This document shows positions 1 through 64,000 of a DNA stretch of 64,000 bases, one piece after another. Location: contig CBIMES010000002.1 of assembly GCA_966243015.1 (NCBI GenBank), positions 48,518-112,517 on the forward strand. Reading direction: 5' to 3'. The notes beneath the pieces are model-generated. The model searched no databases, was not told the origin of the DNA, and was given only the letters and a program-made list of their open reading frames with translations. This DNA comes from an uncultured bacterium. GTDB lineage: Bacteria > Patescibacteriota > Minisyncoccia > Phycocordibacterales > UBA6065. Numbering within the stretch: position 1 is the first letter of the stretch; the number at the start of each line of letters is the position of its first letter. Both the position numbers and the translations under genes were made by a program.

Positions 1-705
1 GCGACTCGCGAGGCCATGTACGAGAAGATGCGCCGCGAACTCGGCGACGGGCGGCAGGCCTACGTCATATGCGCCCGCATCGACGAGCCGGACCCAACCA
101 AGGAGAACACGGTCCTCGCAAAGTCAGTGATCGAGGAGGCCAAGCGCCTCAAGAAGAGCGTATTCCCCGACTACGAGGTCGGCGTGCTGCACGGCAAGAT
201 GAAGGATGCGGACAAGGACCGCGTCATGCGCGAGTTCAAGGCGGGCAAGATTCACATCCTCGTCGCCACGTCGGTGGTCGAGGTCGGCGTGAACGTGCCG
301 AACGCAACCGTCATCCTCATCGAGGGCGCCGAGCGATTCGGACTGTCGCAGCTGCACCAGCTCCGCGGCCGCGTCGTGAGGTCTAATCACCAGGCGCACT
401 GCTTCCTCTTCTCCGAGAGCCAGGGCGAGAAGACCCTCGAGCGCCTCAAGGCCCTCACCACCGCCAAGAACGGCTTCGAGCTCGCCGAGTTTGACCTCAA
501 GTTCCGCGGCACCGGCGAGCTGTACGGCCGCAAGCAGTGGGGCGTGTCAGACGTGGCCATGGAGGCGATCCAAAATCTCAAGATGGTCGAGGCGGCGCGA
601 GCCGAGGCAATCAGACTCGTCGACGAGGATGACACTTTCGCCACCCTCCCCCTTGTGCGCGACGAGCTCAAGAAAAGGGAGAAACAGAGGATACATTTCG
701 AGTAA
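1..705 (+). CDS. recG: ATP-dependent DNA helicase RecG, C-terminal part (5' end lies outside the window)
   Basis: The reading frame is open from nt 1. Helicase C-terminal motifs are present: ILVATSVVEVGVNVPNATV ... LHQLRGRVVR. Stop codon at 703-705. Confidence 0.8.
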   Translation, partial: ATREAMYEKMRRELGDGRQAYVICARIDEPDPTKENTVLAKSVIEEAKRLKKSVFPDYEVGVLHGKMKDADKDRVMREFKAGKIHILVATSVVEVGVNVPNATVILIEGAERFGLSQLHQLRGRVVRSNHQAHCFLFSESQGEKTLERLKALTTAKNGFELAEFDLKFRGTGELYGRKQWGVSDVAMEAIQNLKMVEAARAEAIRLVDEDDTFATLPLVRDELKKREKQRIHFE

Positions 706-738
706 ACGAAAAATCCCGCATATCACGCGGGATTTTTC

Positions 739-1542
739 CTATCGATACGGAGCGCCGAAAATCATGGGGTTAAAGAGTTGGCCTGTGTACATGTATGTGC
801 CAGATCCCCCAAGACGGAACGATCCCATATTATACGACTTCAACGTCTTTGTGTATGTCGCCGAACCGACCTCCTTGCCGTCGAGATACAACGAGAAGCG
901 CTTGGCCGAGTCATTAACCGACATGGCGGCATGATGCCACTTGCCATCATTCACGTTGACGCCGCTATTGATTGAGATAGACGTGTTGTCAGTGAACCAA
1001 ATGGCACCCGTGAAAACTCCAGAATCCTTGGTCATATAAAGCCCCGAGTGATATCCAGGCCTCAGAATCATATAACCGTCGTACGTCGAACCAGGCAGGC
1101 CAGTCGCCTTGAACCACGTTGCCATAGTGTAACCATCACCAGGATCAGTAATCTGGGCCGCTCCGGGACTCGATGTGACGGGCATATCGACATAACCCGA
1201 CGTTCCGTTAAAAACGAGAGAGTACCCACTGCCCGTAGGAGTATTGCCCACCGCCGACCACGTAGCGCCAGAGGCGATGTTTCCCGTCAAACCGTTTCCC
1301 GATGCGTCAGCGATTGTTGATCCGGCCCCTTCGCTCAAACGCCAGAAACCGCCTGCGCTTGCGCCAACAGCGCGATACAGGGAGCCCTCAAACTGTGTTC
1401 CAGCTGCGATGCGTGCCTTCTCACGAGCAGCGTTAAGACTTGCGAGGACAACGCCTGAAAGCAAAGAGATGATCGAGATGACAACCAAGAGCTCAATGAG
1501 GGTGAATGCGCGGGAAAACTTTAGAAGCGACATTGTCTTCAC
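739..1542 (-). CDS. Type IV pilin-like (prepilin N-terminal) protein fused to a LamG/concanavalin-A-like domain
   Basis: N-terminus KFSRAFTLIELLVVISIISLL is a class III (prepilin) signal with cleavage/methylation motif. The C-terminal half contains a GKWHHAAMSV...LYLDGKEVG LamG-like signature. Confidence 0.75.
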   Translation of the reverse strand: MKTMSLLKFSRAFTLIELLVVISIISLLSGVVLASLNAAREKARIAAGTQFEGSLYRAVGASAGGFWRLSEGAGSTIADASGNGLTGNIASGATWSAVGNTPTGSGYSLVFNGTSGYVDMPVTSSPGAAQITDPGDGYTMATWFKATGLPGSTYDGYMILRPGYHSGLYMTKDSGVFTGAIWFTDNTSISINSGVNVNDGKWHHAAMSVNDSAKRFSLYLDGKEVGSATYTKTLKSYNMGSFRLGGSGTYMYTGQLFNPMIFGAPYR

Positions 1543-1595
1543 ATAATCTTACAAAGCAATTGCCATGTCAACGATTCTGCGCACAGGTAAAAGAA

Positions 1596-1632
1596 AAGCC
1601 GCCTCATCGATTGTGGTCGATAGGCGGCTCGG
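1596..1632 (-). terminator. GC hairpin (gccgcct...aggcggc) followed by a T-tract on the minus strand, downstream of the PEP-CTERM gene
   Basis: An inverted repeat flanked by an A-tract and a T-tract sits immediately after the stop codon of the 1641..2246 gene. Confidence 0.5.
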
Positions 1633-1640
1633 CGGGTCGC

Positions 1641-2246
1641 TCACGCATGTCCCTTTCTGCGGCGAACCGCGACAAGGAGCGCGAGGGCGACGAGGCCGGC
1701 GAACAATCCGAACGAGGCTGGCTCAGGGACAGATGCCGACGGCGCAGATTGTCCCCACGCCATATTCGGATCAAGAGACGAGGTATACCACAGACCCACC
1801 TCCTGGACCCAAAGGCCCGAAGAGAAGTAGGACGGCACATAACCATCGCCGAGAGTAAACGAATACGGGGCATCCGGAACCGGGAGATGGGCAAAATACA
1901 GCTCATCGAATTGCCCATTTTCATCAACCGATTTGAAGGCGACATACAAATCAGGCCCGTAGAATGTGGCGTCCTTGTAGAACACAAGACTCGTCGTCCC
2001 TACCATCAGACTCCCCCCGACAAACGTCGGAACAAGGGGCGTGAGCTCACCATGCTCCTGGAAACCAGGAACGGCGAGATCGAAGTCCACGATGAAGGTC
2101 CCCGAATAGTCGGTGCCGACGGCGACCATGGGAAGATTGCTCTCCGTAACCTTGCCCGAGAACGAAAACGTCACAGGAGCCGCGAGGCTCGTGGACGGAA
2201 GGGCGCCCAGGAAGAACGCCATGACAAGTGCGATGATGTGTTTCAT
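1641..2246 (-). CDS. Secreted protein with a C-terminal PEP-CTERM sorting signal
   Basis: N-terminal signal peptide MKHIIALVMAFFLGALPSTSLA. C-terminus VPEPASFGLFAGLVALALLVAVRRRKGHA has the PEP motif, a TM helix and an Arg-rich tail. Paralogue of 12194..12820. Confidence 0.75.
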   Translation of the reverse strand: MKHIIALVMAFFLGALPSTSLAAPVTFSFSGKVTESNLPMVAVGTDYSGTFIVDFDLAVPGFQEHGELTPLVPTFVGGSLMVGTTSLVFYKDATFYGPDLYVAFKSVDENGQFDELYFAHLPVPDAPYSFTLGDGYVPSYFSSGLWVQEVGLWYTSSLDPNMAWGQSAPSASVPEPASFGLFAGLVALALLVAVRRRKGHA

Positions 2247-2351
2247 CGTGCTTTCCTTTGGTTGAGGTTAGGAATCCCCTGCCGGAATGGCAAAGAGCTT
2301 CACGTCTTCTTAATACCACATGAAAGGAAAATTGTAAATAAAGAAAAGATA

Positions 2352-2384
2352 AAAGAAAAACAGGCGCATCATGCGCCCGTTTTC
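2352..2384 (-). terminator. Rho-independent terminator hairpin for the 2405..2941 gene
   Basis: The minus strand reads gggcgcatgatgcgcc followed by tgtttttctttt. Confidence 0.55.
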
Positions 2385-2404
2385 CGACCCACGGAGAGCC
2401 CCTC

Positions 2405-2941
2405 CTAGTTGTCCCCACGCGATCCGCCGAAGAATGACCTGAACATCCCCCAGATGCGGCCGAAGACGCCCTTTGAGCCGACGTTCGCCGAGAGTTTCGC
2501 GTCAACGGCGCGGACGCTGTCGCCGACCTCGAGGTCAGCCGATGCAACGGTGCTCGTGCCAGAGGCGGCATAGAACACGGTCGTAGACGCGGTAAGAGTA
2601 TGGGCGACGCCGTCCTCGTCAGTGACGACAACAGTGCTCGTGCCAACGGAGGCGACGGTACCGACAATCATCTTGCCGCGAGCCTTCCCCTCCCAACCCT
2701 CTCTCGGACCGTCCCTGCGACCGTTGTCAGGTCGCGACGACGTGCCCATCTCCAAACGGGAGCTCGTGGCGCGGACCTCGCCGCGGAATTCGCCCTTTAC
2801 GGACGGAACTTTGGCGTCAATGTCAGCGCGAACGTTCACGCCGACACCTGCACCAACCTGAGCAGAAACGCCTTGCGCCGCGAGAAGGCAGAGGGCGACG
2901 AGAAATACAGGAGCCGCAAGCTTCAAATGTGTTTTGTTCAT
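2405..2941 (-). CDS. Secreted hypothetical protein (Thr/Ser-rich, DUF5666-like C-terminus)
   Basis: Start placed at the internal Met MNKTHLKLAAPVFLVALCLLAAQG, which begins a signal peptide. The ORF track's upstream extension has no signal peptide or ribosome-binding site. Confidence 0.6.
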   Translation of the reverse strand: MNKTHLKLAAPVFLVALCLLAAQGVSAQVGAGVGVNVRADIDAKVPSVKGEFRGEVRATSSRLEMGTSSRPDNGRRDGPREGWEGKARGKMIVGTVASVGTSTVVVTDEDGVAHTLTASTTVFYAASGTSTVASADLEVGDSVRAVDAKLSANVGSKGVFGRIWGMFRSFFGGSRGDN

Positions 2942-3077
2942 ATGTGAGCGAGGGATTACCCATGAGCGAGTGACCCTCACTCCTTATTCTACGACACAAA
3001 TACGCCGGGCGGTGCACGAAATCAACAGTTCGTCCCGAGATTGTGCTCTCGGCCACGCTGGTTTAGTATAGCCATAC

Positions 3078-3151
3078 GCGCCCATAGCTCAGTTGGTTAG
3101 AGCACAGAGCTTATACCTCTGCGGTCCATGGTTCGAATCCATGTGGGCGCA
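3078..3151 (+). tRNA. tRNA-Ile with anticodon UAU (CCA not encoded)
   Basis: Cloverleaf: acceptor GCGCCCA/TGGGCGC, D-arm GCTC..GAGC, anticodon stem CAGAG/CTCTG with loop CTTATAC (positions 34-36 = TAT), T-arm CATGG-TTCGAAT-CCATG, discriminator A. Confidence 0.85.
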
Positions 3152-3330
3152 CACCAGACAGTCACGCCACGAAACAAAAAGACCCCGTGGTCGCACACGA
3201 GGCCTTGTAGAGGGTTACCGCAACCAAGAGAGTTATGCGTGGCACTTCTCTCTGAACATTAGTACGTTCGCCTTGGGCAAAACGCTTCACCGAAACAATA
3301 TTAGCAGAGGGAAATTTCGAACTGTCGATA

Positions 3331-3360
3331 GAAGCGGCCCGCATTACGCGGGCCGCTTTC
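3331..3360 (-). terminator. GC hairpin (agcggcccgc-atta-gcgggccgct) immediately after the ftsH stop codon
   Basis: Perfect 11-bp inverted repeat abutting the stop codon at 3361. Confidence 0.5.
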
Positions 3361-5295
3361 CTATGCCTGATGCTCGATGTCCTTCTTTTTCTTCGGGACG
3401 ATACCGTGAGCGACGAGGAGCTTCTCGAAGTCCTCGCGCTCGATAGTCTCGACCTCCATAAGGGTCTCCGCAATGGCGGTAAATGCCTTCTTGTTCTCGG
3501 AAATCGCCTTCTCGGCTCGGGCCATGCTCTCGGACATGATCTTTGAGACCTCGGCGTCGACGTCGGCGGCGACACGCTCAGAGTACGCGCCCTCCTCTAC
3601 CCCGCGGCCGAAAAGCACGCGACCGCCGGCCCCCTCAAGGGCAACAGGCCCCATCTTCTCCGACATGCCGTACTTGGTGACCATGTCGCGGGCGAGCGAG
3701 GTGGACACCTGAAGGTCATTCGACGGGCCCGTGGTAAGGTCGCCGAATATCATGCGCTCGGCGACATAGCCCCCGAGGGACACGGTGATGTCATCGAGGA
3801 ACTCCTTCTTTGACTGAAGCTTGCGATCCTCGAGCGGAAGGTGCAGGACGTATCCCGCGGCGCGGCCTCGGGAGATGATAGAAATCTTGTGGACAGGGTC
3901 AGCATACTCAAGCACGGAGGAGATGATGGCGTGACCCGCCTCGTGGTAAGCCGTGATCTTCTTCTCAGCCTTCGAGAGGAGGTGGCTCTTGCGCTCGGGC
4001 CCGAGCATGACCTTCTCGATGGCACGGATAAGGTCGAACTGGGCGACCTTGGTGCGATTCTCGCGGGCAGCGAGAATGGCACCCTCGTTCATAAGCGAGT
4101 AGAGGTCGGCGCCCGAGAAGCCCGGCGTTCGCTCGGCGACAACCTTGAGGTTCACGTCCTCGGCGAACGGCTTCTTCTTCGAGTGGATCTTAAGAATCTC
4201 CTCGCGATCGTTTCGGTCAGGGTTATCGATGGTTACGCGACGGTCAAATCGGCCCGGTCGCAGAAGCGCGGGGTCGAGCACGTCGGGCCTGTTGGTCGCG
4301 GCCATGACGATGACCTTCTCGTTCGGCTCGAAGCCATCCATCTCCACGAGGATCTGATTGAGGGTCTGCTCCCTCTCGTCGTTGCCCCCGCCCGTGCCCA
4401 CGCCTCGACTGCGGCCCACGGCGTCGATCTCGTCGACGAAGATGATGGCTGGGGCGTTTTGCTTTGCCATCTTGAAGAGGTCGCGCACGCGCGAAGCACC
4501 CACGCCGACGAACATCTCGACGAACTCGGAACCCGATATGGAAAAGAACGCCACGCCCGCCTCACCTGCTACCGCACGCGCCAGAAGGGTCTTTCCCGTT
4601 CCCGGCGCGCCCATGAGAAGAATGCCCTTTGGGATGACGGCACCCACGTCGAGGAACTTCTTTGGGTTCCTGAGGAAGTCGACAATTTCCATAAGCTCCT
4701 GCTTTGCCTCCTTGGCGCCGGCGACGTCCTTGAAGGTGACGCGTTGCTTCTTGTCGTCTGGGAAGATGACGCGAGCCTTCGACTGGCCGAAGGTCATGGC
4801 CTGGACCCCCGCTCCCTTCACCTGTCGGGTCATGATCCAGACAAGGAAGCCGATGAAGATGAGCGGCACGATAAACGGCGCGAGGTTCGCGAACCAATAG
4901 CCAAAGCCCGACGGCTGCTTCACGTCAATCTTCACGGCCGTGATCTGCTGCGGAGTCACGCCATAGTTGGTGAGTGTCTCGGTGAGGGCGGTCGAGCCCT
5001 CCTTGTTTGACTCCTTCTTGGTGCCGTCGGCGTACGAGGCCACGAGCGTGTCGCCGTCGATCTCTATGGACGCCACGGCCCCCTTCGACACGTCAGACGA
5101 GAGCTCGGAGAGAGATATTCGCGCCACCTCCTGCTTCCGCTCGGACAGAGACGAGTACGCGAAAACGACGAGGAAGAGAATAATCAATCCCGTGCCAAAA
5201 TTGCCCAGAAAGCCCATGCCAGCCGGCATGCGAGGACCGTTTCCCTTCTTCTGATGCTGTGAATTATGGTCGTTGTGATGAGGTGTTTTAGGCAT
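3361..5295 (-). CDS. ftsH: ATP-dependent zinc metalloprotease FtsH
   Basis: Two N-terminal TM helices, AAA+ motifs ([16 protein letters not shown] Walker A; [11 protein letters not shown] Walker B; SRF), and the HEAGHAI zinc motif. Start placed at ATG 5295 (MPKTPHH); the ORF track's TTG at 5319 is 24 nt upstream. Confidence 0.9.
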
Positions 5296-5338
5296 ATTCC
5301 CAGTATAGCAGAAACGCAAGATGTGCTAGCATACGCGC

Positions 5339-5788
5339 ATGGCGTTCGCCGAGAACAGGAAAATCAACTTCGATTACGAGACCCTCGAGAGCTTCGAGGC
5401 CGGCATCGAGCTGACCGGGCTCGAGGTCAAGTCGCTCCGCACCCACACCTCTTCCCTCGAGGGCGCCTACGTCACGGTCCGCGGCGGAGAGGCGTTTCTC
5501 GTGAACATGAACGTGCCCCCCTACCAAGTTTCGAACACCCCGAAGGAATACGACCCCCTTCGCGTCCGCAGGCTCCTCCTCGCCAAGAAGGAGATACGAA
5601 AGCTCGCGGATATTGAGGCCGGTAAGGGCTTGACAATAGTACCTGTCAAGGTGTATAATAAAGGAAGGGTGATTAAGGTACAGGTGTCCGTCGTACGAGG
5701 CAAGAAGCAGTTCGACAAGCGACAGACCATCCTGAAGCGCGAGACCAACAGGGACGCGCGAAGGACATTGAAATACGGACAGGAATAG
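5339..5788 (+). CDS. smpB: SsrA-binding protein SmpB
   Basis: 149 aa with a typical SmpB sequence (FDYETLESFEAGIELTGLEVKSLR...KKEIRKL...VKVYNKGRVIKV), directly upstream of a tmRNA-like element. Confidence 0.9.
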   Translation: MAFAENRKINFDYETLESFEAGIELTGLEVKSLRTHTSSLEGAYVTVRGGEAFLVNMNVPPYQVSNTPKEYDPLRVRRLLLAKKEIRKLADIEAGKGLTIVPVKVYNKGRVIKVQVSVVRGKKQFDKRQTILKRETNRDARRTLKYGQE

Positions 5789-5824
5789 CGCGGACGGGCC
5801 ACGGCCCTCCGGCACACCACACAT

Positions 5825-6220
5825 GGGGATGACGGGCTTCGACACACGATTCCCTTCCCTCTGCGCGCGATAGAGCTTGAGTACCTCTGCAAACTGCTCA
5901 AACCATCAAATGCAAAATCTTCCGTTTCGCCGTATTTCGCGGCACGAGATTTCTCATTCGCTTACGCAATAGCCTAAGCGACATCGTCCTTCTGCGCGTC
6001 CGGCGCGGGAGACCGCGGTGTTATATACCCGGACTAGCTAACTCCCAGTTCCAGGGCGTCTAGCGAGACTCGCCGAAAGGCGGGATGGAAATCGGACGAG
6101 GCGCGTTTTGTCTCTTTTACAGCGCCCCGCCCTAAAGCCCTTACGGGCGAAAACTGACTACATCGCGTAGAACCATTGGGAAAGATCATGTGCACGCGCG
6201 TTCAACTCGCGCCATCTCCA
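5825..6220 (+). ncRNA. ssrA: tmRNA (ssrA), one-piece
   Basis: The 5' end GGGGATGACGGGCTTCGACA matches the tmRNA 5' consensus (GGGG.UG...GG.UUCGAC). The 3' end GCGCG-TTCAACT-CGCGC-CATCTCC-A forms a T-arm and a 7-bp acceptor stem with the 5' end, including the G3:U70 pair needed for alanylation. In-frame tag candidate ...(A)ARDFSFAYAIA-TAA at 5939-5977. Adjacent to smpB. Confidence 0.7.
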
Positions 6221-6226
6221 CAACAA

Positions 6227-6260
6227 GCAAAAGACTGCCCCTTCGGCAGTCTTTTGCTTT
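6227..6260. terminator. Bidirectional rho-independent terminator between ssrA (+) and the DUF3761 gene (-)
   Basis: 13-bp stem gcaaaagactgcc / ggcagtcttttgc, loop ccttc, with T-runs on both strands. Confidence 0.7.
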
Positions 6261-6262
6261 GT

Positions 6263-6646
6263 CTAAAGCCACTCAGCGACACCACCGTGATGAGAGCACG
6301 TGCCGCGACGATTCTGGCTAAAGCTAAACGTACCGTCCTTACATTTTGCGGTTGCGCCCGAAGGCACCGAATTATCCGCCGAATAAGCTGGAGAATGAAC
6401 CCTTTGCCCATCCACATTGGTGTAATAGTTATTATTCGACAACGCGCCGCCACTAACTTCTGACGGTTGGTCCCCAGGAGAAACGATACGCGGTGTAGCG
6501 GCAGATTCTACAGCATATATCGGAACAGCACTATTCTGAACAGGCGAAGGCTGAGAAGGAGCAGAACCATCAAACGTAGTGGTAAGCACAATTAAGATGC
6601 CCAGAAGCCAATACCTTTTCTTCGCGAACCAAGGTTTCGTGTTCAT
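6263..6646 (-). CDS. DUF3761-family small secreted protein
   Basis: N-terminal TM/signal segment. The C-terminal CKDGTFSFSQNRRGTCSHHGGV matches the DUF3761 signature. Confidence 0.7.
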   Translation of the reverse strand: MNTKPWFAKKRYWLLGILIVLTTTFDGSAPSQPSPVQNSAVPIYAVESAATPRIVSPGDQPSEVSGGALSNNNYYTNVDGQRVHSPAYSADNSVPSGATAKCKDGTFSFSQNRRGTCSHHGGVAEWL

Positions 6647-6827
6647 GCTGTAATTATATGCTTGTGTGGTAAAGAATAATCAAAGAGATCACATTGACAC
6701 GACAATAAAGATACCGTACTCTTCAAAACCAGTCCGACATCCAGCAGCCAGTCGATATACCCAACCAGCCACGGAACCCGTTCCCCGCTGGAGGGGAATA
6801 CTGTTCTTTGGAAACTCACAGCATCAC

Positions 6828-7220
6828 ATGCGAAAACCCAGCACACCGCCACGAAACGTCCTCGTCTTGCGCAAAGGAGACAAGGGTGTCAAACCCCTCT
6901 GTAACGCCCTCCTCGTCGCCGGCCTCAGTCACGGCAAACACTTCTCGGCCAGCACGGACGAGAGCATCATCACCAACTGGGTCCACAACACCGGGAAGAG
7001 CCAACTCCTCATTATCGACCCCAGCGAGGACACGGAGCTCACGACCCTAATTGCCAAGCTGAAGAAAAAGAACGCCTTTCTTTCGGTGACCGTCATAGGC
7101 ATCCCCCGGAGCAGCAGTGCAGGCATTGACCGTTTCATCGACGTCGATGTGCGCGACGCGCAGTCGCTCAAGCCGATTGTCGAGCTCGTTCGCGAGTTTA
7201 ACGGGACGCCGAAGGTTTAG
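6828..7220 (+). CDS. Hypothetical protein (130 aa)
   Basis: Start placed at the internal ATG (MRKPSTPP...). The upstream part of the ORF-track ORF is low-complexity and lies in an AT-rich presumed promoter region. A terminator follows the gene. Confidence 0.45.
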   Translation: MRKPSTPPRNVLVLRKGDKGVKPLCNALLVAGLSHGKHFSASTDESIITNWVHNTGKSQLLIIDPSEDTELTTLIAKLKKKNAFLSVTVIGIPRSSSAGIDRFIDVDVRDAQSLKPIVELVREFNGTPKV

Positions 7221-7255
7221 CGGCCCTCACATGCCAACCAGAACACCGACACCTC

Positions 7256-7283
7256 AAGCCCCGCAGTGATGCGGGGCTTTTTA
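7256..7283. terminator. Bidirectional terminator hairpin (aagccccgca-gtga-tgcggggctt followed by a T-tract)
   Basis: 10-bp perfect stem followed by ttttatt, located between convergent genes. Confidence 0.7.
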
Positions 7284-7571
7284 TTATTTATGTGCCTCTA
7301 GCTTGTCCTCGTCCTTCGCAGCCTTCTTCTCCCCTCCCCACTGCCACCTCGGCGTCTCTCCCTTTATATATGAGAGTGTAACCAAGGCCACGGACAGCAC
7401 CGCGAGCATGATGCCAAGCCTAAGCGTCTGACCTTCCCAGAGAAACGCGCCAACGAGTACCAGCGCAAGATACACGGCAATGACCGTCCACCCCTGCCAC
7501 CCCGCCGGATACCAGCCCCAGCCGTATCGCTTCCTCCTAAACCACAGCTTATTTTCAGTTTGAGTATTCAT
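7284..7571 (-). CDS. Small membrane protein (95 aa, Trp-rich, 2 TM)
   Basis: Intact ORF with two hydrophobic helices. No assignable family. Confidence 0.5.
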   Translation of the reverse strand: MNTQTENKLWFRRKRYGWGWYPAGWQGWTVIAVYLALVLVGAFLWEGQTLRLGIMLAVLSVALVTLSYIKGETPRWQWGGEKKAAKDEDKLEAHK

Positions 7572-7577
7572 ATTATG

Positions 7578-7738
7578 TAGGCACTATGTCTTTTCAGCAT
7601 ACCATGTGAATAACACACCCTCTGAAAAGACCTTGCGCAGGCCGACGGGCCGAGCAGAGCAAAAGCCCACCAGGGCTTTATGCGTGTCTTGGCAGAGGGT
7701 GTGTTATTCACATGGTACCTTGCATCACATAGTACCTA
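7578..7738 (+). repeat. Structured inverted-repeat element, copy 1 (perfect 22-bp stem 7603-7624 / 7693-7714 around a conserved ~56-nt core at 7631-7686)
   Basis: Outer arms taggcactatgt / acatagtaccta, then catgtgaataacacaccctctg / cagagggtgtgttattcacatg. The core is ~90% identical to the reverse complement of 27682-27738. Confidence 0.7.
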
Positions 7739-7739
7739 A

Positions 7740-8174
7740 ATGTATACTACGCTCATGAACACCCAGGAAAAATTCACGTATCTGTTTTCTCGCTTCGCGC
7801 TCTGTATCGTCTACGTATGGTTCGGCGCCCTCAAGCTCATCAACGCGAGCCCGGCGAACCCGCTCGTCGACGCCCTTCTCCAGAAGACCCTCCCCTTCCT
7901 CAGCTTCGGGGAGTTCATCGTCATCCTCGGCGTCTTCGAAATCCTCATCGGCGTGCTCTTTGTCATTCCCCGCATGGAACGATTCGCCCTGGTCCTGCTC
8001 GTGCCGCATATGATCACGACCGTCGCGCCGCTCTTCCTCCTCGCGCCAATGACCTGGACCGGCTTCCTCTCCCCTACCCTCGAGGGACAGTACATCATCA
8101 AGAACATCCTTATCGTCGCCCTCGCCGTCGACATCTTCATAGAGAACAAGAAAGTCCGCGCGCTCCGCGCCTAA
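7740..8174 (+). CDS. DoxX-like small integral membrane protein
   Basis: 144 aa with four predicted TM helices, an architecture consistent with the DoxX/DUF417 class. First gene of the PadR-PspC cluster. Confidence 0.5.
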   Translation: MYTTLMNTQEKFTYLFSRFALCIVYVWFGALKLINASPANPLVDALLQKTLPFLSFGEFIVILGVFEILIGVLFVIPRMERFALVLLVPHMITTVAPLFLLAPMTWTGFLSPTLEGQYIIKNILIVALAVDIFIENKKVRALRA

Positions 8175-8195
8175 TCGCCTAACCCATTACAAGCC

Positions 8196-8528
8196 ATGAA
8201 CGTCCTCAACATAGAGAAGAACAAGGCGGACATGAGAAAGGGGGTGCTCGAGTACTGCATTCTCCTCATCATCTCCCGCGGCAAGATATACGCGACCGAC
8301 ATCCTCAAGAAGCTCAAGGAGGCTGACCTCATCGTGGTCGAGGGAACGCTCTATCCCCTCCTCAACCGCCTGCGCACCGAGGGTCTCCTCAATTATTCCT
8401 GGGAGGAGTCAAAGTCAGGACCTCCGCGCAAGTACTACACCCTGACAACTGAGGGAAAGGAGCATCTCGCGCAACTCAAAGCAACCTGGAAGTCACTCGT
8501 CGAATCGCTCAGCGCGCTCATGAATTAG
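8196..8528 (+). CDS. PadR-family transcriptional regulator
   Basis: Winged-helix PadR signature: GVLEYCILLIISRGKIYATDILKKL...EGTLYPLLNRLRTEGLL...YYTLTTEGKEHL. Confidence 0.85.
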   Translation: MNVLNIEKNKADMRKGVLEYCILLIISRGKIYATDILKKLKEADLIVVEGTLYPLLNRLRTEGLLNYSWEESKSGPPRKYYTLTTEGKEHLAQLKATWKSLVESLSALMN

Positions 8529-8548
8529 AAACAACACTTACAACCATT

Positions 8549-10096
8549 ATGAAAAAAGCACTACAGATCAGCATCGGAGGGGCCGTCTTCACCATCGAGG
8601 ACGACGCATACACGCGACTCGACGACTATATATCGTCAATCAAGAAGCATTTCGAGGGAACCTCGGGGAGCGACGAGATCATCCGCGACATCGAGAGCCG
8701 CATCGCCGAGCAGCTCGCGGAGACGGGGCGCGCGGCCATTACAGCCGCGGACGTCGAAAGCGTCATCACTTCCATGGGCAGCATCAAGGACTTTGGCGGC
8801 GAGGAGAGCGACGCAGCCGAGGCAAGGACAGAAACCAGGCCAAAGAAGCTCTACCGCAGCTCTGAAGACGTCGTTATCGCGGGCGTTTGCTCGGGACTCG
8901 CGGCGTACTTCGGCATCGACGCGCTCTGGGTCCGCATCGCCTTCATCATCCTCGCCTTCAGCACGGGACTGACCATCATCGCCTACATCGTTCTCTGGAT
9001 CATCATGCCCGAGGCAAAAACACCCGCCCAGAAGCTCGAGATGTCGGGAAGCCCCGTCACCATCGAGACCCTGAGCGAGTCTGTGAAGGAGAAGGTCGAG
9101 GAGGTGCGCGAGAAGCACGGGTCGAGGGTAAAGGATATCCTGCGCGCGCCCTTCGTTTTTGCTGGCCACGTCGTTCGCTTCATCAGGCGACGCATTTTTC
9201 CCCTCATCAGGGTTATCGTCGGAGTAATCCTCGCGGCGACAAGTCTTATCGGCATACTAGCTCTCTCGTTTGTCGCTCCCCTGCTCCTCATCGATGCCGA
9301 CAAGTACGCGGGCCTGCCGCTCTCTGAAATCACGTCGAACTCTCTTATAGCCGTCACGGTCGTCGGCGCCTACTTTGCCCTCGTTATCCCGCTCGCGACG
9401 CTCTTTATTCTCTCGATAGACATCATGAGGAGAAAGACCGTCATGACCGCGGGCATCGCCCTTGCCCTGCTCTTCCTCTGGTGCGCGGCCCTCGTGAGCG
9501 GATCGGTGTCGGGATTCATGTCAGCCGAGCGGATTGACTCGTACACCCGAACGCACGAGCTGTACGAGAAAAGCGTCAAAGAGATGCCTGTGAGCGCCGC
9601 GACAAAAAACGTCCGAGTCGAGAACGGCATGCGCCTCACTTTCGTTCAGGGCGCAGACGCGGCGCTCACGGTGTCCGGTCAAACAAAGTCACTGGAAAGC
9701 GCTCGAATTTTGGAGGAGGGAGACGCCATCGTCATCCGCAGGGACCGACCGAGCTCGTTCTGCATCTTCTGCCCCTCGGCGCCAATCGAGGCAACCCTCA
9801 CCCTTCCCTCCCTCGAATCCCTCTCCGCGGGCAACGGGTCGCGCGCCGACGTTCGATCGCTCACAAGCTCGTCGAAGGTATCATTCTCGTTCGACAACGG
9901 GTCACGGGGAATCCTGTCAGTGACGGCACCAGAAATCACGATCGAGGCGCGCAACGGATCGCGGGTTGATGCGAGCGGCGCGGCCGCGACAGGAACCATC
10001 GTCGCGTCGTACGGAAGCTCCGTTGACGCAACCAGCCTCTCCCTCACCCAGATGGTCACCGACGCCACCTACGGTTCAAGCATAGAGCTCCCATAG
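8549..10096 (+). CDS. PspC-domain membrane protein with a long C-terminal extracytoplasmic extension
   Basis: PspC domain VIAGVCSGLAAYFGIDALWVRIAFIILAFSTGLTIIAYIVLWIIMPE, additional TM helices, and a Ser/Thr-rich C-terminal region. A PadR-PspC gene pair is a common arrangement. Confidence 0.75.
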   Translation: MKKALQISIGGAVFTIEDDAYTRLDDYISSIKKHFEGTSGSDEIIRDIESRIAEQLAETGRAAITAADVESVITSMGSIKDFGGEESDAAEARTETRPKKLYRSSEDVVIAGVCSGLAAYFGIDALWVRIAFIILAFSTGLTIIAYIVLWIIMPEAKTPAQKLEMSGSPVTIETLSESVKEKVEEVREKHGSRVKDILRAPFVFAGHVVRFIRRRIFPLIRVIVGVILAATSLIGILALSFVAPLLLIDADKYAGLPLSEITSNSLIAVTVVGAYFALVIPLATLFILSIDIMRRKTVMTAGIALALLFLWCAALVSGSVSGFMSAERIDSYTRTHELYEKSVKEMPVSAATKNVRVENGMRLTFVQGADAALTVSGQTKSLESARILEEGDAIVIRRDRPSSFCIFCPSAPIEATLTLPSLESLSAGNGSRADVRSLTSSSKVSFSFDNGSRGILSVTAPEITIEARNGSRVDASGAAATGTIVASYGSSVDATSLSLTQMVTDATYGSSIELP

Positions 10097-10116
10097 ACCG
10101 TGGTATAATCGTCCGC

Positions 10117-10584
10117 ATGAAGAAAAAAATAGCAATAGCTGCCGCCGCATTTGCGGCAATCGCCGGAATCACGGCCTACGTCGTCTGGTTCGTCCAGGAC
10201 AAGGACGACGTCCAGGTGGCAAACGTTAACCCCTGCTCGGTCGACGTGAGCGCGCTTATCGTCAAAGACCCCGAGATGCTTCTCAAGACCGACGAGGACA
10301 TCACGCGAGCCGTATTCACCAACTATTTCGACAAGTACAAGAGCGTCCCCGAGTGCCCTCAGGCCGGGATCAAGAACCACAACCTCGCCTCGATCGCGAC
10401 CACCACGCGCGACGGCAATCACATTCTCGCGGAAATAACCTTCGATCTCGAGCCGATCGATCTCGAGAAGACCGAATGGAAGACGCCGGAGGCGACCATC
10501 GACGGCACCTGGGTCAAAGGAAAGAAGGGCACGCTCAGCATTCAGAAGTACGAGGAGGAAAACTCATACTTCCTGGTTCTCTAG
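10117..10584 (+). CDS. Hypothetical membrane-anchored protein
   Basis: N-terminal TM anchor MKKKIAIAAAAFAAIAGITAYVVWFV. No recognisable domain. A terminator hairpin follows. Confidence 0.5.
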   Translation: MKKKIAIAAAAFAAIAGITAYVVWFVQDKDDVQVANVNPCSVDVSALIVKDPEMLLKTDEDITRAVFTNYFDKYKSVPECPQAGIKNHNLASIATTTRDGNHILAEITFDLEPIDLEKTEWKTPEATIDGTWVKGKKGTLSIQKYEEENSYFLVL

Positions 10585-10657
10585 GAACAGTCACTCAGTT
10601 CAGGAAGCCGCCGCCAGGCGGTTTTCTTGTCGTTGTCCCGCACTTCAGACCTCGGGC

Positions 10658-10683
10658 TATAATGCAAATGAGTTGCATATAAT
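10658..10683. promoter_or_regulatory. Palindromic operator candidate TGCAA-N5-TTGCA overlapping a TATAAT -10 box upstream of the ZIP transporter gene
   Basis: tataATGCAAatgagTTGCATataat. The same half-sites recur upstream of the Fur-family gene at 54908-54922. Confidence 0.5.
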
Positions 10684-10724
10684 TCTGCGTCGCGCTATAC
10701 TCGTCATCACAACAACGAACAACT

Positions 10725-11537
10725 ATGATACCCGTACTCATCGCCGCCTTCGTCATCATGCTCGCGTCCCTCTCGGGAATCCTCTTTGTGTGGAAGAGGC
10801 TCGGCAGATGGACGGAGAGCAACATCCGCTATCTCGCCACCTGCTCTATCGGAGTTTTCACGGTCATCATCGTCGGGCTCTTCGGCGAGGCCCTCGAGCA
10901 CCAGAGCGCGTGGAACGTCGCCCTCTACGCCCTCGCGGGGCTTGCGGCCATCAGCATCACCGTCAAGCTCATCCCCAACGCCCACCACCATCACGAGGGC
11001 GGCGACCACGATCACTCCCCCATCGACGCCCGACGCATGCTCCTCGGCGACGCGGTGCACAACATAGGGGACGGCCTGCTCCTCGTACCCGCCTTTGCCG
11101 CCGACCTTCACGCGGGCATCGCCGCCTCCATCGCCATCTTCTTCCACGAGTTCGTGCAGGAAACCTCAGAGTTCTTTGTACTCAAGCAGGCAGGGTACTC
11201 AACCGGGCAGGCGCTCGCCAAGAACTTCCTCGTATCGTCAACCATTCTCGTCGGAGTCGCCCTTTCGCTGGCCCTCTCTTCTGTAGACGGCCTTGCCGAC
11301 GCGCTCGTGCCGTTTGCCGCGGGCGGCTTCCTCTACGTCGTCCTTCGAGACCTCGTGCCGCACACCGTTGGCTCCATACAAAGGCACGGCAAACCGCACC
11401 TCCACCTCGGCAGCCTTATCCTGGGAGCGGCCATTATGATCCTCGTAACCCTCCTCGCACCCCACTCCCACGAGGAAGGAGACACTCACGCCGACGAATT
11501 GCCGAAGGCCGGGGAACGTGCTTTAATGGGGTCCTAG
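10725..11537 (+). CDS. zupT: ZIP-family divalent metal (zinc) transporter
   Basis: Eight TM helices, a His-rich loop HHHHEGGDHDHSP, and the ZIP signatures HNIGDGLLL and HEFVQE. Confidence 0.8.
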   Translation: MIPVLIAAFVIMLASLSGILFVWKRLGRWTESNIRYLATCSIGVFTVIIVGLFGEALEHQSAWNVALYALAGLAAISITVKLIPNAHHHHEGGDHDHSPIDARRMLLGDAVHNIGDGLLLVPAFAADLHAGIAASIAIFFHEFVQETSEFFVLKQAGYSTGQALAKNFLVSSTILVGVALSLALSSVDGLADALVPFAAGGFLYVVLRDLVPHTVGSIQRHGKPHLHLGSLILGAAIMILVTLLAPHSHEEGDTHADELPKAGERALMGS

Positions 11538-11558
11538 CCATTTAAGCATTCACTCAAT

Positions 11559-12071
11559 TTGATTAAAGACAGAATTCGCGTCAATCACCAGATTAAGGCA
11601 CCTCAGGTCCGCGTCATCGGCGCCGAGGGCGAGAACGTTGGCGTAATTTCTATCAGCGAGGCCCTCTCCATGGCCCACGCAGCGGGTCTCGACCTCATCG
11701 AGATCTCGCCTAACGCCCAGCCACCCGTAGCCAAGATCATGGACTACGGCAAGTTCCAGTACGAGGAGAGCAAGAAGCAGAAGGCCGCAAAGGCAAAGTC
11801 CCACACCGTCGAGATCAAGAGCCTCCAGGTTAAGATCGGCACCGGAGACCACGACCTCGCCCTCAAGGCAAAAAAAGCCTCAGAGTGGCTCAAGGAGGGT
11901 CAGAGAATCAAAATCGACCTCTTCCTCCCTGGTAGGTCAAAGTATATGGACCCCAAGTTCCTCGAGGAGCGCCTTCAGCGCATCTTGACCCTCATCAGCG
12001 AGGAGTACAAGATCGCCGAGAAGCCCCAGAAGAGCCCGAAAGGCCTCACCACCATCATCGAGCGAGCCTAG
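11559..12071 (+). CDS. infC: Translation initiation factor IF-3
   Basis: IF-3 N- and C-terminal domains (INHQIKAPQVRVIGAEGENVGVI...; VKIGTGDHDLALKAKKASEWLKEGQRIKIDLFLPGR). Non-ATG start (TTG at 11559, or ATT at 11562), as is typical for infC. Confidence 0.9.
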   Translation: MIKDRIRVNHQIKAPQVRVIGAEGENVGVISISEALSMAHAAGLDLIEISPNAQPPVAKIMDYGKFQYEESKKQKAAKAKSHTVEIKSLQVKIGTGDHDLALKAKKASEWLKEGQRIKIDLFLPGRSKYMDPKFLEERLQRILTLISEEYKIAEKPQKSPKGLTTIIERA

Positions 12072-12090
12072 GCCTCCAAGGTTCGCAAAA

Positions 12091-12127
12091 ATACAACACT
12101 CTTGCATAATGTGCAAGAGTGTTGTAT
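12091..12127 (+). terminator. Perfect 16-bp hairpin after infC (atacaacactcttgca-taatg-tgcaagagtgttgtat)
   Basis: Seen directly in the sequence. There is no long T-tract, so it may be a terminator or an RNA processing/regulatory hairpin. Confidence 0.45.
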
Positions 12128-12193
12128 TAATAAGGCAAAAGATCTTCGCCATTCCGGCCAAGACCTCTCAACCCACAAAAACGAAAGGTTTGG

Positions 12194-12820
12194 ATGAAAC
12201 GCGTAATCGCTCTTATCGTGGCGTTCGTCGCCACTGCCCTGCCCCTCATATCGGCGCAGGCATACCGCTATGACTTTTCGGGGACTATCGAGGAATCGAG
12301 CTACCCGACAAGCCTCCCGACGGGCACCTTATTCTCCGGGCACATCACCGTTGACTGGGACCTCCTCACGGAAATAACCTTCTTCAATGATGCGGCTTCG
12401 TCGATACAGGCAACCATAACCGGGGGAGATCTTACGGTCGGCGGCTACGATTACGACTTTATCGTCGCCTCCGCGGGGTTTAGCTTCCAGATATACTTCG
12501 GACCGGCTGACCCTGATCTCCGGTTTGACGGGTTCAGGGATACCGGAGACTCGGGGCTCACCCTCCCCGGTGCAACCGAGCCGTTCTCCTACGTATCGGG
12601 AGGAGAGATTCCCCAAAGCCTCGTCCTTGGCGAATTTCTCGCCGGCGGAACCCTGGTGATCGCGGCAGTAGACCAGGACACCTGGGAAAGCGCCTCGGCG
12701 ACAGGTTCGATAGCCCTCACGTCGGCAACCGCCATACCCGAGCCCTCAGCGGCGGGCGCCTTGGCAGGGATCCTGGCCGCCATGATTGCCGTAGGCGTCA
12801 GGGACAGAAGAAGGGCCTAA
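12194..12820 (+). CDS. Secreted protein with a C-terminal PEP-CTERM sorting signal (paralogue of 1641..2246)
   Basis: Signal peptide MKRVIALIVAFVATALPLISAQA. C-terminus IPEPSAAGALAGILAAMIAVGVRDRRRA. The N-terminal region aligns with the 1641..2246 protein (FSG..ES..P....G...SG.I.VD.DL). Confidence 0.75.
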   Translation: MKRVIALIVAFVATALPLISAQAYRYDFSGTIEESSYPTSLPTGTLFSGHITVDWDLLTEITFFNDAASSIQATITGGDLTVGGYDYDFIVASAGFSFQIYFGPADPDLRFDGFRDTGDSGLTLPGATEPFSYVSGGEIPQSLVLGEFLAGGTLVIAAVDQDTWESASATGSIALTSATAIPEPSAAGALAGILAAMIAVGVRDRRRA

Positions 12821-12977
12821 AACCCCCTCACACAGGGCCGCTGGAACAAAAACCGGCGGCCTTTTACTTTCATCCGGAAAAAAGCTGATGAATACTGGAC
12901 AAAAAGCCATAATCTGGTAGACTGTCCCCTAACAGCCTTCGGGCTTTTAATTTTTCCCAGAACACGGGAAGCAAGCT

Positions 12978-13166
12978 ATGAAAACCAACAAATCATTCGC
13001 AAAGAGGCTCAAGGTAACCAGGAACGGCAAGATTCTTGGCCGAAAGACTGGTCAGAACCACTTCAACGCTAAAGAGAGCGGCCGAAAGCAGCTCAAGAAG
13101 AGCGGCACCGTCCCTTTCCACATGACCCCAAAGGAGAAGGCTCGCTTCCTCTCGAACCTTATCTAG
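12978..13166 (+). CDS. rpmI: 50S ribosomal protein L35
   Basis: 62 aa, basic, with an L35-like sequence (KTNKSFAKRLKVTRNGKILGRK...). Positioned in the infC-rpmI-rplT arrangement. Confidence 0.8.
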   Translation: MKTNKSFAKRLKVTRNGKILGRKTGQNHFNAKESGRKQLKKSGTVPFHMTPKEKARFLSNLI

Positions 13167-13197
13167 TCCCCTTTTATAATCCCCTTACACCAACACC

Positions 13198-13545
13198 ATG
13201 GCACGAGTAAAGAAAGCAGTTAACGCCCTCAAGACCCGACGAAACGTCCTTCGAGCGGCAAAGGGCTACCGATTCCAGCGATCGAAGACCGAGCGAGCGG
13301 CAAACGACGCCCTCTCACACGCAGGCGCATACGCCTTCGCTCACCGACGAGACAAGAAGGGCGATCGACGAAGCTTCAACATCATCAAGATCAACGCCGC
13401 CCTCGACGCACAGGGCCTCTCGTACAGCAAGTTCATGGGCATGGTCAAGAAGCAGAACATCATCGTTGACCGAAAGATCCTCGCGATTCTCGCAGAGCAC
13501 AACCCAGAGACCTTCGACCGCATCGTAAAGAAGGTAACGGCGTAA
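13198..13545 (+). CDS. rplT: 50S ribosomal protein L20
   Basis: MARVKKAVNALKTRRNVLRAAKGYRFQRSK...INAALDAQGLSYSKFM...VDRKILAILA, a canonical L20. Confidence 0.9.
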   Translation: MARVKKAVNALKTRRNVLRAAKGYRFQRSKTERAANDALSHAGAYAFAHRRDKKGDRRSFNIIKINAALDAQGLSYSKFMGMVKKQNIIVDRKILAILAEHNPETFDRIVKKVTA

Positions 13546-13552
13546 GCCACAG

Positions 13553-13580
13553 AAAAACCGCCCCATGGGGCGGTTTTTCT
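13553..13580. terminator. Bidirectional terminator (aaaaccgcccca / tggggcggtttt followed by a T-tract)
   Basis: Palindromic GC stem with an A-tract on the 5' side and a T-tract on the 3' side, between convergent genes. Confidence 0.7.
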
Positions 13581-13593
13581 TTTGCCTTTTGAC

Positions 13594-13818
13594 CTATATT
13601 CCCATCTCCCTGAGAATACGGGCTCGGTCCTCAGGGGTCGTGGTCGGACGGGCCGCCTCGAGCTCGCCCACCACGCGCTGCCTCTCAGGTGACTGAGGAA
13701 GCTTGTCCGGGGCAAACGACTCGGACGCCACCTCCACCCTCTTGGTCATGGACCAGGAATAGGCCCAGATACCTGCCGCCACAAGACCGAGAACTATAAG
13801 TATAATTACTTTCCTCAT
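13594..13818 (-). CDS. Small membrane protein (74 aa)
   Basis: N-terminal TM helix. Immediately downstream of, and co-oriented with, 13831..14772. Confidence 0.4.
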   Translation of the reverse strand: MRKVIILIVLGLVAAGIWAYSWSMTKRVEVASESFAPDKLPQSPERQRVVGELEAARPTTTPEDRARILREMGI

Positions 13819-13830
13819 GAAAGAGTCGTA

Positions 13831-14772
13831 TTACGGCTTGTAGCAGAACAGGAACGAGTGGTCGACGAGAGAACTTCCGTTTCCGCTGTAATAGACTCTT
13901 TTCTGAAGAACCCCGTTAACCGCATCACAACCCGAATCACCGTTATTTCCGGTCACAGGATTGCTATAAGGGTTGTAACCTCCGCCCCACATGCCATAAA
14001 ACTGCTGTTGCACTGGTATAGAGAGATTCGTCGTATAGCAATACCAGAGTGGGTAATCCACGTCGGTCTTTCCCGCAACCTGCTTTGCGGTATACCCCGT
14101 CGGGCAGGCCTTGGTGTTGCCCGCGAGCGGGTTGGTGTACGTTGACGAGTTGTATGTGTTTCCACTAGTCCAACCGTATCCGTACATACCACCAAATTCA
14201 GCGACCTTTGAGACGTTGGCCGAAGATCCTACACAAACCCAGACGCTGTAGTCGTAATCAGTCCTTCCGAGAACCTTATAGGGGGCATATCCCGTCGGGC
14301 AGGCCTTGGTGTTGCCCGCGAGCGGGTTGGTGTAGTTTGAAGATCCGCCACCGTACATGCCTCCGAAGTAGTACTCGATTTCGGTCGTAGGGTCCTCGCA
14401 GACAGCCTGACCATTCGCGTCAATTCCTCGAAGGAACTCGCCTGGAGGGCACGTTATGGAAGTGGAAACTGGCCACGCATCGAGGCAGACCTCGTTAAGG
14501 CATATGTCGCCCGCAATAGCGAGAGTCGACGGCATCGACGAGGAACCCACTTTCACAGGACCATCAAAGAACGCATCGAGCATTGATCGGAAGCCGTTAG
14601 TCACAAGGCCGCCCGACTTGGTCTGTGTGATCGAGCTCACGTTGATGGGCGCCGGTGCGTCACCCGCCGGAGGAGTTGACGAGGGTGCCGTCCATGCCTG
14701 AATCGAGATTGCGCTTCCCAGAAGAAGCGAGAGGCAGAACATTGCGTAGAATATCGAGCTCTTTGTTTTCAT
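13831..14772 (-). CDS. Secreted Cys-rich protein with internal repeats (YTNPLAGNTKACPTGY repeated twice)
   Basis: Signal peptide MKTKSSIFYAMFCLSLLLGSAISIQA, paired cysteines, and a 44-bp perfect direct repeat inside the CDS. Confidence 0.6.
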   Translation of the reverse strand: MKTKSSIFYAMFCLSLLLGSAISIQAWTAPSSTPPAGDAPAPINVSSITQTKSGGLVTNGFRSMLDAFFDGPVKVGSSSMPSTLAIAGDICLNEVCLDAWPVSTSITCPPGEFLRGIDANGQAVCEDPTTEIEYYFGGMYGGGSSNYTNPLAGNTKACPTGYAPYKVLGRTDYDYSVWVCVGSSANVSKVAEFGGMYGYGWTSGNTYNSSTYTNPLAGNTKACPTGYTAKQVAGKTDVDYPLWYCYTTNLSIPVQQQFYGMWGGGYNPYSNPVTGNNGDSGCDAVNGVLQKRVYYSGNGSSLVDHSFLFCYKP

Positions 14773-14821
14773 CTTTATTTCCTTAAATTTGCTTGTATCA
14801 ATAATAACACCGATCGGGATT

Positions 14822-16057
14822 CTATATCTCCTCGAATCGAGCGCTGACTGGCGACTGCTTTATCCTGTACACCTTCGTCCTCGACGGCACCCCGTCCCCT
14901 GTCGCGTTCAAGGTTACGTAATACCACGTGCAGTTGATAGGGACATTCTCCGCCGAGCATGCGTTCACGATCTTCCTGTTAACCCTGAGCTTGAAAGTGG
15001 TTACCCCGTTGTACGGAAGGGTTATCGAACCCGGCGTCTCGGTGAACCCAGAGGTTCCGAGGGCGTACTCTATCGTCGTGCTCGCCGGAAGTGCCGAGGA
15101 AAGACCTCCGAACGAGATATCAACATCGCCCGTGTATCCGCCGTAGGAAACCACGGTGATTTTCTTGGTCTCGGAATCAGAGCCCGCGTCGCCAATCGTC
15201 TGAAGCTTGATGTCCTCGGGACCTCCGATGCTGAAGCCTGGCTGCTGGATGAGGACCGTGAATGAGGCGGTCTGCGTATTTGAATAGCCCGAGCCGTTCT
15301 GGCAGCTGAACTGATACGTGTAGGAACCGTTCGTGAGAGGACCCGTCATCGCGGACGAGCTGGTCGCGATGCCCGTGACCGTGGTAAAGGCGGTTCCGCC
15401 CGAAGAGGTCTTTGAAAGCGTACATGACGTGCCCACAGGCAGGTCAGACACCGTCCAGGCAAGGGAGACGTTTGATCCGTACTCGATGTCGGTCCTATCC
15501 TTTATGCTGAGTCCGCCCAGAAGCGCGTCAAACGAGACACCGGGGAATCCCGTGGCTATCTGCACGCCGCCGACGCCGGCAAAGTTCACCCAGCCCACGA
15601 CGTCACTGCCCCACGCAAAACCGACGAGACTTGGACCAGACTGGCTTATGCCGTATCCTGTACCAGCCATGCTGATCCAGCCGTCCCAGCCATAGCCGTT
15701 CGCGGACGTCGCCTTTGCCCAACCAACGATGTCAGAGCCGACCAACTTGGCATTGACGGCCTGGGTTCCGTCACCCGTCGGGAAGCCGGAGAGGCCGCCG
15801 AACTGAATCCAGCCGATATTCGGGGACCAGGCGTATCCAGAGAGATCGCCCGTGCTCGGGTTTATATTAACGCCGTAATTAACCGGCGACGCCTGCACGC
15901 CCGCAGCAGACTCGTCATGGTCGTTCGTCGAGTTGAAACTGATCCAGCCGATATTAGAAGACCACGCAAAACCCGAGAGGTTATGCTCACTGCCCGCACT
16001 CGCAAGAAAAGGGGAGAAAAGAAGGGCGAGGGCGAAGAACAAAATACTTTTTCTCAT
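14822..16057 (-). CDS. Secreted repeat protein (GFAWSSNIGWISF-type repeats repeated four times)
   Basis: Signal peptide MRKSILFFALALLFSPFLASA. Tandem aromatic repeats ([FY]AWS.NIGWI.F), followed by a Ser/Thr/Gly-rich region. Confidence 0.6.
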   Translation of the reverse strand: MRKSILFFALALLFSPFLASAGSEHNLSGFAWSSNIGWISFNSTNDHDESAAGVQASPVNYGVNINPSTGDLSGYAWSPNIGWIQFGGLSGFPTGDGTQAVNAKLVGSDIVGWAKATSANGYGWDGWISMAGTGYGISQSGPSLVGFAWGSDVVGWVNFAGVGGVQIATGFPGVSFDALLGGLSIKDRTDIEYGSNVSLAWTVSDLPVGTSCTLSKTSSGGTAFTTVTGIATSSSAMTGPLTNGSYTYQFSCQNGSGYSNTQTASFTVLIQQPGFSIGGPEDIKLQTIGDAGSDSETKKITVVSYGGYTGDVDISFGGLSSALPASTTIEYALGTSGFTETPGSITLPYNGVTTFKLRVNRKIVNACSAENVPINCTWYYVTLNATGDGVPSRTKVYRIKQSPVSARFEEI

Positions 16058-16070
16058 GGCCTAAATTGTA

Positions 16071-17441
16071 TCAGAGAAAATACTCGATGTCCCTCTCGGG
16101 AACCACGGCATTCGCACCGAGCTCGCTGCGAAGCCTCTGCGCGAGGAAAGCCGAGGACTTATTCTCCCCCATCGCCACGAACACCTTCCTGATCTTGGGA
16201 AGGGCGTGGCCTACGAAATCGACGAGATTATCAGAGTCCTTGTGAGACGAGTAACCACTGATTTTCTCGATGCGGGCGCGAACGCGCACCTTTGCGCCGT
16301 CGATTGTGACGCTGGGGCGCTTATCCTCAATCTGTCTTCCAATAGAACCGGCAACCTGATATCCCACGAGAAGGATTGTCGATTTCGGGTCATCGAGGAA
16401 CGAAGTCTCGGGATGAAGTACCCTGCCGCCGACCGACATGCCCGAACCGGCGATAATAATCTTTGGCCCCTTCATGCGATCAATCGTCTGAGACTCCTGA
16501 TGGTCCCGCACGATTCTGAGTCCAGGAAAATTGAAGATGTCGTCCCCTGCCCTGATAACGCCCTGAGTCTTATCGTTGAACTCCTCGATATGGGCGCGAT
16601 ACACGTCAGTGACCTTGATGGCGAGCGGCGAGTCAAGGAACACCGGCACACGCGGCAGGACGTTCGACTCAATGAGATTGTTGATTTCGTAGAGAATAAT
16701 CTGAGTTCTCTCGATGGAAAAGGCCGGAATCACCACCGTGCCGCCCTTCTGAAGGGTCTCGAGGACGATCGACTTGAGGCGAGCGCTGCGCACATCCTTC
16801 GGCTCGTGGTTCCTGTCGCCATAGACACTCTCCATGACCATGTAATCGGCGTCCGTCACGAACTCCGTGTCACGGAGGAGCGGCGTCGGCGAGTTCCCAA
16901 GGTCGCCCGTAAAGGCAATTTTTGTCTTCTTATCCCCCTCCCCGAGGGTTACCTCGATGATGGCTGAGCCGAGAATGTGCCCCGCGTCCTTCCAGTACAG
17001 AGACACCTCTGGGGCGAGCTGGAACGTCTCGTGATACTCAATCGTCTTCCAGAGCGAGAGGGCGCGCGCAACATCCTCCTTCTCGTACATAGGATCAAGA
17101 CCAGACTGACGAGCCTCGCGGGCAATAAGGGCCTGGGCGTCCTCAAGCATGAGGGCAGCGAGCTCCTTGGTCTCGACGGTCGAGTAGATGACGCCCGCAA
17201 AGCCAGCGCGGACGAGCTTGGGTATGCGGCCAATGTGATCCATGTGCGCATGGGTCACGAGCAGGTAATCAATCTTCGCCGGATCATAGGCAAACTCGGC
17301 ACGATTCTCCTCCATGGCGTAACGAGAGCCCTGAATAAGGCCGCAGTCCACGAGAATCAAGAGTTTCGGGGTCTTGAGCAGGAAGTTGGCGCCCGTGGCG
17401 TTACCCACCCCACTACAACATGTCAGGCTATAGTTACTCAT
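16071..17441 (-). CDS. MBL-fold metallo-hydrolase, beta-CASP RNA-metabolising family (RNase J / CPSF-like)
   Basis: HAHMDHIG (HxHxDH) motif, beta-CASP region, and a C-terminal RMMBL-like segment. Confidence 0.75.
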   Translation of the reverse strand: MSNYSLTCCSGVGNATGANFLLKTPKLLILVDCGLIQGSRYAMEENRAEFAYDPAKIDYLLVTHAHMDHIGRIPKLVRAGFAGVIYSTVETKELAALMLEDAQALIAREARQSGLDPMYEKEDVARALSLWKTIEYHETFQLAPEVSLYWKDAGHILGSAIIEVTLGEGDKKTKIAFTGDLGNSPTPLLRDTEFVTDADYMVMESVYGDRNHEPKDVRSARLKSIVLETLQKGGTVVIPAFSIERTQIILYEINNLIESNVLPRVPVFLDSPLAIKVTDVYRAHIEEFNDKTQGVIRAGDDIFNFPGLRIVRDHQESQTIDRMKGPKIIIAGSGMSVGGRVLHPETSFLDDPKSTILLVGYQVAGSIGRQIEDKRPSVTIDGAKVRVRARIEKISGYSSHKDSDNLVDFVGHALPKIRKVFVAMGENKSSAFLAQRLRSELGANAVVPERDIEYFL

Positions 17442-17853
17442 TGATTTTTTCTGATTCAGACGCCTTCATAAGCCGACCGAAAACGCCCACCGTCGCCACG
17501 GCTCCGAGGGTATCCATAACGAGATCGAGAAGAGTGTCGGCCGCGTACCCCGCCATCGCCGGATCAGAGAAGCGGAAAATAATTTCATACACCTCCCACA
17601 GCACGCCCACGACGATGGTGAGAAGCACGACTGACACAAGGGACATGCGAGCCTTGAAGAAGCGGGAGAACGGCATCTCGAGAAGCCACAGCGCCGCCAA
17701 GGCGACCCACGCACCACCGAGGAAATGCATCATGATGTCAAACCACGGCACGGTCCAGTAATAAAAGAGGTCAGAGGCGATCCAGTGCAGGGCGGCCACC
17801 ACGACCAGAAGCACGAAAGACGGAAAGAAGTATCTGTTCCAAAGCATGAGCAA
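17434..17853 (-). CDS. Hypothetical integral membrane protein (139 aa, 4 TM)
   Basis: Hydrophobic helices. Its start overlaps the stop of the upstream gene by 8 nt. A promoter-like TATACT lies just upstream. Confidence 0.5.
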   Translation of the reverse strand: MLMLWNRYFFPSFVLLVVVAALHWIASDLFYYWTVPWFDIMMHFLGGAWVALAALWLLEMPFSRFFKARMSLVSVVLLTIVVGVLWEVYEIIFRFSDPAMAGYAADTLLDLVMDTLGAVATVGVFGRLMKASESEKINE

Positions 17854-17881
17854 AGTATATCACGCACAGACAAAACCCCAC

Positions 17882-17912
17882 CGCGGCGATGCGGTGGGGT
17901 TCTCTATGGGGT
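17882..17912 (-). terminator. Terminator hairpin (ccccaccgc...gcggtgggg) downstream of ndk on the minus strand
   Basis: 9-bp GC stem followed by ttttgtctg on the minus strand. Confidence 0.55.
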
Positions 17913-18106
17913 CATCCGAATATTGTCCCTAGTGTGAACTAGGTGGGTGACCGCAGCGGCATGCCAGAGCATGAGGCAATATAGGTCTCCCTAAAAAAAT
18001 GTTATAGAGTTAATATTCGAATAACCCTGTAACCATTATAGACCTGCCCCCTTCCCGCGCAATTGGGGACATTCAGAGCGAAACAGAAAAAGAGAACGGT
18101 CTAATC

Positions 18107-18715
18107 CTATTCCAAAATACCGTCCAGGTTAGCGTCGTACAGGATTGCCTCCTGAACGTGTCGGTAATCCACGATTTCATCCGGTGAGAACCAGTGAGGG
18201 ATTTCCTGCTCCGCCTCGGCCACCGAGCCAGACGCGTGAACAAGGTTCCTGACCGAGCGGTCATCCTGGTGGCTCATTTCATACGAGTCGAGGACAAAAT
18301 CGCCGCGGATAGTTCCCACATCTGAGGTCAGCGGTTCTGTTCCCCCTGTAAGCTTACGCACAATGGCCACGGCATGGGCCCCCTCAAGGACCATAGCGAT
18401 GACAGGCCCGCTTGTAATGTACTTCTTGAGCTTGCGGAGAATGACGTTGGTGACGTCAATCGGATTGTCACCGTGAGGATGCTTGAGACCCCTGTCCGTA
18501 TAGGCCTTAATGGACTTCTCGCCCGTCTTCACGCGCCACTCTGGATCAAGCGTGTAGTGCTTCTCGACATGCTCCTCGGACACCACGAGCATTTTTATGG
18601 CGGCGATCTTAAGGCCAATGCGCTCGTAGCGCTGGATAATCTCCCCCACCAAGGTCCTCTGCACTCCGTCAGGCTTGATAACGACTAGCGTTCGCTCGTT
18701 CTTTGGGTGCTTCAT
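18107..18715 (-). CDS. ndk: Nucleoside diphosphate kinase (long form)
   Basis: VIKPDGVQRTLVGEIIQRYE...; 202 aa. Confidence 0.85.
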   Translation of the reverse strand: MKHPKNERTLVVIKPDGVQRTLVGEIIQRYERIGLKIAAIKMLVVSEEHVEKHYTLDPEWRVKTGEKSIKAYTDRGLKHPHGDNPIDVTNVILRKLKKYITSGPVIAMVLEGAHAVAIVRKLTGGTEPLTSDVGTIRGDFVLDSYEMSHQDDRSVRNLVHASGSVAEAEQEIPHWFSPDEIVDYRHVQEAILYDANLDGILE

Positions 18716-18727
18716 GATGGAATGTGA

Positions 18728-19504
18728 TTACAATTTAGTAAGTATCTGCGGACCCCGCTTGGTAATAGCGACCGTGTGCTCGAAATGGGCCGAAAGCGAG
18801 CCGTCAGCGGTTCGATATGTGTATCCGTCGCTTTTGTCGAGGCGCACCTTCGGCGAACCGACATTGATGATAGGCTCGATGGCAATAACCATGCCCGGCA
18901 CCAGAAGCTCTCCGTCACCCGGGTCGCCGTAGTTTGGCACATACGGATCCTCGTGGACGCTGTAACCAACGCCGTGACCCGCGAGTTCTTCAACGATGCC
19001 GAAGCCAAGGGGTCTTATGACCGCCTCGACGGCATGACCTATATGTCCCGTAGTATTGCCCGGCTTCGCCTCTTTGATGGCTGCCTCAAGGGCCTGCTTG
19101 GTCGCCTTCAAAAGAAGCTTGGCCTCCTTGCTCACCCTGCCCACCGGCACCGTGACCGCGCCATCGACAATCATACCCTTGTGCACGAGGCCGAGATCGA
19201 GCGAGACAATGTCGCCCTCCTTGAACACAATTTCCTTCTCATTCGGGATGCCGTGAACGACGGCATCGTTCACGGACACGATAAGGCTCGCCGGATACGG
19301 CCTCTTTGCGCCGTACGGCGTGTAGTTGAGAAAGGCCGCGGTATCACCACCCTCGGCGATGAGACGCGCCGCAAGATCATCAAGCGACTTCGCCGTAACT
19401 CCTGGCGCGACGGCGCGAGACACCTCCCTCAGAATGAAGGCGTGCCTCTTCCCTCCCTCGCGGAGAATCTTTATGTCTGCTGCTGTTTTAATCTGTACGG
19501 CCAT
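18728..19504 (-). CDS. map: Methionine aminopeptidase type I
   Basis: Pita-bread fold motifs (DIVSLDLGLVHKGMIVD...HGVGYSVHEDP...IAIEPII). Confidence 0.9.
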   Translation of the reverse strand: MAVQIKTAADIKILREGGKRHAFILREVSRAVAPGVTAKSLDDLAARLIAEGGDTAAFLNYTPYGAKRPYPASLIVSVNDAVVHGIPNEKEIVFKEGDIVSLDLGLVHKGMIVDGAVTVPVGRVSKEAKLLLKATKQALEAAIKEAKPGNTTGHIGHAVEAVIRPLGFGIVEELAGHGVGYSVHEDPYVPNYGDPGDGELLVPGMVIAIEPIINVGSPKVRLDKSDGYTYRTADGSLSAHFEHTVAITKRGPQILTKL

Positions 19505-19522
19505 AGGTAAATGCGATGGGTG

Positions 19523-20122
19523 CTACCCCTGAATGCCCAGAACCTTGAGAATGTCCTTGTGCACGTTCTCGATGGTCTGGTCTCCGTCAATATTCACGAA
19601 ATTGTAATAGGGATTCGTCTCGAAGTAGTGAACGGCCTTCATGACGTCTGTCTCGAACCAGCGCAGACGCTCGGCGATCTTCTCCTCCTTGTCGTCGTGT
19701 CTGCCGCGCTTGAGCAAGCGGGTGGTAACTTCGGCGACAGGCACGTCGAGGAAGAGAATGGTCGGCTTCTCGCGACCGTAGAACTGAAGCGCGGAATCGA
19801 GGATCGGAGCCTCGTCAGGCCTTCGGGAGACGCCGTCAAACACGAGGTGCTCTGGGCCGGTAAACTCCTCGACAAGGAGGCTTGTCCAAGTCCAGATCGG
19901 GATAAAGGCGGGCATGAGGCCTCCCGCGCCCATAACCTCCCTGGTCCGCTGGGCAGAGTAGGTTCCGCTGTCGTTCACGAACCTCCTGAATCGATCGCCC
20001 GTCTCGACGTAGATAGTCTTAACGCCCGCGTCCAGGGTCTTCAGCTTCTCAATAAGAAGCGCGGCCTGTGTACCCTTGCCAGATCCCGACCTCCCGAAGA
20101 AGACGCATGTGATTGGTTTCAT
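19523..20122 (-). CDS. adk: Adenylate kinase
   Basis: P-loop FFGRSGSGKGTQA; 199 aa. Positioned after secY as in the canonical spc cluster. Confidence 0.9.
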   Translation of the reverse strand: MKPITCVFFGRSGSGKGTQAALLIEKLKTLDAGVKTIYVETGDRFRRFVNDSGTYSAQRTREVMGAGGLMPAFIPIWTWTSLLVEEFTGPEHLVFDGVSRRPDEAPILDSALQFYGREKPTILFLDVPVAEVTTRLLKRGRHDDKEEKIAERLRWFETDVMKAVHYFETNPYYNFVNIDGDQTIENVHKDILKVLGIQG

Positions 20123-20183
20123 GGCATCAGTCTATCCTAACGGGCCCCAAAAGCAAAAGCCGCCCTTTCGGGCGGCCTTGCGA

Positions 20184-21455
20184 CTAGTATTCCCTCATCG
20201 ATACCTGCGCATCGAGTTTCTTCACGACGTCGAGTACCACTGAGACCACGATGAGAAGTCCGGTACCGCCGATGGCAAGGGTGGTGATACCCGTATAGCT
20301 TCGGAGGATGAGCGGAAGCACGGCGATGACACCGAGGAAGAGGGCTCCCACGAGAGTGATTCGAGTGACAATCTTCGAGAGGTGCTCTGCGGTCGACTGT
20401 CCCGGTCGAACGCCTGGGATAAAGGCGCCTGACTTCTGGAGGTTCTCAGAGATGGTCTGAGGGTCGAAGGTGACCGCCGTGTAGAAGTAGGTGAAGACGA
20501 AGACGAGGAGGAAGTAGGCGATGTTGTAGAGGAGGTGGTTGTTGATGAACGAGAGGCCCACGCTCGAGATGTTGGCAAGCACCGCGTTAGACGAGGTGGC
20601 AAGGAAGTTGAAGATCATCTGAGGGAAGAGGAGGATCGAGAGGGCGAAAATGATCGGAATCACACCGGCCTGGTTAAGACGAAGCGGAAGGTAGGTCGAG
20701 GTTCCGCCATAGACCCTCGCCCCCCTCACCTGCTTTGCGTAAGTGACTGGAATCGATCGCTCTGCCTCGGTCACGAAGATAACGGCGTAGATAACGGCAA
20801 GAGCGAGAACGCCGAGACCGATATACATAGGGAGCATCGAAGGATCGTACGCCGCGAACGCGCCGACGAGGTGCTGAGGAAACGCCGCGACGATACCGGC
20901 AAAGATAATAAGAGAGGTTCCGTTGCCGAGGCCGAACTCAGTGATGAGCTCGCCGAGCCACATGAGGAACATGGAGCCAGCGGCTATGACGAGGACGTTG
21001 AGAATGAGTCCAAAGGCGCTGAGGTCGGGGATAATCGCCTGTCGCTGGAGAATTACGATAAAGCTGAACGCCTGGATGAGGGCAAGAGGAAGGGCGATGC
21101 GCCTTGAGTACTGGGCAAATCGAACGCGACCCGCCTCACCCTCCTCTTGGTAGAGAGCCTTGAGGCGAGGAGACATTATAGTGAGAAGCTGCATGATGAT
21201 CGACGCCGTGATGTACGGACCGACTCCGAGCATGACAATCGAGAGATTCGAAAGACCGCCTCCCGAGAAGAGGTTAAGAAGGCCGAAGAACTGGCTGTTC
21301 TCGAAGAGAGACGCCAGTCGAACGGTGTCGATTCCCGGAATAGGAATCGCCGTGAGAAGCCTGAAGGCTACGAGGATGAACGCAACGAAGAGGATTCTCT
21401 TTCTAAGGCCCTTGTCTCTGAAAACGTGAGAAATCTTGTCTATGAATGCATTCAT
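20184..21455 (-). CDS. secY: Preprotein translocase subunit SecY
   Basis: 423 aa with 10 TM helices and a canonical SecY sequence. Confidence 0.95.
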   Translation of the reverse strand: MNAFIDKISHVFRDKGLRKRILFVAFILVAFRLLTAIPIPGIDTVRLASLFENSQFFGLLNLFSGGGLSNLSIVMLGVGPYITASIIMQLLTIMSPRLKALYQEEGEAGRVRFAQYSRRIALPLALIQAFSFIVILQRQAIIPDLSAFGLILNVLVIAAGSMFLMWLGELITEFGLGNGTSLIIFAGIVAAFPQHLVGAFAAYDPSMLPMYIGLGVLALAVIYAVIFVTEAERSIPVTYAKQVRGARVYGGTSTYLPLRLNQAGVIPIIFALSILLFPQMIFNFLATSSNAVLANISSVGLSFINNHLLYNIAYFLLVFVFTYFYTAVTFDPQTISENLQKSGAFIPGVRPGQSTAEHLSKIVTRITLVGALFLGVIAVLPLILRSYTGITTLAIGGTGLLIVVSVVLDVVKKLDAQVSMREY

Positions 21456-21473
21456 GGTTGTTCTGTAGTGTGT

Positions 21474-21908
21474 TTAAGCGTGAACCGTACCGCCCGCCTT
21501 CTCGAATACTGCCTTTGCCGATGCTGAGATCTCTACGCCTGAGACGATGAGCTTCTTGGTGATTTCGCCGCTCGTGAGAATCTTGATTCGAGGGTAGTTT
21601 CCGTCGATCTTTGAGATGATTCCCTTTGAGGCGAGAGTCCTTGGCTCCACTCGATCCCCTGCCTTGAAGTTCTTCTCGATGGCGCTCAGGGTGACGGTTA
21701 CTGGCTTTGCCACGATTGACTTGAAGGCGTATCCGCGGAGCTTAGGGAGTCGCTTGATGAAGTCTCGGAGCTCCGGTCGCTTCTTGGCGCCGGCTCGAGA
21801 GTCCTGACCCTTCTGGCCGCGTCCCGAGGTCTTGCCGCGCTTTCCGCCTCGGCCAATCTGGGCCATCTTCATATTAGGGGTCTTTCGCTTGATGTTGTGA
21901 AGCTGCAT
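21474..21908 (-). CDS. rplO: 50S ribosomal protein L15
   Basis: GRGGKRGKTSGRGQKGQ motif. Confidence 0.9.
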   Translation of the reverse strand: MQLHNIKRKTPNMKMAQIGRGGKRGKTSGRGQKGQDSRAGAKKRPELRDFIKRLPKLRGYAFKSIVAKPVTVTLSAIEKNFKAGDRVEPRTLASKGIISKIDGNYPRIKILTSGEITKKLIVSGVEISASAKAVFEKAGGTVHA

Positions 21909-21922
21909 GGTGATTGTGTTAA

Positions 21923-22531
21923 TTACGCCTTCTTCGAAGAAGCAGGTCGAGAGAGCTTGAGGCCCTGGAGTGCCGCGATAGTGGCGCGAGCGATGTTGAG
22001 CTTGTTCTTTGAAGGAGAGACAACCTTCGCCGCAACGTTGCTGATGCCTGCGAGCTCGAGAACGGTTCGAGCGGACGAACCAGCGACGAGGCCGCGGTCC
22101 TTCACAGGTCGAATCGAGACGCGAGCCGAAGCGTACTTCTCGAATACCTCGTGAGGGATAGACATGTCCTTGGTGACGTTCACCTTGACCATGTTCTTCT
22201 TTGCGTCACGGAACGCCTTGTCGATGGCGAGAGCGGTGTCTCCGGCCTTGCCGAGACCAACGCCGACCATTCCCTTCCTGTTACCCGCAACCATGGCGAC
22301 AGAGAACGCGAAGCGTCGTCCGCCAGACACGGTTCGAGACACGCGTCGGATGTTGAGCATAGTGCTGTCGTACTCAGGCTTTGCGCGAGGGGCGCGAGAG
22401 TCAGGTCGTCGTGGACCCGGTCGGCGAGGGCCGCCCTGGAATGAGCCTCGAGGACCGCGAGGAGCGATTCCCTGAGCTGCTGCAGGTGCAGCGGTCGTAG
22501 CCTTATTCTCTGTTGTGTTTTCTGGATTCAT
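21923..22531 (-). CDS. rpsE: 30S ribosomal protein S5 (with an Ala/Pro/Arg-rich N-terminal extension)
   Basis: NIRRVSRTVSGGRRFAFSVAMVAGN...VSIRPVKDRGLVAGSSARTVLELAGI. Only 14 nt separate it from rplO, so no L30 gene is present. Confidence 0.9.
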   Translation of the reverse strand: MNPENTTENKATTAAPAAAQGIAPRGPRGSFQGGPRRPGPRRPDSRAPRAKPEYDSTMLNIRRVSRTVSGGRRFAFSVAMVAGNRKGMVGVGLGKAGDTALAIDKAFRDAKKNMVKVNVTKDMSIPHEVFEKYASARVSIRPVKDRGLVAGSSARTVLELAGISNVAAKVVSPSKNKLNIARATIAALQGLKLSRPASSKKA

Positions 22532-22536
22532 ACGTA

Positions 22537-22887
22537 TTAGAATTTAAGTCCGCCCTCTCGTGCGCCGTCGGCGAGTGCCTTGACGCGACCCTTATATCCG
22601 AAACCGCCTCGGTCAAAGACGACGGCCTCAACCTTGAGAGCCACAGCCTTCTTTGCGAGCTCCTTTCCTACCGAGAAGGCAACATCAACCTTCTTGCCCT
22701 TGGTCGTCTCGAGAGACGACGCCGAGGCGAGCGTCTTCGCAGCCTCATCGTCGATGAGCTGAGCGTAGACGTATCGGTTCGATCGGAATACGGCGAGACG
22801 AGGAAGCTCCTTCGTGCCGAAAATCCTCGAGCGGATCTTCGCGTGCCTTCGTACCCTCTTCTGCTTTTTGATGTTTGGATTTGCCAT
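22537..22887 (-). CDS. rplR: 50S ribosomal protein L18
   Basis: RLAVFRSNRYVYAQLIDD...GGFGYKGRVKALADGAREGGLKF. Confidence 0.9.
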   Translation of the reverse strand: MANPNIKKQKRVRRHAKIRSRIFGTKELPRLAVFRSNRYVYAQLIDDEAAKTLASASSLETTKGKKVDVAFSVGKELAKKAVALKVEAVVFDRGGFGYKGRVKALADGAREGGLKF

Positions 22888-22912
22888 AAATGTGTTCTAT
22901 GCGTAGATGTTA

Positions 22913-23440
22913 TTACGCTGCCTTCTTACCCTGCTTTCGGCGGATAACCTCGGTCTCGTATCGGATTCCCTTACCCTTGTACGGCTCAGGCTTCTTGAGA
23001 GATCGGACCTTCGCCGCGAAGCTGCCGACGAGCTCGCTGTCGATTCCGGTGACGGTGATGAGGTTCTTGTCCGCGGTAACCTTGAGGCCGGCTGGTATAG
23101 CCACGCTTACCGGATGAGAGAAGCCGAGGGAGAGAGCGAGCTCGGTTCCCTTTACGTCAGACTTGAAGCCGATTCCCTCGACGATGAGCTTCTTGGTGAA
23201 TCCCTTAGTCACGCCCTCGATCATGTTCTTGATGTGAGATGCGTAGGTTCCCGTGAGCATGTAGTCCTCGTTTCGCTTGAGGGCCACGGTTACAGCGCCG
23301 TTCTCGGCCTTGATCTCGATGCCCGGCTTGAAATCGCGAGCGATCTCGCCCAAAGGTCCCTTGACCGCTACGGTAAGACCATTGACCTTTACCTCGGTCT
23401 TCTCAGGGATAACGATTGGTTTTTTTGCTACTCGTGACAT
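22913..23440 (-). CDS. rplF: 50S ribosomal protein L6
   Basis: SRVAKKPIVIPEKTEVKVNG...; 175 aa. Confidence 0.9.
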   Translation of the reverse strand: MSRVAKKPIVIPEKTEVKVNGLTVAVKGPLGEIARDFKPGIEIKAENGAVTVALKRNEDYMLTGTYASHIKNMIEGVTKGFTKKLIVEGIGFKSDVKGTELALSLGFSHPVSVAIPAGLKVTADKNLITVTGIDSELVGSFAAKVRSLKKPEPYKGKGIRYETEVIRRKQGKKAA

Positions 23441-23461
23441 GGGATTTTTAATAATATGAAA

Positions 23462-23854
23462 TTACCAGATGTTGAAGAGAACCTCTCCGCCGACCTTCTC
23501 CTTTCGAGCCTCGTCATCGCTGAGGATGCCCTTTGAGGTTGAGTAGAAGGTTGAGCCGTGGCCCTGCTTGATGCCGAAGATCTCTGCGTATCCCTTGTAG
23601 ACGCGCTTTGAAGGCTTCGATACGCGAACGGCGTCGCTGATGCGAGGGGTTCCGTCTGGGTTGTAGATGAGTCCGATCTCGAGGAGCTTCTGGACCTTCT
23701 TTCCCTTCTTGACGCCCGGCTTCACGTATCCCTTGCGAGCAAGAGCCTCGGCGACGTCAGCGACGAAGTTCGAGAGCGGAACGACTACGACGTCCTTCTT
23801 GACGGCGCTTCCGTTCTTGAGCTGGGTTACGAGGTTTGAAATTGAATCTCTCAT
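23462..23854 (-). CDS. rpsH: 30S ribosomal protein S8
   Basis: Start placed at MRDSISNLVTQLKNG, which matches the M.DPIADMLTRIRN consensus. The ORF-track start 30 nt upstream would overlap rpsZ. Confidence 0.9.
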   Translation of the reverse strand: MRDSISNLVTQLKNGSAVKKDVVVVPLSNFVADVAEALARKGYVKPGVKKGKKVQKLLEIGLIYNPDGTPRISDAVRVSKPSKRVYKGYAEIFGIKQGHGSTFYSTSKGILSDDEARKEKVGGEVLFNIW

Positions 23855-23877
23855 GGGATGTGTGAATGGGTATCTAA

Positions 23878-24063
23878 TTACCAAGATGACTTCTTGATGC
23901 CTGGGATGAGGCCGTCGTTAGCGAGCTCACGGAAGCAGATTCGGCAGACGCCGAAGTCTCGCATGAATCCGTTCTTTCGTCCGCAGCGGAAACATCGCCT
24001 CACGACTCGAGTCGAGAACTTTGGTTTCTTCTGTGATCGCGCTATGACTGATGTTTTCGCCAT
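23878..24063 (-). CDS. rpsZ: 30S ribosomal protein S14 type Z (zinc-binding)
   Basis: 61 aa with CFRCGRK...CRIC. Confidence 0.9.
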
Positions 24064-24167
24064 TTGAATTTTTTAGATAAAGAAAAAAGCTCTGTTGAAG
24101 CTTTCCGCCATACTATCATCATGATCCTGCTTAGTCAACGATGATATTTGGCGGAAAGACCGTTAAT

Positions 24168-24704
24168 TTAATCCTTTTTAATCGGGAAACCGAGAAGCTG
24201 GAGGAATCGCTTGGTCTCGGCCTTGTTCTTAATGTTAGTGCAAATCGTCACGCCGAGGCCGAAGACGTCCTTGAGCTCCTCCTCGGAAGCCTCAGGGAAG
24301 ATCGAGTGCTCGCGGATACCGAGGGTGTAGTTACCCATGTTATCGACGGAAGTCGACGGGAGGCCTCGGAAGTCCTTGGTTCGAGGGAGGGCGATGTGAA
24401 CGAGTTTCTCGAAGAAGTTCCACATCTTGTCGCCTCGGAGGGTAATCTGGTAACCCATTGGGTCGCCCTCTCGGGACTTATAAGAAGCAATTGACTTCTT
24501 GGCGCCGCGGAGCACCGGCTTCTGGCCGGTGATCTTGGCGAGGCGGTCAGCCGCAAGCTCAACCTTCTTCTTGTCCTTGAATGAGCCCACGCCGGCAGAG
24601 ACCACGATCTTGAGGATGCGAGGCGCCTGCATGACGTTGGTGTATCCGAACTCTGACTTCAGAGCCGCGAATGCATCATTCTGCTTTGCTTTAAGGGTTT
24701 TCAT
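24168..24704 (-). CDS. rplE: 50S ribosomal protein L5
   Basis: Canonical L5 sequence; 178 aa. Confidence 0.95.
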   Translation of the reverse strand: MKTLKAKQNDAFAALKSEFGYTNVMQAPRILKIVVSAGVGSFKDKKKVELAADRLAKITGQKPVLRGAKKSIASYKSREGDPMGYQITLRGDKMWNFFEKLVHIALPRTKDFRGLPSTSVDNMGNYTLGIREHSIFPEASEEELKDVFGLGVTICTNIKNKAETKRFLQLLGFPIKKD

Positions 24705-24710
24705 GGTGTT

Positions 24711-24935
24711 TTATTTCTTGCTTGCGAGCTTAACGTTCGATACGTCGAGTGGCATCTCCTTCTCTACGATCTGTCCCTTCTGGTTCGATCGGGTTGCGCG
24801 GAGGTGCTTCTTGACCTTGTTGACGCCTGAGACGACAACCTTGCCGAGCTTAGGGAGAGAGCGAACGACCTCGCCGGTCACGCCCTTGTCCTTGCCTGCG
24901 AGTACTATGACTTTGTCTCCTTTCTTTACGTGCAT
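24711..24935 (-). CDS. rplX: 50S ribosomal protein L24
   Basis: MHVKKGDKVIVLAGKDKGVTGEV, a KOW domain. Confidence 0.9.
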   Translation of the reverse strand: MHVKKGDKVIVLAGKDKGVTGEVVRSLPKLGKVVVSGVNKVKKHLRATRSNQKGQIVEKEMPLDVSNVKLASKK

Positions 24936-24958
24936 GGTAGTAATGTTAGTTATGCGTA

Positions 24959-25330
24959 TTAGACGATCTCAGGGGCTCGCGAAGCGATGGTCTTGAAACC
25001 CTTCTCGAGGACCTCTCGCGGAATAGGGCCGAAAACTCGACCTGCGAGAGGCTCCTTCTTCCCCTTCTCGAGAACGACGACTGCGTTCTCGTCGAAGCGG
25101 ATGTACGATCCGTCCTTTCGTCGGGTCGCGTTGACCGATCGGACGACGACGGCGTGGAGCACGTCCTTCTTCTTTACTGACTTTCGAGGCTCGGCCTTCT
25201 GGACAGAGAGCACTACGATGTCCCCCACCATTGCGTATCGCTTGGCGGCAGAGCCGAGCACCTTGAAGATGCGGCCGACCTTGGCACCTGAGTTGTCCGC
25301 GATATTTACGATTGAGCGTGGCTGTATCAT
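24959..25330 (-). CDS. rplN: 50S ribosomal protein L14
   Basis: MIQPRSIVNIADNSGAK. Confidence 0.95.
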   Translation of the reverse strand: MIQPRSIVNIADNSGAKVGRIFKVLGSAAKRYAMVGDIVVLSVQKAEPRKSVKKKDVLHAVVVRSVNATRRKDGSYIRFDENAVVVLEKGKKEPLAGRVFGPIPREVLEKGFKTIASRAPEIV

Positions 25331-25340
25331 GGTAGTTGTG

Positions 25341-25622
25341 TTATGCGGTTACGACCTTGAAGTGCTTGTCCTTCGAGATAGGTGCGCACTCGACGATGGT
25401 GACGGTCTCACCCTCCTTTCGGGTGTTGCCCGCGTCATGCGCCTTGAACTTCTTTGACACCTTCATGTATCGCTCGTACTTAGGGACCTTCACGAATCGG
25501 TCAACCTTTACGACGACCGTGTCCTTCATCTTGGTCGAGACGACGACGCCGGTGAGCTCTCGGGCCTTTGATGGGGCCTTGGTCTCGGCGACTGCTGCTT
25601 TTGTGGTTTTCTTTGTAAACAT
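25341..25622 (-). CDS. rpsQ: 30S ribosomal protein S17 (N-terminally extended)
   Basis: LTGVVVSTKMKDTVVVKVDRFVKVPKYERYMK. Only 13 nt separate it from rplP, leaving no room for L29. Confidence 0.9.
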   Translation of the reverse strand: MFTKKTTKAAVAETKAPSKARELTGVVVSTKMKDTVVVKVDRFVKVPKYERYMKVSKKFKAHDAGNTRKEGETVTIVECAPISKDKHFKVVTA

Positions 25623-25635
25623 ATAAGTAGTGGTA

Positions 25636-26064
25636 TTACGCGGTGAGCTCTCGTGAGATTACGACAGACTTTACCGGGAGCTTGGTTCCCGCCTTTCGGA
25701 AGGCCTCGCGCGCGACCGCCTCGGTAACGCCGTCAACCTCGAAGAGGACGCGACCCGGCTTAACAGGAGCGCAGTAGCCCTCGAGATCACCCTTACCCTT
25801 TCCGAGCTTAACCTCGGCAGGCTTCTTGGTGTATGGCATGTCCGGGAAGATGCGGATCCAGATCTTTCCGTTCTTTCCGATCTCTCGGGAGAGAACCTTT
25901 CGGGCAGACTCAATCTGCTGCGAGGTGATGCGGTACGCAGAGAGGGCTTTGATGCCGTATGAACCGAACGAGAGGGTCGTTCCGCGAGTCTCAAATCCCA
26001 TCTTCTTGGGATTCTTTCGCATCACGTGCCACTTTCGGTACTTAACTTTTTTTGGAAGCAACAT
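25636..26064 (-). CDS. rplP: 50S ribosomal protein L16
   Basis: MLLPKKVKYRKWH... Confidence 0.95.
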   Translation of the reverse strand: MLLPKKVKYRKWHVMRKNPKKMGFETRGTTLSFGSYGIKALSAYRITSQQIESARKVLSREIGKNGKIWIRIFPDMPYTKKPAEVKLGKGKGDLEGYCAPVKPGRVLFEVDGVTEAVAREAFRKAGTKLPVKSVVISRELTA

Positions 26065-26076
26065 ACAGGTGTTTTA

Positions 26077-26748
26077 TTAATTCTTTGACTTATTGAATAC
26101 CTCGCCCTTGTAGATCCAGACCTTGATGCCGATGTCACCATAGGTCATGTGGGCCTTCTCTCGAGCGTAGTCGATATCTGCTCGAAGGGTCTGAAGAGGG
26201 ATCTGGCCCTTCTTCATGTCCTCGACGCGGGCCATCTCGGCGCCGCCGAGTCGTCCGCCAAGGCAGATTCGAACTCCCTTCACGTCGCGGTTAGCCATGA
26301 CCTTCTCGATCATCTGCTTCATGACGCGTCGGAATGGGAGGCGCTTCTCGAGACCCTCGGCAACCATGTCAGCGACGATGGCAGCGTCAGACTCAGGAGA
26401 TCGAACCTCCTCGATGTCGATCTTGAGCTCCTGATTCTTGGCGAGCTTTGAACCGGTCTTGTTGAGGAACGCGAGAACATCCGCGCGGAGCTTCTGAGCA
26501 CCCTCACCCTGTCGGCCAATGATGATGCCTGGTCGAGAGGTCTTGATGATAAGGCGCATAGCCTTCTCGCTTCGCTCGATCTGCACGTCGCTTACGTAAG
26601 CGCCGCGGAATCGCTTGTCGAGGAACTCGCGGAGAAGAACGTCGGCCTTGAGGAAGGCCTGGTACTTGCCGTTCGGGGCGAACCACCTGGACTTCCAGTC
26701 CCTGATGATGCCGAGTCGGTGAGAATATGGGTGTACGGTGTGTGACAT
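26077..26748 (-). CDS. rpsC: 30S ribosomal protein S3
   Basis: KH domain and S3 C-terminal domain; 223 aa. Confidence 0.95.
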   Translation of the reverse strand: MSHTVHPYSHRLGIIRDWKSRWFAPNGKYQAFLKADVLLREFLDKRFRGAYVSDVQIERSEKAMRLIIKTSRPGIIIGRQGEGAQKLRADVLAFLNKTGSKLAKNQELKIDIEEVRSPESDAAIVADMVAEGLEKRLPFRRVMKQMIEKVMANRDVKGVRICLGGRLGGAEMARVEDMKKGQIPLQTLRADIDYAREKAHMTYGDIGIKVWIYKGEVFNKSKN

Positions 26749-26753
26749 ATGGT

Positions 26754-27134
26754 TTACTTGGTTGCAGCTACCTTCTTAGTCTTGGCCGGCGCCTTGATCG
26801 CCTTGGTTGCCTTTGGGGCAAGGACAAGGTGAACGTGGCTCGTCTTCTTCTTGATCGGGAAAGCCGTTCCTCGAGCGCCTGGCATGTGTCGCTTCATGGT
26901 AAGGCCGAGGTCTACGCGGCACTCCTTAACGACGAGGCCCTCAAGTGGGATGTTGAGGTTTTTTGCGTTTGCGACAGCTGAGGCAAGGAGCTTCGCGAGA
27001 GGGTCGGAAGCGCGCTTAGTGGTCACGCCAAGCATGTCCATGGCGGCGGTGACTGACTTGCCCTTGATGAGGTTCGCGACGAGGCGGACCTTTCGTGGGG
27101 ACTGTCGATAGTTTGTGAGGGATGCGGTTACCAT
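26754..27134 (-). CDS. rplV: 50S ribosomal protein L22
   Basis: SPRKVRLVANLIKGKSV..AMDML. Confidence 0.9.
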   Translation of the reverse strand: MVTASLTNYRQSPRKVRLVANLIKGKSVTAAMDMLGVTTKRASDPLAKLLASAVANAKNLNIPLEGLVVKECRVDLGLTMKRHMPGARGTAFPIKKKTSHVHLVLAPKATKAIKAPAKTKKVAATK

Positions 27135-27158
27135 AACGTTTTAGTTATAAGAAGACGA

Positions 27159-27500
27159 TTATTTCTTGTCGGTGGCAGCACCCTTGGCGGCCTGGGCAGC
27201 GGCGATCTCACCCTCCTTTTTCTTCTGCTCGAGGTCCTTCTGCATCTTACCGCCGTGCTTGTTGAACTTGCGGGTCAAAGAAAATTCGCCGAGTCGGTGG
27301 CCCACCATGTCCTCTGCCACCAGTACCTCGACGAAGTCCTTACCGTTATGAACGCCAAACTTGAAGCCCACCATCTCCGGGGAGATGACGCAGGCTCGTG
27401 ACCAAGTCTTAATAACCCCAGTCTCCTGTGGTTTCTTGCCGGCGATCTTGCTCAGAACTCGCTCGTCAACGTATGGGCCTTTTGAAAGTGATCGTGTCAT
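27159..27500 (-). CDS. rpsS: 30S ribosomal protein S19 (with a Lys/Ala-rich C-terminal tail)
   Basis: [13 protein letters not shown]...[18 protein letters not shown]. Confidence 0.9.
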
Positions 27501-27654
27501 GTATAGACGATAAATTACAGCTCGGGCGTTTGGACTATAGTCGCTAACACGACTTATTAAATGAAAAAACTAGGCTTAAACCTAGATTCCTTTACTTAGT
27601 GTCCATTCCGAAGCTAGTAAGGGCTATCCTAGCAGAAAACAAAACTAAGTCAAT

Positions 27655-27764
27655 GGGCTCGCTCTCGCCTCCCCGGAAAAGCACGCATAAAGCCCTGCTG
27701 GGCTTTTGCTCTGCTCGGCCCGGTCGGCCTGCGCAAGGCTTTTCCGGATAGGGAGAGACGAGCC
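27655..27764 (-). repeat. Structured inverted-repeat element, copy 2 (core at 27682-27738 is the reverse complement of the copy-1 core)
   Basis: Imperfect outer stem ggctcgctctcgcctccccgg / ccggatagggagagacgagcc around a core roughly 90% identical to the reverse complement of 7631-7686. Lies 150 nt upstream of rpsS on the minus strand. Confidence 0.65.
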
Positions 27765-27818
27765 TGATGCTTGAAAAATAGCGCTTTGTGAGGTATTTTC
27801 AAGGAGCAATCGATCTTT

Positions 27819-28010
27819 ATGAGTCCATCGACCCTCGAACAGGAGCTTGCGGCCCTTGGCCCGAGACCCCTGACCCAATGGGAAGACAAAATCGTGTTAC
27901 CTGACGGATCAACCAGAACATGCATATGCCACATGATTAGCGGCGTCAAAGCCCTGGCACACTGGCATTTCGCCCGACAGGAGATCCTTCAAAGACACGG
28001 CCAAGCCTGA
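27819..28010 (+). CDS. Small hypothetical protein (63 aa, contains a CICH motif)
   Basis: AAGGAG Shine-Dalgarno 12 nt upstream of the ATG; a terminator follows. No homology is assignable. Confidence 0.4.
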   Translation: MSPSTLEQELAALGPRPLTQWEDKIVLPDGSTRTCICHMISGVKALAHWHFARQEILQRHGQA

Positions 28011-28018
28011 CCCTGGCA

Positions 28019-28042
28019 GCCGCCCCTCAAGGGCGGCTTTTC
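28019..28042 (+). terminator. Terminator hairpin gccgccc-ctcaa-gggcggc followed by ttttc
   Basis: 7-bp GC stem with a T-tract after the 27819..28010 ORF. Confidence 0.55.
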
Positions 28043-28054
28043 ATGCGCGGCCAA

Positions 28055-28080
28055 GAAAAAGCCCCGTTTCTGGGGCTTTG
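28055..28080 (-). terminator. Terminator hairpin (aaagcccc / ggggcttt) for the 28094..28618 gene
   Basis: The minus strand reads aaagccccagaaacggggcttttt. Confidence 0.6.
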
Positions 28081-28093
28081 ATGGCCAAAGGGC

Positions 28094-28618
28094 CTAATTA
28101 TTAAAGACAATCTCCTGTCGGAAGGACATCAGGGGCGCCAAAGCGATCTTGCCTGAAGGCAGAACGACCTCGATTCCCTCGGAGGGCATAATGAAAATGA
28201 ACCCTCCCCTTTCATTCGAGTCCCGGTCGGCATCCGCGAGCAGCGTGAGAATCACAGCCTCGTCTTTCGATATCGAGAGGCCAAGTTCCTTGAATACGAG
28301 GAAGCTGTCCCCGTCTTTCTCGACGATGCCGTCAGGGATTGAGATTCGGGCCAGAGCCTTGCCGTCCTTATCCGCCAAGGAAAACCTCGACATGTTCTTG
28401 AGAACCTCGGGCTTTTTGTCTAGCCGGAACATGATCGAACTTACCGTCACACCCGATTCGAACGCACGAAGCGACAGACAGAACACGGGATTGGACCTTG
28501 TCCCCACGGAAATGCTGGTCCTCGACAATTCACCCTTGCGAACGGACAGATGTTCTTCAGGAAGCGCGTAACAAAAGGCTCCGAAAAAGAGCCCGATAAG
28601 GCAGAGTAGTTGTTTCAT
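28094..28618 (-). CDS. Secreted hypothetical protein (174 aa) with weak similarity to the 33175..33813 lipoprotein
   Basis: Signal peptide MKQLLCLIGLFFGAFCYA. LRAFESGV...LADKDG...IPDG segments loosely align with LRAFHSVSLVDADG... of the 33175..33813 protein. Confidence 0.55.
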   Translation of the reverse strand: MKQLLCLIGLFFGAFCYALPEEHLSVRKGELSRTSISVGTRSNPVFCLSLRAFESGVTVSSIMFRLDKKPEVLKNMSRFSLADKDGKALARISIPDGIVEKDGDSFLVFKELGLSISKDEAVILTLLADADRDSNERGGFIFIMPSEGIEVVLPSGKIALAPLMSFRQEIVFNN

Positions 28619-28715
28619 GGTGAAAGAGCGGATGTTTGCATGGTTTATAACACAAAACCGTTGCTACGGCAATTTTAGTAGCGACGGTTCCTTTATTTTA
28701 AGGCGTTTAATTGTC

Positions 28716-29132
28716 CTACCCCCTCTTTCTCCTGTAGCTCGCCTTTGACTCGCGGGTGATAGCGAGAATCGAGATGACGGCAATATACGAGGCGCTTACC
28801 TCTGGCGGCATCTTGTATTCGATATCGGTGAGGGCCTGTGCCGTGATCATGCCCATAATGAGAACCGTCCAGAGGATCGCATAGAGCTCGCCCGGGTGAA
28901 AGCCCTCGTGAACCCTGTGCCATCGACGAAACTCCTTTTCGGCACTGTAAATCGCCAAAGAGGCGCAATAGATACCCGCGATTGTCAGGATTACGTGATT
29001 CTCGTCGAGAATGTTGTGATTGAGAAAATCATAGATAATTGCAGCAAAGAAAGCGACCGTCCAGAAGTTGACCAAACCGCGCCAGAAGCCGAACTTGCCG
29101 ACCCTTTCTGACAGATTGAGGATGAATGCCAT
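28716..29132 (-). CDS. Small integral membrane protein (138 aa, 4 TM)
   Basis: Four hydrophobic helices and a basic C-terminus; no family assigned. Confidence 0.5.
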   Translation of the reverse strand: MAFILNLSERVGKFGFWRGLVNFWTVAFFAAIIYDFLNHNILDENHVILTIAGIYCASLAIYSAEKEFRRWHRVHEGFHPGELYAILWTVLIMGMITAQALTDIEYKMPPEVSASYIAVISILAITRESKASYRRKRG

Positions 29133-29162
29133 GCCTTCATGATATCACGGGCAACGAAAAAC

Positions 29163-29190
29163 CCGCCTTTCGGCGGGTTTCTCTCTTGGT
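29163..29190 (-). terminator. Rho-independent terminator directly after rplB (aaacccgcc-gaaa-ggcgggttt followed by ttttcg on the minus strand)
   Basis: 9-bp GC stem with a T-run, sitting between rplB and the inserted genes. Confidence 0.65.
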
Positions 29191-29207
29191 TGAATGAGTC
29201 GAGAAGA

Positions 29208-30059
29208 CTAGTTCTGCCCCTTTGCCTTTCCGACCTTTCGGCGGGAGACAATGAAGACGTTCGAGTACTTCTTTGGAGTTCGGGTCTTCTGGCCCTTTCC
29301 TGCTGGCTTACCCCATCGGGTCTTGAGCCTTCGGAGACCTCGTCCCTGTCGTCCTTCACCTCCACCGTATGGATGGTCTACTGGGTTCTGTGCAGTACCT
29401 CGGACGGTCGGTCGAATGCCGAGCCATCGTGATCGTCCTGCCTTACCCGAGTTGACGAGCCAGTGCTCATCGTTCGATACCTGTCCGATAGTCGCGAAGC
29501 ACTCCTCGTGCACCTTTCGTACCTCTGAAGACGGCATCTTGATCTGGGTATATCCAGCGTCGTTACCGATGATCTGGGCGAAGATTCCAGCCGCTCGGCC
29601 GATCTTTGCTCCGCCCTGAGGCTTGACCTCGATGTTGTAAACGAAGGTTCCTACAGGAATCTTCTTGAGAGGGAGCGCGTTTCCTGCCGCTACCGCTGCC
29701 GCTGCACCTGCGACGAGGGTCGTGCCGACCTTAACTCCCTTAGGGAGAAGGACGTAGCGTCGCTCGCCGTCTCGGTATGCCGCGAGTCCGATGAAGCCCG
29801 ATCGGTTTGGATCGTACTCGACAGACTTGATGGTAAATGGGATGTCTCGCTTGTCGTACGAGAAGGAGACGTCTCGGAAGAGCCTCTTGTGTCCGCCTCC
29901 CTTGTGGCGAACAGTGATGCGACCGTGGTGGTTTCGTCCTACCTTTCGGGTGCCGCCGTGAGTGAGGGCCTTAACAGGATCCTTCGAGGTGATGTACTCC
30001 TTGAAGTTAATCGTCTGCATGTGCCTTCGGCTCGGGCTCGTTGGTTTATATGTTTTCAT
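29208..30059 (-). CDS. rplB: 50S ribosomal protein L2
   Basis: 283 aa with a canonical L2 sequence (GRNHHGRITVRHKGGGHKR). Confidence 0.95.
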   Translation of the reverse strand: MKTYKPTSPSRRHMQTINFKEYITSKDPVKALTHGGTRKVGRNHHGRITVRHKGGGHKRLFRDVSFSYDKRDIPFTIKSVEYDPNRSGFIGLAAYRDGERRYVLLPKGVKVGTTLVAGAAAAVAAGNALPLKKIPVGTFVYNIEVKPQGGAKIGRAAGIFAQIIGNDAGYTQIKMPSSEVRKVHEECFATIGQVSNDEHWLVNSGKAGRSRWLGIRPTVRGTAQNPVDHPYGGGEGRQGRGLRRLKTRWGKPAGKGQKTRTPKKYSNVFIVSRRKVGKAKGQN

Positions 30060-30084
30060 GGCCTTGTTGTTAATTTATGAGGGA

Positions 30085-30546
30085 TTACGCGAACTCGATG
30101 ACATCTCCCTTCTTGAGGTAGACGTACGCCTTCTTGGCAGAAGTGGTCTTGCCGGTCCTACCGCGAGCCCACATGGTCTTTGCAGGGATCGATACGACAG
30201 ACACCTTTACCGGGGTCACCTTGTAAGTGTCCTTGATTGCCTGAGCAATCTGCTGGGCATTCGCCGATACGGCGACGTTGAAGGTGTAGACGTTGTTGTT
30301 CTCAGAGAGAATCGCGGCCTTCTCGGTAACGCGAGGACCCTTAAGCACGGCACCCTTCGATGCAACAGTGGTCTTTGCGTCGGCTTTCTTCTCGGCCTGA
30401 GCAACGGCCTTTGGAGCCTTCTCGATAGCCCTCTCCTTTGCAGGAACCTTCTTGTTGACGGCCTTCTTGAGAGGCTTGTCGGTCTTAACCTCTGCCTTTG
30501 CCTTTACCTCCTGATCCTTCTTCTCCTTTCGTGAAAATAGTGCCAT
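30085..30546 (-). CDS. rplW: 50S ribosomal protein L23 (with a Lys-rich N-terminal extension)
   Basis: C-terminal L23 domain YKVTPVKVSVVSIPAKTMW... Confidence 0.85.
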   Translation of the reverse strand: MALFSRKEKKDQEVKAKAEVKTDKPLKKAVNKKVPAKERAIEKAPKAVAQAEKKADAKTTVASKGAVLKGPRVTEKAAILSENNNVYTFNVAVSANAQQIAQAIKDTYKVTPVKVSVVSIPAKTMWARGRTGKTTSAKKAYVYLKKGDVIEFA

Positions 30547-30552
30547 AGAAGT

Positions 30553-31215
30553 TTAGTTAAGCTTAGCCTCGATAACCTTGAGAGCCTCGGCTGGGTTCTC
30601 GAAGACAACGAATTTGCTGTTAAGGAGGTCGAGGAGATTGAGGTTTCGAGCCTCGTCAACTACGACCGAGCCGATGTTCTGGAAGCTCTTCTCGGTGTTC
30701 ACGTCCTTCTTCGCGAGAGCGATGAAAGCAGCGTTCTTTCGCTTGGTAGCGAGAGTCTCGAAGCCCTTTGCCTTTGAGAGGCCAACGAGAGCCGCCTTTG
30801 CGTCCTTCGTCTTTGGAGCGTCGAATGAGAGAGAGTCGACGAAGAGAACCTCGCCGTCCTTCCACTTCTTCGAGAGAAGGGTAAGGAACGCCTTCGCCTT
30901 TACGGCCTTGTTGACCTTTCGGGCGTAGTTCTTGTCGTTTCGAGGACCGTGTGCGACACCTCCACCAACCCAGATAGGAGATCGGGTCGATCCGTGTCGC
31001 GCGCGACCGGTTCCCTTCTGCCTCCATGGCTTCTTGCCTCCTCCGCTTACCTCACCTCGGGTCTTGGTGTGAGCGATAGGCTGTCGAGCGTTCGACATCA
31101 TCGATACCATTACCTGGTGAACGAGGTCGGCGTTCCACGAGAGACCGAATGCCTCTGCCGAGAGCGCGATCTTTCCTGCCGACTTACCCTCCTTGTTGTA
31201 GATTGTTGCGTCCAT
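30553..31215 (-). CDS. rplD: 50S ribosomal protein L4
   Basis: 220 aa with an L4 sequence. Confidence 0.9.
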   Translation of the reverse strand: MDATIYNKEGKSAGKIALSAEAFGLSWNADLVHQVMVSMMSNARQPIAHTKTRGEVSGGGKKPWRQKGTGRARHGSTRSPIWVGGGVAHGPRNDKNYARKVNKAVKAKAFLTLLSKKWKDGEVLFVDSLSFDAPKTKDAKAALVGLSKAKGFETLATKRKNAAFIALAKKDVNTEKSFQNIGSVVVDEARNLNLLDLLNSKFVVFENPAEALKVIEAKLN

Positions 31216-31229
31216 ATATTTGAAATTAT

Positions 31230-31838
31230 TTATGCAACGATAGATACGAGAGTTCCCCTTCGACCAGGAAGAGAACCGTGAATAACAATCTCGTTGGTCT
31301 CAGGGCGAACCTGGAGAACCTTAAGATTCTTGACGGTGACCATGTCGCCACCCATGCGGCCGGCCATGCGCATGCCCTTGGCAACGCGTCCGCCCGCTCG
31401 TGCGCCTCCGCCGATAGAACCCGCCTCTCGCTCAGAGTGCTTCTGACCGTGGGTTCGGGAACCTCCCTTGAAGTGATGGCGCTTAACCACACCCTGGAAG
31501 CCCTTACCCTTTGACTCTGATCGCACAGAGATAACATCTCCCTCCGCAAAGGTTGAGAGATCTACCTTGTCGCCCTTCTTGAACTTAGCGGCCTCTTCTG
31601 CGGATACGCAGAACTCGCTGAGGTGAAGGAAATTGCCGAGACCCTTCTGGGCCTTGTTGATGCGAGCCTCCTTCTGCTCGCCGTAGCCTACCTGGAGGGC
31701 GTTGTAGCCGTCGGTAGACTCGGTTTTGACCTGCGTGATGACAACAGGGCCTGCCGAGAGGATAGTCGCGGGAAAAGCGCGACCGTCCGCATCGAAGACC
31801 TGAGTCATATTCTTCTTAGTGCCGAGTATGAACTTCAT
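31230..31838 (-). CDS. rplC: 50S ribosomal protein L3
   Basis: Start placed at MKFILGTKKNMTQVF, matching the MKGILG.K.GMTQ.F consensus. The ORF-track N-terminal extension is not supported. Confidence 0.9.
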   Translation of the reverse strand: MKFILGTKKNMTQVFDADGRAFPATILSAGPVVITQVKTESTDGYNALQVGYGEQKEARINKAQKGLGNFLHLSEFCVSAEEAAKFKKGDKVDLSTFAEGDVISVRSESKGKGFQGVVKRHHFKGGSRTHGQKHSEREAGSIGGGARAGGRVAKGMRMAGRMGGDMVTVKNLKVLQVRPETNEIVIHGSLPGRRGTLVSIVA

Positions 31839-31984
31839 GTTATGCGCGAGCATGGGTCTGGGGGACCCAGAGGCTCTCTTAACCAACCTATTAAATTAAA
31901 AAGAAGCCCTTGCTTCTCGTGGGCATGATACTACCTTAAAAGGTCGATTTATGCAAATTGGGCCGCCTGAAGCGCGTCCACCAA

Positions 31985-32016
31985 AGAAAAGGGCCGCTAG
32001 CGCAAGCTAGCGGCCC
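31985..32016 (-). terminator. Terminator for 32031..33020 (gggccgctagc-loop-gctagcggccc followed by a T-tract on the minus strand)
   Basis: 11-bp perfect stem. The stem sequence is nearly identical to the hairpin at 33137-33159. Confidence 0.65.
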
Positions 32017-32030
32017 GAACCCTTGGTGCG

Positions 32031-33020
32031 TTATCTGACGGGAATGCCATCCTTTAAAAGGGTGAAAAGGAAGGTCTTCTTGTAGTCGTAATGCGGAGCG
32101 AATACCGCGTCCGTGCCGACGGCCTCAAGCTTGAGCAGATAGGTCACGGTAACCCGGTATTTGGGTTCTGACGCCGTCCCGATTGATTCGACTCGCGTTG
32201 TGGGTGAGCCCAGAATCGTCGTTTCGACATTAACATTCCGAACAGCTAGGTCCTTTGACTTTACCAACCCTGCAGCCCGACCGCCATTTACCGTGGTCAC
32301 CCCCTCCCCTTGCAGGCTGGCGGATATGACCGTCGATGAGCTTTTCGCGTTACGAACATCAACCTTGACGACAAAATCGCGCTTGGAACGGGCGGGGATT
32401 TCCCAGTCCACGTCCTCAAATACGATTTCGTCATTCATCACGTCTGCCATGGCAATGAAATCATTACCCTGGTAGAGATAAGCCCTGGTTACCATCGCGG
32501 AACCGCCCGAAGTCTTAACCAGAATCCGAACATCATCGACAGTCCTCTTTTTAAGGGAAGAAAGCGTGAAGTTCAGAATCGGAACCAGGTCAACCTCATC
32601 ATCCTCTGCGCCGTAAGAGGCCACGGCAAAACTGGGACCAGTCTGCTGCGAGGCGTAAAGACAGAGATCGACGGGCACAGGCTTCTTCCAGAACTTGGAC
32701 GGAAGCCGGACGGCTGAACTGATTCGATTGACCCCAGTCGCGTGACGGCTTTCCAGAAACGGATCGGGCAGCTGCCAGGTCGGAGACCAGACAGCGCCTT
32801 CAAACGAAACCCGATAAACCTCCCTGCCGGGATTGACGACCTCATACGACACCGAGACGGGGAGCGTGATTTCATTGTTCTCCTGAAGCTTGAAATAGCC
32901 CGCAGGATAACCACCTACGACCACGCCCGAAGACGGGACGCTGTAAGAGACCTTGAGCTGGGCAAAAGCGTTCGTGACGCTGATAACAATGGCAAAGAAC
33001 AGGACGGGCAGTAGTTTCAT
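32031..33020 (-). CDS. Secreted hypothetical protein (329 aa), paralogue B of the inserted family
   Basis: Signal peptide MKLLPVLFFAIVISVTNAFA. The N-terminal domain SVPSSGVVVGGYPAGYFKLQENNEITLPV...PG aligns with residues ~325-380 of the 35862..37175 protein. Confidence 0.6.
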   Translation of the reverse strand: MKLLPVLFFAIVISVTNAFAQLKVSYSVPSSGVVVGGYPAGYFKLQENNEITLPVSVSYEVVNPGREVYRVSFEGAVWSPTWQLPDPFLESRHATGVNRISSAVRLPSKFWKKPVPVDLCLYASQQTGPSFAVASYGAEDDEVDLVPILNFTLSSLKKRTVDDVRILVKTSGGSAMVTRAYLYQGNDFIAMADVMNDEIVFEDVDWEIPARSKRDFVVKVDVRNAKSSSTVISASLQGEGVTTVNGGRAAGLVKSKDLAVRNVNVETTILGSPTTRVESIGTASEPKYRVTVTYLLKLEAVGTDAVFAPHYDYKKTFLFTLLKDGIPVR

Positions 33021-33131
33021 GTAGATATTCGGCCATCAGAGCGGAAGTGCTCTGGTGCGGCTTTCCTGTCTTTAATTATAGCATAAATCTATTAAAAGTC
33101 AATAATGACATAATCACCCCACCCGCCAAAT

Positions 33132-33159
33132 AAAAAGCCGCCAGCTTGAAGCTAGCGGC
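33132..33159 (-). terminator. Terminator for the 33175..33813 gene (gccgc[t/c]agc stem, tttttattt on the minus strand)
   Basis: Stem gccgccagc / gctagcggc with one mismatch, followed by a T-tract. Confidence 0.6.
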
Positions 33160-33174
33160 CGAGGACCACAGTCC

Positions 33175-33813
33175 TTATTTCTTGACCTTTTCGGAGATGA
33201 TAGTAACCACCTGCTTGAAGGGCAGCCCAGGGCCAGACACCTCCTTACCCTGACTGTCGATACAGACGACGCCCTCGGGACACATTTCAAAGACGTAACT
33301 GGCGCCATCGGGATTCGAGATGAAGGAATAACGCGGGCTCGCCTGGATACTGAGCCATCGCTTCGCATCCTTGGGAATCATGTATTTGAGACCCTTAAAG
33401 TCGAGCAGGAGCCTGTCCCCTTCCGTCCGGAACGACGTGTCGTCGACAGGCGTCTCGGACACGAATCGACCGTCGGCATCAACCAGCGAGACGGAGTGGA
33501 ATGCCCTGAGGAATCGCCACATGTCCTGGCCAACATCTATCCTGACGCTCGTGAGCACCATGTCCAGACCATGAGCCTCCACGCTAAACGACAACACCGG
33601 CGACGACTCGCCTTTCGGCGAAATGGCGGAACGCGCGAGCGACCCCTTCTCAACCGCAACCGACGTCGGGACCCGCAACTGGACCTCATAATCCCGCTTC
33701 GACTCGGGACGGCTCGCGCATGCGGTGAAAAACACGGACGCCGGGACAAGAAGGAGCACGAGCGAAGGAATCCCATCACACTTCCAGTGGAACTTTTTTA
33801 TAACCGATTTCAT
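33175..33813 (-). CDS. Putative lipoprotein (212 aa)
   Basis: Signal peptide with a lipobox-like LVPASVFFTAC. No assignable domain. Confidence 0.55.
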   Translation of the reverse strand: MKSVIKKFHWKCDGIPSLVLLLVPASVFFTACASRPESKRDYEVQLRVPTSVAVEKGSLARSAISPKGESSPVLSFSVEAHGLDMVLTSVRIDVGQDMWRFLRAFHSVSLVDADGRFVSETPVDDTSFRTEGDRLLLDFKGLKYMIPKDAKRWLSIQASPRYSFISNPDGASYVFEMCPEGVVCIDSQGKEVSGPGLPFKQVVTIISEKVKK

Positions 33814-33986
33814 GAGGTTCTAAACACCCAGGGCATATGCCACCCTCGACGCACCCGCGCCAAGAGCTTTGGGAATGATTCTGGAATCGAATTTGCCACA
33901 AACCAGCACAAAGTCAATTCGCGCAAGAAAAAAACCGCCTTTCGGTGGTTCTTTCTGTCTTTCGAATAAGTTCAGAGACACGAGAA

Positions 33987-34022
33987 AATAAGGACCACCG
34001 CCGAAGCGGTGGTCCTTATTTT
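33987..34022 (-). terminator. Rho-independent terminator immediately after rpsJ (12-bp stem aaggaccaccgc / gcggtggtcctt, then uuauuuuc)
   Basis: Perfect 12-bp inverted repeat abutting the rpsJ stop codon at 34023. Confidence 0.65.
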
Positions 34023-34388
34023 CTAAATCATCTTCACGTCGATGTTCACGCCTGAAGGCAATGACATGTTGGTGAGGGCCTCGATGATCTTCTGGTTAGG
34101 ATTCAAGATATCGATGAGTCGCTTGTGAACTCGCATCTCAAACTGCTCTCGCGCATTTTTGTAGACGAACGACGAGCGGTTCACCGTGTACTTCTTGATC
34201 TCCGTTGGGAGTGGCACCGGACCGAGCACCTCTACGTCGTAGCGGAGAGCGGTGTCGATGATCTGCTTTACCGACGCATCGAGAATCTTGCTCTCGTACG
34301 CTCGGACGCGGATTCGGAGTCGCGGAGTTGCGTCCGCTTTTGCCACCGCCTTCTTCTTAGTTGTTTTCTTTGTTTCTGCTACTGCCAT
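34023..34388 (-). CDS. rpsJ: 30S ribosomal protein S10 (with a Lys-rich N-terminal extension)
   Basis: LRIRVRAYESKILDASVKQIIDTA... Confidence 0.9.
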   Translation of the reverse strand: MAVAETKKTTKKKAVAKADATPRLRIRVRAYESKILDASVKQIIDTALRYDVEVLGPVPLPTEIKKYTVNRSSFVYKNAREQFEMRVHKRLIDILNPNQKIIEALTNMSLPSGVNIDVKMI

Positions 34389-34428
34389 ATAAGTGCTAGT
34401 CTACGTATTTCCTGCTTTTTAGCAAGTA

Positions 34429-35625
34429 TTACGCGATGATCTTGGTTACGACGCCTGCACCGACGGTCTTTCCACCCTCTCGGATGGTGAAGCGCTGCTT
34501 GTCCTCGAGAACGATCGGAGCGTGGAGCTTTACCTTGAAGGTAACGGTGTCTCCAGGCATAACCATCTCTACGCCAGGGGCGAGGGTAACCTCACCGGTA
34601 ACGTCAGTGGTTCGAACGTAGAACTGAGGCTTGTATCCGTTGAAGAATGGGGTGTGTCGTCCGCCCTCCTCCTTCTTGAGGATGAGAACCTCAGCCTCGA
34701 ACTCGGTGTGTGGAGTTACTGAGCCTGGCTTAGCGAGAACCTGACCTCGGTGTACGGCGTCCTTTGCGGTACCTCGGAGGAGAACTCCCGCGTTGTCACC
34801 TGCCATACCAGACTGGAGCTGCTTGTTGAACATCTCGATTCCGGTGATGGTGGTCTTGGTGGTGTCCTTGATACCAACGATCTCGACTTCCTCGCCAACC
34901 TTGATGGTACCGCGCTCGATTCGGCCGGTAACCACGGTTCCTCGACCCTCGATCGAGAAGATGTCCTCGATAGGCATGAGGAATGGCTTGTCGGTCTCTC
35001 GCTCTGGAAGAGGGATGTAGGTGTCGAGAGTAGACATGAGCTCCTTGATCTTCTTTGACCACTCGTCAGTGTTGTCGGCAGCCTCAAGAGCCTTGAGAGC
35101 TGAGCCGCGGATGACAGGAGTGTTTGCTCCGTCGAAGCCGTACTTGGTGAGGAGGTCTCGAACCTCGCCCTCGACGAGATCAATGAGATCCTTGTCCTCT
35201 ACTGCGTCGCACTTGTTAAGGAAGACGACCATTCGAGGTACTCCAACCTGCTTTGCGAGGAGGATGTGCTCTCGAGTCTGAGGCATAGGGCCGTCGATAG
35301 CGGATACCACGAGGATAGAGCCGTCCATCTGAGCGGCACCCGTGATCATGTTCTTGATGTAGTCAGCGTGACCTGGGGCGTCGATGTGAGCGTAATGTCG
35401 GGTATCTGACTCGTACTCAACGTGGGCGAGAGAGATGGTAACGACCTTCGATGCGTCTCGAACAGTACCGCCCTTCGCGATATCTGCGTACGCCTTGTTC
35501 TTTGCGAGACCGTCTCGAGCCTGTACCGCGAGGATCGCGGTGGTAAGGGTCGTCTTGCCGTGGTCAACGTGGCCGATAGTACCTACGTTAACGTGAGGCT
35601 TAGTTCGTGTGAATTCACCTGCCAT
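34429..35625 (-). CDS. tuf: Elongation factor Tu
   Basis: 398 aa with [18 protein letters not shown] and NKCD motifs. Confidence 0.97.
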
Positions 35626-35810
35626 AGTATTTTTGGTAAGTAATGAAGATGTACGCGCGAGATTGGCACATCCTCATGACCTACAAATTAATGTTCTAAG
35701 CTGTTAAATAATGCTTTTCCAACTGAAACCAATTGAAAAAGCGCGCAAAATGCGTACCCCGTATCATAGCAAAGTGAGAGAGGAAGTCAAACATTACCCT
35801 TCCCGACGAC

Positions 35811-35844
35811 AAGCCAAAAGCCGCCCGAGGCGGCTTTTGGCTTG
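35811..35844 (-). terminator. Terminator for 35862..37175 (15-bp stem aagccaaaagccgcc / ggcggcttttggctt)
   Basis: Perfect long inverted repeat after the stop codon. Confidence 0.65.
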
Positions 35845-35861
35845 AATGTGGTCAACGTGAG

Positions 35862-37175
35862 CTATCTGAGAGCGTTAACCAGCCTTACCAGATCCTCAAT
35901 GGCGAACGCAACCGAGGCGAGGCTGGAATGTGATTCGACGCTTGATGTCACCGGCAGGGTCTTCCAGACGGTGTTTGGGGAAGACGATGCAAGAACCGTC
36001 GCCTGGGCCCTGCCGTCAGAATCCATGTAGTTTATCTTCTCAAGCTCAACCTGATAGATACCGCTCGCGCCCGGAGACAGGAAAAACGTGTGATACACAG
36101 GAACCTTCACCTGATTGTTTTCCTGCACCTTAAAGGCGACGCCGCTTGGCAAACCTGACGTCACGACACCGACTGACGGCACCGAGAAATACGAGAGCGC
36201 GCCATCAACGGGGGTTTTTACGCCATTCCTATAGACCGAGAACACGAACGAGCCCGGCTGCGAGAACGAATAATCATCTTCCCTGGCAAGAATCGATACG
36301 TTAAAGGTTGCCCTTACCGTCGTGGTAGCGCCGAACTGTGTAGACATACCGACGTGTTTTTCAATCGACGGGGTGCCGACAAGAGAGAACTCCGGTCCCG
36401 CGCCAACGCTGTTCGGCACGGGAGCCACGGCAGACCTCGCAGCAGGCGCCTTGTCCGCAGATACAATACCCATGTATATATAGAGCTCGACAAGGTTAAA
36501 CAAACTCATGTTTGCGGGCGCGCCCAGGGCTATCTCCCGCGCCTGCTGAGCCTTGGCGGGGGTAATGATGCCTACGCCTATAAAAGTCTCCGCAAGATCA
36601 GTGGCTGCCTTGTTCTGGGCTTGCGGAGGGGTAGATGTTGCGACTGGGGCGCTTTCGACAATCGAGAAAGACCCGCTCTGCTTATATCCCGTGGCAGTGC
36701 TCAGATACACGATGTAGTCACTCGCCACAGGAGTCGACGTCGCGATCTTCCAAGAAAACGATCCCGCGCTTGAGACCTTGCCGCTCGCCACTGGATTGCC
36801 CACAGTCTTGGACAGGACATTTTTGGTTGGGCCCGTTGATTTTCGATACACCGCGAGGCCAAGGCTGTTATTCGAAGTCGTGAGACCAGAAACCTCCCAC
36901 GAGATAGTCACCGTGTCGCCAACTTTGTAAGCCTCTCCTCCTGCGGGAGCCAGCGAATTAATGACCGGCTTTGCGCTCAAGGACGGCGCAGGAGCAGGCT
37001 TGGCCACCGTACTGTTAAGCACGGGCTTCGCCACCACGGTCGCCTTAGCGGGTGTAGACACCTTGGTTGGCAGCACATTGCCCCGGATCATTGTCTGAGC
37101 AGAGGTTGCCGAGACCGAGAGACCACACACGAGAAGCACCGCCGAGACCGACGCGACCGCAATAACGTTCTTCAT
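35862..37175 (-). CDS. Secreted hypothetical protein (437 aa), paralogue A of the inserted family
   Basis: Signal peptide MKNVIAVASVSAVLLVCGLSVSATSA, Ser/Thr/Ala-rich. Its C-terminal domain SVPSVGVVTSGLPSGVAFKVQENNQVKVPV...PG is shared with the 32031..33020 protein. Confidence 0.6.
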   Translation of the reverse strand: MKNVIAVASVSAVLLVCGLSVSATSAQTMIRGNVLPTKVSTPAKATVVAKPVLNSTVAKPAPAPSLSAKPVINSLAPAGGEAYKVGDTVTISWEVSGLTTSNNSLGLAVYRKSTGPTKNVLSKTVGNPVASGKVSSAGSFSWKIATSTPVASDYIVYLSTATGYKQSGSFSIVESAPVATSTPPQAQNKAATDLAETFIGVGIITPAKAQQAREIALGAPANMSLFNLVELYIYMGIVSADKAPAARSAVAPVPNSVGAGPEFSLVGTPSIEKHVGMSTQFGATTTVRATFNVSILAREDDYSFSQPGSFVFSVYRNGVKTPVDGALSYFSVPSVGVVTSGLPSGVAFKVQENNQVKVPVYHTFFLSPGASGIYQVELEKINYMDSDGRAQATVLASSSPNTVWKTLPVTSSVESHSSLASVAFAIEDLVRLVNALR

Positions 37176-37204
37176 GAAAAGATAAAAAGAGCTGATAAAT
37201 AAAA

Positions 37205-37252
37205 AACTCGCCCAACTACTCTTGATTCGTAAAGTGTTTGGGCGAGTTCTCT
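37205..37252 (-). promoter_or_regulatory. 5'-leader hairpin (11-bp stem aactcgcccaa / ttgggcgagtt, 25-nt loop) followed by a U-tract, ~25 nt upstream of the 35862..37175 start; candidate attenuator
   Basis: It sits between the promoter at 37267-37294 and the ATG at 37175 on the minus strand. Confidence 0.45.
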
Positions 37253-37266
37253 AAACTCACTCCATA

Positions 37267-37294
37267 AGTATAGTCGAAATTTTGAAAAAGTCAA
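37267..37294 (-). promoter_or_regulatory. Sigma70-like promoter TTGACT-N16-TATACT for the inserted secreted-protein gene
   Basis: The minus strand reads ttgact ttttcaaaatttcgac tatact. It lies downstream of the fusA terminator. Confidence 0.5.
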
Positions 37295-37308
37295 GATGTC
37301 GCAGACAG

Positions 37309-37336
37309 CAAAAGCCACCCTTTCGGGTGGCTTTTG
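37309..37336 (-). terminator. Rho-independent terminator after fusA (caaaagccaccc-gaaa-gggtggcttttg)
   Basis: 12-bp stem with a T-run. Confidence 0.65.
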
Positions 37337-37354
37337 TGTAAGTCGTGGTCAAAA

Positions 37355-39499
37355 TTACTTTCGAGCGGCAACGATCTCCTTCTCGACGTTTGGCGGAACA
37401 ACCTCGTAGTGGTCGAACTCCATGGTCGATGATCCCTGACCAGAGGTCATAGATCGGAGGGCGGTCGTGTATCCGAACATCTCTGAGAGAGGAACCTTTG
37501 CGGTGATGACCTGGGCCTGTCCTCGCATAGTGGTTCCCTCGATGAGTCCTCGCTTCGAAGCAATCGATCCAGTGATGTCTCCCATGAACTTCTCAGGGGC
37601 GATGATCTCGACCTTCATGATTGGCTCGAGGATAACTGGCTTAGCTCGCTTTGCCGCGTCCTGGAACGCCATCGATCCCGCGATCTTGTAGGCGATTTCA
37701 GACGAGTCAACGTCGTGGTACGAACCGAAAGTAAGCTCACACGATATGTTGACCATCCTGAATCCTGCGACAACGCCACGATCCATAGCCTCCTTAACAC
37801 CCTTCTCGACCGCTGGGATGAACTCGTTTGGAATAACTCCTCCCTTGATCGAATTGATGAACTCGAACTCCTCGTATCGAGACACGTTCTTCGGAACCTT
37901 CTCGCCCTCTGGCAATGGCTCCATGGGCTTGAGGGTGATTCGGGCGTGACCGTACTGACCCTTACCTCCAGACTGCTTAACATGCTTATAGTCAGCCTCG
38001 GCAGTGCCCTGAATGGTCTCTCGGTATGCCACCTGAGGCTTACCGACGTTTGCCTCGACGCCGAACTCTCGCTTCATTCGGTCGACCATGATCTCGAGGT
38101 GGAGCTCACCCATTCCCGCGATGAGGGTCTCGCCGGTCTCTGGGTTAGCAGTGATCCTAAAGGTTGGATCCTCGTTCGCAAGCTTGCGGAGAGCGCTACC
38201 CATCTTCTCCTGGTCACCCTTGGTCTTTGGCTCAATGCGCATCGAGATAACTGGCTCAACGAACTTGATGGCCTCGAGAACAATCGGGTTGTTCTCGTCG
38301 CAGAGGGTGTGTGAGGTGAGGGCCTCCTTGAGACCTACCGCAGCGGCAATCTCTCCAGCGAACACGCGCTGAACCTCCTCCTTCTTGTCCGCCTGAAGTC
38401 GGACGATTCGCGAGAGTCGCTCCTTCTTGCCGGTGGTTGAGTTGTAGATGTACGAACCTGCCTCCACGCTACCCGAGTAGACACGGAAGAAGGTGAGCTG
38501 ACCGACGAATGGATCGTTCTGAAGCTTGAAGGCAAGCGCGGAGAACGGCTCCTTGTCGTCAGCGTGTCGGAGAATCTCCTCACCGGTGTTAGGATTAATA
38601 CCCTTAACCGCCGGGATGTCGAGCGGTGACGGGAGGTAATCAACGACAGCGTCGAGAACGAGCTGAACGCCCTTGTTCTTGAGCGCGGTACCGGTCATGA
38701 CCGGGAAGATCTTGCAGGCGAGAACCGCCTTTCGAAGCATCTTCTTGAGGGTTGGGACATCGAACTCCTTGCCCTCGAGGTACTCGGTCATCATCGCATC
38801 GTCTGTCTCGGCAATCTTCTCGACGAGCTCTGATCGGTACTTCTTTGCCTCGTCTACCATGTCGGCAGGAATCTCGTTCTCGATGACGTTCATGCCCATC
38901 TCGCCCTCGAAGGTGTAAAACTTCATCTTGAGGAGGTCGATGACTCCCTTGAAGTTCTCCTCTGCTCCCACAGGGATCTGGATTCGAACGCCGTTCTTGT
39001 TGAGTCGGTCGAGGATAGACTTGTACGACTTCTCGAACGAAGCTCCCATTCGGTCGAGCTTGTTGATGAAGCAGATTCGAGGAACGTTAGACTCGTCCGC
39101 GTATCGCCAGTTTGTCTCTGACTGTGGCTCCACTCCCGCAACGCCGTCGAACACGACGACTGCACCGTCGAGCACTCGAAGCGATCGCTTTACCTCTACG
39201 GTGAAGTCGATGTGGCCCGGGGTGTCGATAACGTTGAAGCGGTGCTTCATGCTGTTGTCGCCCTTTGGCATATAGGTAGGGTTCCAGAAGCAGGTGATGG
39301 CAGCAGCCGTGATAGTGATGCCTCGCTCTCGCTCCTGCTCCATCCAGTCGGTGACGGTCTCACCCTCGTGAACCTCACCGATCTTGTGGGTCATACCGGT
39401 GTAGTAGAGGATTCGCTCCGAGGTGGTCGTCTTTCCCGCGTCGATATGGGCGATGACTCCGAAGTTACGTACTTTGTCGAGTGGATAATCTCTATTCAT
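37355..39499 (-). CDS. fusA: Elongation factor G
   Basis: 714 aa with AHIDAGKTT and DTPGHIDF motifs. Confidence 0.97.
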   Translation of the reverse strand: MNRDYPLDKVRNFGVIAHIDAGKTTTSERILYYTGMTHKIGEVHEGETVTDWMEQERERGITITAAAITCFWNPTYMPKGDNSMKHRFNVIDTPGHIDFTVEVKRSLRVLDGAVVVFDGVAGVEPQSETNWRYADESNVPRICFINKLDRMGASFEKSYKSILDRLNKNGVRIQIPVGAEENFKGVIDLLKMKFYTFEGEMGMNVIENEIPADMVDEAKKYRSELVEKIAETDDAMMTEYLEGKEFDVPTLKKMLRKAVLACKIFPVMTGTALKNKGVQLVLDAVVDYLPSPLDIPAVKGINPNTGEEILRHADDKEPFSALAFKLQNDPFVGQLTFFRVYSGSVEAGSYIYNSTTGKKERLSRIVRLQADKKEEVQRVFAGEIAAAVGLKEALTSHTLCDENNPIVLEAIKFVEPVISMRIEPKTKGDQEKMGSALRKLANEDPTFRITANPETGETLIAGMGELHLEIMVDRMKREFGVEANVGKPQVAYRETIQGTAEADYKHVKQSGGKGQYGHARITLKPMEPLPEGEKVPKNVSRYEEFEFINSIKGGVIPNEFIPAVEKGVKEAMDRGVVAGFRMVNISCELTFGSYHDVDSSEIAYKIAGSMAFQDAAKRAKPVILEPIMKVEIIAPEKFMGDITGSIASKRGLIEGTTMRGQAQVITAKVPLSEMFGYTTALRSMTSGQGSSTMEFDHYEVVPPNVEKEIVAARK

Positions 39500-39623
39500 A
39501 AATTAGTGGCTAACGATGTTGGAACCCCCATTCCTTAAATAAAAAGCCAAGAGGAGACTCTTGCTAGGTAGGGATAGAGTATAGTAAAAGACGCCGAAAA
39601 TCAAGAAAGAACCTTTATGTCAG

Positions 39624-40229
39624 CTATTTGTAGAGCTTGGCACACTGTCGACATGATCCTATCTCGCACGCAGCCCCGTCACCTGTTGTGTTGATAGGGT
39701 CAGCCCAGTAGAATTTACCCCAATAACCTCCCAGTACTGCGCACTGCGCGAACGTCGGTTGGCCTGCGGCTTCTTCAGGGATATATCCGATCTGGAAGCT
39801 GTCTGTGCCGTACGAACTCACATCAACCACGTTCCCATTCTTATCTGTGACGAGACCTGCGATGAGCGCCACGGGCGATGCGTAAATGTAAGCGTTTGCC
39901 TCGCGCGTAGGCACAGGATCAATTGGAACCTTAGCCATATAAGGCGCGAGCGCGGTGTTCAAAGCATCATTACCTTTGTGATTGACGGCACACGTCTGAC
40001 TCGACGTCATACCGAGACAGGCCCCTTTTGTAACAGGATACGATCCCCCATGATCCAAGGCATAGAGATAAAGGGCCTTCGATATCTGGTCCATATCGGC
40101 AACGCGTTTTGCGTTCCTCGCCTTAAGTCGCGCCGCGTTCAGGCTCGAGAGCACGACGCTCGACAGCAAAGCGATGATCGAAATGACAACAAGAAGTTCA
40201 ATGAGTGTGAAGCCCTCTCTGCGATTCAT
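39624..40229 (-). CDS. Type IV pilin-like (prepilin N-terminal methylation domain) protein
   Basis: Start placed at MNRREGFTLIELLVVISIIALLSSVVL. The upstream ATG lies inside the rpsG terminator hairpin. Cys-containing C-terminal domain. Confidence 0.7.
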   Translation of the reverse strand: MNRREGFTLIELLVVISIIALLSSVVLSSLNAARLKARNAKRVADMDQISKALYLYALDHGGSYPVTKGACLGMTSSQTCAVNHKGNDALNTALAPYMAKVPIDPVPTREANAYIYASPVALIAGLVTDKNGNVVDVSSYGTDSFQIGYIPEEAAGQPTFAQCAVLGGYWGKFYWADPINTTGDGAACEIGSCRQCAKLYK

Positions 40230-40255
40230 ATGAATCGATGATACCACCGTTGAAA

Positions 40256-40287
40256 CAGCAAAAGCCACCATGTGGTGGCTTTTGCTG
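40256..40287 (-). terminator. Perfect 15-bp palindromic hairpin after rpsG (cagcaaaagccacca / tggtggcttttgctg)
   Basis: Seen directly in the sequence. The T-run is short (ttt), so it may be only a partial terminator. Confidence 0.5.
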
Positions 40288-40313
40288 TTTAAAACAATTC
40301 AGTAATTACCAAA

Positions 40314-40784
40314 TTACCAAGCAAAGTGAGCGAAGGCCTTGTTTGCCTCTGCCATCTTGTGCACGTTCTCGCGCTTCTTGACCGCCTCGCCCTCGTTCTT
40401 CGAAGCGGCGATAATCTCCTCGGCGAGCTTAACGGCGATAGGCTGCCCCTTCTTCGCTCGAGCCGCGGTAACGATCCACTTCATAGAGAGAGCCTGGCGT
40501 CGCTCAGGTCGAACCTCGACAGGGACCTGGTAGTTTGCGCCTCCGACTCGTCGCGACCTGACCTCAACCTGAGGGGCAGTGTTCTTGAGAGCGGCCTCGA
40601 GAACCTCGATAGGGTTCTCGACCTTTGCCTTGTCCTTGATAACCTCGAGGCAGTCGTACACGGCGGTTCGCGCGGTGTTCTTCTTGCCGTCGTACATGAC
40701 GTAGTTGATGAGCTTGTTTACTCGATCGTTGTCGAACTTGATGTCGCCGCCAATCGGCTTCCTTGCCTTAATTTTTCGTCGCAT
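40314..40784 (-). CDS. rpsG: 30S ribosomal protein S7
   Basis: 156 aa with a canonical S7 sequence. Confidence 0.95.
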   Translation of the reverse strand: MRRKIKARKPIGGDIKFDNDRVNKLINYVMYDGKKNTARTAVYDCLEVIKDKAKVENPIEVLEAALKNTAPQVEVRSRRVGGANYQVPVEVRPERRQALSMKWIVTAARAKKGQPIAVKLAEEIIAASKNEGEAVKKRENVHKMAEANKAFAHFAW

Positions 40785-40816
40785 AGATAGTTGTTGTTAG
40801 ATGAGAAAAAATGGCC

Positions 40817-41233
40817 TTACTTAGCCGCCTTTGGCTTCTTGGTGCCGTACTGGCTTCGACCCTTTCGTCGGGTCTCAACGCCCGCTGCGTCGAGCACTCC
40901 TCGAACCACTGAATAGCGGAGACCGACGTCCTTGACTCGTCCACCTCGAAGGAGAACCACTGAGTGCTCCTGAAGGTTGTGGCCCATGCCTGGAACGTAG
41001 GCGGTAACCTCCATGCCGTTAGAGAGTCGAACTCGCGCGATCTTTCGGATTGCTGAGTTTGGCTTCTTTGGGGTCTTGGTGGTCACCTTGATGCACACGC
41101 CTCGCTTGAACGGCGAGAAGAAGTATCGTGGCTTGTTCTTGAGAACGTTGAAGCTCTTGGTGAGAGCGACCGACTTGGACTTGCGCTTGATTGAGCTGCG
41201 CTTCCTCTTTACCAGCTGGTGAATGGTTGGCAT
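40817..41233 (-). CDS. rpsL: 30S ribosomal protein S12
   Basis: [11 protein letters not shown]...KKPNSAIRK... Confidence 0.95.
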
Positions 41234-41462
41234 TCGTAATTATATGGCTAACTATATAAATATTTCCCGTGAGACAGAGTGTTCGCTTCGCAGGCTCGGG
41301 GCTTGAGATGGCCTATGGCCGCGCCACCGTCCTGTTACTCACCTGTCCCTCAATAAATAGCGTCTGGGACGCAGGTCAGAGATTACTACAAAAGAAGGTT
41401 TTCGGCAAATTTCCAGACTGTTTTTGCTTTACGGAGGGAAAAACCCTAGTATAGGGAAATCT

Positions 41463-42386
41463 ATGGCATCCAACGAAGAAAACCTCCCTCTCAAGCTCAT
41501 CCAGCGAAACGCGGACGAGCTTAACCTCAAGAACCCCCTCATGGTCGAGGGTGAGGCAGCCTTGTTCGCGGAATACCCTTCCCCTGTAGAGAGCGCCGTT
41601 GTCTTCCTACCCAAGAGCAAAGCCCTCATTAATATGACCCTCGCCCTGGTTTCGGGAATCGTCAAAGAGGACGGCATCATCGTCCTTGCAGGGACGAACA
41701 ATGCGGGCATTCGCTCGGCGAACAACGCCTACGAGACGCAGGTGGGCCCTGTCGAGAAGAAATTCGTGGGCAATCACTCGGCCCTCTATGTGGGCAAGAA
41801 CAAGAAGCTCGGCGCAGGCAAGAAAATCGCTGATTTCCTCTCATTCTCGAAGCTCTCGTATAAAGACACCGATCTAGACGTCGCCAGCCTCCCCGGCGTA
41901 TTCAGCGCAGACGGACTCGACGAGGGAACCAGACTCCTCCTCGACACCATCCCTTACGAGAAAAGGGCGAAGCGCGTGCTTGATATTGCCTGCGGCGCGG
42001 GAATTATCGGCGCAATATACAAAAAGAAATCACCTGAAAGCGACCTCACGCTCTCTGACGTGAGCCCCCTTGCTGTTGCCGCCGCCAAAGAGACCCTTAC
42101 AAAAAACACGATCGATGGATCTGTCGTACTCTCGGACGGGTTCTCGCGCATAAGCGGCACGTTCGACCTCATGGTGGCAAATCCCCCATTCCACACGGGA
42201 GTAAAAACCGATTATTCGTTTATTGAGAACTTCGCGGCAAATGCGCGCAGGCACTTGAATAAGAGCGGGGAAATATACCTCGTCGCAAACGCATTCCTCC
42301 CCTACAAGGAAAAGCTCGAACGCATCGGGCCAACCGAAATGGTCGCGGAGACCCCGAAATTTATCGTGTGGCGAACGGTCGCGTAG
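41463..42386 (+). CDS. Class I SAM-dependent methyltransferase, RsmC/RlmG-like (rRNA m2G type)
   Basis: VLDIACGAGIIG (SAM-binding motif) and ANPPFH (N2-guanine/N6-adenine catalytic motif). Start placed at MASNEEN (ATG 41463). Confidence 0.65.
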   Translation: MASNEENLPLKLIQRNADELNLKNPLMVEGEAALFAEYPSPVESAVVFLPKSKALINMTLALVSGIVKEDGIIVLAGTNNAGIRSANNAYETQVGPVEKKFVGNHSALYVGKNKKLGAGKKIADFLSFSKLSYKDTDLDVASLPGVFSADGLDEGTRLLLDTIPYEKRAKRVLDIACGAGIIGAIYKKKSPESDLTLSDVSPLAVAAAKETLTKNTIDGSVVLSDGFSRISGTFDLMVANPPFHTGVKTDYSFIENFAANARRHLNKSGEIYLVANAFLPYKEKLERIGPTEMVAETPKFIVWRTVA

Positions 42387-43182
42387 AAATCGCCTGAGCA
42401 TAGACACTCTCTATCTCAGCGGCGACAAGAGACTTGGCGAAAACGTAGACCGAATCGATGAGAAGGTTTCGCCCACACCCATTGGTACACGCGGCCAGGG
42501 CACCAAGCGTGGCGTTAAATGACGCGGGCACACCTGAGTTGGTTGAAGACAGGGTTGTGCCATCAAGCTTTCCGTCGACATACACCTTAAGAGTGGAGCC
42601 ATCATAGGTCCCCGCCAGGTGATACCAGCGTCCAGACTGTATTGCAGTAGAACCAGTCACCGACACTGCCGATCCATTCCAGATCCTAAAGGACGCCCTT
42701 CCCCCGCCAGTCACCTGGAGACTGTAGCCATTGTAGGCGCCGCAACAGTCTCGGTCGTTCGAGAAAATGTAGTTATATCCCGACGTCGTGTACTTGACCC
42801 AACCCATGACGGTAATGCTCCCGGCCATTGAGGAAAGAGAGACGTTCGACCCTGCGTTTACGTAAGGGGTGGTCCCAGACGAGGAGACGGAACAGCCCTT
42901 ACCAGTAGGCGTATCGGTCGAAAACGCCGCGCCGCCAGTCAAGGTGCCCGTATTGCCGTTGCCAGAGAGGTCGTTGGCGACAGTGCCGCTGCACTCGTCG
43001 AACTCCCATATACCCATAGCCTCGTCACCCGCGGCGTGATACACATTTGCGGCAAACTGCCGAGAGGCAGCAAGAGCGGCCTTCGATCGAGAAGCATTCA
43101 CGCTCGATATAACAACGCTCGAAAGAAGCGCGACAATGGCAATGACGACAAGAAGCTCGATGAGGGTGAATCCCCTTTTCAT
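42361..43182 (-). CDS. Type IV pilin-like protein fused to a LamG/concanavalin-A-like domain (second copy)
   Basis: Start placed at MKRGFTLIELLVVIAIVALLSSV. LamG-like region GRWYHLAGTYDGSTLKVYVDGKLDG. The ORF-track 73-aa N-terminal extension is rejected. Confidence 0.75.
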   Translation of the reverse strand: MKRGFTLIELLVVIAIVALLSSVVISSVNASRSKAALAASRQFAANVYHAAGDEAMGIWEFDECSGTVANDLSGNGNTGTLTGGAAFSTDTPTGKGCSVSSSGTTPYVNAGSNVSLSSMAGSITVMGWVKYTTSGYNYIFSNDRDCCGAYNGYSLQVTGGGRASFRIWNGSAVSVTGSTAIQSGRWYHLAGTYDGSTLKVYVDGKLDGTTLSSTNSGVPASFNATLGALAACTNGCGRNLLIDSVYVFAKSLVAAEIESVYAQAISTRPFATR

Positions 43183-43201
43183 ACAGTACAGTGTACCCAA
43201 C

Positions 43202-43819
43202 TTAAAGCCCTGTGAACACCCTGAAGAGGAGGGGCACGAGCGGCGAGAAGAACTGCCAGAAGAAGACGAGGAAGATGATGACGCCGAGGAAACCAAGCCT
43301 TTCAACCCTCTCGCGGAACGCCACGAAGCGCTGAGGCAGAAGAGTCGTGAGCACCTTCGATCCGTCGAGAGGAGGAATGGGGACGAGATTAAAAACGGCA
43401 AGCGTCAGGTTGATGATGACGATAATCTGAGACAACACCCCGAGAGGGCTCTCGAGAAGACCCTGTGGCCACACATAAAGGCGAATAAACGTGCCGAAGA
43501 TGAGGGCAATGATGATATTGGACAGAGGCCCCGCGGCGGCAACAAGCCCCTCTCCCCATCGCCTGTTACGGAGATTGTAGGGATTATACGGAACAGGCTT
43601 CGCCCAACCGAAGACAATACCCCCTGGCAAAAGAAGGGTTATGACGGGAAACACGATTGTTCCCATTATGTCTATGTGCCTGAGCGGATTCAGGGTGAGC
43701 CTGCCTTCGTAGGCGGCAGTCTTGTCGCCGAGAGCCAGGGCTGCGTATCCATGGGCTATCTCATGGATAATGACCGAAAACAGGAGGATGACGAGGGAGA
43801 AAATGAGTTGTAGATCCAT
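43202..43819 (-). CDS. Site-2 protease family (peptidase M50) membrane metalloprotease
   Basis: HEIAHG (HExxH) and the FNLVPIPPLDG motif; multiple TM helices. Confidence 0.8.
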   Translation of the reverse strand: MDLQLIFSLVILLFSVIIHEIAHGYAALALGDKTAAYEGRLTLNPLRHIDIMGTIVFPVITLLLPGGIVFGWAKPVPYNPYNLRNRRWGEGLVAAAGPLSNIIIALIFGTFIRLYVWPQGLLESPLGVLSQIIVIINLTLAVFNLVPIPPLDGSKVLTTLLPQRFVAFRERVERLGFLGVIIFLVFFWQFFSPLVPLLFRVFTGL

Positions 43820-43881
43820 AAAGTCTTGCTAAAGCAATAATCTCATGATAGCATGGCCAGCACTTCCTAGACATCATATTT

Positions 43882-44124
43882 ATGGCAAAGATTTGTCCAA
43901 TCACTAAGCGAACCTCACTCGTCGGCGGCGGATACTCAAACGCCACCCGAGCAACCCAGTACAATCCTACGGGCAAGGTTCGACGATACCTCAACCTTCA
44001 GTCAAAGAAGGTCTACATCCCTGAGCTCAAGAAGAGCATCCGACTCACCCTCTCTACCCGAGCGATCAAGACCATCAACAAGAACGGCGCGTTCGCAACC
44101 CTCAAGAAGGCAGGCCTCATCTAA
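43882..44124 (+). CDS. rpmB: 50S ribosomal protein L28
   Basis: MAKICPITKRTSLVGGGYSNATRAT...RRYLNLQ; 80 aa. Confidence 0.85.
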   Translation: MAKICPITKRTSLVGGGYSNATRATQYNPTGKVRRYLNLQSKKVYIPELKKSIRLTLSTRAIKTINKNGAFATLKKAGLI

Positions 44125-44126
44125 AA

Positions 44127-44156
44127 CGAAAACCGCCGCAAGGCGGTTTTTTCTTT
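44127..44156 (+). terminator. Terminator (aaaaccgcc-gcaa-ggcggtttttt)
   Basis: 9-bp stem with a T-tract after rpmB. Confidence 0.7.
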
Positions 44157-44197
44157 GACTTGCCGTTTGATCGAAGGAGGGGTAAGGTGAAAAAAGA

Positions 44198-44716
44198 ATG
44201 AGCTCCCAAACAAAACCCATCGTAGCGACCCTGTGCTACCTCATAGAAATCAGGGGCGGCAAGCAGAAAATCCTGCTCGCCCGGAAAGCTCGAACGCCAA
44301 AGGCCGTTAAATACGGCATTGCCAATCGCCTCAATGGCTATGGAGGGCACAAGGAAGACGGCGAGACGGTTCGCAGGTGCTGCATCCGCGAGCTTCGCGC
44401 AGAATCCGGAATCGCGGTGGAAAGCCGAAACCTCAAAGAGGTCGCCCGCATCACCTACGACAACAATGGTGACACCCAAGTGCTCGTCCACGTCTTTAAG
44501 GCTACCAAGCACAAGGGGGAACCAAGGAACTCGAACGAGATGACGGACCCTCGCTGGTATTCGACCGAGAACATCCCCTACGACCAGATGCCGTCTGGGG
44601 ACAAGCTCGTGCTCCCCCACATCATAAAAGGCGAGAAAGTGGAGGGGTTGATACGATACGACGAGAACAGGAACATCACCGATTACGAGATACACCTTGT
44701 CGACGATTTCTCCTGA
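44198..44716 (+). CDS. NUDIX hydrolase
   Basis: Nudix box GGHKEDGETVRRCCIRELRAESGI (G.{5}E.{7}REUxEExGU). Confidence 0.75.
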   Translation: MSSQTKPIVATLCYLIEIRGGKQKILLARKARTPKAVKYGIANRLNGYGGHKEDGETVRRCCIRELRAESGIAVESRNLKEVARITYDNNGDTQVLVHVFKATKHKGEPRNSNEMTDPRWYSTENIPYDQMPSGDKLVLPHIIKGEKVEGLIRYDENRNITDYEIHLVDDFS

Positions 44717-44752
44717 CGTCGACCCAAGGCGGGAGTCTGAAACTCCCGCCTT

Positions 44753-45640
44753 TTATTTTATTCTGAACGACTCCCCATAAGACTCAAATCCTATGGTCCC
44801 CACTTCATCCGTTCGAAGCGCCTTTACGTCCAAGCGATCAAAAAGCGACACGACCTCGTCATTCGGATGGTGATACGAGTTGTCCTTACCCACCGAGAAA
44901 ATAACCCAGCGTGGATCAACCCCACGCACGAAAGATTCCGCAGAAGATGTGCGGGAGCCATGATGACCTGCCTTCAAGATATCGCTCCGGATGAGCGTAC
45001 CACCCAAAGAAAGAACAGAGCCCTCGGCAGCTTTGGGCGCATCGCCGGTAAGCATGACAGACGAACCCCCATAGACAAGACGGCCCATGATCGATGCGTC
45101 ATTCGGATCCTTGAGATCAGATACGTCCGCTATCGGAAACAGAATCTCAAATACCACACCGTCGCCAAAATCAACACGCATGCCGCGTCGGGCAATGACA
45201 GACCGAACCCCCTTCCCAGCGCGAATGCGACGAATCTCGTCATCGATAGCATTGGACGATTCAATACCCGGCTCCATAAAAACACCGACCGAATAGCGAT
45301 TGAGAACGGGAGGAAAGCCACCGATATGATCAGCATCAGGATGGGTCTCTACCAATATATCGATATGACGATCGTCCCACGGCATGACCTCAGATAACCT
45401 GCGCAGCACGCCGACCGACCTGCCGCCGTCGACAAGCATATCGCGGCCGGACGGGGTGCGAACGTATATTGCGTCACCCTGACCAACATCGAGAAAGAAG
45501 ACATCAAGCGGACGAGGTGAAACGGCGGCGTGAAACGCAATGAATGAGACAGTACACACCATGCATGAAACGATAAGAGTGAAACGTCGAAACCGTTGCA
45601 TCAGGCCATGATTGCATGCGGGTGATAAAGAGCCCATCAA
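44753..45640 (-). CDS. ComEC/Rec2-type metallo-beta-lactamase domain protein (stand-alone)
   Basis: FFLDVGQGDA...THPDADHIGG...GHHGS motifs typical of the ComEC C-terminal MBL domain. N-terminal TM anchor. Confidence 0.75.
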   Translation of the reverse strand: MMGSLSPACNHGLMQRFRRFTLIVSCMVCTVSFIAFHAAVSPRPLDVFFLDVGQGDAIYVRTPSGRDMLVDGGRSVGVLRRLSEVMPWDDRHIDILVETHPDADHIGGFPPVLNRYSVGVFMEPGIESSNAIDDEIRRIRAGKGVRSVIARRGMRVDFGDGVVFEILFPIADVSDLKDPNDASIMGRLVYGGSSVMLTGDAPKAAEGSVLSLGGTLIRSDILKAGHHGSRTSSAESFVRGVDPRWVIFSVGKDNSYHHPNDEVVSLFDRLDVKALRTDEVGTIGFESYGESFRIK

Positions 45641-45643
45641 TGT

Positions 45644-45659
45644 ATAATGAAATCATTAT
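45644..45659. promoter_or_regulatory. Fur-box-like palindrome ATAATGA-AA-TCATTAT overlapping the TGTATAAT -10 element of the sod promoter
   Basis: 7-2-7 inverted repeat 25 nt upstream of the sod ATG; it resembles Fur/PerR/Zur boxes. Confidence 0.5.
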
Positions 45660-45683
45660 CAAATCACTCACAGAAACACATAT

Positions 45684-46292
45684 ATGAAGAAGTTTGAAGA
45701 AAAGACATTCAACATACCCTCACTCAAAGGAATATCCGCGGGAAACATCGAGGAGCACCTCAAGCTCTACTCGGGCTACGTAAAGCACGCGAATCTCATC
45801 ATCGAGAAAATCGCGGAACTCACCGCCACCGCCGAAAGCGCCGACAAGAATGCTTACGCAATTAACGAGATGCAGCGACGGTTCGGCTTCGAGTTCGACG
45901 GCATGCGCAACCACGAGTACTATTTTGCGCACCTCGAGGGTGGGGCCCAGACACTTGCCGACGGAAGCTCGCTCAAGGCGGCTATCGAGTCTGAATGGGG
46001 CTCGTTCGACGGATGGCTCGCCCGCTTCAAGGCCCTCGCCCTCACCCGAGGAATCGGCTGGGCAATCCTCTACTACGACGCACACAGCGATCGCCTTGTG
46101 AACGCCTGGATCGACGAGCAGCATCTTGGCCACCTCACGGGCCTCAAACCCGTTCTCGCTCTCGACGTCTGGGAACACTCGTTCGTGGCCGACTATAAGC
46201 CATCGGGCAAGAAGGCATACGTCGAGGACTTCTTCGCGAACCTTAACTGGTCAACTGCCGAGAAGAATTTCTCCGACGCCAGCGGACGATAA
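45684..46292 (+). CDS. sodA: Fe/Mn-family superoxide dismutase
   Basis: C-terminal DVWEHSF..DY motif and overall SodA/SodB-like sequence; 202 aa. Confidence 0.75.
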   Translation: MKKFEEKTFNIPSLKGISAGNIEEHLKLYSGYVKHANLIIEKIAELTATAESADKNAYAINEMQRRFGFEFDGMRNHEYYFAHLEGGAQTLADGSSLKAAIESEWGSFDGWLARFKALALTRGIGWAILYYDAHSDRLVNAWIDEQHLGHLTGLKPVLALDVWEHSFVADYKPSGKKAYVEDFFANLNWSTAEKNFSDASGR

Positions 46293-47727
46293 AATAGACA
46301 TAGGACGCATAAGCGAGTACAAGCAGAGGCTCTCCGATGGAGAGCCTTATTGCTGCAAACGGCAGTGGGCCAAAATACGCGACGACCTCGAGCATATAGG
46401 AGATAAGCAAGCTCGTCGCCATGACGAACGGCATCGCCAGGGACGCGCTCGCGAAACCCATCATACCGACAAGGAAACCGCCGAGCATGACCCAGGGCAC
46501 ACACGGTAGTACGAGGACATTCGTGACGAGCGAGATGATAGATATCTCGCCCATGGCATACAGAATAAAAGGCAGGGTAAATATCTGCGTCGCGACAGTC
46601 GTCACAAGAATCTCGCGTAGGCCAAATCTCTCGGGAACCCATGTCATCCACTCGGCCACGATAGGTGACACATAGATAAGCGCGAGCGTCGCGAGAAAGC
46701 TCAACTGGAATCCAATGTCGAACGCAAGAATGCGCGGATTCTGTAACACCATGATGAAGGCGGCGCAGGTAAGCGCTCGAACCACGTCGTATCTCCTGCC
46801 CACGCCACGCACCAAAATAACAACGAGCGTCATGACCGACGCACGAATCGTCGTCGAAGAAGCGCCTGTCATGAGGGCAAAGAGCACGATCGAGACAGCG
46901 CCCGCACCGAGACCAAGAGAGCGTGGAAGAAACGAGAAAGCCCTCACCAGACTCTCGGCGACAACGGACACATTCGACCCCGAAAGCACGAGAATATGCG
47001 TGAGACCCGACCTGCGAAAGTCATCACTCACATCCTGGGGCAGAGACCCTTTCTCGCCCAAGAGAATGCCCGCGACAAGAGACGCATGCGGCTCGGGCAT
47101 GGTCACCTCGATGTTTTCCATGAACGCTGACTTGAGGGTAATGAGGGCACTGACAAGCGTGTTGCCTTGGGAACGAGCAAGGATCTCGACCCTCGCCCTC
47201 TTCATCACGTACCTCACGTCGTCTTTGGCGAGATATGACACGTAATCAAACTCGGGCCCTCCTTCGTAGGTGAAGAAATTCTCGGGAAGCTCGAGTGTCG
47301 CCTCGACGCGCAGGCGATCTCCATACGCATATTCGGGATACCTGTCAGTCGACACGGACACCCGATCAATACTGCCATCAGGCTGGAAGCAGAATCTCTG
47401 CGTCACCTCCTTCATTTCCGGTTCGGCGCAGACAACTCCCTCGAGCACGACCGTGAAGCCAAGAGAAGGGTCGAGAACATGGTCGTGGATACCGGCCGCA
47501 GAGATTCTCTCCATGCCAAACGCGCAGATAAAAATCGAGCACACAATCGTGAACACCGCAGGAGGGGCCGATCGACAACCAACACGTACCCATCGTGCGT
47601 ACGCATACAAGAAAGCACAAACTGACATAAACCCCATGCAAACAGAACGGGGCACAGGCACGTGTGACGCGAAAAGCGTGCCCATGAAAAACGAGAGGGT
47701 TAGGGAATAGAATAAGGGACCTTTCAT
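46243..47727 (-). CDS. comEC: ComEC/Rec2 competence membrane protein (DUF4131 plus competence core, lacking the MBL domain)
   Basis: Polytopic membrane protein with a ComEC core. The MBL domain is encoded separately at 44753..45640. Confidence 0.7.
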   Translation of the reverse strand: MKGPLFYSLTLSFFMGTLFASHVPVPRSVCMGFMSVCAFLYAYARWVRVGCRSAPPAVFTIVCSIFICAFGMERISAAGIHDHVLDPSLGFTVVLEGVVCAEPEMKEVTQRFCFQPDGSIDRVSVSTDRYPEYAYGDRLRVEATLELPENFFTYEGGPEFDYVSYLAKDDVRYVMKRARVEILARSQGNTLVSALITLKSAFMENIEVTMPEPHASLVAGILLGEKGSLPQDVSDDFRRSGLTHILVLSGSNVSVVAESLVRAFSFLPRSLGLGAGAVSIVLFALMTGASSTTIRASVMTLVVILVRGVGRRYDVVRALTCAAFIMVLQNPRILAFDIGFQLSFLATLALIYVSPIVAEWMTWVPERFGLREILVTTVATQIFTLPFILYAMGEISIISLVTNVLVLPCVPWVMLGGFLVGMMGFASASLAMPFVMATSLLISYMLEVVAYFGPLPFAAIRLSIGEPLLVLAYASYVYFIVRWRRRNSSRQLTS

Positions 47728-47774
47728 AGCCCCTTACGCTACCCGACAGAGAGTGAAACCAAGCTCAAGATTAT

Positions 47775-48482
47775 TTAAAATCCCCATGAACGAGCGATCT
47801 CGCGCTCATCCTCGGCGCTCACCGACTTCTTGAAGCGGGCGCCCCGCACGCCCTTCACCCGCGCCTCACACTCGGCCCAGGTCGCGTGCCGCTGGAACTT
47901 GCCGTCGACGACAGAGAGGTACGAGTATGCCTTCACCGACGACGATGACGACTTCTTTTTCTTCTGGGCTAAACCCGCGGCAGACGCGCGGACAGAGAGA
48001 TCGATTGTGTATGAAGAAGCATCGCCCACATAGAGGGCGGGCGGGTCCTGATCGGCAAAACCAGTCGCAATCTCGTCGCAGCGCTCGTTCCCAGGCACTC
48101 CGGCATGACCGTCGACATGATCCCAGGTAACCTTCAAACCCCTCGTGGCAGCGAGAAGACCCTCCCAAAGATCCTTATTGCCGACCTCCTGCTTGCCTGC
48201 GGTAATCCAGCCGTTACGTTGCCAACCCTTAACCCACGAGGTGATGCCTTGGATGACGTATTTGGAGTCGCAACGCACCGTGATGTCATCGGAGCTGTCG
48301 GCATACGCCCTCACCCAATCAAGGGCGCTGATGGCGGCCATCAGCTCCATCCTGTTGTTGGTCGTGCTTGCCTCCCGCCCGCCGAGCTCGACGACGCGAG
48401 AACCCGTCTGAATAACCGTGCCCCAGCCGCCCGGGCCGGGATTTCCTCGAGAAGAACCGTCGGTATAGATAAGCGTAGACAT
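47775..48482 (-). CDS. rnhA: Ribonuclease HI with a C-terminal RNA/DNA hybrid-binding (HBD, Cauli_VI-like) domain
   Basis: RNase H motifs DGSSRGNPGPGGWG, TNNRMEL, DSKYV, GHAGVPGNERCD. The C-terminal region YSYLSVVDGKFQRHATWAECEARVKGVRGARFKKSVSAEDE matches the HBD signature. Confidence 0.8.
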   Translation of the reverse strand: MSTLIYTDGSSRGNPGPGGWGTVIQTGSRVVELGGREASTTNNRMELMAAISALDWVRAYADSSDDITVRCDSKYVIQGITSWVKGWQRNGWITAGKQEVGNKDLWEGLLAATRGLKVTWDHVDGHAGVPGNERCDEIATGFADQDPPALYVGDASSYTIDLSVRASAAGLAQKKKKSSSSSVKAYSYLSVVDGKFQRHATWAECEARVKGVRGARFKKSVSAEDEREIARSWGF

Positions 48483-48485
48483 GAC

Positions 48486-50165
48486 CTAGAGTATATCAAC
48501 AATTCTCAATCTGAGTTCGGGATAGCTCTTGAACATTGATTTCTCGAGATGAACGGCGACGTCGATAATCGCCTGTGGCACGACGTGCTTCGGCAGCATA
48601 TCCTTCGTCAGAAAGAACTGGATGGCGGTGAGCTTTCGGCCTTTCCTGTCGAGGAAGGTGATCTCCGTGTGATTACCCTCCTTGCCGAACTGCTTCACCC
48701 CGTCGACCGTCGCTCCCTTGATGAGAAATACGGGGCGCTCGTTGCCTGTGCCGAACGGCGAGAGCCTCTCTATGTCCTTATACAGATCCCAGACCACCTC
48801 GTCGACGGATATAAGGGCGTCTGCGTACTTGATAATCTCTTTGTTCGTGTGGTCGAGGGACGCCCACGCCTTCTCGAGCGCATCCTCGAGATAATGCACC
48901 GCGTCCTCCTTCACCTCGAACCCGCCCGAGGCCGCGTGGCCGCCGTAACCAATAAATGAGTCAGCGGCTTTCTCCATGATCGAGAACACGCTCGCGTTCC
49001 CCGCATTGCCCGAGCGACACGATCCCTTGATGACGCCCTCGCCGTCCCTGCCCCAGAGAAACGCGGGCATACCGTACTCCTCGGCAAGCGTGTTGGCAAC
49101 GAGACCCATGAGCGACGGTCTCCACGTCGGATTGCCGAGCACAATAACGTGACGGTTTTCCATATCGCGCTCTGACAGAATCTTTCTCGCCTCCTTCACA
49201 AGAGCAGCCACGGTTCCCTTTCGTTCGGCATTCACCGCCTCAAGCTTGTCGGCGCACTTCGCGCCCACTTCACGATCATCAGTCGAGAGCAGAAGAAAGG
49301 CATGCTCAGGCTCGCCCATACGCGACGCGGCATTGATGCGGGGCGAGATGGTGAAGCCGATGTCATCCTCAGTGAGATGCTCTGGCTTAACGCGCAGCCT
49401 AAAGAAAAGTTCGAGTAGACCAGGGCGTTTGGTCATGCGCAAAACCTTCAAACCATAATGAGCGAAAATGCGGTTCTCGCCCGTGAGCGGCACCATGTCA
49501 GAAAGCGTGGCGATACCCACCATGTCGAGCCACCACTTCTCCCAGCCAACGGGAACCCTGAACTCCTCGCCATGCCTCTTGAGAAACGCTTGGGCGAACT
49601 TGAAAATCACGCCCGAACCGCAAAGCATCTTCTCGGGATAGGCGCAGCCCTCCATCTTTGGGTTGAGAATGGCGTAGGCATCGGGAACCGTGCCGTGCGG
49701 CATATGATGATCAGTAATGATGAGATCCATGCCAAGCTCCTTGGCGCGGGCCGCCTCCTCGATATCGGCGATGCCGCAATCAATAGTGATGATGAGTGAC
49801 GCGCCCTTTTCCTTGAAACCATCAATCGCCTTCATGTTGAGGCCGAAGCCCTCGTCGTGACGATGCGGTATATAGTTCTCGAAATTGGTGTAGCCGATTT
49901 TCTTGAGAAGATCGTGAAGGACAACTGCCCCCGGAATGCCGTCAGCGTCATAGTCGCTGAAGACGACGATTTTCTCCCCCGCCTTCACGGCCCGATAGAC
50001 GCGATCGACGGCCCTGTCCATGTCCTTCATGAGGAACGGGTCGTGAATTTGCGCGTCGTAATTAGGCGAGAGGAAGGACTCAATGGCCTTCTCGTCCTGA
50101 ATGCCGCGATGGTAGAGGAGACCCGAGACAATGTCCCCCTTTTTCTCTCGGACGGTGTAATGCAT
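48486..50165 (-). CDS. recJ: Single-stranded-DNA-specific exonuclease RecJ
   Basis: DHH (VVFSDYDADGI; ITDHH) and DHHA1 domains. Start placed at the internal Met (MHYTV) to avoid a 51-nt divergent overlap with the HIT gene. Confidence 0.8.
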   Translation of the reverse strand: MHYTVREKKGDIVSGLLYHRGIQDEKAIESFLSPNYDAQIHDPFLMKDMDRAVDRVYRAVKAGEKIVVFSDYDADGIPGAVVLHDLLKKIGYTNFENYIPHRHDEGFGLNMKAIDGFKEKGASLIITIDCGIADIEEAARAKELGMDLIITDHHMPHGTVPDAYAILNPKMEGCAYPEKMLCGSGVIFKFAQAFLKRHGEEFRVPVGWEKWWLDMVGIATLSDMVPLTGENRIFAHYGLKVLRMTKRPGLLELFFRLRVKPEHLTEDDIGFTISPRINAASRMGEPEHAFLLLSTDDREVGAKCADKLEAVNAERKGTVAALVKEARKILSERDMENRHVIVLGNPTWRPSLMGLVANTLAEEYGMPAFLWGRDGEGVIKGSCRSGNAGNASVFSIMEKAADSFIGYGGHAASGGFEVKEDAVHYLEDALEKAWASLDHTNKEIIKYADALISVDEVVWDLYKDIERLSPFGTGNERPVFLIKGATVDGVKQFGKEGNHTEITFLDRKGRKLTAIQFFLTKDMLPKHVVPQAIIDVAVHLEKSMFKSYPELRLRIVDIL

Positions 50166-50216
50166 GGCAGGTATTTTATCATGCGCCCGCCCTTGATTTC
50201 GTGATATTCTTTCCGT

Positions 50217-50582
50217 ATGGAAAACTGCATATTCTGCAAGATAGTGGTCGGAGAAATCCCCTGCCACAAGATATACGAGGACGGCGATTTCCTCGCCTTT
50301 CTCGATATCAGGCCGCTTTCAGCGGGTCATACCCTCGTCATACCAAAAACCCATCATCGCTGGGTGTGGGACGTGCCAAATGCAGGCGCATATTTCGAGA
50401 TAGCCAAGAAGATCGCGCTCGCCCAGAAGAAGGCCTTCGGCACCGACGAAGTGTTCTCGAAGGTATTCGGCGAGGAGGTTCCCCACGCGCATATCTGGGT
50501 GTATCAGAATCCGGCGATATCGAAGCTCGATGCGAAGGATTTTGAGGCTCATGCAGAAGCAATCAAAGCAGCACTTGTGTAG
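50217..50582 (+). CDS. HIT-family (histidine triad) hydrolase
   Basis: CIFCKI and the HAHIWV (HxHxHxx) motif. Confidence 0.8.
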   Translation: MENCIFCKIVVGEIPCHKIYEDGDFLAFLDIRPLSAGHTLVIPKTHHRWVWDVPNAGAYFEIAKKIALAQKKAFGTDEVFSKVFGEEVPHAHIWVYQNPAISKLDAKDFEAHAEAIKAALV

Positions 50583-50681
50583 ACAAGTGACTCGGCTCAC
50601 ATTCACACAGTCGACATCAATAAATATTAAACGGCTCACCGTAGTGAGCCGTTTAATATGGCCTTGTTAAGGCTTTATATC

Positions 50682-51413
50682 CTAGGAGCAAGCGCAGTAG
50701 TCATTGCCCGATCCAGAGCACACAGACACGGCGGCGGGATTCGGGATGCAGCTGATGAAACCCGGCTCGACAAAACAAGGACCGCTCGGACCCGTAAACT
50801 TCCAAGGGCACACGCTTCCGTACATGCCGTTTCCTCCGCCGCACTCTGGCCTTCCGTACGTTGTGCAGAAACTAACCGTACCCATCGGATAGGAGAAATA
50901 GACAGCATTCGGATCAGTGTAAGGAGTTGAGGTGGTATATGAAGATATGCAGGTGGTATACGGCTGTTGAACAGGCATAATCGCACAGCTGTTCTTCGAG
51001 GCCTGGGCCTGACCCGTGACGAGAGAGGCTCCGAACGCGGACTGATCGGCGGACGAGTCGGCGTAGTACACGTAGGAATCATCCTTGCTGTCAGGGATAG
51101 CGGAGATGTATCCCCCGCTCACGAGCTCCTGCATGCTCGCATTGAAAGCCTGGGTACCCTCAAGTGCGATTGAGTCTCCCGTGCCACCCGCACAATAATT
51201 GCCGCCACAGTTGTAATTGCGTGGCACCTTTCCCGTGGCGCTCTTCTTGATACTGATCGCCGTCTCGACCTGGTGAACCTGTGACTTCTTGTTTGCGTCG
51301 CTGGCCTTGGCACGCGCCGAGGCGGTCGAGTACATGGTAACGCTCGAAACAAGGGACACGATCGATACTACGACCAAGAGCTCAATAAGAGTGAAGCCGC
51401 GCCTGAGAAACAT
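50682..51413 (-). CDS. Type IV pilin-like protein, Cys-rich C-terminal domain
   Basis: N-terminus MFLRRGFTLIELLVVVSIVSLVSSV, with many paired cysteines. Co-oriented with, and immediately downstream of, pgk. Confidence 0.7.
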   Translation of the reverse strand: MFLRRGFTLIELLVVVSIVSLVSSVTMYSTASARAKASDANKKSQVHQVETAISIKKSATGKVPRNYNCGGNYCAGGTGDSIALEGTQAFNASMQELVSGGYISAIPDSKDDSYVYYADSSADQSAFGASLVTGQAQASKNSCAIMPVQQPYTTCISSYTTSTPYTDPNAVYFSYPMGTVSFCTTYGRPECGGGNGMYGSVCPWKFTGPSGPCFVEPGFISCIPNPAAVSVCSGSGNDYCACS

Positions 51414-51423
51414 GTATGTGAAA

Positions 51424-52551
51424 TTATCGCTTTAATACCTCAATGCCAGGGAGCGTGCCGTCCGCAAGAAACTGAAGCATGGCGCCGCCGCCCGTCGAGA
51501 CGAAGGAGAACTTGTCGAGAAGGTCTGCCTTCGAGACAACGGCGATGGTGTCTCCACCACCGATAATGGTCTTTACGCCACTTTCGACAAGGGCCTTGGC
51601 GAGACCCTCGGTTCCCTCGGAGAAACCGTGCTCGTAATCGCCGAGAGGGCCGTTCCAGAGAACGAACTGCGCGTCAGTGAGGATGTCAGAGAGTTCGCCA
51701 ATGGTCTTTGGGCCAGCGTCCATGATCTTGTCATCAGGACTAATACCCTCGGCACCCTTCACCTCGCGTGCGGACACGCTTGCCGCAACGACGTCAGTCG
51801 GAACAATGAGGCGAGGATTCGCCTCGATATGCTTGAGGTTCACGTGAACCTTGGAAACCATGGACTGACCGATCTCGTAGCCCTTCTCCTTGAAAATGTC
51901 GTTCGAGAGCGCCCCTCCGACGAACACATAGTCGGCGATGCCAAGGAACTTCTCGATGAGAGGAAGCTTGGTATCGAACTTCGCGCCGCCGAGCACAAAG
52001 AGAAACGGATGCGGAGGGTTGAACGCCTGCGAAAGCTGCTCAATCTCCTGCGCCATGAGGAATCCGGCAAAGGCCGGGAGGAGCTTTGGCACAGACACGA
52101 CCGAAGCGTGGGCTCGATGCGACACGGCAAAGGCATCGTTCACGTAGATATCGGCAAGGCTCGCGAGCTTCGAGGCGAACACGGGATTATTCTCTTTCTC
52201 GCCCGGATTGAGACGCAGATTCTCGAGCATGACAATCTCCCCTTCTGCCAGAGAGGAAACCACGCTTGGAGCGTCATCGAGATTCGAGATGAACGCCTTA
52301 ACAGGGACGAACTGCTGCAAATACGTGGCGACACGAGCAAGGGTCTTCACCGACTCGCTTTCGAGGTGGCTCATAATGATGACTCTCGCACCAGCCTCCC
52401 TGAGGAAGCGAAGCGTCTGAAGAGATCGCTGAATGCGGAAATCGTCGCGAACCTCACCCTCGACGATCGGAACATTGAAATCGAGGCGAAGCAGCACGCG
52501 CTTGCCGCGAAGGTCCTTCTCGTCAGCGATTTTCTTAATTTCCGTTGGCAT
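51424..52551 (-). CDS. pgk: Phosphoglycerate kinase
   Basis: 375 aa with a canonical PGK sequence (RLDFNVP...; GGGA...). Confidence 0.95.
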   Translation of the reverse strand: MPTEIKKIADEKDLRGKRVLLRLDFNVPIVEGEVRDDFRIQRSLQTLRFLREAGARVIIMSHLESESVKTLARVATYLQQFVPVKAFISNLDDAPSVVSSLAEGEIVMLENLRLNPGEKENNPVFASKLASLADIYVNDAFAVSHRAHASVVSVPKLLPAFAGFLMAQEIEQLSQAFNPPHPFLFVLGGAKFDTKLPLIEKFLGIADYVFVGGALSNDIFKEKGYEIGQSMVSKVHVNLKHIEANPRLIVPTDVVAASVSAREVKGAEGISPDDKIMDAGPKTIGELSDILTDAQFVLWNGPLGDYEHGFSEGTEGLAKALVESGVKTIIGGGDTIAVVSKADLLDKFSFVSTGGGAMLQFLADGTLPGIEVLKR

Positions 52552-53308
52552 AGGTGATGATGTTACCGAACCCCTCGATGTCGAGGCTCTGTCGGCCGAT
52601 AAGAAGGCCGCTCACCTCCCCATCCGAGAGAATCTTCTGGGCATTCTCGAAATTGACCGAACCGCCGTAGAGCACAGGAGTCCTCAGACCCTCCTGCTTG
52701 CCCGCCGCCTCGGCGACGATTTTCTTTATATAGATGCACATCTCGTGAATATCGACCGGCGAGAGAGCCGTGTCATAGCTTTTGCCGATCGCCCAGACGG
52801 GCTCGTAGGCAATGGTTATCGATCGGAGGTGCTTCTTGTCGATGAGGGCGATGGCGGCCAGCACCTGCTCTCGCACCGTACGGAGGTAATGCGCGTGATT
52901 GTCGCGCTCCTTCTCGCCGACGCAGAGAATGACGCCGAGGCCGGCGGCGACGGCCATCTTCACCTTCTCGGCAATAACAGCGTCCGTGTCCCCTGCCGCC
53001 CGTCGCTCGCTGTGGCCGATGATCGCCCACTCAGCGCCGGCGCTCGCTACCTGAGAGGCGCTGACTGCGCCCGTGAACGAGCCTCGATCGCGATGATCTA
53101 CGTCCTGGGCGCCGAACGAAATGGCCTTTTCCCTGCCACGAGAGACGCCCTCGATGAACGGGGCCGGAGGACAGACGATAACCGAGACTTTCGGCGACTT
53201 CTGGGCGACACGCTCGACCGCCGAAGCAAGCTTTTTAGCATCTTCCAGGGTATCAGGATTCATCTTCCAGTTTCCGACAATGGTGAACTTCTTCTTGGCT
53301 GATTTCAT
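52535..53308 (-). CDS. tpiA: Triosephosphate isomerase
   Basis: IVGNWKMN...; AYEPVWAIG; YGGSV. Confidence 0.95.
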   Translation of the reverse strand: MKSAKKKFTIVGNWKMNPDTLEDAKKLASAVERVAQKSPKVSVIVCPPAPFIEGVSRGREKAISFGAQDVDHRDRGSFTGAVSASQVASAGAEWAIIGHSERRAAGDTDAVIAEKVKMAVAAGLGVILCVGEKERDNHAHYLRTVREQVLAAIALIDKKHLRSITIAYEPVWAIGKSYDTALSPVDIHEMCIYIKKIVAEAAGKQEGLRTPVLYGGSVNFENAQKILSDGEVSGLLIGRQSLDIEGFGNIITYANGN

Positions 53309-53329
53309 GCAAGGAAGTATATCACCAAA

Positions 53330-54481
53330 TCAGTGGTGATGATGGTGGGAATGCGAGTGAGAGTGACCCTGGTGGGAAGAGGTCGATCCGGGCCTCACTA
53401 TAAGCAAAATCGAGATAATCGTGGTCACGGGAACCGCCAGAATGAGGCCAATAGAGCCCACAAGAGTTCGCATGATCTCGGTGGCCATTATCTCCCTGTT
53501 CAATATGGAAAGGATGTCGGCGCTTGATTGATAGAACAAGAGAAGAAGAGGCAGGGCTGCGCCCACATAGGCAATAGCAAGGGCGGTGACAAGGGCACCA
53601 ATGTGCTCACGGCCAATGCGCGTGGCCTTTTTGAAGATCTCCCGCCTGGTGAGATGGGGACCCGCGGCATGAAGCTCGTCGACGGCGACCGACTGACCGA
53701 TGGCACTGTCGTAGAGCACTCCCAGAAGGCCGATGATTATGGCGCCAAGAAGAAGGCCCGAGAGGTTAATCGCCCCGCCCGCATTGAGGTTGAGGTACAT
53801 GGCGTGCTCGTCTCCATAGCCCGTGAGCATTCCCCAGCGAACCGAGACATACGCCAGGACTCCCGTAATGATGACGGTAAAGATCATGCCGAGGACGGCA
53901 GAGGTGGTTGACCTGTTGATGCCGTGGGTAATGTACGAACCAACGAGAATGATAAGCGATGCCACCGCGATCGAGACGAAAATCGGCGAATATCCCGCAA
54001 GCACCGCCGGCAGGAGAACATAGATAATAAGGAGGACGCTTCCCGCAAGCGAGACGAGGCCGCGAATACCCTGCCATCCGCCAAAGGCAATAATCACGAG
54101 CAGGAACAGGGCCGTGAAGAAGATAAGTGACGGAGACCTGTCGGGTTCGCCAAACATATACAACTCCTGACCCTCTACCGTCTGAAGTCGATGGACGAAT
54201 ATCTTGTCACCCGCGTCGACGCGAACATAATCATTCTCGATCTCGACGCTCTTCCCCTTTGCCGCACCCTCGAGGATTTCGATGAGGAGTCTCTGATACG
54301 GAGCGGTGACCTTGGTGCCCGGAACGACACGATCCTCGTCCTCGCGCACGGACTCGACGCGAGCCCTCACGGTTTCCTGAACGTCCTGGTGAAGCTCCTG
54401 CGCTGACACGAAAGACGCGCCCCACATAACAAAGAGCGCGAGGATCGCCGCCGACGCCTTGATTATCGAGAGGTTACGCAT
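53330..54481 (-). CDS. YibE/F-family membrane protein with a His-rich C-terminal tail
   Basis: Signal/TM segment, periplasmic N-terminal domain, about seven TM helices, and a C-terminus HQGHSHSHSHHHHH. Overlaps the upstream Fur-family gene by 19 nt. Confidence 0.65.
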   Translation of the reverse strand: MRNLSIIKASAAILALFVMWGASFVSAQELHQDVQETVRARVESVREDEDRVVPGTKVTAPYQRLLIEILEGAAKGKSVEIENDYVRVDAGDKIFVHRLQTVEGQELYMFGEPDRSPSLIFFTALFLLVIIAFGGWQGIRGLVSLAGSVLLIIYVLLPAVLAGYSPIFVSIAVASLIILVGSYITHGINRSTTSAVLGMIFTVIITGVLAYVSVRWGMLTGYGDEHAMYLNLNAGGAINLSGLLLGAIIIGLLGVLYDSAIGQSVAVDELHAAGPHLTRREIFKKATRIGREHIGALVTALAIAYVGAALPLLLLFYQSSADILSILNREIMATEIMRTLVGSIGLILAVPVTTIISILLIVRPGSTSSHQGHSHSHSHHHHH

Positions 54482-54888
54482 GATGAGCAGGTTCCGAACA
54501 ACTCGAATGAGTGCTTCGAGATAGTCTTGAATTTCTTGGAGTTCTTGAGAATCTCATCGCCCAGGCGAGTGAACGCGCAGAGCTCAAATCCTTCGACGAG
54601 GCCGCAGCGGAGGCACACAATGTGATGATGGTGATCGTCGGCAAGCTCGTACGAAAGAGCGTCGGCGCCGAGGGAGAGAGACCTTACAATGTCGGCATCC
54701 TCAAATGACTTAAGCGTTCGGTACACCGTCACCGTATCAATGGACGAGTCCTTCTTGGAAAGCGCCTTGAGAAGGTCTTTGACGGTAAGAGGCTTGGGTG
54801 CCGAGCGCAAAGTCGATAGAACCAGCAGGCGCACAGGGGTGGCCTTGAGCTTTGCGTCATTGAGGAGCTTCTTGTCGTGAGTGTTCAT
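54463..54888 (-). CDS. Fur-family metalloregulator (Fur/Zur/PerR-like)
   Basis: Winged-helix N-terminus, HHHHIVCLRCG...C..C metal-binding motifs; 141 aa. Confidence 0.8.
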   Translation of the reverse strand: MNTHDKKLLNDAKLKATPVRLLVLSTLRSAPKPLTVKDLLKALSKKDSSIDTVTVYRTLKSFEDADIVRSLSLGADALSYELADDHHHHIVCLRCGLVEGFELCAFTRLGDEILKNSKKFKTISKHSFELFGTCSSCVTSR

Positions 54889-54907
54889 GCGTCCATGCTA
54901 TCCCAGA

Positions 54908-54922
54908 TGCAACATGTTTGCA
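54908..54922. promoter_or_regulatory. Palindromic operator candidate TGCAA-catgt-TTGCA 20-35 nt upstream of the Fur-family gene start
   Basis: Same half-sites as 10663-10677 upstream of the ZIP transporter gene. Confidence 0.5.
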
Positions 54923-54979
54923 ATGTAAAACGGACTCGCGCAAGGGCAAATCCGTTCCAGGCACATATTGATTAATTGT

Positions 54980-56707
54980 TTATGGCCGCGAAGCGACTGT
55001 CATGACCTCTTCGATGCTCGTCAGACCTTGGGCTGCGGCGAGAACACCGTCCTCTATAAGAGTGAGCATCCCCTCCTTCTTGGCGCGCTCCTCGAGAGCG
55101 TCAGCCTTGGCACCCTTCATGACGAGCTCCTTGAGCGCGGGCGACATTCTGAGGACCTCGAAGAGGCCGATGCGTCCGGCGTACCCGTCAGTGCCCGCAG
55201 CAGCCTTCGGCGTGCCGAAGAGAACCTTGTCCCAACCATCGCGAGAGCCGATGATCTTCTCCGAGCGAAGAAGTGAGAGCAGCCTGTCGAGATCGGCGAC
55301 CCGACCCAGCGCGGCAAGCTCCGCTTTGGTAAGGGGCCTGCGATTGCGAGCGTCAGCGAGCCTGCGCACGAGCCTCTGGCTCACCACCGTCGACAGCGTC
55401 GACGAAAGCATGAATGGGTCAAGCCCCGTCTCAAGCATCTGAACGACAGCGGCGGAAGCGGAGTGAGACCTCACCATAGAGAGGATGAGTCGGCCGGACA
55501 GGGCGGCATGAGCGGCGAGCGACGTAGTGTCGGCATCGCGCACCTCCCCCACCATGATCACGTCAGCGTCCTGCCTGACGGCAGAGCGAAGACCCGCGGC
55601 GAACGTGAGGCCGATATCTGGCCTAACCTGGGTCTGAGAGACGCGAGGCATCTGGTACTCAATAGGGTCCTCGACCGTCGAGACGCTCGTATCAGGAGAA
55701 TTGACAATATCAATCATCGTATACAAAGTGGTCGAAGTGCCAGAAGACGCCGGGCCAGAGACGAGAATCATGCCCGACCCCTTTTTGAGAGCACCATGCA
55801 CACGCTCGAGCGCCTCGCCACGAAGGCCCAGATGCTCGAGGGTGAATCCCGAGGCGCTCTCACGCATGAGGCGGATGACCGTCTTCTCGCCATGCGCGGT
55901 AGGAGCGATCGATACGCGCAGCGAAACCTTCTCGTGATTCATCTCAACCTTGAAGCGACCGTCCTGGGGCACATCCCTCTCCCCGACCCTCAGCTTGGCG
56001 AGCGACTTGATGCGCGCGGCAAGACCGATCTCGGTCTCTTTAGGCAAGACCATGGCATCGTGAAGCGAGCCGTTGATACGGTAGCGAACCAACAGATCCC
56101 TCTCGAGAGGCTCTATGTGTATATCGGAAGCGTTCTGAACAATCGCGTGCTTGAGAAGGGTGTCGAGAACACGGACCACCGACAAATCGTCGGCAAGCCT
56201 GAGAGAGCTAACGCCCGCCTGATTCCTGAGAATGCCCGTCTCCTTCCTTATAATGTCTCCAAACTCTGACTTGAGGCCTCTCTGATAGCGAAGAAGCGCC
56301 GATTTCATTGACTCAGCGTCCGTAAAGCGAGGCAAAACCTTGAGACCCACCTTCTTTGCCAAGAAATCAATGGACGAGAGAGCCCGAAGATCGAGCAGGG
56401 CAACCTCCAGAGCGACCTCTCCCTTCTTGTAGGCGATGACGTTGTGGTTTCGAGCAATAGGCTCAGGAATAAGAGAAAGCGTCTCAAAATCAATCTTCTT
56501 CGAAGAAAGGTCGACGAAGGGAATGCCGAGAATGTATGACTGAACGCGGCGGAAGTCATCTTCCGAAAGGTGACCCTCGCTTACGAGGACCTCACCGAGG
56601 CTCTTGCCCGTATCCTGGGCATCCCTCTGGTACTCGGAAATGTCCCTGCGGGACACGAGACCCGAGCTGATGATGAAGTCCCTGAGCTGTGCGTCGCCAA
56701 TGAGCAT
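54980..56707 (-). CDS. GspE/PilB-family secretion ATPase homologue with degenerate catalytic motifs (predicted non-catalytic paralogue)
   Basis: T2SE N-terminal domain and ATPase core are present. Walker A reads GPASSGTST (no Lys), the His box reads LSMVRSHS, and the tetracysteine motif is absent. Asp box VEDPIEY and Walker B DVIMVGEVRD are conserved. Confidence 0.7.
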   Translation of the reverse strand: MLIGDAQLRDFIISSGLVSRRDISEYQRDAQDTGKSLGEVLVSEGHLSEDDFRRVQSYILGIPFVDLSSKKIDFETLSLIPEPIARNHNVIAYKKGEVALEVALLDLRALSSIDFLAKKVGLKVLPRFTDAESMKSALLRYQRGLKSEFGDIIRKETGILRNQAGVSSLRLADDLSVVRVLDTLLKHAIVQNASDIHIEPLERDLLVRYRINGSLHDAMVLPKETEIGLAARIKSLAKLRVGERDVPQDGRFKVEMNHEKVSLRVSIAPTAHGEKTVIRLMRESASGFTLEHLGLRGEALERVHGALKKGSGMILVSGPASSGTSTTLYTMIDIVNSPDTSVSTVEDPIEYQMPRVSQTQVRPDIGLTFAAGLRSAVRQDADVIMVGEVRDADTTSLAAHAALSGRLILSMVRSHSASAAVVQMLETGLDPFMLSSTLSTVVSQRLVRRLADARNRRPLTKAELAALGRVADLDRLLSLLRSEKIIGSRDGWDKVLFGTPKAAAGTDGYAGRIGLFEVLRMSPALKELVMKGAKADALEERAKKEGMLTLIEDGVLAAAQGLTSIEEVMTVASRP

Positions 56708-56762
56708 ATATAGTGTGCCGAAGCATCATTATTCTACAGCACAAAGCGCAAGCGAGGAACCT

Positions 56763-56791
56763 TTGACGCTGACTTTGACATATGCTAGAAT
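56763..56791 (+). promoter_or_regulatory. Sigma70-like promoter TTGACG-N17-TAGAAT for nusA
   Basis: Consensus-like hexamers ~65 nt upstream of the nusA ATG. Confidence 0.5.
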
Positions 56792-56854
56792 TATGACATC
56801 ACTAAGTTCGCCTCCCGGCGGACTTTGTTGTTATAAGCCTGAAAAACCAAACCC

Positions 56855-58015
56855 ATGTTTGACCTTAAAGTAATACATTCGGTGCTCGGACAGCTCGAAG
56901 AGGAGCGCGGCATTCCGAAGCAGAAAATCATCGAGGCCATCGAGGCGGCACTCGCTACAGCCTACAAGAAGGAGTACGGCAAGCGCGGACAGATTGTCCG
57001 GGCGACCTTCGACCTCAATACCGGAGCAACCGAGTTCCTCCAGGTGAAAATCGCCGTCGACGACACCCTTGTCATCGACATTCCTGAGGGGGAGGAGATT
57101 CCTGAGATGTCGGCCGACGACGATCGCATGCGATTCAACCCAGAGCATCACATCTGGATTGAGGATGCGCGAAAGATCAAGAAGGACGTCCAGCTCGAGG
57201 AGGAGATGCTCTTCCCTCTCGAGCCAAAGGACGATTTCGGCCGCATCGCCGCACAGACCGCAAAGCAGGTTATCATCCAGAAGATCCGCGAAGCCGAGAA
57301 AACCTCTGTTCTCGGTGAGTACGGCAAGCGCGAGGGCGAGATTGTGTCAGGCACCGTCCAGCGTATCGAGCGAGGCACCATCTTCGTCGACATGGGACGA
57401 GCGGTGGGAATCCTGCCATTCGAGGAGCAGATCAGGAGCGAGCACTTCAAGCAGGGCGAGCGCATCCGCGCATACCTCTTCCGCGTCGAGGAATCCCCTC
57501 GAGGCGTCCTCCTCAAGCTCTCGAGGTCGCACCCTAAGTTCCTCGAGAAGCTCTTCGCTATCGAGGCTCCCGAGATTGCCAACGGCACCGTCGAGGTAAA
57601 GGCAATCGCCCGAGAGGCAGGCTCCCGCTCGAAGATTGCCGTGACCTCAAACGACGCGCATATCGACCCTATTGGCTCGCTCGTCGGACAGCGGGGAGTC
57701 CGAGTCAACACCGTCACCTCCGAGCTCGGAGGTGAGAAGGTGGACATCATCGAATGGTCATCAGACGCCAAGAAGTTCATCACCGACGCCCTCTCCCCTG
57801 CGGAGGTTTCCAATATCACCCTCGACGAGGAAACCAAGACCGCGGTAGTCGAGGTCAGCGAGGACCAGCAGTCTCTTGCCATCGGCAAGGGCGGACAGAA
57901 CGTCCGACTTGCCGCGAAGCTTGTCGGCTGGAAGATTGACATCAAGGCCGGCACCGCGCCCGCAAGCAAGAATTCCAACGAGTCCGCCGAGGAGTCGGAG
58001 GATGAGACCGCCTAA
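56855..58015 (+). CDS. nusA: Transcription termination/antitermination factor NusA
   Basis: N-terminal domain, S1 domain and two KH domains; acidic C-terminus. Confidence 0.9.
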   Translation: MFDLKVIHSVLGQLEEERGIPKQKIIEAIEAALATAYKKEYGKRGQIVRATFDLNTGATEFLQVKIAVDDTLVIDIPEGEEIPEMSADDDRMRFNPEHHIWIEDARKIKKDVQLEEEMLFPLEPKDDFGRIAAQTAKQVIIQKIREAEKTSVLGEYGKREGEIVSGTVQRIERGTIFVDMGRAVGILPFEEQIRSEHFKQGERIRAYLFRVEESPRGVLLKLSRSHPKFLEKLFAIEAPEIANGTVEVKAIAREAGSRSKIAVTSNDAHIDPIGSLVGQRGVRVNTVTSELGGEKVDIIEWSSDAKKFITDALSPAEVSNITLDEETKTAVVEVSEDQQSLAIGKGGQNVRLAAKLVGWKIDIKAGTAPASKNSNESAEESEDETA

Positions 58016-58036
58016 TAACCAATAACGCACACAACC

Positions 58037-58564
58037 ATGAGCATGAATCTTCTCCACGACATCTCCCGCGGCACCGCCGACGAGATCAATGTCATCATCG
58101 AGATTCCCAAGGGCTCGAAGAACAAGTACGAAATCGACAAGAGGACCGGCATCATCGCCCTCGACCGAGTGGCGCACACCGCCCAGGACTTCCCTTTCGA
58201 CTACGGCTTCGTTCCCCAGACTCTCTGGGACGACGGCGACGCGCTCGACGTAGTGGTCCTTACGACCTACCCGCTTCACCCAGGAATCCTCGTCCGCGTG
58301 CGACCAGTGGCAATCATGAGCATGATCGACGGAGGCGACTCTGACGACAAGGTCATTGCGGTTCCTTCTGATGACCCTCGATTCGACGACATCCGCGACC
58401 TCGGCGACGTAAACAAGCACACCCTCAAGGAAATCGAGCACTTCTACGCGACCTACAAGAAGATCCAGAACAAGGTAGTGGAGGTGAAGGGCTTCAGAGG
58501 CGCACAGGAGGCCAAGGAGGCGTTCGAGAGGTCGGCCAAGCTCTACGAGGAATCAAAGAAGTAA
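58037..58564 (+). CDS. ppa: Inorganic pyrophosphatase (family I)
   Basis: EIPKGSKNKYEID...DGDALDVVVL... Confidence 0.9.
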   Translation: MSMNLLHDISRGTADEINVIIEIPKGSKNKYEIDKRTGIIALDRVAHTAQDFPFDYGFVPQTLWDDGDALDVVVLTTYPLHPGILVRVRPVAIMSMIDGGDSDDKVIAVPSDDPRFDDIRDLGDVNKHTLKEIEHFYATYKKIQNKVVEVKGFRGAQEAKEAFERSAKLYEESKK

Positions 58565-58655
58565 AGGAAAGGTCAAGGGACCGAAAACAAAAAGGAGGCT
58601 TTACACAAGCCTCCTTTTTGCTATACTGGCTGACATATCAATTTAAGTTACCATA

Positions 58656-58895
58656 ATGGACCAGCAGAATCAGGCACCAGTACAGACCGCGGAGAAGAAG
58701 TCATTCGGACCCCTCATCGGCATCATTGTTATCGTTATCGCTCTCGCCGTAGGCGCATTCTACGTATGGGGCGGCAAGATCTCTTCGACCGAGGAGGCTC
58801 CTGCAAATGACTCGACCGCAACCAGCACCGCTACCACCACGGTCCAGGTTGTCGAGGTGAACGTTACGGCATCAACCGGAACCACCACCCGATAG
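58656..58895 (+). CDS. Small single-TM protein (79 aa), paralogue of 59845..60126
   Basis: KKSFGPLIGIIVIVIALAVGAFYVWGG in one protein aligns with KSFGALIGIVVVIALIVSGGVYFI in the other. Confidence 0.5.
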   Translation: MDQQNQAPVQTAEKKSFGPLIGIIVIVIALAVGAFYVWGGKISSTEEAPANDSTATSTATTTVQVVEVNVTASTGTTTR

Positions 58896-58992
58896 TCGCT
58901 CGCGCTCATCGCGCCTGAAAAAGGAACCCAAAAGGGTTCCTTTTTCGTTGTACAATACACAGGTACACATTAATCAAAGCACACGCACCAAC

Positions 58993-59817
58993 ATGAAGAA
59001 GACATTTGTCATCGCAGCAATTCTTGCCCTCGGGGCAAGCGTCGCGAGCGCGCAGGAGAACTCGGCATCGGGCCCAAGGCCCCAGCCGGCAAACGCAGGA
59101 ATAAGAGCCGACCTCAGGGCGAGCGCCACGGTCAACGGACCGGCACCGATGAAGGCTGAGGCCCGCATCATGGCAACGACAAGCAAGATGGTTCCGCGCG
59201 AGGCGATTGACGCCCGGATGTCGAACATCGAGACCCGCGTCGAGAAAGGCATGCAGAAACTCGAGGAGAAAAAGGATCGAATCGCCTCGACGACCGAGGC
59301 AAAGCTCCAAGACATGCGAGCGAAGCTCGAGACCAAGAGCGCCCAGATCGAGGGACGGGCGTCATCGACCAAGACCCGCGTAGAAGAGGCGAGGGAGAAG
59401 CTCGAGGGCCGCATCGAGAGAAGGGCATCTTCAACCGAAGCGCGACTCGAGGCCCGACAGGAGAAAATCGAGGTTCGCCTCGCTGCGTCGACGAAGAACG
59501 CGAGCGACAAAGCCGCGCAGGTGGTCGAGCGACTGACTGACATCAAGGGAAAGATAGAAGCTCGTATCGATAAAATCGAGGAGGCGGGAACGGATGTCGC
59601 GAACGCCCGCCAGGCGCTCGTGACCGCGACTGTGAAAATCGACGCCGCGGACGCTTCGGTAAAGGCACTCGCAGAGATTACCATAGACAACTCGAACCCC
59701 CAGGCGTCACTCGAAGCCTTTAAAACAGCACTCGCAACGACACACGCCACAATCCGAGACGCGCAGGCGAGTCTCAACGCCGTCGTGCAGATTCTCAAGT
59801 CGTCAGCCCAGGAATAG
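58993..59817 (+). CDS. Secreted coiled-coil repeat protein (apolipoprotein/LEA-like periodic repeats)
   Basis: Start placed at MKKTFVIAAILALGASVASAQE (signal peptide). Repeats of the form RASST..R.EEAREKLEG. Confidence 0.6.
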   Translation: MKKTFVIAAILALGASVASAQENSASGPRPQPANAGIRADLRASATVNGPAPMKAEARIMATTSKMVPREAIDARMSNIETRVEKGMQKLEEKKDRIASTTEAKLQDMRAKLETKSAQIEGRASSTKTRVEEAREKLEGRIERRASSTEARLEARQEKIEVRLAASTKNASDKAAQVVERLTDIKGKIEARIDKIEEAGTDVANARQALVTATVKIDAADASVKALAEITIDNSNPQASLEAFKTALATTHATIRDAQASLNAVVQILKSSAQE

Positions 59818-59844
59818 CAACCTTACACATATAATATAGAAAAC

Positions 59845-60126
59845 ATGGACCCACTTCAGACCACCACCCCGCCGGCAAGCGAGCCAAAGTCATTCGGAGC
59901 CCTTATCGGCATCGTCGTTGTCATCGCCCTCATTGTATCTGGCGGAGTCTACTTCATTACCCAGCGCTCGACGGACAACACCGACTCAAATGCCACGTCG
60001 ACACAAGGCGAGCTTCCGCCCCTCTCCCAAGAGGACGACGTCGACTCGATCGAGAGCGACCTCAACGCCACAGTTATCTCTGACGAGGATTTCTCGTCCT
60101 TTGACTCAGAATTCAACGCGCAGTAG
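59845..60126 (+). CDS. Small single-TM protein (93 aa) with an acidic C-terminus
   Basis: Paralogue of 58656..58895. Confidence 0.5.
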   Translation: MDPLQTTTPPASEPKSFGALIGIVVVIALIVSGGVYFITQRSTDNTDSNATSTQGELPPLSQEDDVDSIESDLNATVISDEDFSSFDSEFNAQ

Positions 60127-60221
60127 CGAGACGCGGAAGGCGCTCGCGGGGCATATGCCCCGCGAGCGCCTTTTTATGGACAAAAGATACCTTTGAGGCT
60201 AGACTGTCGACACACAAATAT

Positions 60222-61145
60222 ATGAAACATCATTCATACAAAGCAATCATTAAAAAGCTCCCTGAAACCTCTGAGGTGGAGATCAAGAGCTCGCTCAGCG
60301 CGGACGAGTTCGACGCCGCCATCCACGAGACCCTTCTCGACTTTAAGGACGGCGTTACCATCGACGGCTTCCGCAAGGGCGCGGCGCCAGATAAAATCGT
60401 ACGCCAGAAAATCGGAGAGGCGACCCTCCTCGCCGAGGCGGCAGAACGCGCGATCGGCCACGCGTACGGACACATCCTCGAGGACGAGAAGATCGACGCC
60501 ATCGGCTCGCCGAAGGTAACCATCTCGAAGATGGCTGAGGGCAACGAGCTCGAGTTCACCATCCTCACCGCAGTGCTCCCCGTCATCGAGAAATTCGACT
60601 ACAAGAAAATCTCAAAGACCGAGAACCAGAAGAAAGTCGACGCGGTCGAGGTCACGGATGAGGAGCTCGCCAAGGAGAAAGAGAAGGAGCCCGAGGTGAC
60701 CAAGGAGGCACTCCTCAAGGCAAAGGAATACCGAGCGAAGGAGAAGAGGCGCCTCGAGCTCGTCGACGCCCTCACCAAAGAGCTCGACACTGTCATCCCG
60801 CAGGTGCTCGTCGAGTCCGAGCTCAATCAGATGATCGCCCAGATGCGCGGGGACATCGAGCGCATGGGACTCAGCTTCGCCGACTACCTCAAGCACCTCA
60901 AGAAGACCGAGGAGGGACTCAGGAGCGAGTGGCGACCAGACGCAGAGAAGCGCGTGAAGCTCGACCTCATCATCGCCCACGTCGCCGAGAAGGAGAAGCT
61001 CTCGCCGGATGCGGAGAAAGTCGAGAAGGAGGTGAAGCACGCTCAGGAGCATTACAAGGACATCGACGCTGACCGAGCGAAAAGCTACTTCTCGAACATG
61101 TTCCTCAATCAGGCAGTGTTCGAGTTCCTCGAGAGCCAAAAATAA
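60222..61145 (+). CDS. tig: Trigger factor, short form (no recognisable PPIase domain)
   Basis: N-terminal ribosome-binding domain with DGFRKGAAP (GFRxGxxP signature), followed by clpP. 307 aa, against about 430 aa for a typical trigger factor. Confidence 0.7.
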   Translation: MKHHSYKAIIKKLPETSEVEIKSSLSADEFDAAIHETLLDFKDGVTIDGFRKGAAPDKIVRQKIGEATLLAEAAERAIGHAYGHILEDEKIDAIGSPKVTISKMAEGNELEFTILTAVLPVIEKFDYKKISKTENQKKVDAVEVTDEELAKEKEKEPEVTKEALLKAKEYRAKEKRRLELVDALTKELDTVIPQVLVESELNQMIAQMRGDIERMGLSFADYLKHLKKTEEGLRSEWRPDAEKRVKLDLIIAHVAEKEKLSPDAEKVEKEVKHAQEHYKDIDADRAKSYFSNMFLNQAVFEFLESQK

Positions 61146-61171
61146 AATTCTTCTCAAGAGAACCTCACTCA

Positions 61172-61210
61172 AAAATAAAATCCGCATCATACGATGCGGA
61201 TTTTATTTTT
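61172..61210. terminator. Bidirectional terminator (aaaatccgcatc-atac-gatgcggatttt, followed by tatttttcc)
   Basis: 12-bp stem with flanking A and T tracts, between tig and rsmE. Confidence 0.7.
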
Positions 61211-61246
61211 CCTTCAGGTTTGCTTGAGAAATTGTTTCGAAAAAAA

Positions 61247-61945
61247 TTATCTCGCGAGCACGAGCGTCGAGACGGCGACCGCCGCAGTCTCGGCACGGAG
61301 CACAGGCGTCGGCAAAGTGACGATCGTCGCTCCCTTCCCTTCGAACTCAGCCACCTCCCTCTCTGACCAACCACCCTCGGGACCAACGCACACGACGAGA
61401 TCACCCGAGGCATTCGAAAACGCATCCTTGGTCTCAACCCCTCCCGTGTGCAGCACGATCATCTCCCTCGACTCAGCGGCGAGAAACTCGTCGAGAGACT
61501 GGGGCTCACGAATGTCGGGAAGCTCGGCGCGACCAGACTGCTCGCATGCCTCGATGACAATCCTCCGTGCGCGATCCATATTGAACCCCTTCTTCTCGCT
61601 CCTCTCGGACACGAGCGGGATGAACTCTCGGACACCCAGCTCGGTCCCCTTCTGGATTACCCACTCAACATTGTCCTTTTTGATAAGAGAGAAAGCGAGG
61701 CTTAGGTTACACGTTGAATAACGTTTCACATCTGATGTTTCGAGTACCCGAAACACAAGCTCTTTGCGGGTAAGTGAAACGGCCTCACATATATAGTCGA
61801 CGGCCCCACCGTTGAATAAAATAAATTTTATCCCGTCATGAAACCGGAAAACCGACTTCATCTGATGCAGGAGCGCATCATTTGAGAGAGTATTTATTTT
61901 ATCTTTATCTATATTTGAATCGACAAAAAATCTGTGTAACCTCAT
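61247..61945 (-). CDS. rsmE: 16S rRNA (uracil1498-N3)-methyltransferase RsmE family
   Basis: SPOUT-class motifs (LVVCVGPEGGWSEREV; PTPVLRAETAAV). Start placed at MRLHRFFVD; the ORF-track extension upstream runs into an AT-rich promoter region. Confidence 0.75.
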   Translation of the reverse strand: MRLHRFFVDSNIDKDKINTLSNDALLHQMKSVFRFHDGIKFILFNGGAVDYICEAVSLTRKELVFRVLETSDVKRYSTCNLSLAFSLIKKDNVEWVIQKGTELGVREFIPLVSERSEKKGFNMDRARRIVIEACEQSGRAELPDIREPQSLDEFLAAESREMIVLHTGGVETKDAFSNASGDLVVCVGPEGGWSEREVAEFEGKGATIVTLPTPVLRAETAAVAVSTLVLAR

Positions 61946-62031
61946 GTGGAACAGTCTACACGGTTCAAGGCAATTTGCACTTCCCCGCCTTTTCTTATAT
62001 TGTTTCGCAGTATCACTAACAGACAAAAACC

Positions 62032-62619
62032 ATGTCCATACTCATCCCCACCGTCATCGAAAAGACAAACCTCGGCGAGCGAGCGTACGACATCTACTCG
62101 CGACTCCTCAAGGAGAACATCATCTTCATCTCGGGCCCCATCGACGACCACGTCGCCAACACCGTCATCGCGCAGCTCCTTTTCCTCCAGTCAGAGGACT
62201 CAAAGAAAGACATCTCGCTCTACGTGAACTCGCCGGGAGGATCGGTGACCGCGGGTCTCGCCATCATCGACACCATGAACCACATCAAGAACGACGTCTC
62301 GACTGTCTGCGTTGGCATGGCAGCCTCGATGGGTGCGGTCATCCTCTCCGCTGGAAAGAAGGGAAAGCGATACGCGCTCCCAAACGCGGAGGTCATGATT
62401 CACCAGCCGCTCGGAGGAGTCGAGGGTCAGGCAGCGGACATCGCAATCACCGCAAAGCACATTCTCAAGACCAGGGAGAAGCTCAACAAGATGCTTTCGG
62501 AGAACACGGGCAAGCCTCTCTCGCAAATTGAGAGGGACGTCGACCGAGACTTTTTCATGGATGCCGAGGAGGCGAAGAAGTACGGAATCATCGACAAGAT
62601 CGCGCCGAGCATGAAATAG
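62032..62619 (+). CDS. clpP: ATP-dependent Clp protease proteolytic subunit
   Basis: Catalytic triad context GMAASMG and a canonical ClpP sequence; 195 aa. Confidence 0.95.
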
Positions 62620-62640
62620 AAAAAGAAATTTCCCACCAAG

Positions 62641-62676
62641 AAAAACCACCGAGGCAGTCTCGGTGGTTTTTCTTGC
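62641..62676 (+). terminator. Terminator (aaaaaccaccgag-gcagt-ctcggtggttttt)
   Basis: 13-bp stem with a T-tract after clpP. Confidence 0.7.
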
Positions 62677-62831
62677 CATTTCAAATTTTGCGTTGTAGTA
62701 TAAAATCGTTATCATTTTTACATTACGGCTCGACTGCCCAAAGCTCTCTCCCGAGGACCTCTCGGAACTTCCCTCACCCACTCCCCGCACTCAACCTCGC
62801 GCGAACTGAAAGACAGGCAAGCCACACGAAC

Positions 62832-64000
62832 ATGTCATTTAACACAATCGTGCTCATCTCACTTGCGGTGGGCATCACGATCGGATACTGGGCGAGAATT
62901 CTCGTCTCGAGTCGCAAGCGAAACTCTCTCGAGATCGAGATCAAAGAGATGGAGCTAAAGGCGCAGGAGGCCGCGAAAAAAATTCTCCTCGAGGCAGAAC
63001 AGAACGCGGCCGACACCCTCAAGGAACTGAGGCGAGAGGCAAAGGAAAAAGAGGAGAAGCTGAAGGTCGCCGAGGAGCGCGTGGTAAAGAAGGAGGACTC
63101 TCTTGAAAAGCGGGAGGCTGATCTCGATGCCGAAATCGAGAGCCTCAAGGCGAAAGCGCAGGAGGTCCGCGACATCAAGGAGCGCGCCGACAAGCTGCTC
63201 GCCGAGCGAGAGTCCCTTCTTCAGAAGACCGCTCGCCTGAGCGAGGCCGAGGCCAAGGAGCAAATCATCAGGGCAGCTGAGACTAGATACCAAGAGGACC
63301 TCGTCGCGCGCATGCAGAAGCTCGAACTCAACAACCAGGAGACGCTCGAGGGTCGAGCACGGGACATTATCACGACTGCCATTCACCGACTCGGAAACTC
63401 GGTCGCCTCCGACGTGTTCTCCACCACGATCCACCTCCCGAACGAGGAGATCAAGGGAAAGATCATTGGCAAGGAAGGCAGAAACATCAAGAGCTTCGAG
63501 CGCGTGACCGGCGTCGAAGTCATCGTCGACGACACCCCGGGCACAATTGTCCTCTCGTCATTCGACCCCGTTCGCCGACAGGTGGCACGCATGACCCTCG
63601 AGGCCCTCATGGCCGATGGTCGCATCCAGCCAGCCAAGATCGAGAAACTCTACGAGGAGGCGCAGCAGAAGATCGGAAAGATCATGAAGGAGAAGGGCGA
63701 GCAGGCCGCCTTCGAATGTGGGGTGCTCAACCTCGACCCGCGCATCATAGCTATTCTCGGCCGACTGTATTTCCGAACCTCATATGGCCAGAACGTGCTT
63801 CAGCACTCCGTGGAAATGGCACATATTGCGGGAATGATTGCCGAGGAGCTCGGCGCAAACGTGCAGGTGGCCAAGGCAGGTGCCCTCGTCCACGACATCG
63901 GCAAGGCCCTCGACCACGAAGTCCAGGGTACCCACGTCGAAATTGGCCGCAGAATTCTGCAGAAATTCGGTGCCGACGAGGCGATCATCAAGGCAATGCA
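62832..64000 (+). CDS. rny: Ribonuclease Y (N-terminal ~389 aa; the gene runs off the window end)
   Basis: The ORF track missed it because there is no in-window stop. N-terminal TM helix, coiled-coil region, KH domain (KIIGKEGRNIKSFERVTGVEVIVDD), and the start of an HD domain (HSVEMAHIAGMIA...HDIGK). Confidence 0.85.
   Translation, partial: MSFNTIVLISLAVGITIGYWARILVSSRKRNSLEIEIKEMELKAQEAAKKILLEAEQNAADTLKELRREAKEKEEKLKVAEERVVKKEDSLEKREADLDAEIESLKAKAQEVRDIKERADKLLAERESLLQKTARLSEAEAKEQIIRAAETRYQEDLVARMQKLELNNQETLEGRARDIITTAIHRLGNSVASDVFSTTIHLPNEEIKGKIIGKEGRNIKSFERVTGVEVIVDDTPGTIVLSSFDPVRRQVARMTLEALMADGRIQPAKIEKLYEEAQQKIGKIMKEKGEQAAFECGVLNLDPRIIAILGRLYFRTSYGQNVLQHSVEMAHIAGMIAEELGANVQVAKAGALVHDIGKALDHEVQGTHVEIGRRILQKFGADEAIIKAM

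Follow-up and report, generated by a model that had tools for sequence, protein, structure and literature searches.

The hairpin upstream of the ribosomal protein gene rpsS in the DNA analyzed here, a window of 64 kb, belongs to a family of mobile repeats with pronounced structure, apparently not described before, in the ultra-small Patescibacteria (CPR). Sequence comparison indicates that this hairpin, copy 2 of the family in the window, is neither the rpsS promoter nor a regulator that rpsS requires. We favor the view, with a probability of roughly 0.55, that it is a selfish palindrome capable of moving, whose effect would at most be that of a passive barrier. According to this hypothesis, a noncoding and nonautonomous mobile palindrome would have inserted such that the base of its hairpin came to lie 2 nt upstream of the -35 box of a preexisting, lineage-conserved rpsS promoter and leader. 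The effect of the insertion would likely be neutral or selfish, and at most the very stable hairpin or cruciform might passively screen the rpsS promoter from the variable cargo upstream of it. The conserved unpaired nucleotides of the core probably mark a site for a trans-acting factor, and the element may spread by snap-back, hairpin-primed synthesis, which would extend the stem by an inverted duplicate of the 3' flank.

An earlier, sequence-only reading of this DNA had proposed that the S10 operon is split after rplB, that 27655-27764 is the second copy of a structured repeat, and that both copies have the same orientation relative to the gene downstream. We can confirm all three proposals. 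Pfam gene order places two unrelated open reading frames (ORFs) between rplB and rpsS, and the other copy of the repeat (copy 1) is the hairpin at 7600-7717. The folding strand of copy 2 is the minus strand, as for rpsS, and that of copy 1 is the plus strand, as for the DUF417 gene at 7755-8174. The rpsS locus, followed by copy 1, contains these features:

29208-30059, minus strand: rplB, with which the upstream half of the S10 cluster ends (Pfam)
29148-29204, minus strand: terminator-like hairpin after rplB, which belongs to a repeat family within the window
28716-29132 and 28094-28618, minus strand: two unrelated ORFs between rplB and rpsS (Pfam search of the locus)
27771-28042, plus strand: small divergent unit adjoining the 5' side of copy 2 (promoter-like site, ribosome-binding site, ORF, terminator)
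27656-27764, minus strand: copy 2, whole hairpin of 109 nt, mini form (fold z = -5.9; covariance model R1, 91.7 bits, E = 5e-22)
27626-27653, minus strand: promoter-like site of rpsS, outside the element (consensus scan; conserved in seven lineages)
27501-27625, minus strand: conserved rpsS leader, outside the element (alignment and consensus fold, seven lineages)
27159-27500, minus strand: rpsS (ribosomal protein S19), the first gene of the displaced rpsS-rplV-rpsC... unit (Pfam PF00203, E = 5.6e-32)
26754-27134, minus strand: rplV (Pfam)
7600-7717, plus strand: copy 1, mini form (R1, 100.9 bits; own hairpin arms detected)

The small divergent unit consists of a TTGAAA-17-TATTTT site, a ribosome-binding site (AAGGAG), an ORF of 63 aa at 27819-28010 and, at 28019-28042, a terminator. 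It is absent from the orthologous locus on the metagenome contig L008.

As a whole, 27655-27764 occurs once in the 64-kb window. Both strands of the region can fold into a long hairpin (-70.2 and -70.5 kcal/mol, with z = -5.9 and -6.2), and none of 200 shuffled sequences folded equally well. Its center of ~57 nt recurs on the opposite strand at 7621-7686 (41 nt at 98% plus 29 nt at 83%), and the covariance model of the family (R1) found exactly two matches in the 64 kb, namely, copies 1 and 2. These have in common the ~57-nt core, CTTGCGCAGGCCGAC(C)GGGCCGAGCAGAGCAAAAGCCCAnCAGGGCTTTATGCGTG, and, within the closing stem, the inner ~15 bp. Further out, 11 to 15 bp of that stem are unrelated in sequence between the two copies, yet they are paired in each. 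Copy 2 can be divided, from its 5' end, into the following parts:

27738-27764, minus strand: 5' arm of the closing helix P1, GGCTCGTCTCTCCCTATCCGGAAAAGC; the inner ~15 nt are common to copy 1 and the outer ~11 nt are copy specific
27710-27737, minus strand: junction and P2 region (pair counts from alignments of mini copies)
27685-27709, minus strand: P3 hairpin, GCAAAAGCCC-AGCA-GGGCUUUAUGC; 9 of 10 P3 pairs covary across mini copies
27656-27684, minus strand: 3' arm of P1, GTGCTTTTCCGGGGAGGCGAGAGCGAGCC, kept in the orthologous copy on L008

In the second of these parts, P2a (UUGC/GCAG, with a GCA/GA internal loop) encloses the P2 hairpin GGCC-GACCG-GGCC (27717-27729). The P2 loop reads GACCG in copy 2 and GACG in the other 10 aligned mini copies, among which, as in copy 2, the GA 3' of P2 is invariant. 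The sequence that follows P1 on the 3' side is CAUUGACUUAG. A scan of 27100-28200 for intrinsic terminators called other hairpins and not copy 2, which has no U-tract after it.

The family exists in two forms. The mini form (~100 to 125 nt) comprises both window copies and copies on L001, L008, L010 and L011, and the covariance model added further mini copies on L011, L012, L013, L019 and L039, a degenerate one on L010 and a truncated one on L035. In the large form (~190 to 280 nt), a 15-bp stem (UCAAUUAGAAAACAA / UUGUUUUCUUGAUUGA) with a domain of 60 to 150 nt on it takes the place of the 4-bp P2 hairpin and its GACG loop; the copy on L014 is intermediate between the two forms. From 5' to 3', the order is P1, (C/A)UUGC-GCA, P2, (C)GA-GCAn-A, P3 (GCAAAAGCCC-nnnn-GGGCUUUAUGC), G-U and the return strand of P1. 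The P1 helix is 20 to 33 bp long and private in sequence to each copy. The conserved core is a three-way junction made of P2a with its G(N)A/GA internal loop, P2 and P3. An apparent TYGAGA direct repeat around the large copies, noticed by eye, turned out to be a conserved internal loop near the base of P1.

The pairing is maintained by covariation. For eight hand-trimmed mini copies, 86.7% of the cells were paired versus 69% in shuffles, and 25 of 36 pairs changed on both sides. Eleven model-aligned mini copies gave 91.4% paired cells versus 63% in shuffles and 34 to 50% with slid partners, and both-side changes in 32 of 35 pairs, although this alignment leans toward structure because it was fitted to the model. 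The 11 large copies have 58 consensus pairs, of which 27 occur as at least two Watson-Crick types. In the divergent copy on L039, all three inner helices are replaced (UCUC/GAGG, GGUC/GACC and CAGCGGA/UCCGCUG), and the GACG loop and the G.A/GA internal loop are kept. The mismatches are biased to one strand: G-U outnumbers A-C by 19 to 7 in the minis and by 38 to 7 in the large copies, and purine-purine outnumbers pyrimidine-pyrimidine by 22 to 4 in the minis, which is moderate evidence only, since many mismatch cells are inherited and not independent. With this moderate weight, the bias points to the "forward" strand (plus for copy 1, minus for copy 2) as the folding one, whether in RNA or in single-stranded DNA.

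The same data bear on the alternative that this is a family of functional noncoding RNA genes, in which the three-way-junction core is the mature RNA or a protein-binding scaffold, the copy-specific P1 is a precursor stem cut by RNase III in the manner of rRNA processing stalks, and the window copies are "mini" paralogues. Such genes would fit the very strong covariation across mini and large copies, the one-strand-biased mismatches and the invariant GACG loop, GA bulge and CGAGCAnAGCA stretch. RNase III prefers duplexes of at least 20 bp, and P1 is a near-perfect duplex of at least this length. Moreover, the L005/L016 copy is preceded at ~45 nt by a promoter-like TTGACT-17-TGTATAAAAT, of which L004 has a weaker version (judged by eye), and TTGAAA-16-TATTTT is found directly upstream of copy 2 (27802-27775, minus strand). 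However, a sigma-70-like site points into the element in only 5 of 23 copies, which amounts to no consistent promoter, and the copy 2 orthologue on L008 has none. Some copies leave no room for a promoter: the L003 copy is antisense inside the codirectional yebC-ruvC pair, overlaps the yebC stop and ends 22 nt from the ruvC start. The presence, absence and orientation of copies vary among near-identical strains, which would be unusual for an essential RNA gene, and no Rfam family matches. We therefore regard an RNA gene family as unlikely and continue to prefer a selfish mobile palindrome. A point against the selfish reading is that the core is conserved across contigs labeled as different CPR phyla and has conserved G-U pairs, which is more typical of functional RNA than of selfish DNA. 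By eye, the cores of L003 and L005 are an estimated ~93% identical.

How does copy 2 relate to the expression of rpsS? The sequence-only reading had argued that the displaced gene needs its own promoter, which it presumed to lie in the AT-rich region 27501-27650, and it had assigned the element to the leader/promoter region of the unit. The prediction of a separate promoter is supported by a candidate site that adjoins the element and is conserved in seven lineages. This site consists of a -35 box, TTGACT (27653-27648), a 16-nt spacer and a TG-extended -10 box, TGCTAGGAT (27634-27626), and the -35 box begins 2 nt past the last paired base of copy 2. The promoter-like site is at the upstream edge of the AT-rich region (27653-27626) and does not extend across it. 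The element does adjoin the promoter but is not part of the control region, as six lineages lack it. Transcription of rpsS is predicted to start near 27618, downstream of the element, and copy 2 is probably outside the rpsS mRNA. The leader has an outer helix (AGCUU/GAGCU), an inner helix and a hairpin, CTAGGTTTAAGCCTAG, followed by a T-run (27585-27564). Two of the leader helices covary across the seven lineages; the hairpin and U-run precede the rpsS ATG and were scored as a terminator-like site. The leader has no match in Rfam.

Contigs L022 to L026, which encode an identical S19 protein, have the same arrangement as the window. We also compared six more distant lineages, represented by ten loci (L027 to L036) with S19 proteins 86 to 96% identical; some of these are named Paceibacterota by their sources. 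All six have the split between rplB and rpsS with variable cargo, one contig stopping short of rplB. The cargo consists of a 213-aa and a 140-aa gene, a lone 140-aa gene, a 140-aa gene with a DUF805 gene (on the contig that stops short of rplB), a 59-aa ORF, a 337-aa pilin-like gene or a 57-aa antisense ORF. All six lineages keep TTGAC(T/A), a spacer of 16 to 17 nt, TGnTAnnnT and then a leader of ~120 nt. None of them has the element at rpsS according to nhmmer and, for five of the six, the covariance model. It is present there solely in the window species and in L008, which is orthologous to the window from the core and 3' arm of the element through the promoter and leader to the start of rpsS, where the contig ends; the gene upstream of the L008 copy is unrelated to that in the window. 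Because the split, promoter, leader and cargo are kept in six lineages without the element, it is neither required for the displaced unit nor its origin. The junction between rplB and rpsS is a lineage-wide hotspot for cargo genes, and since the split and the promoter are equally lineage-wide, copy 2 is an accessory insertion at the promoter-distal edge. Its place upstream of the -35 box and its absence from six of the seven lineages that keep promoter and leader also speak against a role as a ribosomal protein operon leader.

The element could nevertheless be a cis module that selection maintains at promoter-proximal sites, in line with the regulatory or insulator module raised in the sequence-only reading, and serve as an insulator, a bidirectional transcription barrier or a stabilizer of mRNA 3' ends. 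Such a module would keep transcription of the variable cargo from running on into the rpsS promoter, and it would stop transcripts of genes that lie upstream or converge on it. In both window copies, L008, L011 and L039, a -35 box follows the base of the forward hairpin at a distance of 0 to 10 nt. About nine further copies have a 3' arm that adjoins the stop of a convergent gene or extends over it (gaps of -13 to +17 nt), and no other terminator separates the two. Copy 2 itself sits between two divergent promoter-like sites, and its hairpin is highly stable (~ -70 kcal/mol). We consider a selected cis module quite improbable, because six related lineages use the same rpsS promoter and leader without it, because canonical terminators already precede copy 2 (two, behind the 174-aa gene upstream) and the L008 copy (one, behind its upstream gene), and because the element lacks a U-tract and is not called as a terminator. 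In compact genomes, moreover, the gap between a stop codon and a promoter is where insertions are tolerated. Both window copies and several others are in the forward orientation directly upstream of a promoter, which could reflect selection for function.

That the family is mobile follows from near-identical strains that differ in the presence, absence and orientation of copies. The locus between leuS and a gene for a 343-aa protein is empty in L040 and L041, where 9 nt separate the leuS stop from the -35 region. The same locus has a forward copy in L011. In L010 it has a reverse copy, whose P1 and P2 differ, together with another copy that is degenerate. L039 has a divergent and fully covarying copy here, and L038 a small ORF instead. 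A 104-nt copy with a GC-rich, perfect stem of 23 bp is found downstream of the 343-aa gene in L011; L010, with flanking proteins that differ from those of L011 by few residues, is empty there. The rpsS locus is polymorphic as well, between the window species and L008 on one side and the six lineages without the element on the other. Hence, the suggestion of the sequence-only reading that the element is portable has held up: it is multicopy, occurs in many CPR genomes and in unrelated contexts, and varies between strains.

Elements of this family also coincide with breakpoints in gene order. Homology ends at the 5' side of the element when the window is compared with L008 at copy 2 and with L042 at copy 1, and the genes beyond are unrelated. 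The related suggestion that the element travels with insertions agrees with these two loci, at which it marks the end of homology and the start of variable DNA. A DNA recombination site could account for such a synteny break if cargo were inserted or exchanged at an attC-like folded single strand or cruciform, and the repeated turnover at the leuS site and the stems that vary in sequence and keep their structure, as those of attC sites do, would be in line with it. We judge this very unlikely. The cargo between rplB and rpsS is equally variable in relatives without the element, there is one element per cargo region and not one per cassette, and a conserved center with variable ends is the reverse of attC. 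No integrase or tyrosine recombinase was found among the annotated genes beside the copies.

Other findings count against the preferred view of a selfish mobile palindrome. The longest direct repeat in the flanks is 2 to 6 nt in 22 of 23 copies, which is within the chance distribution for a target-site duplication; longer repeats were seen for L018 (8 to 11 nt) and, by eye, for one L011 copy, L011a (8 nt). The P1 arms differ among all copies beyond the inner 5 to 15 bp, so that there are no conserved terminal inverted repeats. We saw no transposase beside any copy in loci of 1 to 14 kb and in the 64-kb window and identified no reverse transcriptase or other partner protein near the copies.

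Copy 1 provides a hint at the mechanism. L042 encodes a DUF417 protein 83% identical to that of the window and has no element. It keeps GTTGTTCACATGGTACCTTGCAT, which corresponds to 7703-7725 of the window, upstream of a conserved TATACT -10 box and a leaderless ATG. The outer 3' arm of copy 1 is thus native DNA, and 7600-7614 is an inverted duplicate of it; these 15 nt pair with 7703-7717 to form the outer stem of 15 bp. L042 versus copy 1 is the one clean empty-site comparison for a flank-derived stem, for which a deletion in L042 is an alternative explanation. In other copies, the 3' arm includes the last codons and the stop of a convergent gene (14 nt in L001, 8 nt in L003), or its outermost bases are native promoter-upstream sequence (L039 and L011). 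In all of these cases, the native side of the stem is the 3' side, which is the polarity to be expected if the 3' end of the hairpin primes copying of the adjacent flank. The inverted duplicate of the 3' flank in copy 1 suggests snap-back (hairpin-primed) DNA synthesis at insertion. A flank origin of the stem is not a general rule, because the empty site in L010 lacks the whole 23-bp GC-rich stem of L011; the entire stem can also come along with the element.

We used the P3 module as a query to find relatives in public collections. It had seven matches in genomes, all titled as CPR metagenome-assembled genomes (Paceibacterota, Minisyncoccia, Saccharibacteria and Zambryskibacteria), 14 in metagenomes and none in IMG/VR. 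All copies found are on contigs of Patescibacteria (CPR), and in six of the retrieved loci the covariance model placed two copies within 1 to 8 kb. The genes beside the copies are unrelated housekeeping genes (hisS, rny, an FKBP gene, rpsA, tkt, yebC/ruvC, leuS, lysS, lepA, hup and tgt), and copies between codirectional genes are found in either orientation. The GC skew within the window was uninformative with regard to orientation relative to replication.

Several other identities were considered and rejected. Rfam 15 at gathering thresholds returned only tmRNA and tRNA for the window and L001 to L007, and at E values of up to 10 it gave chance-level scores of 9 to 15 bits (gathering thresholds, 39 to 70) for 27600-27820 and for 5700-6000 of L003. 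ORFs across the element (for example, 7606-7758 and 27650-27949) had no Pfam match where tested, and a coding function is out because the conservation of the peptide merely tracks that of the nucleotides and the large form breaks the frame. The private stems do not look like guides or spacers against phages or self, as none of the 13-mers taken from 11 arms is found at any other place in the window or the retrieved loci. Four arm sequences were also compared with IMG/VR: three had no match, and the fourth had one 20-nt match to a GC-rich terminator hairpin of an unrelated phage, which we took as chance. Three family patterns had no match in IMG/VR, and blastn found nothing in the INPHARED phages, which gives no sign of carriage by phages. 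The sole blastn match among the plasmids of PLSDB, a 25-nt region of an Ensifer megaplasmid, has no hairpin and no match to the model, is coding-like and was likewise treated as chance. A full-text search of the literature found no account of such a CPR repeat or RNA. With neither an Rfam match nor a literature account, and with no phage or plasmid member found, the family appears to be undescribed.

The family falls among the small, nonautonomous palindromic repeats. REPINs are hairpins of ~100 nt, and REPs and REPINs are mobilized by RAYT (IS200/IS605-like) transposases. REPs are 20 to 40 bp long, with stems of 8 to 9 bp, an end tag of GTAG or CGTC and arms conserved between copies (PMC3733652). 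It is believed that REPs act as single-stranded DNA and that one strand is preferred, and roles as terminators or stabilizers of mRNA have been proposed for them (PMC3733652). The CPR element resembles REPs and REPINs as a short, noncoding, multicopy extragenic palindrome that folds into a hairpin and is intergenic in either orientation, but it is longer (100 to 280 nt) and branched, its arms are private to each copy and its conserved part is the branched center. It has no GTAG or CGTC end tag; the sole CGTC is the reverse complement of the GACG hairpin loop.

Bacterial MITEs are characterized by terminal inverted repeats that are kept from copy to copy and by a target-site duplication whose length is fixed, and they are sometimes cotranscribed with their neighbors, processed by RNase III or a source of promoters and terminators. 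The CPR family is like Correia elements (Neisseria), ERIC/IRU (enterobacteria) and RPE (Rickettsia) in that these are nonautonomous repeats of ~100 to 150 bp that can form long hairpins and lie near genes. ERIC has size variants through internal insertions, which is reminiscent of the mini and large CPR forms. Multiple noncoding copies with insertion polymorphism, as expected of MITEs, are also found in CPR. In contrast to MITEs, however, the CPR family has neither conserved terminal inverted repeats nor a fixed target-site duplication, and the outer stem of copy 1 is an inverted duplicate of the flank. That the ends of the stem are not conserved between copies speaks against a classical MITE.

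The attC sites of integrons have conserved outer R boxes (R''/R') and a variable center, their stems conserve structure and vary in sequence, and they form cassette arrays beside intI. The CPR elements share with them the imperfect palindrome, the primacy of structure over sequence, the use of one strand and a location at the boundaries of variable cargo, but they conserve the center, vary the outer stem and occur as a single element per region. No cassette arrays or integrase were present among the genes annotated around the window copies. In the RNase III stalks and intervening sequences of rRNA operons, flanking sequences form a long, near-perfect duplex whose sequence can vary as long as pairing is kept. 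The CPR core is similarly enclosed by a long, sequence-variable, near-perfect duplex, but the elements are scattered between genes in either orientation, show insertion polymorphism and have no evident promoter.

The genomes of CPR/Patescibacteria are tiny and compact, and little is known about their noncoding DNA. In described bacterial repeats we have not met the combination of a branched core that is conserved with long stems that are private to each copy and, for one copy or more, a stem derived from the flank. The family is widespread, has a strong structure and marks sites of gene-order change, and it points to a novel mechanism of mobility or, alternatively, a novel function of RNA. A more far-reaching proposal, to which we give little credence, is that it represents a new, CPR-restricted class of structured mobile element or RNA, with a core recognized by a host or element-encoded factor and either snap-back spread or stems processed by RNase III into small RNAs. 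If so, the element would propagate without conserved ends, and hairpin-primed copying would turn flanking DNA into a new, copy-specific long stem. Alternatively, RNase III would cut the private stems of 20 to 33 bp into copy-specific small RNAs. Either would amount to a new mechanism of genome plasticity or a new RNA biology in the least-studied third of bacterial diversity.

For annotation, the hairpin upstream of rpsS should not be mistaken for the regulatory region of that gene. What is truly conserved is the promoter beside the hairpin, together with the ~120-nt leader, and the latter is a candidate for a new ribosomal protein leader.

The rpsS gene is preceded by a promoter and leader region that is conserved across relatives and lies at these positions:

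27501-27653, minus strand: rpsS promoter and leader in the window
916-1073 in L008, the locus orthologous to the site of element copy 2: equivalent region
the stretch of about 160 nt ahead of rpsS in L027, L030, L031, L033 and L035, five loci from related lineages that lack the element at rpsS: equivalent regions

In all seven sequences the promoter has the form TTGACT/A, a spacer of 16 to 17 nt and TGnTAnnnT. The structured leader, of about 120 nt, forms two helices with some covariation and contains the hairpin CTAGG..CCTAG, which is followed by a U-run. The leader had no match in Rfam; within this Paceibacterota lineage, we consider it a candidate for a new attenuator or ribosomal-protein leader that would control the S19-L22-S3 unit.

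The junction between rplB and rpsS (window 27654-29207; L022 to L036, comprising the loci with an identical S19 protein and those of the related lineages) is a lineage-wide hotspot. The small cargo genes, which include membrane proteins, pilin-like genes and tiny ORFs, differ in every examined relative whose locus includes rplB. In L030, whose contig does not extend to rplB, rpsS is preceded by a DUF805 gene. Compared by eye, the 138-aa gene of the window (28716-29132) seems to match a 140-aa gene of L027 to L029. Two terminator-containing segments of 57 nt are 72% alike, one directly after rplB (29148-29204) and the other upstream of the S10 cluster (33920-33976); the former is evidence that transcription does stop after rplB. 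The 5' side of element copy 2 is abutted by a small unit that is antisense to the operon and absent from the orthologous locus L008; its ORF had no match in Pfam:

27771-28042, plus strand: ORF of 63 aa that has a promoter-like site of its own, a terminator and the ribosome-binding site AAGGAG

Among the other copies of the element, L019 (2300-2500) appears to hold a mini element nested within a sequence that resembles a large one truncated to its 5' part (..AAGACATTGCGCAGGTATTCAAGAAACAACC..); P1 of the mini extends the P2 stem of this outer element. A truncated two-helix core variant, UCUC-GGA-GCGC-GACG-GCGC-GA-GAGU, occupies positions 1-62 (minus strand) of L035, from a relative of the window organism, about 300 nt upstream of rplC. 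The DnaA-box-like 9-mer TTATCCACA occurs nine times in the 331 kb of fetched DNA, four times within 0 to 45 nt of an element and then mostly on its 3' side (L007 5773, L013 2988, L019 2483, L012 3755), and is possibly a motif that accompanies promoters in these genomes.

The DUF417 gene downstream of element copy 1 was compared with two fetched loci over its promoter and start region:

7703-7767: window
1625-1690: L042, a relative without the element
2470-2510: L043

A conserved TATACT lies 7 nt ahead of the ATG at 7755, where database gene calls likewise place the start, and on this basis the DUF417 mRNA appears to be leaderless. In L042, a perfect 11-bp palindrome (ATGGTACCTTG-CATAA-CAAGGTACCAT) overlaps the promoter; it is a possible operator for the gene immediately downstream, which Pfam assigns to the PadR family in L042. 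The equivalent ORF in the window lies at 8196-8528.

The window contains further repeats, a long hairpin and two RNA genes:

1450-1512, 40155-40217, 43114-43176 and 51339-51401: four 63-nt repeats, 70-75% identity
61151-61230: long hairpin, whose arms of 38 nt are 84% complementary and enclose a loop of 4 nt
3078-3152: tRNA-Ile gene, whose anticodon TAT (UAU in RNA) is rare
5825-6223: tmRNA gene, tag peptide AKSSVSPYFAARDFSFAYAIA

One 63-nt repeat, translated by eye on the reverse strand, reads as the N-terminal segment of a type IV pilin (..FTLIELLVVI..), so the four probably represent paralogous coding regions rather than a repeat of the non-coding kind. The hairpin has a terminator-like centre (AAAATCCGCATC/GATGCGGATTTT) and is unrelated to the element. 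The ORF at 5339-5788, just upstream of the tmRNA gene, is probably smpB, judging from the orthologous locus L043.

Follow-up and report, generated by a model that had tools for sequence, protein, structure and literature searches.

Four open reading frames in the window, as we call the whole 64,000-nucleotide stretch analyzed here, probably encode members of a single modular family of secreted envelope proteins with a structural or adhesive role, and lie at insertion hot spots, equipped with predicted promoters and terminators of their own. The four (p437, p329, p212, and p174), together with the peptides quoted from them in the initial annotation, are found on the minus strand at the positions listed in Table 1. 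Each begins with a charged and then a hydrophobic stretch that, by inspection, is typical of a Sec signal peptide, as had been proposed. Their embedding among ribosomal-protein genes is likewise borne out; the cluster is the str/S10 cluster, with the order S12, S7, (pilin-like), EF-G, (p437), EF-Tu, S10, (p212), (p329), L3, L4, L23, L2, (p138), (p174), S19, where parentheses mark insertions. All six genes inserted in this cluster encode envelope proteins. The pilin-like protein belongs to the neighborhood and lies outside the family. No Pfam family is found in p138 at cut-off; a homologue with 74% identity occupies the L2/S19 gap of locus L006, where it also adjoins a B-domain protein (defined below), in the opposite order.

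Table 1. Positions of genes, protein domains, and predicted transcription signals in the window
Feature	Position	Strand	Remark
p437	35862..37175	-	ORF; secreted 437-aa protein between EF-G and EF-Tu
Kre9/KNH-like Ig-like domain of p437	36660..36947	-	aa 77-172; Pfam PF10342
Two family helix motifs of p437	36426..36590	-	aa ~196-250; ETFIGVGIITPAKAQQAR, VELYIYMGIVSADKAPAAR
Complete A domain of p437	35955..36395	-	aa 261-407; Ig-like beta-sandwich
C-terminal tail of p437	35865..35918	-	SLASVAFAIEDLVRLVNALR; predicted amphipathic helix
p329	32031..33020	-	secreted 329-aa protein between S10 and L3; circular permutant of X-A module
Second half of A in p329	32781..32960	-	aa 21-80, directly after signal peptide; QENN segment
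Linker of p329	32646..32780	-	aa 81-125; former C-terminus of A to former N-terminus of X
X domain of p329	32169..32645	-	aa 126-284; cohesin/Ig-like beta-sandwich homologous to B
First half of A in p329	32034..32168	-	aa 285-329, C-terminus
p212	33175..33813	-	predicted lipoprotein, lipobox VFFTA-C32; one B domain, aa 51-206 (nt 33196-33663)
p174	28094..28618	-	between L2 and S19; signal peptide and one B domain, aa 23-173 (nt 28100-28552)
p138	28716..29132	-	small multi-pass membrane protein, inserted together with p174 in L2/S19 gap
Type IV pilin-like protein	39624..40271	-	between S7 and EF-G; N_methyl motif FTLIELLVV, PF07963
Promoter of p329	33075..33102	-	TTGACT, 16-nt spacer, TG-n-TATAAT; 11/12 matches, near-consensus
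Terminator (hairpin and T-run) directly after p212	33136..33160	-	11-bp stem
Terminator (hairpin and T-run) after p329, before L3	31991..32016	-	11-bp stem, 9 GC pairs
Terminator-like hairpin directly after S10	33994..34010	-	
Promoter-like site upstream of p437	37267..37294	-	TTGACT, 16-nt spacer, TATACT
Terminator-like hairpin and T-run after p174	28051..28080	-	AGCCCCAGAAACGGGGCTTTTTCTTGG; read from sequence, absent from scanner list
Promoter-like site for S19-L22-S3 unit	27626..27653	-	inside ~245-nt leader conserved with L006

The initial annotation had joined p437 to p329 through a segment of ~55 residues. The segment is indeed shared, as BLASTP aligns p437 residues 330–379 with p329 residues 26–74 at 45% identity over 51 amino acids, with an E value of 1e-8 in the pairwise comparison and ~1e-6 against all 212 open reading frames of the window. 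It is not of low complexity, matching positions 70–120 of a domain HMM that spans 149 positions and derives from five homologues (E 4e-12), and is better described as the second half of a ~150-residue Ig-like domain, A. For p174 and p212, the proposed collinearity is correct but the similarity is not weak; the two are full-length homologues with 29% identity over 191 columns (E 9e-15). Within the match quoted for them, SLADKDG and SLVDADG are aligned, while the two LRAF strings are not and agree by coincidence. The two pairs show no direct BLASTP similarity to each other and are linked at the profile level only: the p212/p174 domain (B) matches the central domain of p329 (X) with an hhalign probability of 98.4% and E 6.9e-15, and the negative controls, B versus A and X versus A, give no similarity. 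Because B and X are homologous, all four proteins belong to one modular family. The reported relationship is real, and stronger than had been stated.

An exhaustive phmmer search with p329 returned 95 matches at E ≤ 1e-3, comprising the query (P0001) and 94 relatives, ~50 of which carry the domain order B, X, A. The commonest form is a protein of ~600–680 residues with a signal peptide and a PG_binding_1 domain followed by B, X, and A; PG_binding_1 lies N-terminal to B in seven of the eight canonical proteins tested. This layout indicates a protein that is exported through Sec and retained at the cell wall. The match of p212 and p174 to canonical B domains extends from end to end, and by these alignments their domain is the third module of the family, present in complete form. 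All modules are beta-sandwiches, B and X being cohesin/Ig-like and A Ig-like, and neither B/X nor A matches any Pfam or NCBIfam model; the family is without annotation and has so far been seen in CPR/Paceibacterota-type metagenomic sequences. The PG_binding_1 domain is absent from all four window proteins, and p437, p329, and p174 contain no recognized anchor; p212 may be lipid-anchored, given its lipobox (judged by eye). In the genome of the window, the modules would be spread over four separately transcribed genes, with p212 as a lipid-anchored B, p174 as a free secreted B, p329 as a permuted X plus A, and p437 combining A with a Kre9-like Ig domain, helix motifs, and a C-terminal helix.

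The segment shared by p437 and p329 had been noted to be C-terminal in the former and N-terminal in the latter, and both the alignment and the domain positions agree. The difference in position comes from a circular permutation of the X-A module in p329, whose order runs from the second half of A through a linker and X to the first half of A. Residues 134–307 of p329 match residues 89–265 of a 1135-residue protein in L006 (E 7e-12), and residues 24–59 match residues 296–332 of the same protein (E 7e-6), in swapped order. With the C-terminus of p329 re-joined to its mature N-terminus, a single 250-residue alignment runs across the junction (69.3 bits, E 1e-17). When p329 was shifted circularly and scored against the canonical X-A HMM, its native order reached 126 bits (HMM positions 13–221), and rotation to a start in the linker, where the plateau of the scan falls, raised this to 177 bits (positions 13–293). 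The alignment of X with the L006 1135-residue protein continues without a break into the first half of A, which matches the start of the A domain there, and the same segment of permuted homologues matches HMM positions ~4–61 (E 9e-8, 3e-7, and 2e-4); p329 by itself gives a weak match (conditional E 0.019), and its first-half assignment is convincing only through the L006 alignment and these homologues. Four full-length collinear homologues (P0006, P0007, P0008, and P0024) share its ends and cut site at 26–36% BLASTP identity. Genes of this type lie directly after S10 in three of five independent contexts, and are found after S10 in L088–L090 and L091. As judged from the alignments, p329 is a conserved circular permutation of the two-domain core of the family. 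The cut lies in an indel-rich loop in the middle of A, and the most probable origin of the permutant is that an X-A unit was duplicated in tandem and the product then lost both ends.

Between them, the adjacent p212 and p329 hold B, X, and A, the content of a canonical protein without its wall-binding domain, and both are missing from L006 and L007, the inserted regions turning over fast between close relatives. One might thus view the genes, especially split-domain p329 and single-domain p212 and p174, as functionless, decaying fragments of a once-intact B-X-A gene. However, four other lineages keep the permuted architecture at full length despite their divergence, their signal peptides intact and their ends the same; p212 and p174 are complete domains; p329 has a near-consensus promoter, a clean terminator, and a confident and complete structure model; the hairpin terminator behind p212 is likewise clean; and p437 is under purifying selection (see below). 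We regard decay as extremely unlikely.

AlphaFold gave confident, all-beta models, with a pLDDT of 90–95 for the QENN segment in p329. The p329 model as a whole has a pLDDT of 85.9 and a pTM of 0.76, both terminal half-domains lying at pLDDT 80–95 and the linker at a low 53–70; the A domain of p437 has a pLDDT of 88.8. The strand order of A in p437 equals that of the C-terminal strands of p329 followed by its N-terminal strands. Judged from pLDDT, pTM, and strand order, the sandwich of A in p329 is most likely rebuilt intramolecularly from its two halves. A half-domain at each end could instead be complemented in trans, if each molecule inserted its N-terminal half into the C-terminal half of the next in a run-away domain swap analogous to donor-strand exchange; the proteins would then be subunits of a surface fiber or pilus, with the B-only p212 and p174 as base, cap, or anchor. 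Ig-like pili assembled by donor-strand exchange are indeed made by CPR bacteria (bioRxiv 10.64898/2026.03.03.709456), and a pilin-like gene is present in the same cluster. The p329 monomer model, however, is compact and confident, and an intramolecular permutant would need a flexible linker such as its 45-residue one; there is no chaperone-like or usher-like neighbor, no PDB chain matches in sequence at E ≤ 1, and the Pam pilins are reported mainly in Saccharimonadia and Microgenomatia, beside ATP synthase genes, which is a different context (bioRxiv 10.64898/2026.03.03.709456). We consider a pilus unlikely.

The fold matches only adhesin, pilin, cohesin, and Ig-type sandwiches, which are generic and bear no enzyme signature. 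This agrees with the earlier reading that catalytic motifs are lacking, as neither Pfam nor NCBIfam gives a catalytic match in the four proteins and their folds are beta-sandwich domains only. PG-binding domains occur on wall hydrolases too, and PG_binding_1 and cohesin-like/CBM-like sandwiches are often associated with hydrolases; the proteins might then assist, or bind substrate for, enzymes that degrade cell walls or glycans on a host envelope. Indeed, one match of the B-domain search (P0101) carries the source name [quoted passage not shown]. That name, however, reflects the PG-binding domain only, and no catalytic domain is found by Pfam in the four window proteins or the eight canonical ones, or by NCBIfam in the window proteins and two canonical members, making this reading highly improbable. 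A role as structural or adhesive surface components of an ultra-small, probably host-attached bacterium is the most likely one, and we infer adhesion or scaffolding from fold class and architecture only.

In p437, the signal peptide is followed by a Kre9_KNH Ig-like domain, two LGIIxxDKAxxAR helix motifs, a complete A, and a C-terminal amphipathic helix. The first domain scores 30.2 bits (E 7.7e-7) against a Pfam gathering cut-off of 24.6; a Kre9/KNH-like domain also recurs in other EF-G/EF-Tu gap proteins, in L015 and L018. The helix motif, searched as a regular expression, is found just past the signal peptide in P0005, P0022, P0043, P0056, and a 422-residue protein of L006. The tail, helical at residues 426–436 in the structure model, is kept in P0003, P0004, P0005, and the L006 1135-residue protein. 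Homologues of p437 include P0003 (74% identity), P0004 (70%), and P0005 (34%). Four further loci (L006, L097, L098, and L099) have a gene of this type immediately upstream of tuf, P0003 and P0005 holding this position in the last three. Comparison of p437 with P0003 gives a dN/dS of 0.11, with a dN ~4 times that of EF-G and S7; p437 is a real gene under purifying selection, and all four proteins diverge much faster than their ribosomal neighbors.

The initial annotation had argued from the placement in ribosomal operons that the proteins are abundant. This argument is not supported, since the inserted genes have predicted promoters and terminators of their own and would not simply be expressed along with the ribosomal operon. 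The terminators after p212 and p329 share GGCCGCTAGCTT, which has only these two copies in the window, and the hairpin after S10 has a longer visible stem, GGACCACCGC-TTCG-GCGGTGGTCC, followed by TTATTTTC. As the inserted genes are bracketed by their own promoter-like and strong terminator-like signals, the S10 operon is split and read-through is unlikely. The proteins may still be abundant, the promoters being near-consensus, and in cultured Paceibacteria enrichments secreted proteins with peptidoglycan-binding and Ig-like domains are among the most expressed signal-peptide genes (PMC10936435).

The insertion sites are hot spots across Paceibacterota, occupied in 46 of 46 loci for EF-G/EF-Tu and 28 of 45 for L2/S19. 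A functional placement, in which the envelope proteins are coupled to ribosome synthesis and thereby to growth rate, or even act on translation, would explain the conserved positions after EF-G and after S10, which are kept despite the low identities given above, as well as the finding that every insertion in the window cluster encodes an envelope protein. Yet shared ancestry of the insertion explains this synteny without function, the signal peptides speak against a cytoplasmic role, and the genes' own promoters and strong terminators argue against coupling. Family members also lie outside ribosomal clusters, both canonical (P0009 and P0012) and permuted (P0008 and P0006/L095). The gap cargo of related genomes is very mixed, including toxin-antitoxin-like and glycosyltransferase-like genes and L10/L12, and its enrichment in secreted proteins is marginal (27% versus 19%, p = 0.047). 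We find functional placement very unlikely, and favor envelope proteins that sit at insertion hot spots.

Among known systems, wall proteins with an N-terminal PG_binding_1 (PF01471) and Ig-like repeats behind it, including those of Paceibacteria (PMC10936435), resemble the canonical relatives, which likewise consist of a signal peptide, PG_binding_1, and three beta-sandwich modules; these relatives come from the Paceibacteria clade too and are non-catalytic, and the likeness is one of domain layout. The four window proteins differ in lacking the PG-binding domain, and B/X and A lie outside the Pfam and NCBIfam models. Pam pili (bioRxiv 10.64898/2026.03.03.709456) and chaperone-usher pilins are comparable as CPR-specific, Sec-exported, Ig-like surface proteins that are abundant, as the window proteins may also be, and the completion of an incomplete Ig fold by an outside strand is conceptually close to the split domain of p329. 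The window family differs in having no sequence relationship to solved chains and no chaperone genes nearby, in the self-complete monomer model of p329, and in clade and gene neighborhood. With cohesin modules and Ig-like adhesin domains (MSCRAMM SdrG, Esp, Bap, CLIPPER), sequence identity is 6–15%, and the window proteins have no dockerin partner, LPXTG motif (by inspection of the sequences), or SLH or LysM domain. The Kre9/KNH-like domain accounts for one module of p437 only and is absent from p329, p212, and p174. Circular permutants are known from swaposin/saposin, concanavalin A versus favin, bacterial beta-glucanases, and the C2 domain topologies. p329 is like these in that its segments become collinear only after rotation and its new ends lie in a surface loop, and duplication followed by truncation is a plausible route here too. 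It differs in that the permutation spans a two-domain unit, leaving A discontinuous, its halves at the two termini and separated by an entire second domain, and in that the permuted proteins make up a conserved subfamily whose genes often occupy a fixed site after S10.

The str/S10/spc supercluster on the minus strand of the window holds six additional genes. Reading along that strand, the order is S12, S7, a pilin-like protein of 215 aa, EF-G, p437, EF-Tu, S10, p212, p329, L3, L4, L23, L2, the membrane protein p138, p174, S19, L22, S3, L16 and onward. The S10 protein shares 99% identity with its counterpart in MAG JBAZUA01, 'Candidatus Paceibacterota bacterium SO_2017_GW1_216', which is locus L006 in our comparison set. 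This set consists of the best 80 S10 loci, and apart from one Methanobacteriota archaeon record these carry CPR-type labels (Paceibacterota, Parcubacteria, Yonath-, Taylor-, Kaiser- and Nomurabacteria, with many 'uncultured Candidatus Saccharibacteria'). The organism is a CPR bacterium of the Paceibacterota (Parcubacteria).

Four of the inserted genes, p437, p329, p212 and p174, had been described in the initial annotation as a family of paralogous secreted proteins. This description holds by virtue of shared domains and not of overall collinearity. The segment common to p437 (aa 330-379) and p329 (aa 26-74) is real, with 45% identity in pairwise BLASTP (E 1e-8), and the match still reaches E ~1e-6 when searched against all ORFs of the window. 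The likeness of p174 to p212 is also real (29% identity over 191 columns, E 9e-15), and calling it weak undersold a relationship that is full-length. Between the two pairs BLASTP sees no similarity. Profile-profile comparison by hhalign shows that B, the beta-sandwich module of p212 and p174, is homologous to X, the central module of p329 (98.4% probability, E 6.9e-15, 104 columns); with shallow profiles the result was equivocal (65% probability), and it became decisive once the alignments were deep. The negative controls, in which B and X were each aligned by hhalign with A, the module common to p437 and p329, gave no similarity. A deep B HMM matches p212 aa 51-206 (E 5e-41) and p174 aa 23-173 (E 2e-33), and both proteins are collinear end to end with the B domains of canonical relatives, which have the order signal peptide, PG_binding_1, B, X, A. 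The X HMM matches p329 aa 129-283 (E 5e-43). A is complete in p437 (aa 261-406, E 1e-40), and both of its halves are present in p329 in permuted order. Given the homology of B and X and the end-to-end alignment of p212 and p174 with B, the four proteins are therefore built from the modules of one family.

Curated databases say little about these modules. Pfam identifies Kre9_KNH (PF10342) in p437 (aa 77-172; 30.2 bits, above the gathering cut-off of 24.6) and nothing else in the four proteins, so that p329, p212 and p174 have no Kre9_KNH match; NCBIfam returns nothing, and no family in either database was found for B, X or A. PG_binding_1 (PF01471) is absent from all four at E<=1 in Pfam. Matches to Zona_CL2, DUF7137, CbiM and a NikL-family model were set aside as below threshold. 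By inspection, the N-termini have charged and hydrophobic segments and AXA-like sites (crude hydropathy score 2.6-2.9), and in the predicted lipoprotein p212 a lipobox, '...VFFTA-C32', closes the signal peptide. None of the four sequences has an LPXTG motif or a C-terminal transmembrane segment, which places them outside the sortase-anchored class, and neither a sequence-profile match to Cohesin (PF00963) nor a dockerin partner was found. Many members carry, after the signal peptide, a helix motif specific to the family, 'V(E/D)LFI.LGII.ADKA.AAR', of which p437 has two internal copies. The p437-type proteins also end in an amphipathic helix, 'ASVAFAIEDLVRLVNALR' in p437, which is conserved in the relatives P0003, P0004 and P0005 and in a 1135-aa protein of L006; it may act as a signal, of unrecognised type, for anchoring or oligomerisation. 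Pfam, NCBIfam and fold searches of the window proteins gave no indication of catalysis, and a reading of the modules as hydrolase accessories is not favoured.

The family extends well beyond this genome. An exhaustive phmmer search with p329 against 1.84 billion cluster representatives returned 95 proteins at E<=1e-3, that is, the query and 94 relatives, each standing for one 50%-identity cluster. Mapping three local HMMs (A, X and B) onto the matches gave their module order: about 50 are 600-680 aa long with the fixed order B, X, A. PG_binding_1 lies N-terminal of B in 7/8 canonical proteins tested, and a 422-aa B-domain protein of L006 also has this domain. Word-indexed searches are nearly blind to the family, returning itself only for p329, three relatives for p437 and six proteins for the B profile. 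Shallow local profiles (2-3 sequences) run over 80 related loci found L006 only, and a metagenome scan with the permuted family found two loci only, one of them known before. Proteins carrying A, X or B occur in ribosomal-cluster gaps of L006, L018 and L066. Genes of p437 type lie directly upstream of tuf in L097, L098 and L099 (74% and 34% identity), and genes of p329 type follow S10 in L088-L090 (26%) and L091 (35%). P0008, P0006 (locus L095) and the canonical P0009 and P0012 are sited elsewhere, not at cluster insertion sites.

L006, the closest genome, encodes between EF-G and EF-Tu the 1135-aa secreted protein, which has X at aa ~89-265 and, after it, A at aa ~244-390. Residues 134-307 of p329 match X and the first A strands of this protein (E 7e-12, 52.0 bits), and residues 24-59 match the second half of A (E 7e-6, 33.1 bits), with the order swapped. 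When the C-terminus of p329 is re-joined to its mature N-terminus, a single continuous alignment of 250 aa runs across the junction (69.3 bits, E 1e-17). On a 149-position A HMM, the N-terminal segment of p329 occupies positions 70-120 (E 4e-12) and the C-terminal segment positions 19-61; the latter match is weak alone (0.019), and the C-terminal segments of relatives P0006, P0007 and P0008 match the first half of A at E 2e-4, 3e-7 and 9e-8. Finally, a circular-shift scan of mature p329 against the canonical X-A HMM gives 126 bits in the native order (HMM 13-221) and levels off at 177 bits, covering the HMM fully (13-293), for rotated versions starting in the linker, at aa ~96-126. On the basis of the swapped-order matches, the re-joined alignment, the half-domain HMM matches and the gain in the shift scan, p329 is, by these sequence comparisons, a circular permutant with the layout signal peptide, second half of A, ~45-aa linker, X, first half of A. 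The HMM alignment puts the cut in an indel-rich loop in the middle of A. The permutation accounts for the different positions of the common segment, which is C-terminal in p437 and N-terminal in p329.

P0006, P0007, P0008 and P0024 are collinear with p329 over its full length at 26-36% BLASTP identity. All four have the same C-terminal end, '...F.F..L(K/R)(D/N)G..V(R/E/Q)', and one mature start, '..PS.GVV', is common to P0006, P0008 and P0024, whose N-termini are complete; P0007 as called begins ~20 residues further in. Full-length homologues with the same ends argue that the permuted form is an old, maintained subfamily and not a broken gene or one-off truncation, and gene decay is not favoured. 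The permutant would likely have arisen from a duplicated X-A unit that then lost both ends. Arrangements with multiple copies of A and X do occur in the family, for example in P0041, P0044 and P0098.

Divergence is far faster in the surface genes than in the genes around them: between L091 and the window, EF-G is 90% and S10 99% identical, and the p329 homologue only 35%. For p437 against P0003, dN is 0.21, compared with 0.05-0.06 for EF-G and S7. The corresponding dN/dS of 0.11 nevertheless points to purifying selection on a real gene.

The AlphaFold2 model of p329, for which the alignment held 56 further rows (four permuted homologues, with natural sub-segments as separate rows), is all-beta with a mean pLDDT of 85.9 and a pTM of 0.76, with low values confined to the signal peptide and linker. 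The N-terminal A half has pLDDT 90-95 and the C-terminal half 80-95; from these confidence values, the two halves probably re-assemble within one molecule. The A domain of p437 (model of aa 256-437; pLDDT 88.8, pTM 0.79) has eleven strands and a C-terminal helix, and its strand order is that of the C-terminal strands of p329 followed by the N-terminal ones. Fold searches gave generic matches only; for Foldseek against the PDB, weaker than the other fold search, the only hits were integrin legs and SdrG at low TM.

An alternative is a trans-complemented fibre, analogous to the donor-strand-exchange pili of CPR. It is not favoured: the models are complete sandwiches as predicted, which sets them apart from the chaperone-usher or Pam pilin class, no chaperone-like gene is found nearby, and a PDB sequence search found no matching chain. 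We likewise consider it improbable that the split, permuted architecture is itself functional, either with p329 as a head-to-tail polymer whose half Ig domain is completed in trans, or with p212 and p329 as a non-covalent two-gene wall protein. If trans-completion were true, it would be a new, chaperone-free way to build a surface fibre; in the two-gene version, the lipid anchor on the B domain of p212 would replace the peptidoglycan-binding domain, with p329 supplying the permuted X-A. Under either version the fixed ribosomal-cluster sites would be rapidly exchangeable 'surface-antigen slots' in Paceibacterota.

The sites themselves recur. We surveyed gaps in 75 related Paceibacterota loci (within L006-L085), counting those of >=400 nt as large, and a few junctions hold all or nearly all of them.

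Intergenic gaps at junctions of the str/S10 cluster
Junction	Loci with gap >=400 nt	Median gap (nt)
EF-G|EF-Tu	46/46	1954
L2|S19	28/45	837
S7|EF-G	15/31	384
S10|L3	10/76	73
EF-Tu|S10	4/77	160
All other junctions	0-1	21-91

The genes of EF-G and EF-Tu, fusA and tuf, are thus separated in 46/46 loci. The cargo is mixed, comprising large secreted proteins that carry PG_binding_1, Kre9_KNH or TIG domains, membrane proteins resembling glycosyltransferases, toxin-antitoxin-like pairs and L10/L12; the L10 and L7/L12 genes sit inside the L2|S19 gap in L034, L056 and L082. A first comparison of signal-peptide-like ORFs, 27% in gaps and 14% in flanks, was skewed because spc-operon genes in the flanks had been left unmasked. 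With these masked, the figures are 27% and 19% (p = 0.047, crude predictor), a marginal enrichment, and we therefore do not claim that secreted proteins are specifically targeted to the gaps. In most of the literature searched on CPR ribosomal operons and surface proteins, nothing was found on insertions in the S10 cluster.

Several neighbours of these genes deserve mention. The small membrane protein p138 has a counterpart in L006 with 74% conservation, and within the L2|S19 gap of both genomes it adjoins a protein with a B domain, in opposite gene order; the two may function as a pair. Three related genomes carry in their EF-G|EF-Tu gap a different secreted family of ~330 aa with an N-terminal '...SL.ALRAYA...' motif and no Pfam match. 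In L011, L050, L058 and L066 the same gap encodes large secreted proteins with a 'CP.GY.CTP' cysteine motif directly after the signal peptide, and that of L050 also carries PG_binding_1.

It had been argued that placement in highly expressed operons suggests that the four proteins are abundant. In that form the argument is not supported, since the inserted genes carry their own predicted promoters and terminators. Strong hairpin and T-run terminators follow S10, p212, p329 and p174, and near-consensus promoters precede p329 (TTGACT, 16-nt spacer, TGcTATAAT), p437, EF-Tu and S19. The terminators after p212 and p329 have GGCCGCTAGCTT in common, which has only these two copies in the window. The inserted genes are thus predicted to be separate transcription units, and coupling to ribosome synthesis is not favoured. 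Abundance is nevertheless plausible, given the quality of the promoters and, by analogy, the metatranscriptomes of other Paceibacteria, in which the peptidoglycan-binding-domain proteins PMX_810_sub_00350, PMX.50_00411 and PMX.108_00302 are highly expressed (PMC10936435). Rfam searches of the intergenic regions, by gathering cut-off and by E-value, detected no RNA element; these regions include a ~245-nt non-coding leader upstream of S19. This leader is 84.6% identical in L006, unlike the rest of the L2|S19 gap, which differs between the two genomes, and a ~60-nt hairpin-plus-promoter piece of it resembles the S10-L3 intergenic region of L006 and a stretch of L010.

Other features lie apart from the cluster. 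Two ORFs with signal peptides have PEP-CTERM-like sorting tails at their C-termini ('...IPEPSAAGALAGILAAMIAVGVRDRRRA' on the plus strand and '...VPEPASFGLFAGLVALALLVAVRRRKGHA' on the minus strand), which are unexpected in a CPR genome. A tRNA-Ile has the anticodon TAT (UAU), which is unusual because AUA is read in most bacteria by a CAU tRNA modified with lysidine. A tmRNA gene encodes the tag peptide AKSSVSPYFAARDFSFAYAIA.

Coordinates of features in the window and of related features in other loci
Feature	Position	Strand
p437	35862-37175	-
C-terminal helix of p437	35865-35918	-
p212	33175-33813	-
p329	32031-33020	-
p138	28716-29132	-
p138 counterpart	L006:14734-15156	
p174	28094-28618	-
S19 leader	27501-27745	-
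S19 leader counterpart	L006:15804-16043	
tRNA-Ile	3078-3152	+
tmRNA	5825-6223	+
ORF with PEP-CTERM-like tail	12194-12820	+
ORF with PEP-CTERM-like tail	1641-2246	-
~330-aa family, EF-G|EF-Tu gap	L007:7542-8522	
~330-aa family, EF-G|EF-Tu gap	L091:6820-7848	
~330-aa family, EF-G|EF-Tu gap	L099:5921-6949	

The data are best explained by a modular, clade-specific family of envelope proteins that would be exported by Sec and consist of Ig-like and cohesin-like sandwiches. The common form would be held to the wall by its peptidoglycan-binding domain, and this genome would carry four rearranged derivatives, namely a lipid-anchored B, a free B, a permuted X-A and a Kre9-helix-A protein. CPR/Patescibacteria rely on contact with other cells, and most of their surface proteins are unannotated. 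We infer a structural or adhesive surface role, which agrees with the class of fold, the absence of catalytic signatures, the rapid divergence and the way of life of the clade.

These results overturn no established view, and the biological role is a proposed one. They define an uncurated family of 94 relatives with three new sandwich modules, which ties wall-binding proteins to small stand-alone derivatives, and they provide a clean natural case of a circular permutation that left an Ig-like domain discontinuous and was then long kept in evolution. Moreover, the 'universal' str/S10 cluster in Paceibacterota is not one operon and is broken at a few insertion hot-spot junctions, which bears on genome annotation, on the use of ribosomal-cluster synteny in binning and phylogeny, and on finding fast-evolving host-interaction genes. 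Surface proteins of Ig-like type, anchors that bind PG and circular permutation were each known before; what is new is the uncurated family with its B/X and A modules, the conserved permutation that splits an Ig-like domain, and the documentation of fixed hot spots.

Follow-up and report, generated by a model that had tools for sequence, protein, structure and literature searches.

A probable two-gene ComEC in a Patescibacteria genome, with the nuclease domain on a separate membrane-anchored protein and an antisense sod between the two genes

The analysed DNA (the window, 64,000 nucleotides from an uncultured bacterium of the Patescibacteria) carries a gene for a ComEC channel subunit (the core), a stand-alone metallo-beta-lactamase (MBL) gene and, between them on the opposite strand, a superoxide dismutase gene (sod) (Table 1). 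These three open reading frames were found where an earlier note on this DNA had placed them. The core belongs to a co-oriented recJ-rnhA-comEC run, an order kept in most related loci. For recJ, gene callers take a later start, giving a product of 559 aa (called genes in locus L001).

Table 1. Features of the comEC-sod region (positions of the window)
Feature	Position	Strand	Details
GC-rich hairpin between the convergent 3' ends of the nudix and nuclease-subunit genes	44726..44752	+	terminator scan; T-run only on + strand
ComEC nuclease subunit, stand-alone membrane-anchored metallo-beta-lactamase-fold protein	44753..45640	-	295 aa from TTG 45640
Catalytic site of the nuclease subunit, metal-binding motif HPDADH (HxDxDH)	45326..45343	-	from the translation; H100-P-D-A-D-H105
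N-terminal membrane anchor of the nuclease subunit, FRRFTLIVSCMVCTVSFIAFHAAVSP	45515..45592	-	corresponds to the final TM helix of fused ComEC
AT-rich divergent spacer between the starts of sod and the nuclease subunit	45641..45683	.	82 nt long with an MBL start at 45601
Fe/Mn superoxide dismutase (sod)	45684..46292	+	202 aa; lies between the two ComEC genes, antisense to both
Tail-to-tail overlap of core and sod coding regions	46243..46292	.	50 nt; stop codons on both strands
ComEC channel subunit (core)	46243..47727	-	494 aa; TM region at the N-terminus, then OB fold (DUF4131), Competence domain
RNase H gene (rnhA)	47775..48482	-	directly upstream of core, 47-nt gap; RNase_H E 1e-40
recJ (ssDNA exonuclease)	48486..50267	-	DHH, DHHA1, RecJ_OB; first gene of the recJ-rnhA-comEC run

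The core ORF matched the Pfam Competence model (PF03772) over its full length (E 6.9e-51, residues 221-486) and DUF4131, the N-terminal OB fold (PF13567, E 2.1e-14, residues 27-177). The Pfam search detected no MBL domain in the 494 aa, and the ORF stops at 46243; the absence of the usual C-terminal MBL domain, which the note had described, was thereby borne out. Core residues 131-488 aligned to residues 140-497 of the solved full-length ComEC 30bt_A, and the C-terminus of the core lies just past the helix equivalent to TM10 of full-length ComEC. ComEC/Rec2 proteins carry an MBL nuclease domain after the channel on a single chain, a trait absent here.

The MBL domain is encoded downstream as a gene of its own, as the note had it, with 602 nt between the core stop and the MBL start (reported as about 600 bp). 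Its product matched Pfam Lactamase_B (PF00753) with an E of 3.6e-15. The start candidates are TTG 45640 (295 aa), ATG 45637 (294 aa, the database version) and ATG 45601 (282 aa); the last is likely to be the true start, because most homologs are approximately 281-289 aa long. The best PDB match was 9ic4_A, a ComEC beta-lactamase-like domain (E 5.7e-37), residues 514-792 of the full-length 30bt_A were covered, and the solved-structure matches were exclusively ComEC nuclease domains until E 5.5e-4. Sequence similarity to solved ComEC chains (E 1e-30 to 1e-37) is sufficient to settle the fold.

The N-terminal membrane anchor claimed for this protein is present as a single hydrophobic segment at residues 17-42 (Kyte-Doolittle mean 2.21), with an Arg-rich N-side (MQRFRRF). 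In alignments it matches 30bt_A from residue 514 onwards, as well as the 'ILLFSLVAALLVWQWA' helix of a fused Chloroflexota ComEC (locus L079), and in the predicted topology this TM helix would place the MBL domain that follows it outside the cytoplasm. Among 21 MBL homologs the anchor sequence was hardly conserved, with near-invariant columns starting at L45. The helix may serve simply as a tether and not for docking. The residues H100, D102, D104, H105, D200, H226, H227 and H258 were invariant across the same homologs. The metal-binding motif is intact, as the note had stated; it reads HxDxDH (HPDADH), however, and not HxHxDH. The HxDxDH form is typical of ComEC and is reported for the solved nuclease domain as H598-x-D600-x-D602-H603 (PMC12455585). 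No second ComEC or MBL copy was found within the 64-kb window; the beta-CASP MBL protein encoded at 16071-17441 resembles RNase J and is unrelated.

The two products correspond to complementary parts of ComEC. Against the ComEC model TIGR00361, the core matched positions 83-402 and the MBL protein positions 418-663; the scores of 93.3 and 122.7 bits are each below the equivalog cut-off of 190.05 bits, and sum to 216. Coverage was likewise complementary on 30bt_A (140-497 and 514-792) and on the fused 795-aa Chloroflexota protein, where the core matched residues 90-486 and the MBL protein residues 542-789. The halves are thus collinear with both, in agreement with the note that their order and orientation match a single fused gene. 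The point of division is the short cytoplasmic loop that joins the equivalents of TM10 and TM11, ahead of the last TM helix, and each product is therefore a complete module. Both parts look intact, and from homology and synteny we infer that the core and MBL proteins work together. Full-length three-domain ComEC (for example that of Neomoorella carbonis / Moorella glycerini; PDB 30bt, 9ic4; PMC12455585, PMC13539106) has the same domains in the same order, with an HxDxDH nuclease and the last TM helix ahead of the nuclease domain. Its cryo-EM structure shows an interface of the OB-fold loop with the MBL domain (PMC13539106). The present locus differs in having two polypeptides, with the OB fold and the nuclease on different chains, and in the antisense sod that separates the two genes.

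The sod product matched Sod_Fe_C (PF02777) with 80 bits (E 1.5e-22; cut-off 20.9), while its N-terminal alpha-hairpin reached 20.1 bits with Sod_Fe_N (PF00081), below the cut-off of 27. Residues 11-199 nevertheless aligned continuously, end to end, to the Fe-SOD 1coj (E 2.8e-27), relative to which the N-terminal hairpin domain is divergent. H25, H77, D161 and H165, which we take to be the four metal ligands (His, His, Asp, His) of Fe/Mn SODs, were 100% conserved in 55 orthologs and identical in the 1coj alignment. Unlike known Fe/Mn SODs, the last 16 codons and the stop of this gene overlap the ComEC core on the opposite strand. The plus-strand position between the halves and the 50-nt overlap with the 3' end of the core, both noted earlier, were confirmed; the overlap is certain because stop codons fix both 3' ends. 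On the strand opposite the core stop lie the conserved SOD N-L-N-W codons, and 12 of the 49 related loci with sod in this position likewise show an overlap of 47-53 nt.

By eye, the spacer between sod and the MBL gene contains TATAAT on the plus strand and GATAAT on the minus strand, neither of which was called by the consensus scan, and it presumably holds both putative promoters. The promoter scan was uninformative (3 sites vs 2.5 expected, none of them in this spacer), and the terminator scan found no terminator-like site on the minus strand between the core and the MBL gene.

To place the arrangement among its relatives, 83 related loci were compared. In 82 the gene was split; the lone fused locus (L079) is the Chloroflexota outgroup and the only non-Patescibacteria locus recovered. 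Among the 64 loci where the core is visible, 49 carried sod in the same antisense position, at a core identity to the window of 33-60%. The halves abut or overlap without sod in eight loci (L015, L017, L025, L026, L029, L075, L087 and L089), the overlaps of sod-free two-gene loci measuring 8-68 nt, in different frames. Other DNA lay between the halves in six further loci (metK with small genes, a multi-TM ORF or a lipoprotein-like ORF). In eight loci the 3 kb or more upstream of the MBL gene contained no core, so adjacency is not obligatory. Every one of the best 120 MBL homologs was a stand-alone protein lacking a Competence domain, with a length of 250-309 aa in nearly every case, and no MBL domain occurred in the best 120 core homologs (380-565 aa). 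With the most divergent MBL protein (L084) as query, the matches were only stand-alone proteins from Yanofskybacteria/Paceibacterota-type genomes. The neighbouring recJ, rnhA, L28, M50 and S12/S7 genes were conserved as strongly as the sod position, and the core-sod and sod-MBL pairs were each kept where the third gene had moved (L034, L040, L050, L027).

Neighbour-joining trees (100 bootstraps) were built, one from flanking markers (recJ, rnh, L28, M50) and the other from core plus MBL with the fused Chloroflexota gene as root. In the latter, the sod-free split lineage L084 branched first and the other 60 loci formed a clade with a bootstrap of 100. Apart from this separation, support was confined to shallow clades; the backbone bootstraps were 0-25. 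With such low backbone support and a single outgroup, the order of split before sod is a parsimony inference. The sod distances tracked the recJ distances (r = 0.67, Mantel 0/500). From these comparisons the ComEC split is, as we read it, an old and stable two-gene form, with sod most likely a later but likewise old arrival, a passenger between genes that were already separate. Its arrival is most likely to have occurred in the ancestor of a large sub-clade, with vertical inheritance since.

We assign a probability of about 75% to the reading that this locus is the normal two-gene ComEC of Paceibacteria/Parcubacteria-type Patescibacteria, comprising a channel and a tethered nuclease in trans, with an old split and a later sod. 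The first gene would encode the DNA channel with its OB fold, and the second a ComEC-type metallo-beta-lactamase nuclease that has kept the last TM helix of fused ComEC as its N-terminal anchor. The anchor would put the nuclease domain outside the membrane, where it would meet the channel subunit and, acting in effect in trans, degrade the DNA strand that is not imported, its partner strand passing through the channel. The nuclease gene is probably transcribed from its own promoter in the divergent spacer common with sod, and sod would be a passenger, carried along in a housekeeping neighbourhood that is very stable. The C-terminal domain of ComEC is an extracytoplasmic metal-dependent nuclease required for transformation (PMC8579336, PMC12455585). 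[quoted passage not shown] In a cultivated Saccharibacterium, of a different class, comEC deletion abolished detectable transformation (PMC10633639).

The polarity could also be the reverse, the two-gene operon being older and the fused ComEC of other bacteria having arisen by fusion, in which case the locus would be no fission product. In favour of this, the ancestor reconstructed by Pimentel and Zhang had the Competence domain alone and Lactamase_B was gained several times afterwards (PMC6299819), Meheust et al. name the non-CPR form a 'fusion', and the overlapping stop/start junctions of 8-26 nt have the look expected of a pre-fusion operon. However, the match of the anchor to the last TM helix of fused ComEC fits either direction, and the sole non-Patescibacteria locus carries the fused form; we consider this polarity unlikely.

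The MBL protein may alternatively be independent of the channel, for example a surface nuclease for nucleotide scavenging or another hydrolase, with the synteny merely inherited. The loci with no core near the MBL gene and the poorly conserved anchor are consistent with this, and multifunctionality has been proposed for CPR MBL-fold proteins (PMC10459063). It is made improbable by the restriction of the solved-structure matches to ComEC nuclease domains down to E 5.5e-4, by the invariance of the ComEC-specific motif, and by the co-orientation of the genes, with junctions to the core that overlap in several lineages as in translational coupling.

A functional role of the sod position, in which an oxidative-stress response would be coupled to DNA uptake via transcriptional interference or antisense RNA, appears quite improbable. 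The frequency of the antisense placement and the recurrent overlap would fit such a role, and core transcripts could read antisense through sod, as no minus-strand terminator-like site was found. General synteny stability suffices, however, since the whole neighbourhood is equally conserved; the conserved NLNW codons explain the overlap length mechanically, and the two gene pairs outlast relocation of the third gene. SOD is common among Patescibacteria MAGs (PMC8672522).

The note had taken the arrangement to match an ancestral single gene disrupted by insertion; on a reading of this kind, sod would have landed in comEC recently and left two fragments that may be decaying. The fused-gene order and orientation of the halves, with sod exactly between them, are as expected from such an event. 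The sod-free two-gene relatives, including overlapping operons, are what the note itself had named as the sign of an old stable split, and they speak against disruption by sod. The persistence of the layout down to 33-60% core identity speaks against a recent event, as do the invariant catalytic and domain features kept in both halves and the divergence of sod in step with its neighbours; we regard disruption as very improbable. A sequencing or assembly artefact, for which only the generic risk of metagenome assemblies speaks, is practically negligible, as the split recurs across the related loci, a 600-nt functional antisense gene separates the halves, and the identical protein occurs on 13 contigs assembled independently from several samples, the four loci shown coming from four separate ENA assemblies with the same gene order. 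A frameshift-inactivated gene is ruled out by the 602 nt and conserved antisense gene between the parts and by the invariant functional residues.

Streptococcus pneumoniae uses EndA, whose nuclease family is not known to be related to the ComEC-type MBL nuclease. EndA is likewise a separate membrane nuclease in trans beside the ComEC channel, alongside which it degrades the non-transforming strand (PMC8579336). The MBL protein described here, unlike EndA, is homologous to the C-terminal domain of ComEC itself. In two surveys, MBL-less ComEC is prevalent in CPR and the MBL fusion near absent there (Pimentel and Zhang 2018, PMC6299819; Meheust et al. 2019). The core has the architecture of the 'DC-profile' ComEC (DUF4131 and Competence, no Lactamase_B; Pimentel and Zhang 2018) and of CPR family fam000603 (Meheust et al. 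2019). The nuclease domain appears to be scored as absent in these surveys, whereas here and in 82 related loci it is a separate TM-anchored gene, usually a neighbouring one. Literature searches for a described split or two-gene ComEC, or for its partner gene, found none, the final one being too unspecific to weigh much as negative evidence.

Two questions in the field concern ComEC without a nuclease domain: by what means the non-transforming strand is then degraded (PMC8579336), and whether such variants support transformation (PMC12455585). With the nuclease domain on a separate gene, single-protein domain-count surveys undercount it. The natural cut between TM10 and TM11 marks where ComEC tolerates separation, and could guide split-protein or co-expression work on a protein that is hard to produce. 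The proposal that two subunits are obligatory for ComEC throughout this large bacterial group, the membrane-tethered nuclease being encoded in trans, is doubtful and tentative. If true, a separate ComEC-type nuclease may explain how the strand is degraded in part of those bacteria, roughly half of all, whose ComEC is scored as nuclease-less, and the overlapping two-gene operon would be an evolutionary intermediate between Competence-only and fused ComEC. For this window the result is mainly corrective: the layout is a conserved housekeeping one, with sod as a long-standing neighbour and no fresh disruption. In Paceibacteria-type Patescibacteria, the nuclease domain is present after all, encoded by a neighbouring gene with its own membrane anchor.

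The locus comprises the ComEC channel gene (core), the gene of the ComEC nuclease subunit (MBL gene) and, antisense between them, the Fe/Mn superoxide dismutase gene sod; all three ORFs were present exactly where an earlier note had placed them. A Pfam domain search of the 494-aa core ORF matched DUF4131 and Competence alone, with the MBL domain absent, as that note had described. The convergent core/sod overlap of 50 nt (46243-46292) was likewise present, and is unambiguous because the stop codons set both 3' ends. Residues 17-42 form the one hydrophobic segment of the MBL protein, preceded by arginines, and correspond to the membrane anchor claimed for it. Its metal motif is intact, but reads HPDADH (HxDxDH) rather than HxHxDH, HxDxDH being the version in the solved ComEC nuclease domain (PMC12455585). 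The catalytic residues of the MBL protein were invariant in a 21-sequence alignment, as were the four residues taken as SOD metal ligands (H25, H77, D161, H165) across 55 orthologs. The MBL start is uncertain; because of the homolog lengths we favour the ATG at 45601, which would give 282 aa beginning MQRFRRF.

Features of the window and of related loci (positions in the related loci are those of the locus named)
Feature	Positions	Strand	Description
Core	46243-47727	minus	494 aa; DUF4131 (E 2.1e-14), full-length Competence (E 6.9e-51)
MBL gene	44753-45640	minus	295 aa from TTG; Lactamase_B (E 3.6e-15)
sod	45684-46292	plus	202 aa; Sod_Fe_C (E 1.5e-22)
RNase H	47775-48482	minus	235 aa; C-terminal extension with a weak match at residues 201-219
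Pilin-like protein	739-1542	minus	N-terminal methylation motif fused to Laminin_G_3 (concanavalin-like) domain
Pilin-like protein	42361-43401	minus	N-terminal methylation motif fused to Laminin_G_3 (concanavalin-like) domain
PilB-type ATPase	54980-56707		
Second MBL-fold protein	16071-17441	minus	beta-CASP/RMMBL enzyme, RNase J-like; unrelated to the ComEC nuclease subunit
tmRNA gene	5825-6223	plus	83.5 bits
tRNA gene (one)	3078-3151	plus	
L085, insert between halves	2266-5001		metK and three small ORFs, one an ankyrin-repeat protein
L067, insert between halves	7357-7971	opposite	multi-TM ORF
L077, insert between halves	5965-7890	opposite	multi-TM ORF
L084, insert between halves	2076-2635		151-aa lipoprotein-like ORF
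L079, fused ComEC	6378-8765		Ardenticatenaceae (Chloroflexota) MAG

The two proteins were compared with TIGR00361, the equivalog model for ComEC (663 positions, cut-off 190 bits). The core covers positions 83-402 with 93.3 bits and the MBL protein positions 418-663 with 122.7 bits, both under the cut-off, and the scores add to 216 bits. Strictly, neither protein passes the equivalog test alone, because the single-polypeptide feature is lacking, and the pair together passes. The core aligns to residues 140-497 and the MBL protein to residues 514-792 of a solved 801-aa ComEC (30bt_A), and the latter also matches an isolated ComEC beta-lactamase-like domain (9ic4_A, E 5.7e-37). In the fused 795-aa ComEC of a Chloroflexota MAG (L079) the matches fall at residues 90-486 and 542-789, separated by a short basic loop and then one hydrophobic helix. 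The halves are thus collinear with a single gene, in the order that the earlier note had proposed. Cryo-EM shows 11 TM helices in ComEC and a flexible link to its nuclease domain (PMC13539106). Together with this count and the single hydrophobic segment, the two alignments place the predicted cut in the cytoplasmic loop between the TM10 and TM11 equivalents, so that the nuclease retains TM11 as a membrane anchor. Both products are complete modules.

A scan of relatives, anchored on the MBL gene with one genome per species, matched more than 600 stretches in all; the best 80 of at least 587 confirmed matches were combined with three further loci, non-redundant and of a lineage that is more divergent, and the states of these 83 loci were assigned by tblastn mapping and ORF tracing. 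The halves were split with sod antisense between them in 49/83 loci, in three of which the MBL gene had moved >2.5 kb away. Eight further loci showed no sod and halves that abut or overlap by 8-68 nt in different frames, by their layout looking like classic coupled two-gene operons (e.g., L015, ...AAGATAAATGGAA...); the overlap was 8 nt in L087 and L089. Other DNA lay between the halves in six loci, eight showed no core in an upstream flank of at least 3 kb, 11 were too short to tell, and one, the outgroup L079, was fused. The MBL domain of L079, itself among the best 80 of at least 587 confirmed matches, is 46% identical to the MBL protein of the window, a closeness similar to that of many homologs from Patescibacteria. 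The site between the two ComEC genes behaves as a recurrent insertion point, with different genes placed there in different lineages.

In a neighbour-joining tree of core and MBL rooted on L079, the sod-free split lineage L084 branches first, and proteins closely related to its MBL protein are encoded in abutting operons (L087, L089). The remaining 60 loci form one clade (bootstrap 100), with backbone bootstraps of 0-25 within it. Pairwise distances for sod and recJ were correlated (r = 0.67), a value reached in 0/500 Mantel permutations. With moderate confidence, the most economical reading of these patterns is that comEC was already in two parts, that a single arrival, early within a large sub-clade, would have placed sod between these parts, and that sod would have been vertically inherited thereafter. 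The reverse polarity, with an ancestral two-gene operon and fusion elsewhere, would agree with the gain of domains reconstructed by Pimentel and Zhang (PMC6299819); we regard it as unlikely. The earlier note had taken insertion of sod as the cause of the split, a claim contradicted by the relatives that have both genes and no sod, and a recent disruption is unsupported, with 49/83 loci sharing the layout. An assembly artefact or recent event was rejected given the identical core protein on 13 contigs, the same gene order at four of these places in four separate ENA assemblies, the invariant catalytic residues, and the best 120 homologs of each protein. For the MBL protein, every one of these stands alone and lacks a Competence domain, nearly all have lengths of 250-309 aa, and the names given are MBL-fold hydrolase or ComEC/Rec2 family protein (Paceibacterota/Patescibacteria); those of the core are 380-565 aa, 0/120 with an MBL domain.

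A core/sod overlap of 47-53 nt was found in 12/49 sod-bearing loci from several sub-clades (including L005, L006, L014, L052, L055 and L074). The core frame passes antisense through the C-terminal SOD codons and ends at TAA or TGA, the stop being antisense to the conserved SOD motif N-L-N-W (AAC CTT AAC TGG, reverse reading CCA GTT AAG). The near-constant length thus has a mechanical cause. As the core tail past the last helix (WRRRNSSRQLTS) is also variable and of low complexity, the overlap is a product of compaction, fixed in place by the conservation of SOD, and a regulatory role is not needed to explain it.

The order recJ-rnhA-core ... MBL-L28-M50, then S12-S7-EF-G, was retained in most loci, and the chromosomal setting of the window is a ribosomal-protein/SecY/EF-Tu region. 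recJ, rnhA and core point the same way, spaced by 3 and 47 nt, and make up a tight run within 44198-50267 that most relatives share. A terminator scan found no terminator-like site on the minus strand between core and MBL gene, and the AT-rich divergent sod/MBL spacer (43-82 nt) carries -10-like hexamers on both strands as candidate promoters. A NUDIX hydrolase follows the nuclease gene, replaced by NDK in L085/L089. The region 44198-50267 resembles a neighbourhood for DNA uptake and processing, a role that would be consistent with nucleotide salvage. The RNase H extension, present in several relatives and absent from others, weakly matches (E 2e-4; 21.9 bits vs a cut-off of 21) what Pfam describes as the RNase H1 N-terminal domain, here at the opposite end.

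Elsewhere in the window, the long N-terminal extension of the second pilin-like ORF is probably untranslated because gene callers give 273 aa. The Pfam search of the window gave no match for the sizeable ORFs 14822-16057, 13831-14772, 32031-33020, 1506-2408 and 10673-11545.

The two parts are conserved and intact, and each is homologous to its counterpart in experimentally characterised ComEC, where the C-terminal domain acts outside the cytoplasm as a metal-dependent nuclease needed for efficient transformation (PMC8579336). This nuclease is a 5'-3' exonuclease and endonuclease held at the channel entrance by a small conserved OB-fold contact (PMC12455585, PMC13539106). The anchored subunit would meet the channel subunit outside the membrane and degrade one strand as the other passes in. 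Poor sequence conservation of the anchor helix in the 21-sequence alignment makes tethering a more likely role for it than specific docking, and positioning would fall to the OB-MBL contact. [quoted passage not shown] The arrangement is functionally similar to pneumococcal EndA with ComEC; by ancestry it is ComEC itself.

DC-type ComEC, without Lactamase_B, is a recognised architecture (PMC6299819), and annotation pipelines already tag these small MBL proteins as ComEC/Rec2 family. In the accessible text of the literature searched, no statement was found that a separate anchored gene beside the channel gene is the 'missing' ComEC domain; strand degradation in domain-less ComECs is listed as an open question (PMC8579336, PMC12455585). 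A CPR-genome survey discusses 3349 'MBL-like' genes as possible resistance or multifunctional enzymes, and a full-text search of it returned no occurrence of the word ComEC (PMC10459063); some of these genes may be nuclease subunits of the present type. The collinear halves of the earlier interpretation thus stand, insertion of sod as the cause is unsupported, as is a recent date, and the locus is a clade-wide, old, stable two-gene ComEC variant with an old passenger sod between the halves. A two-gene ComEC is ordinary for this lineage; its wider interest is modest and lies in an under-described architecture and a natural split site.
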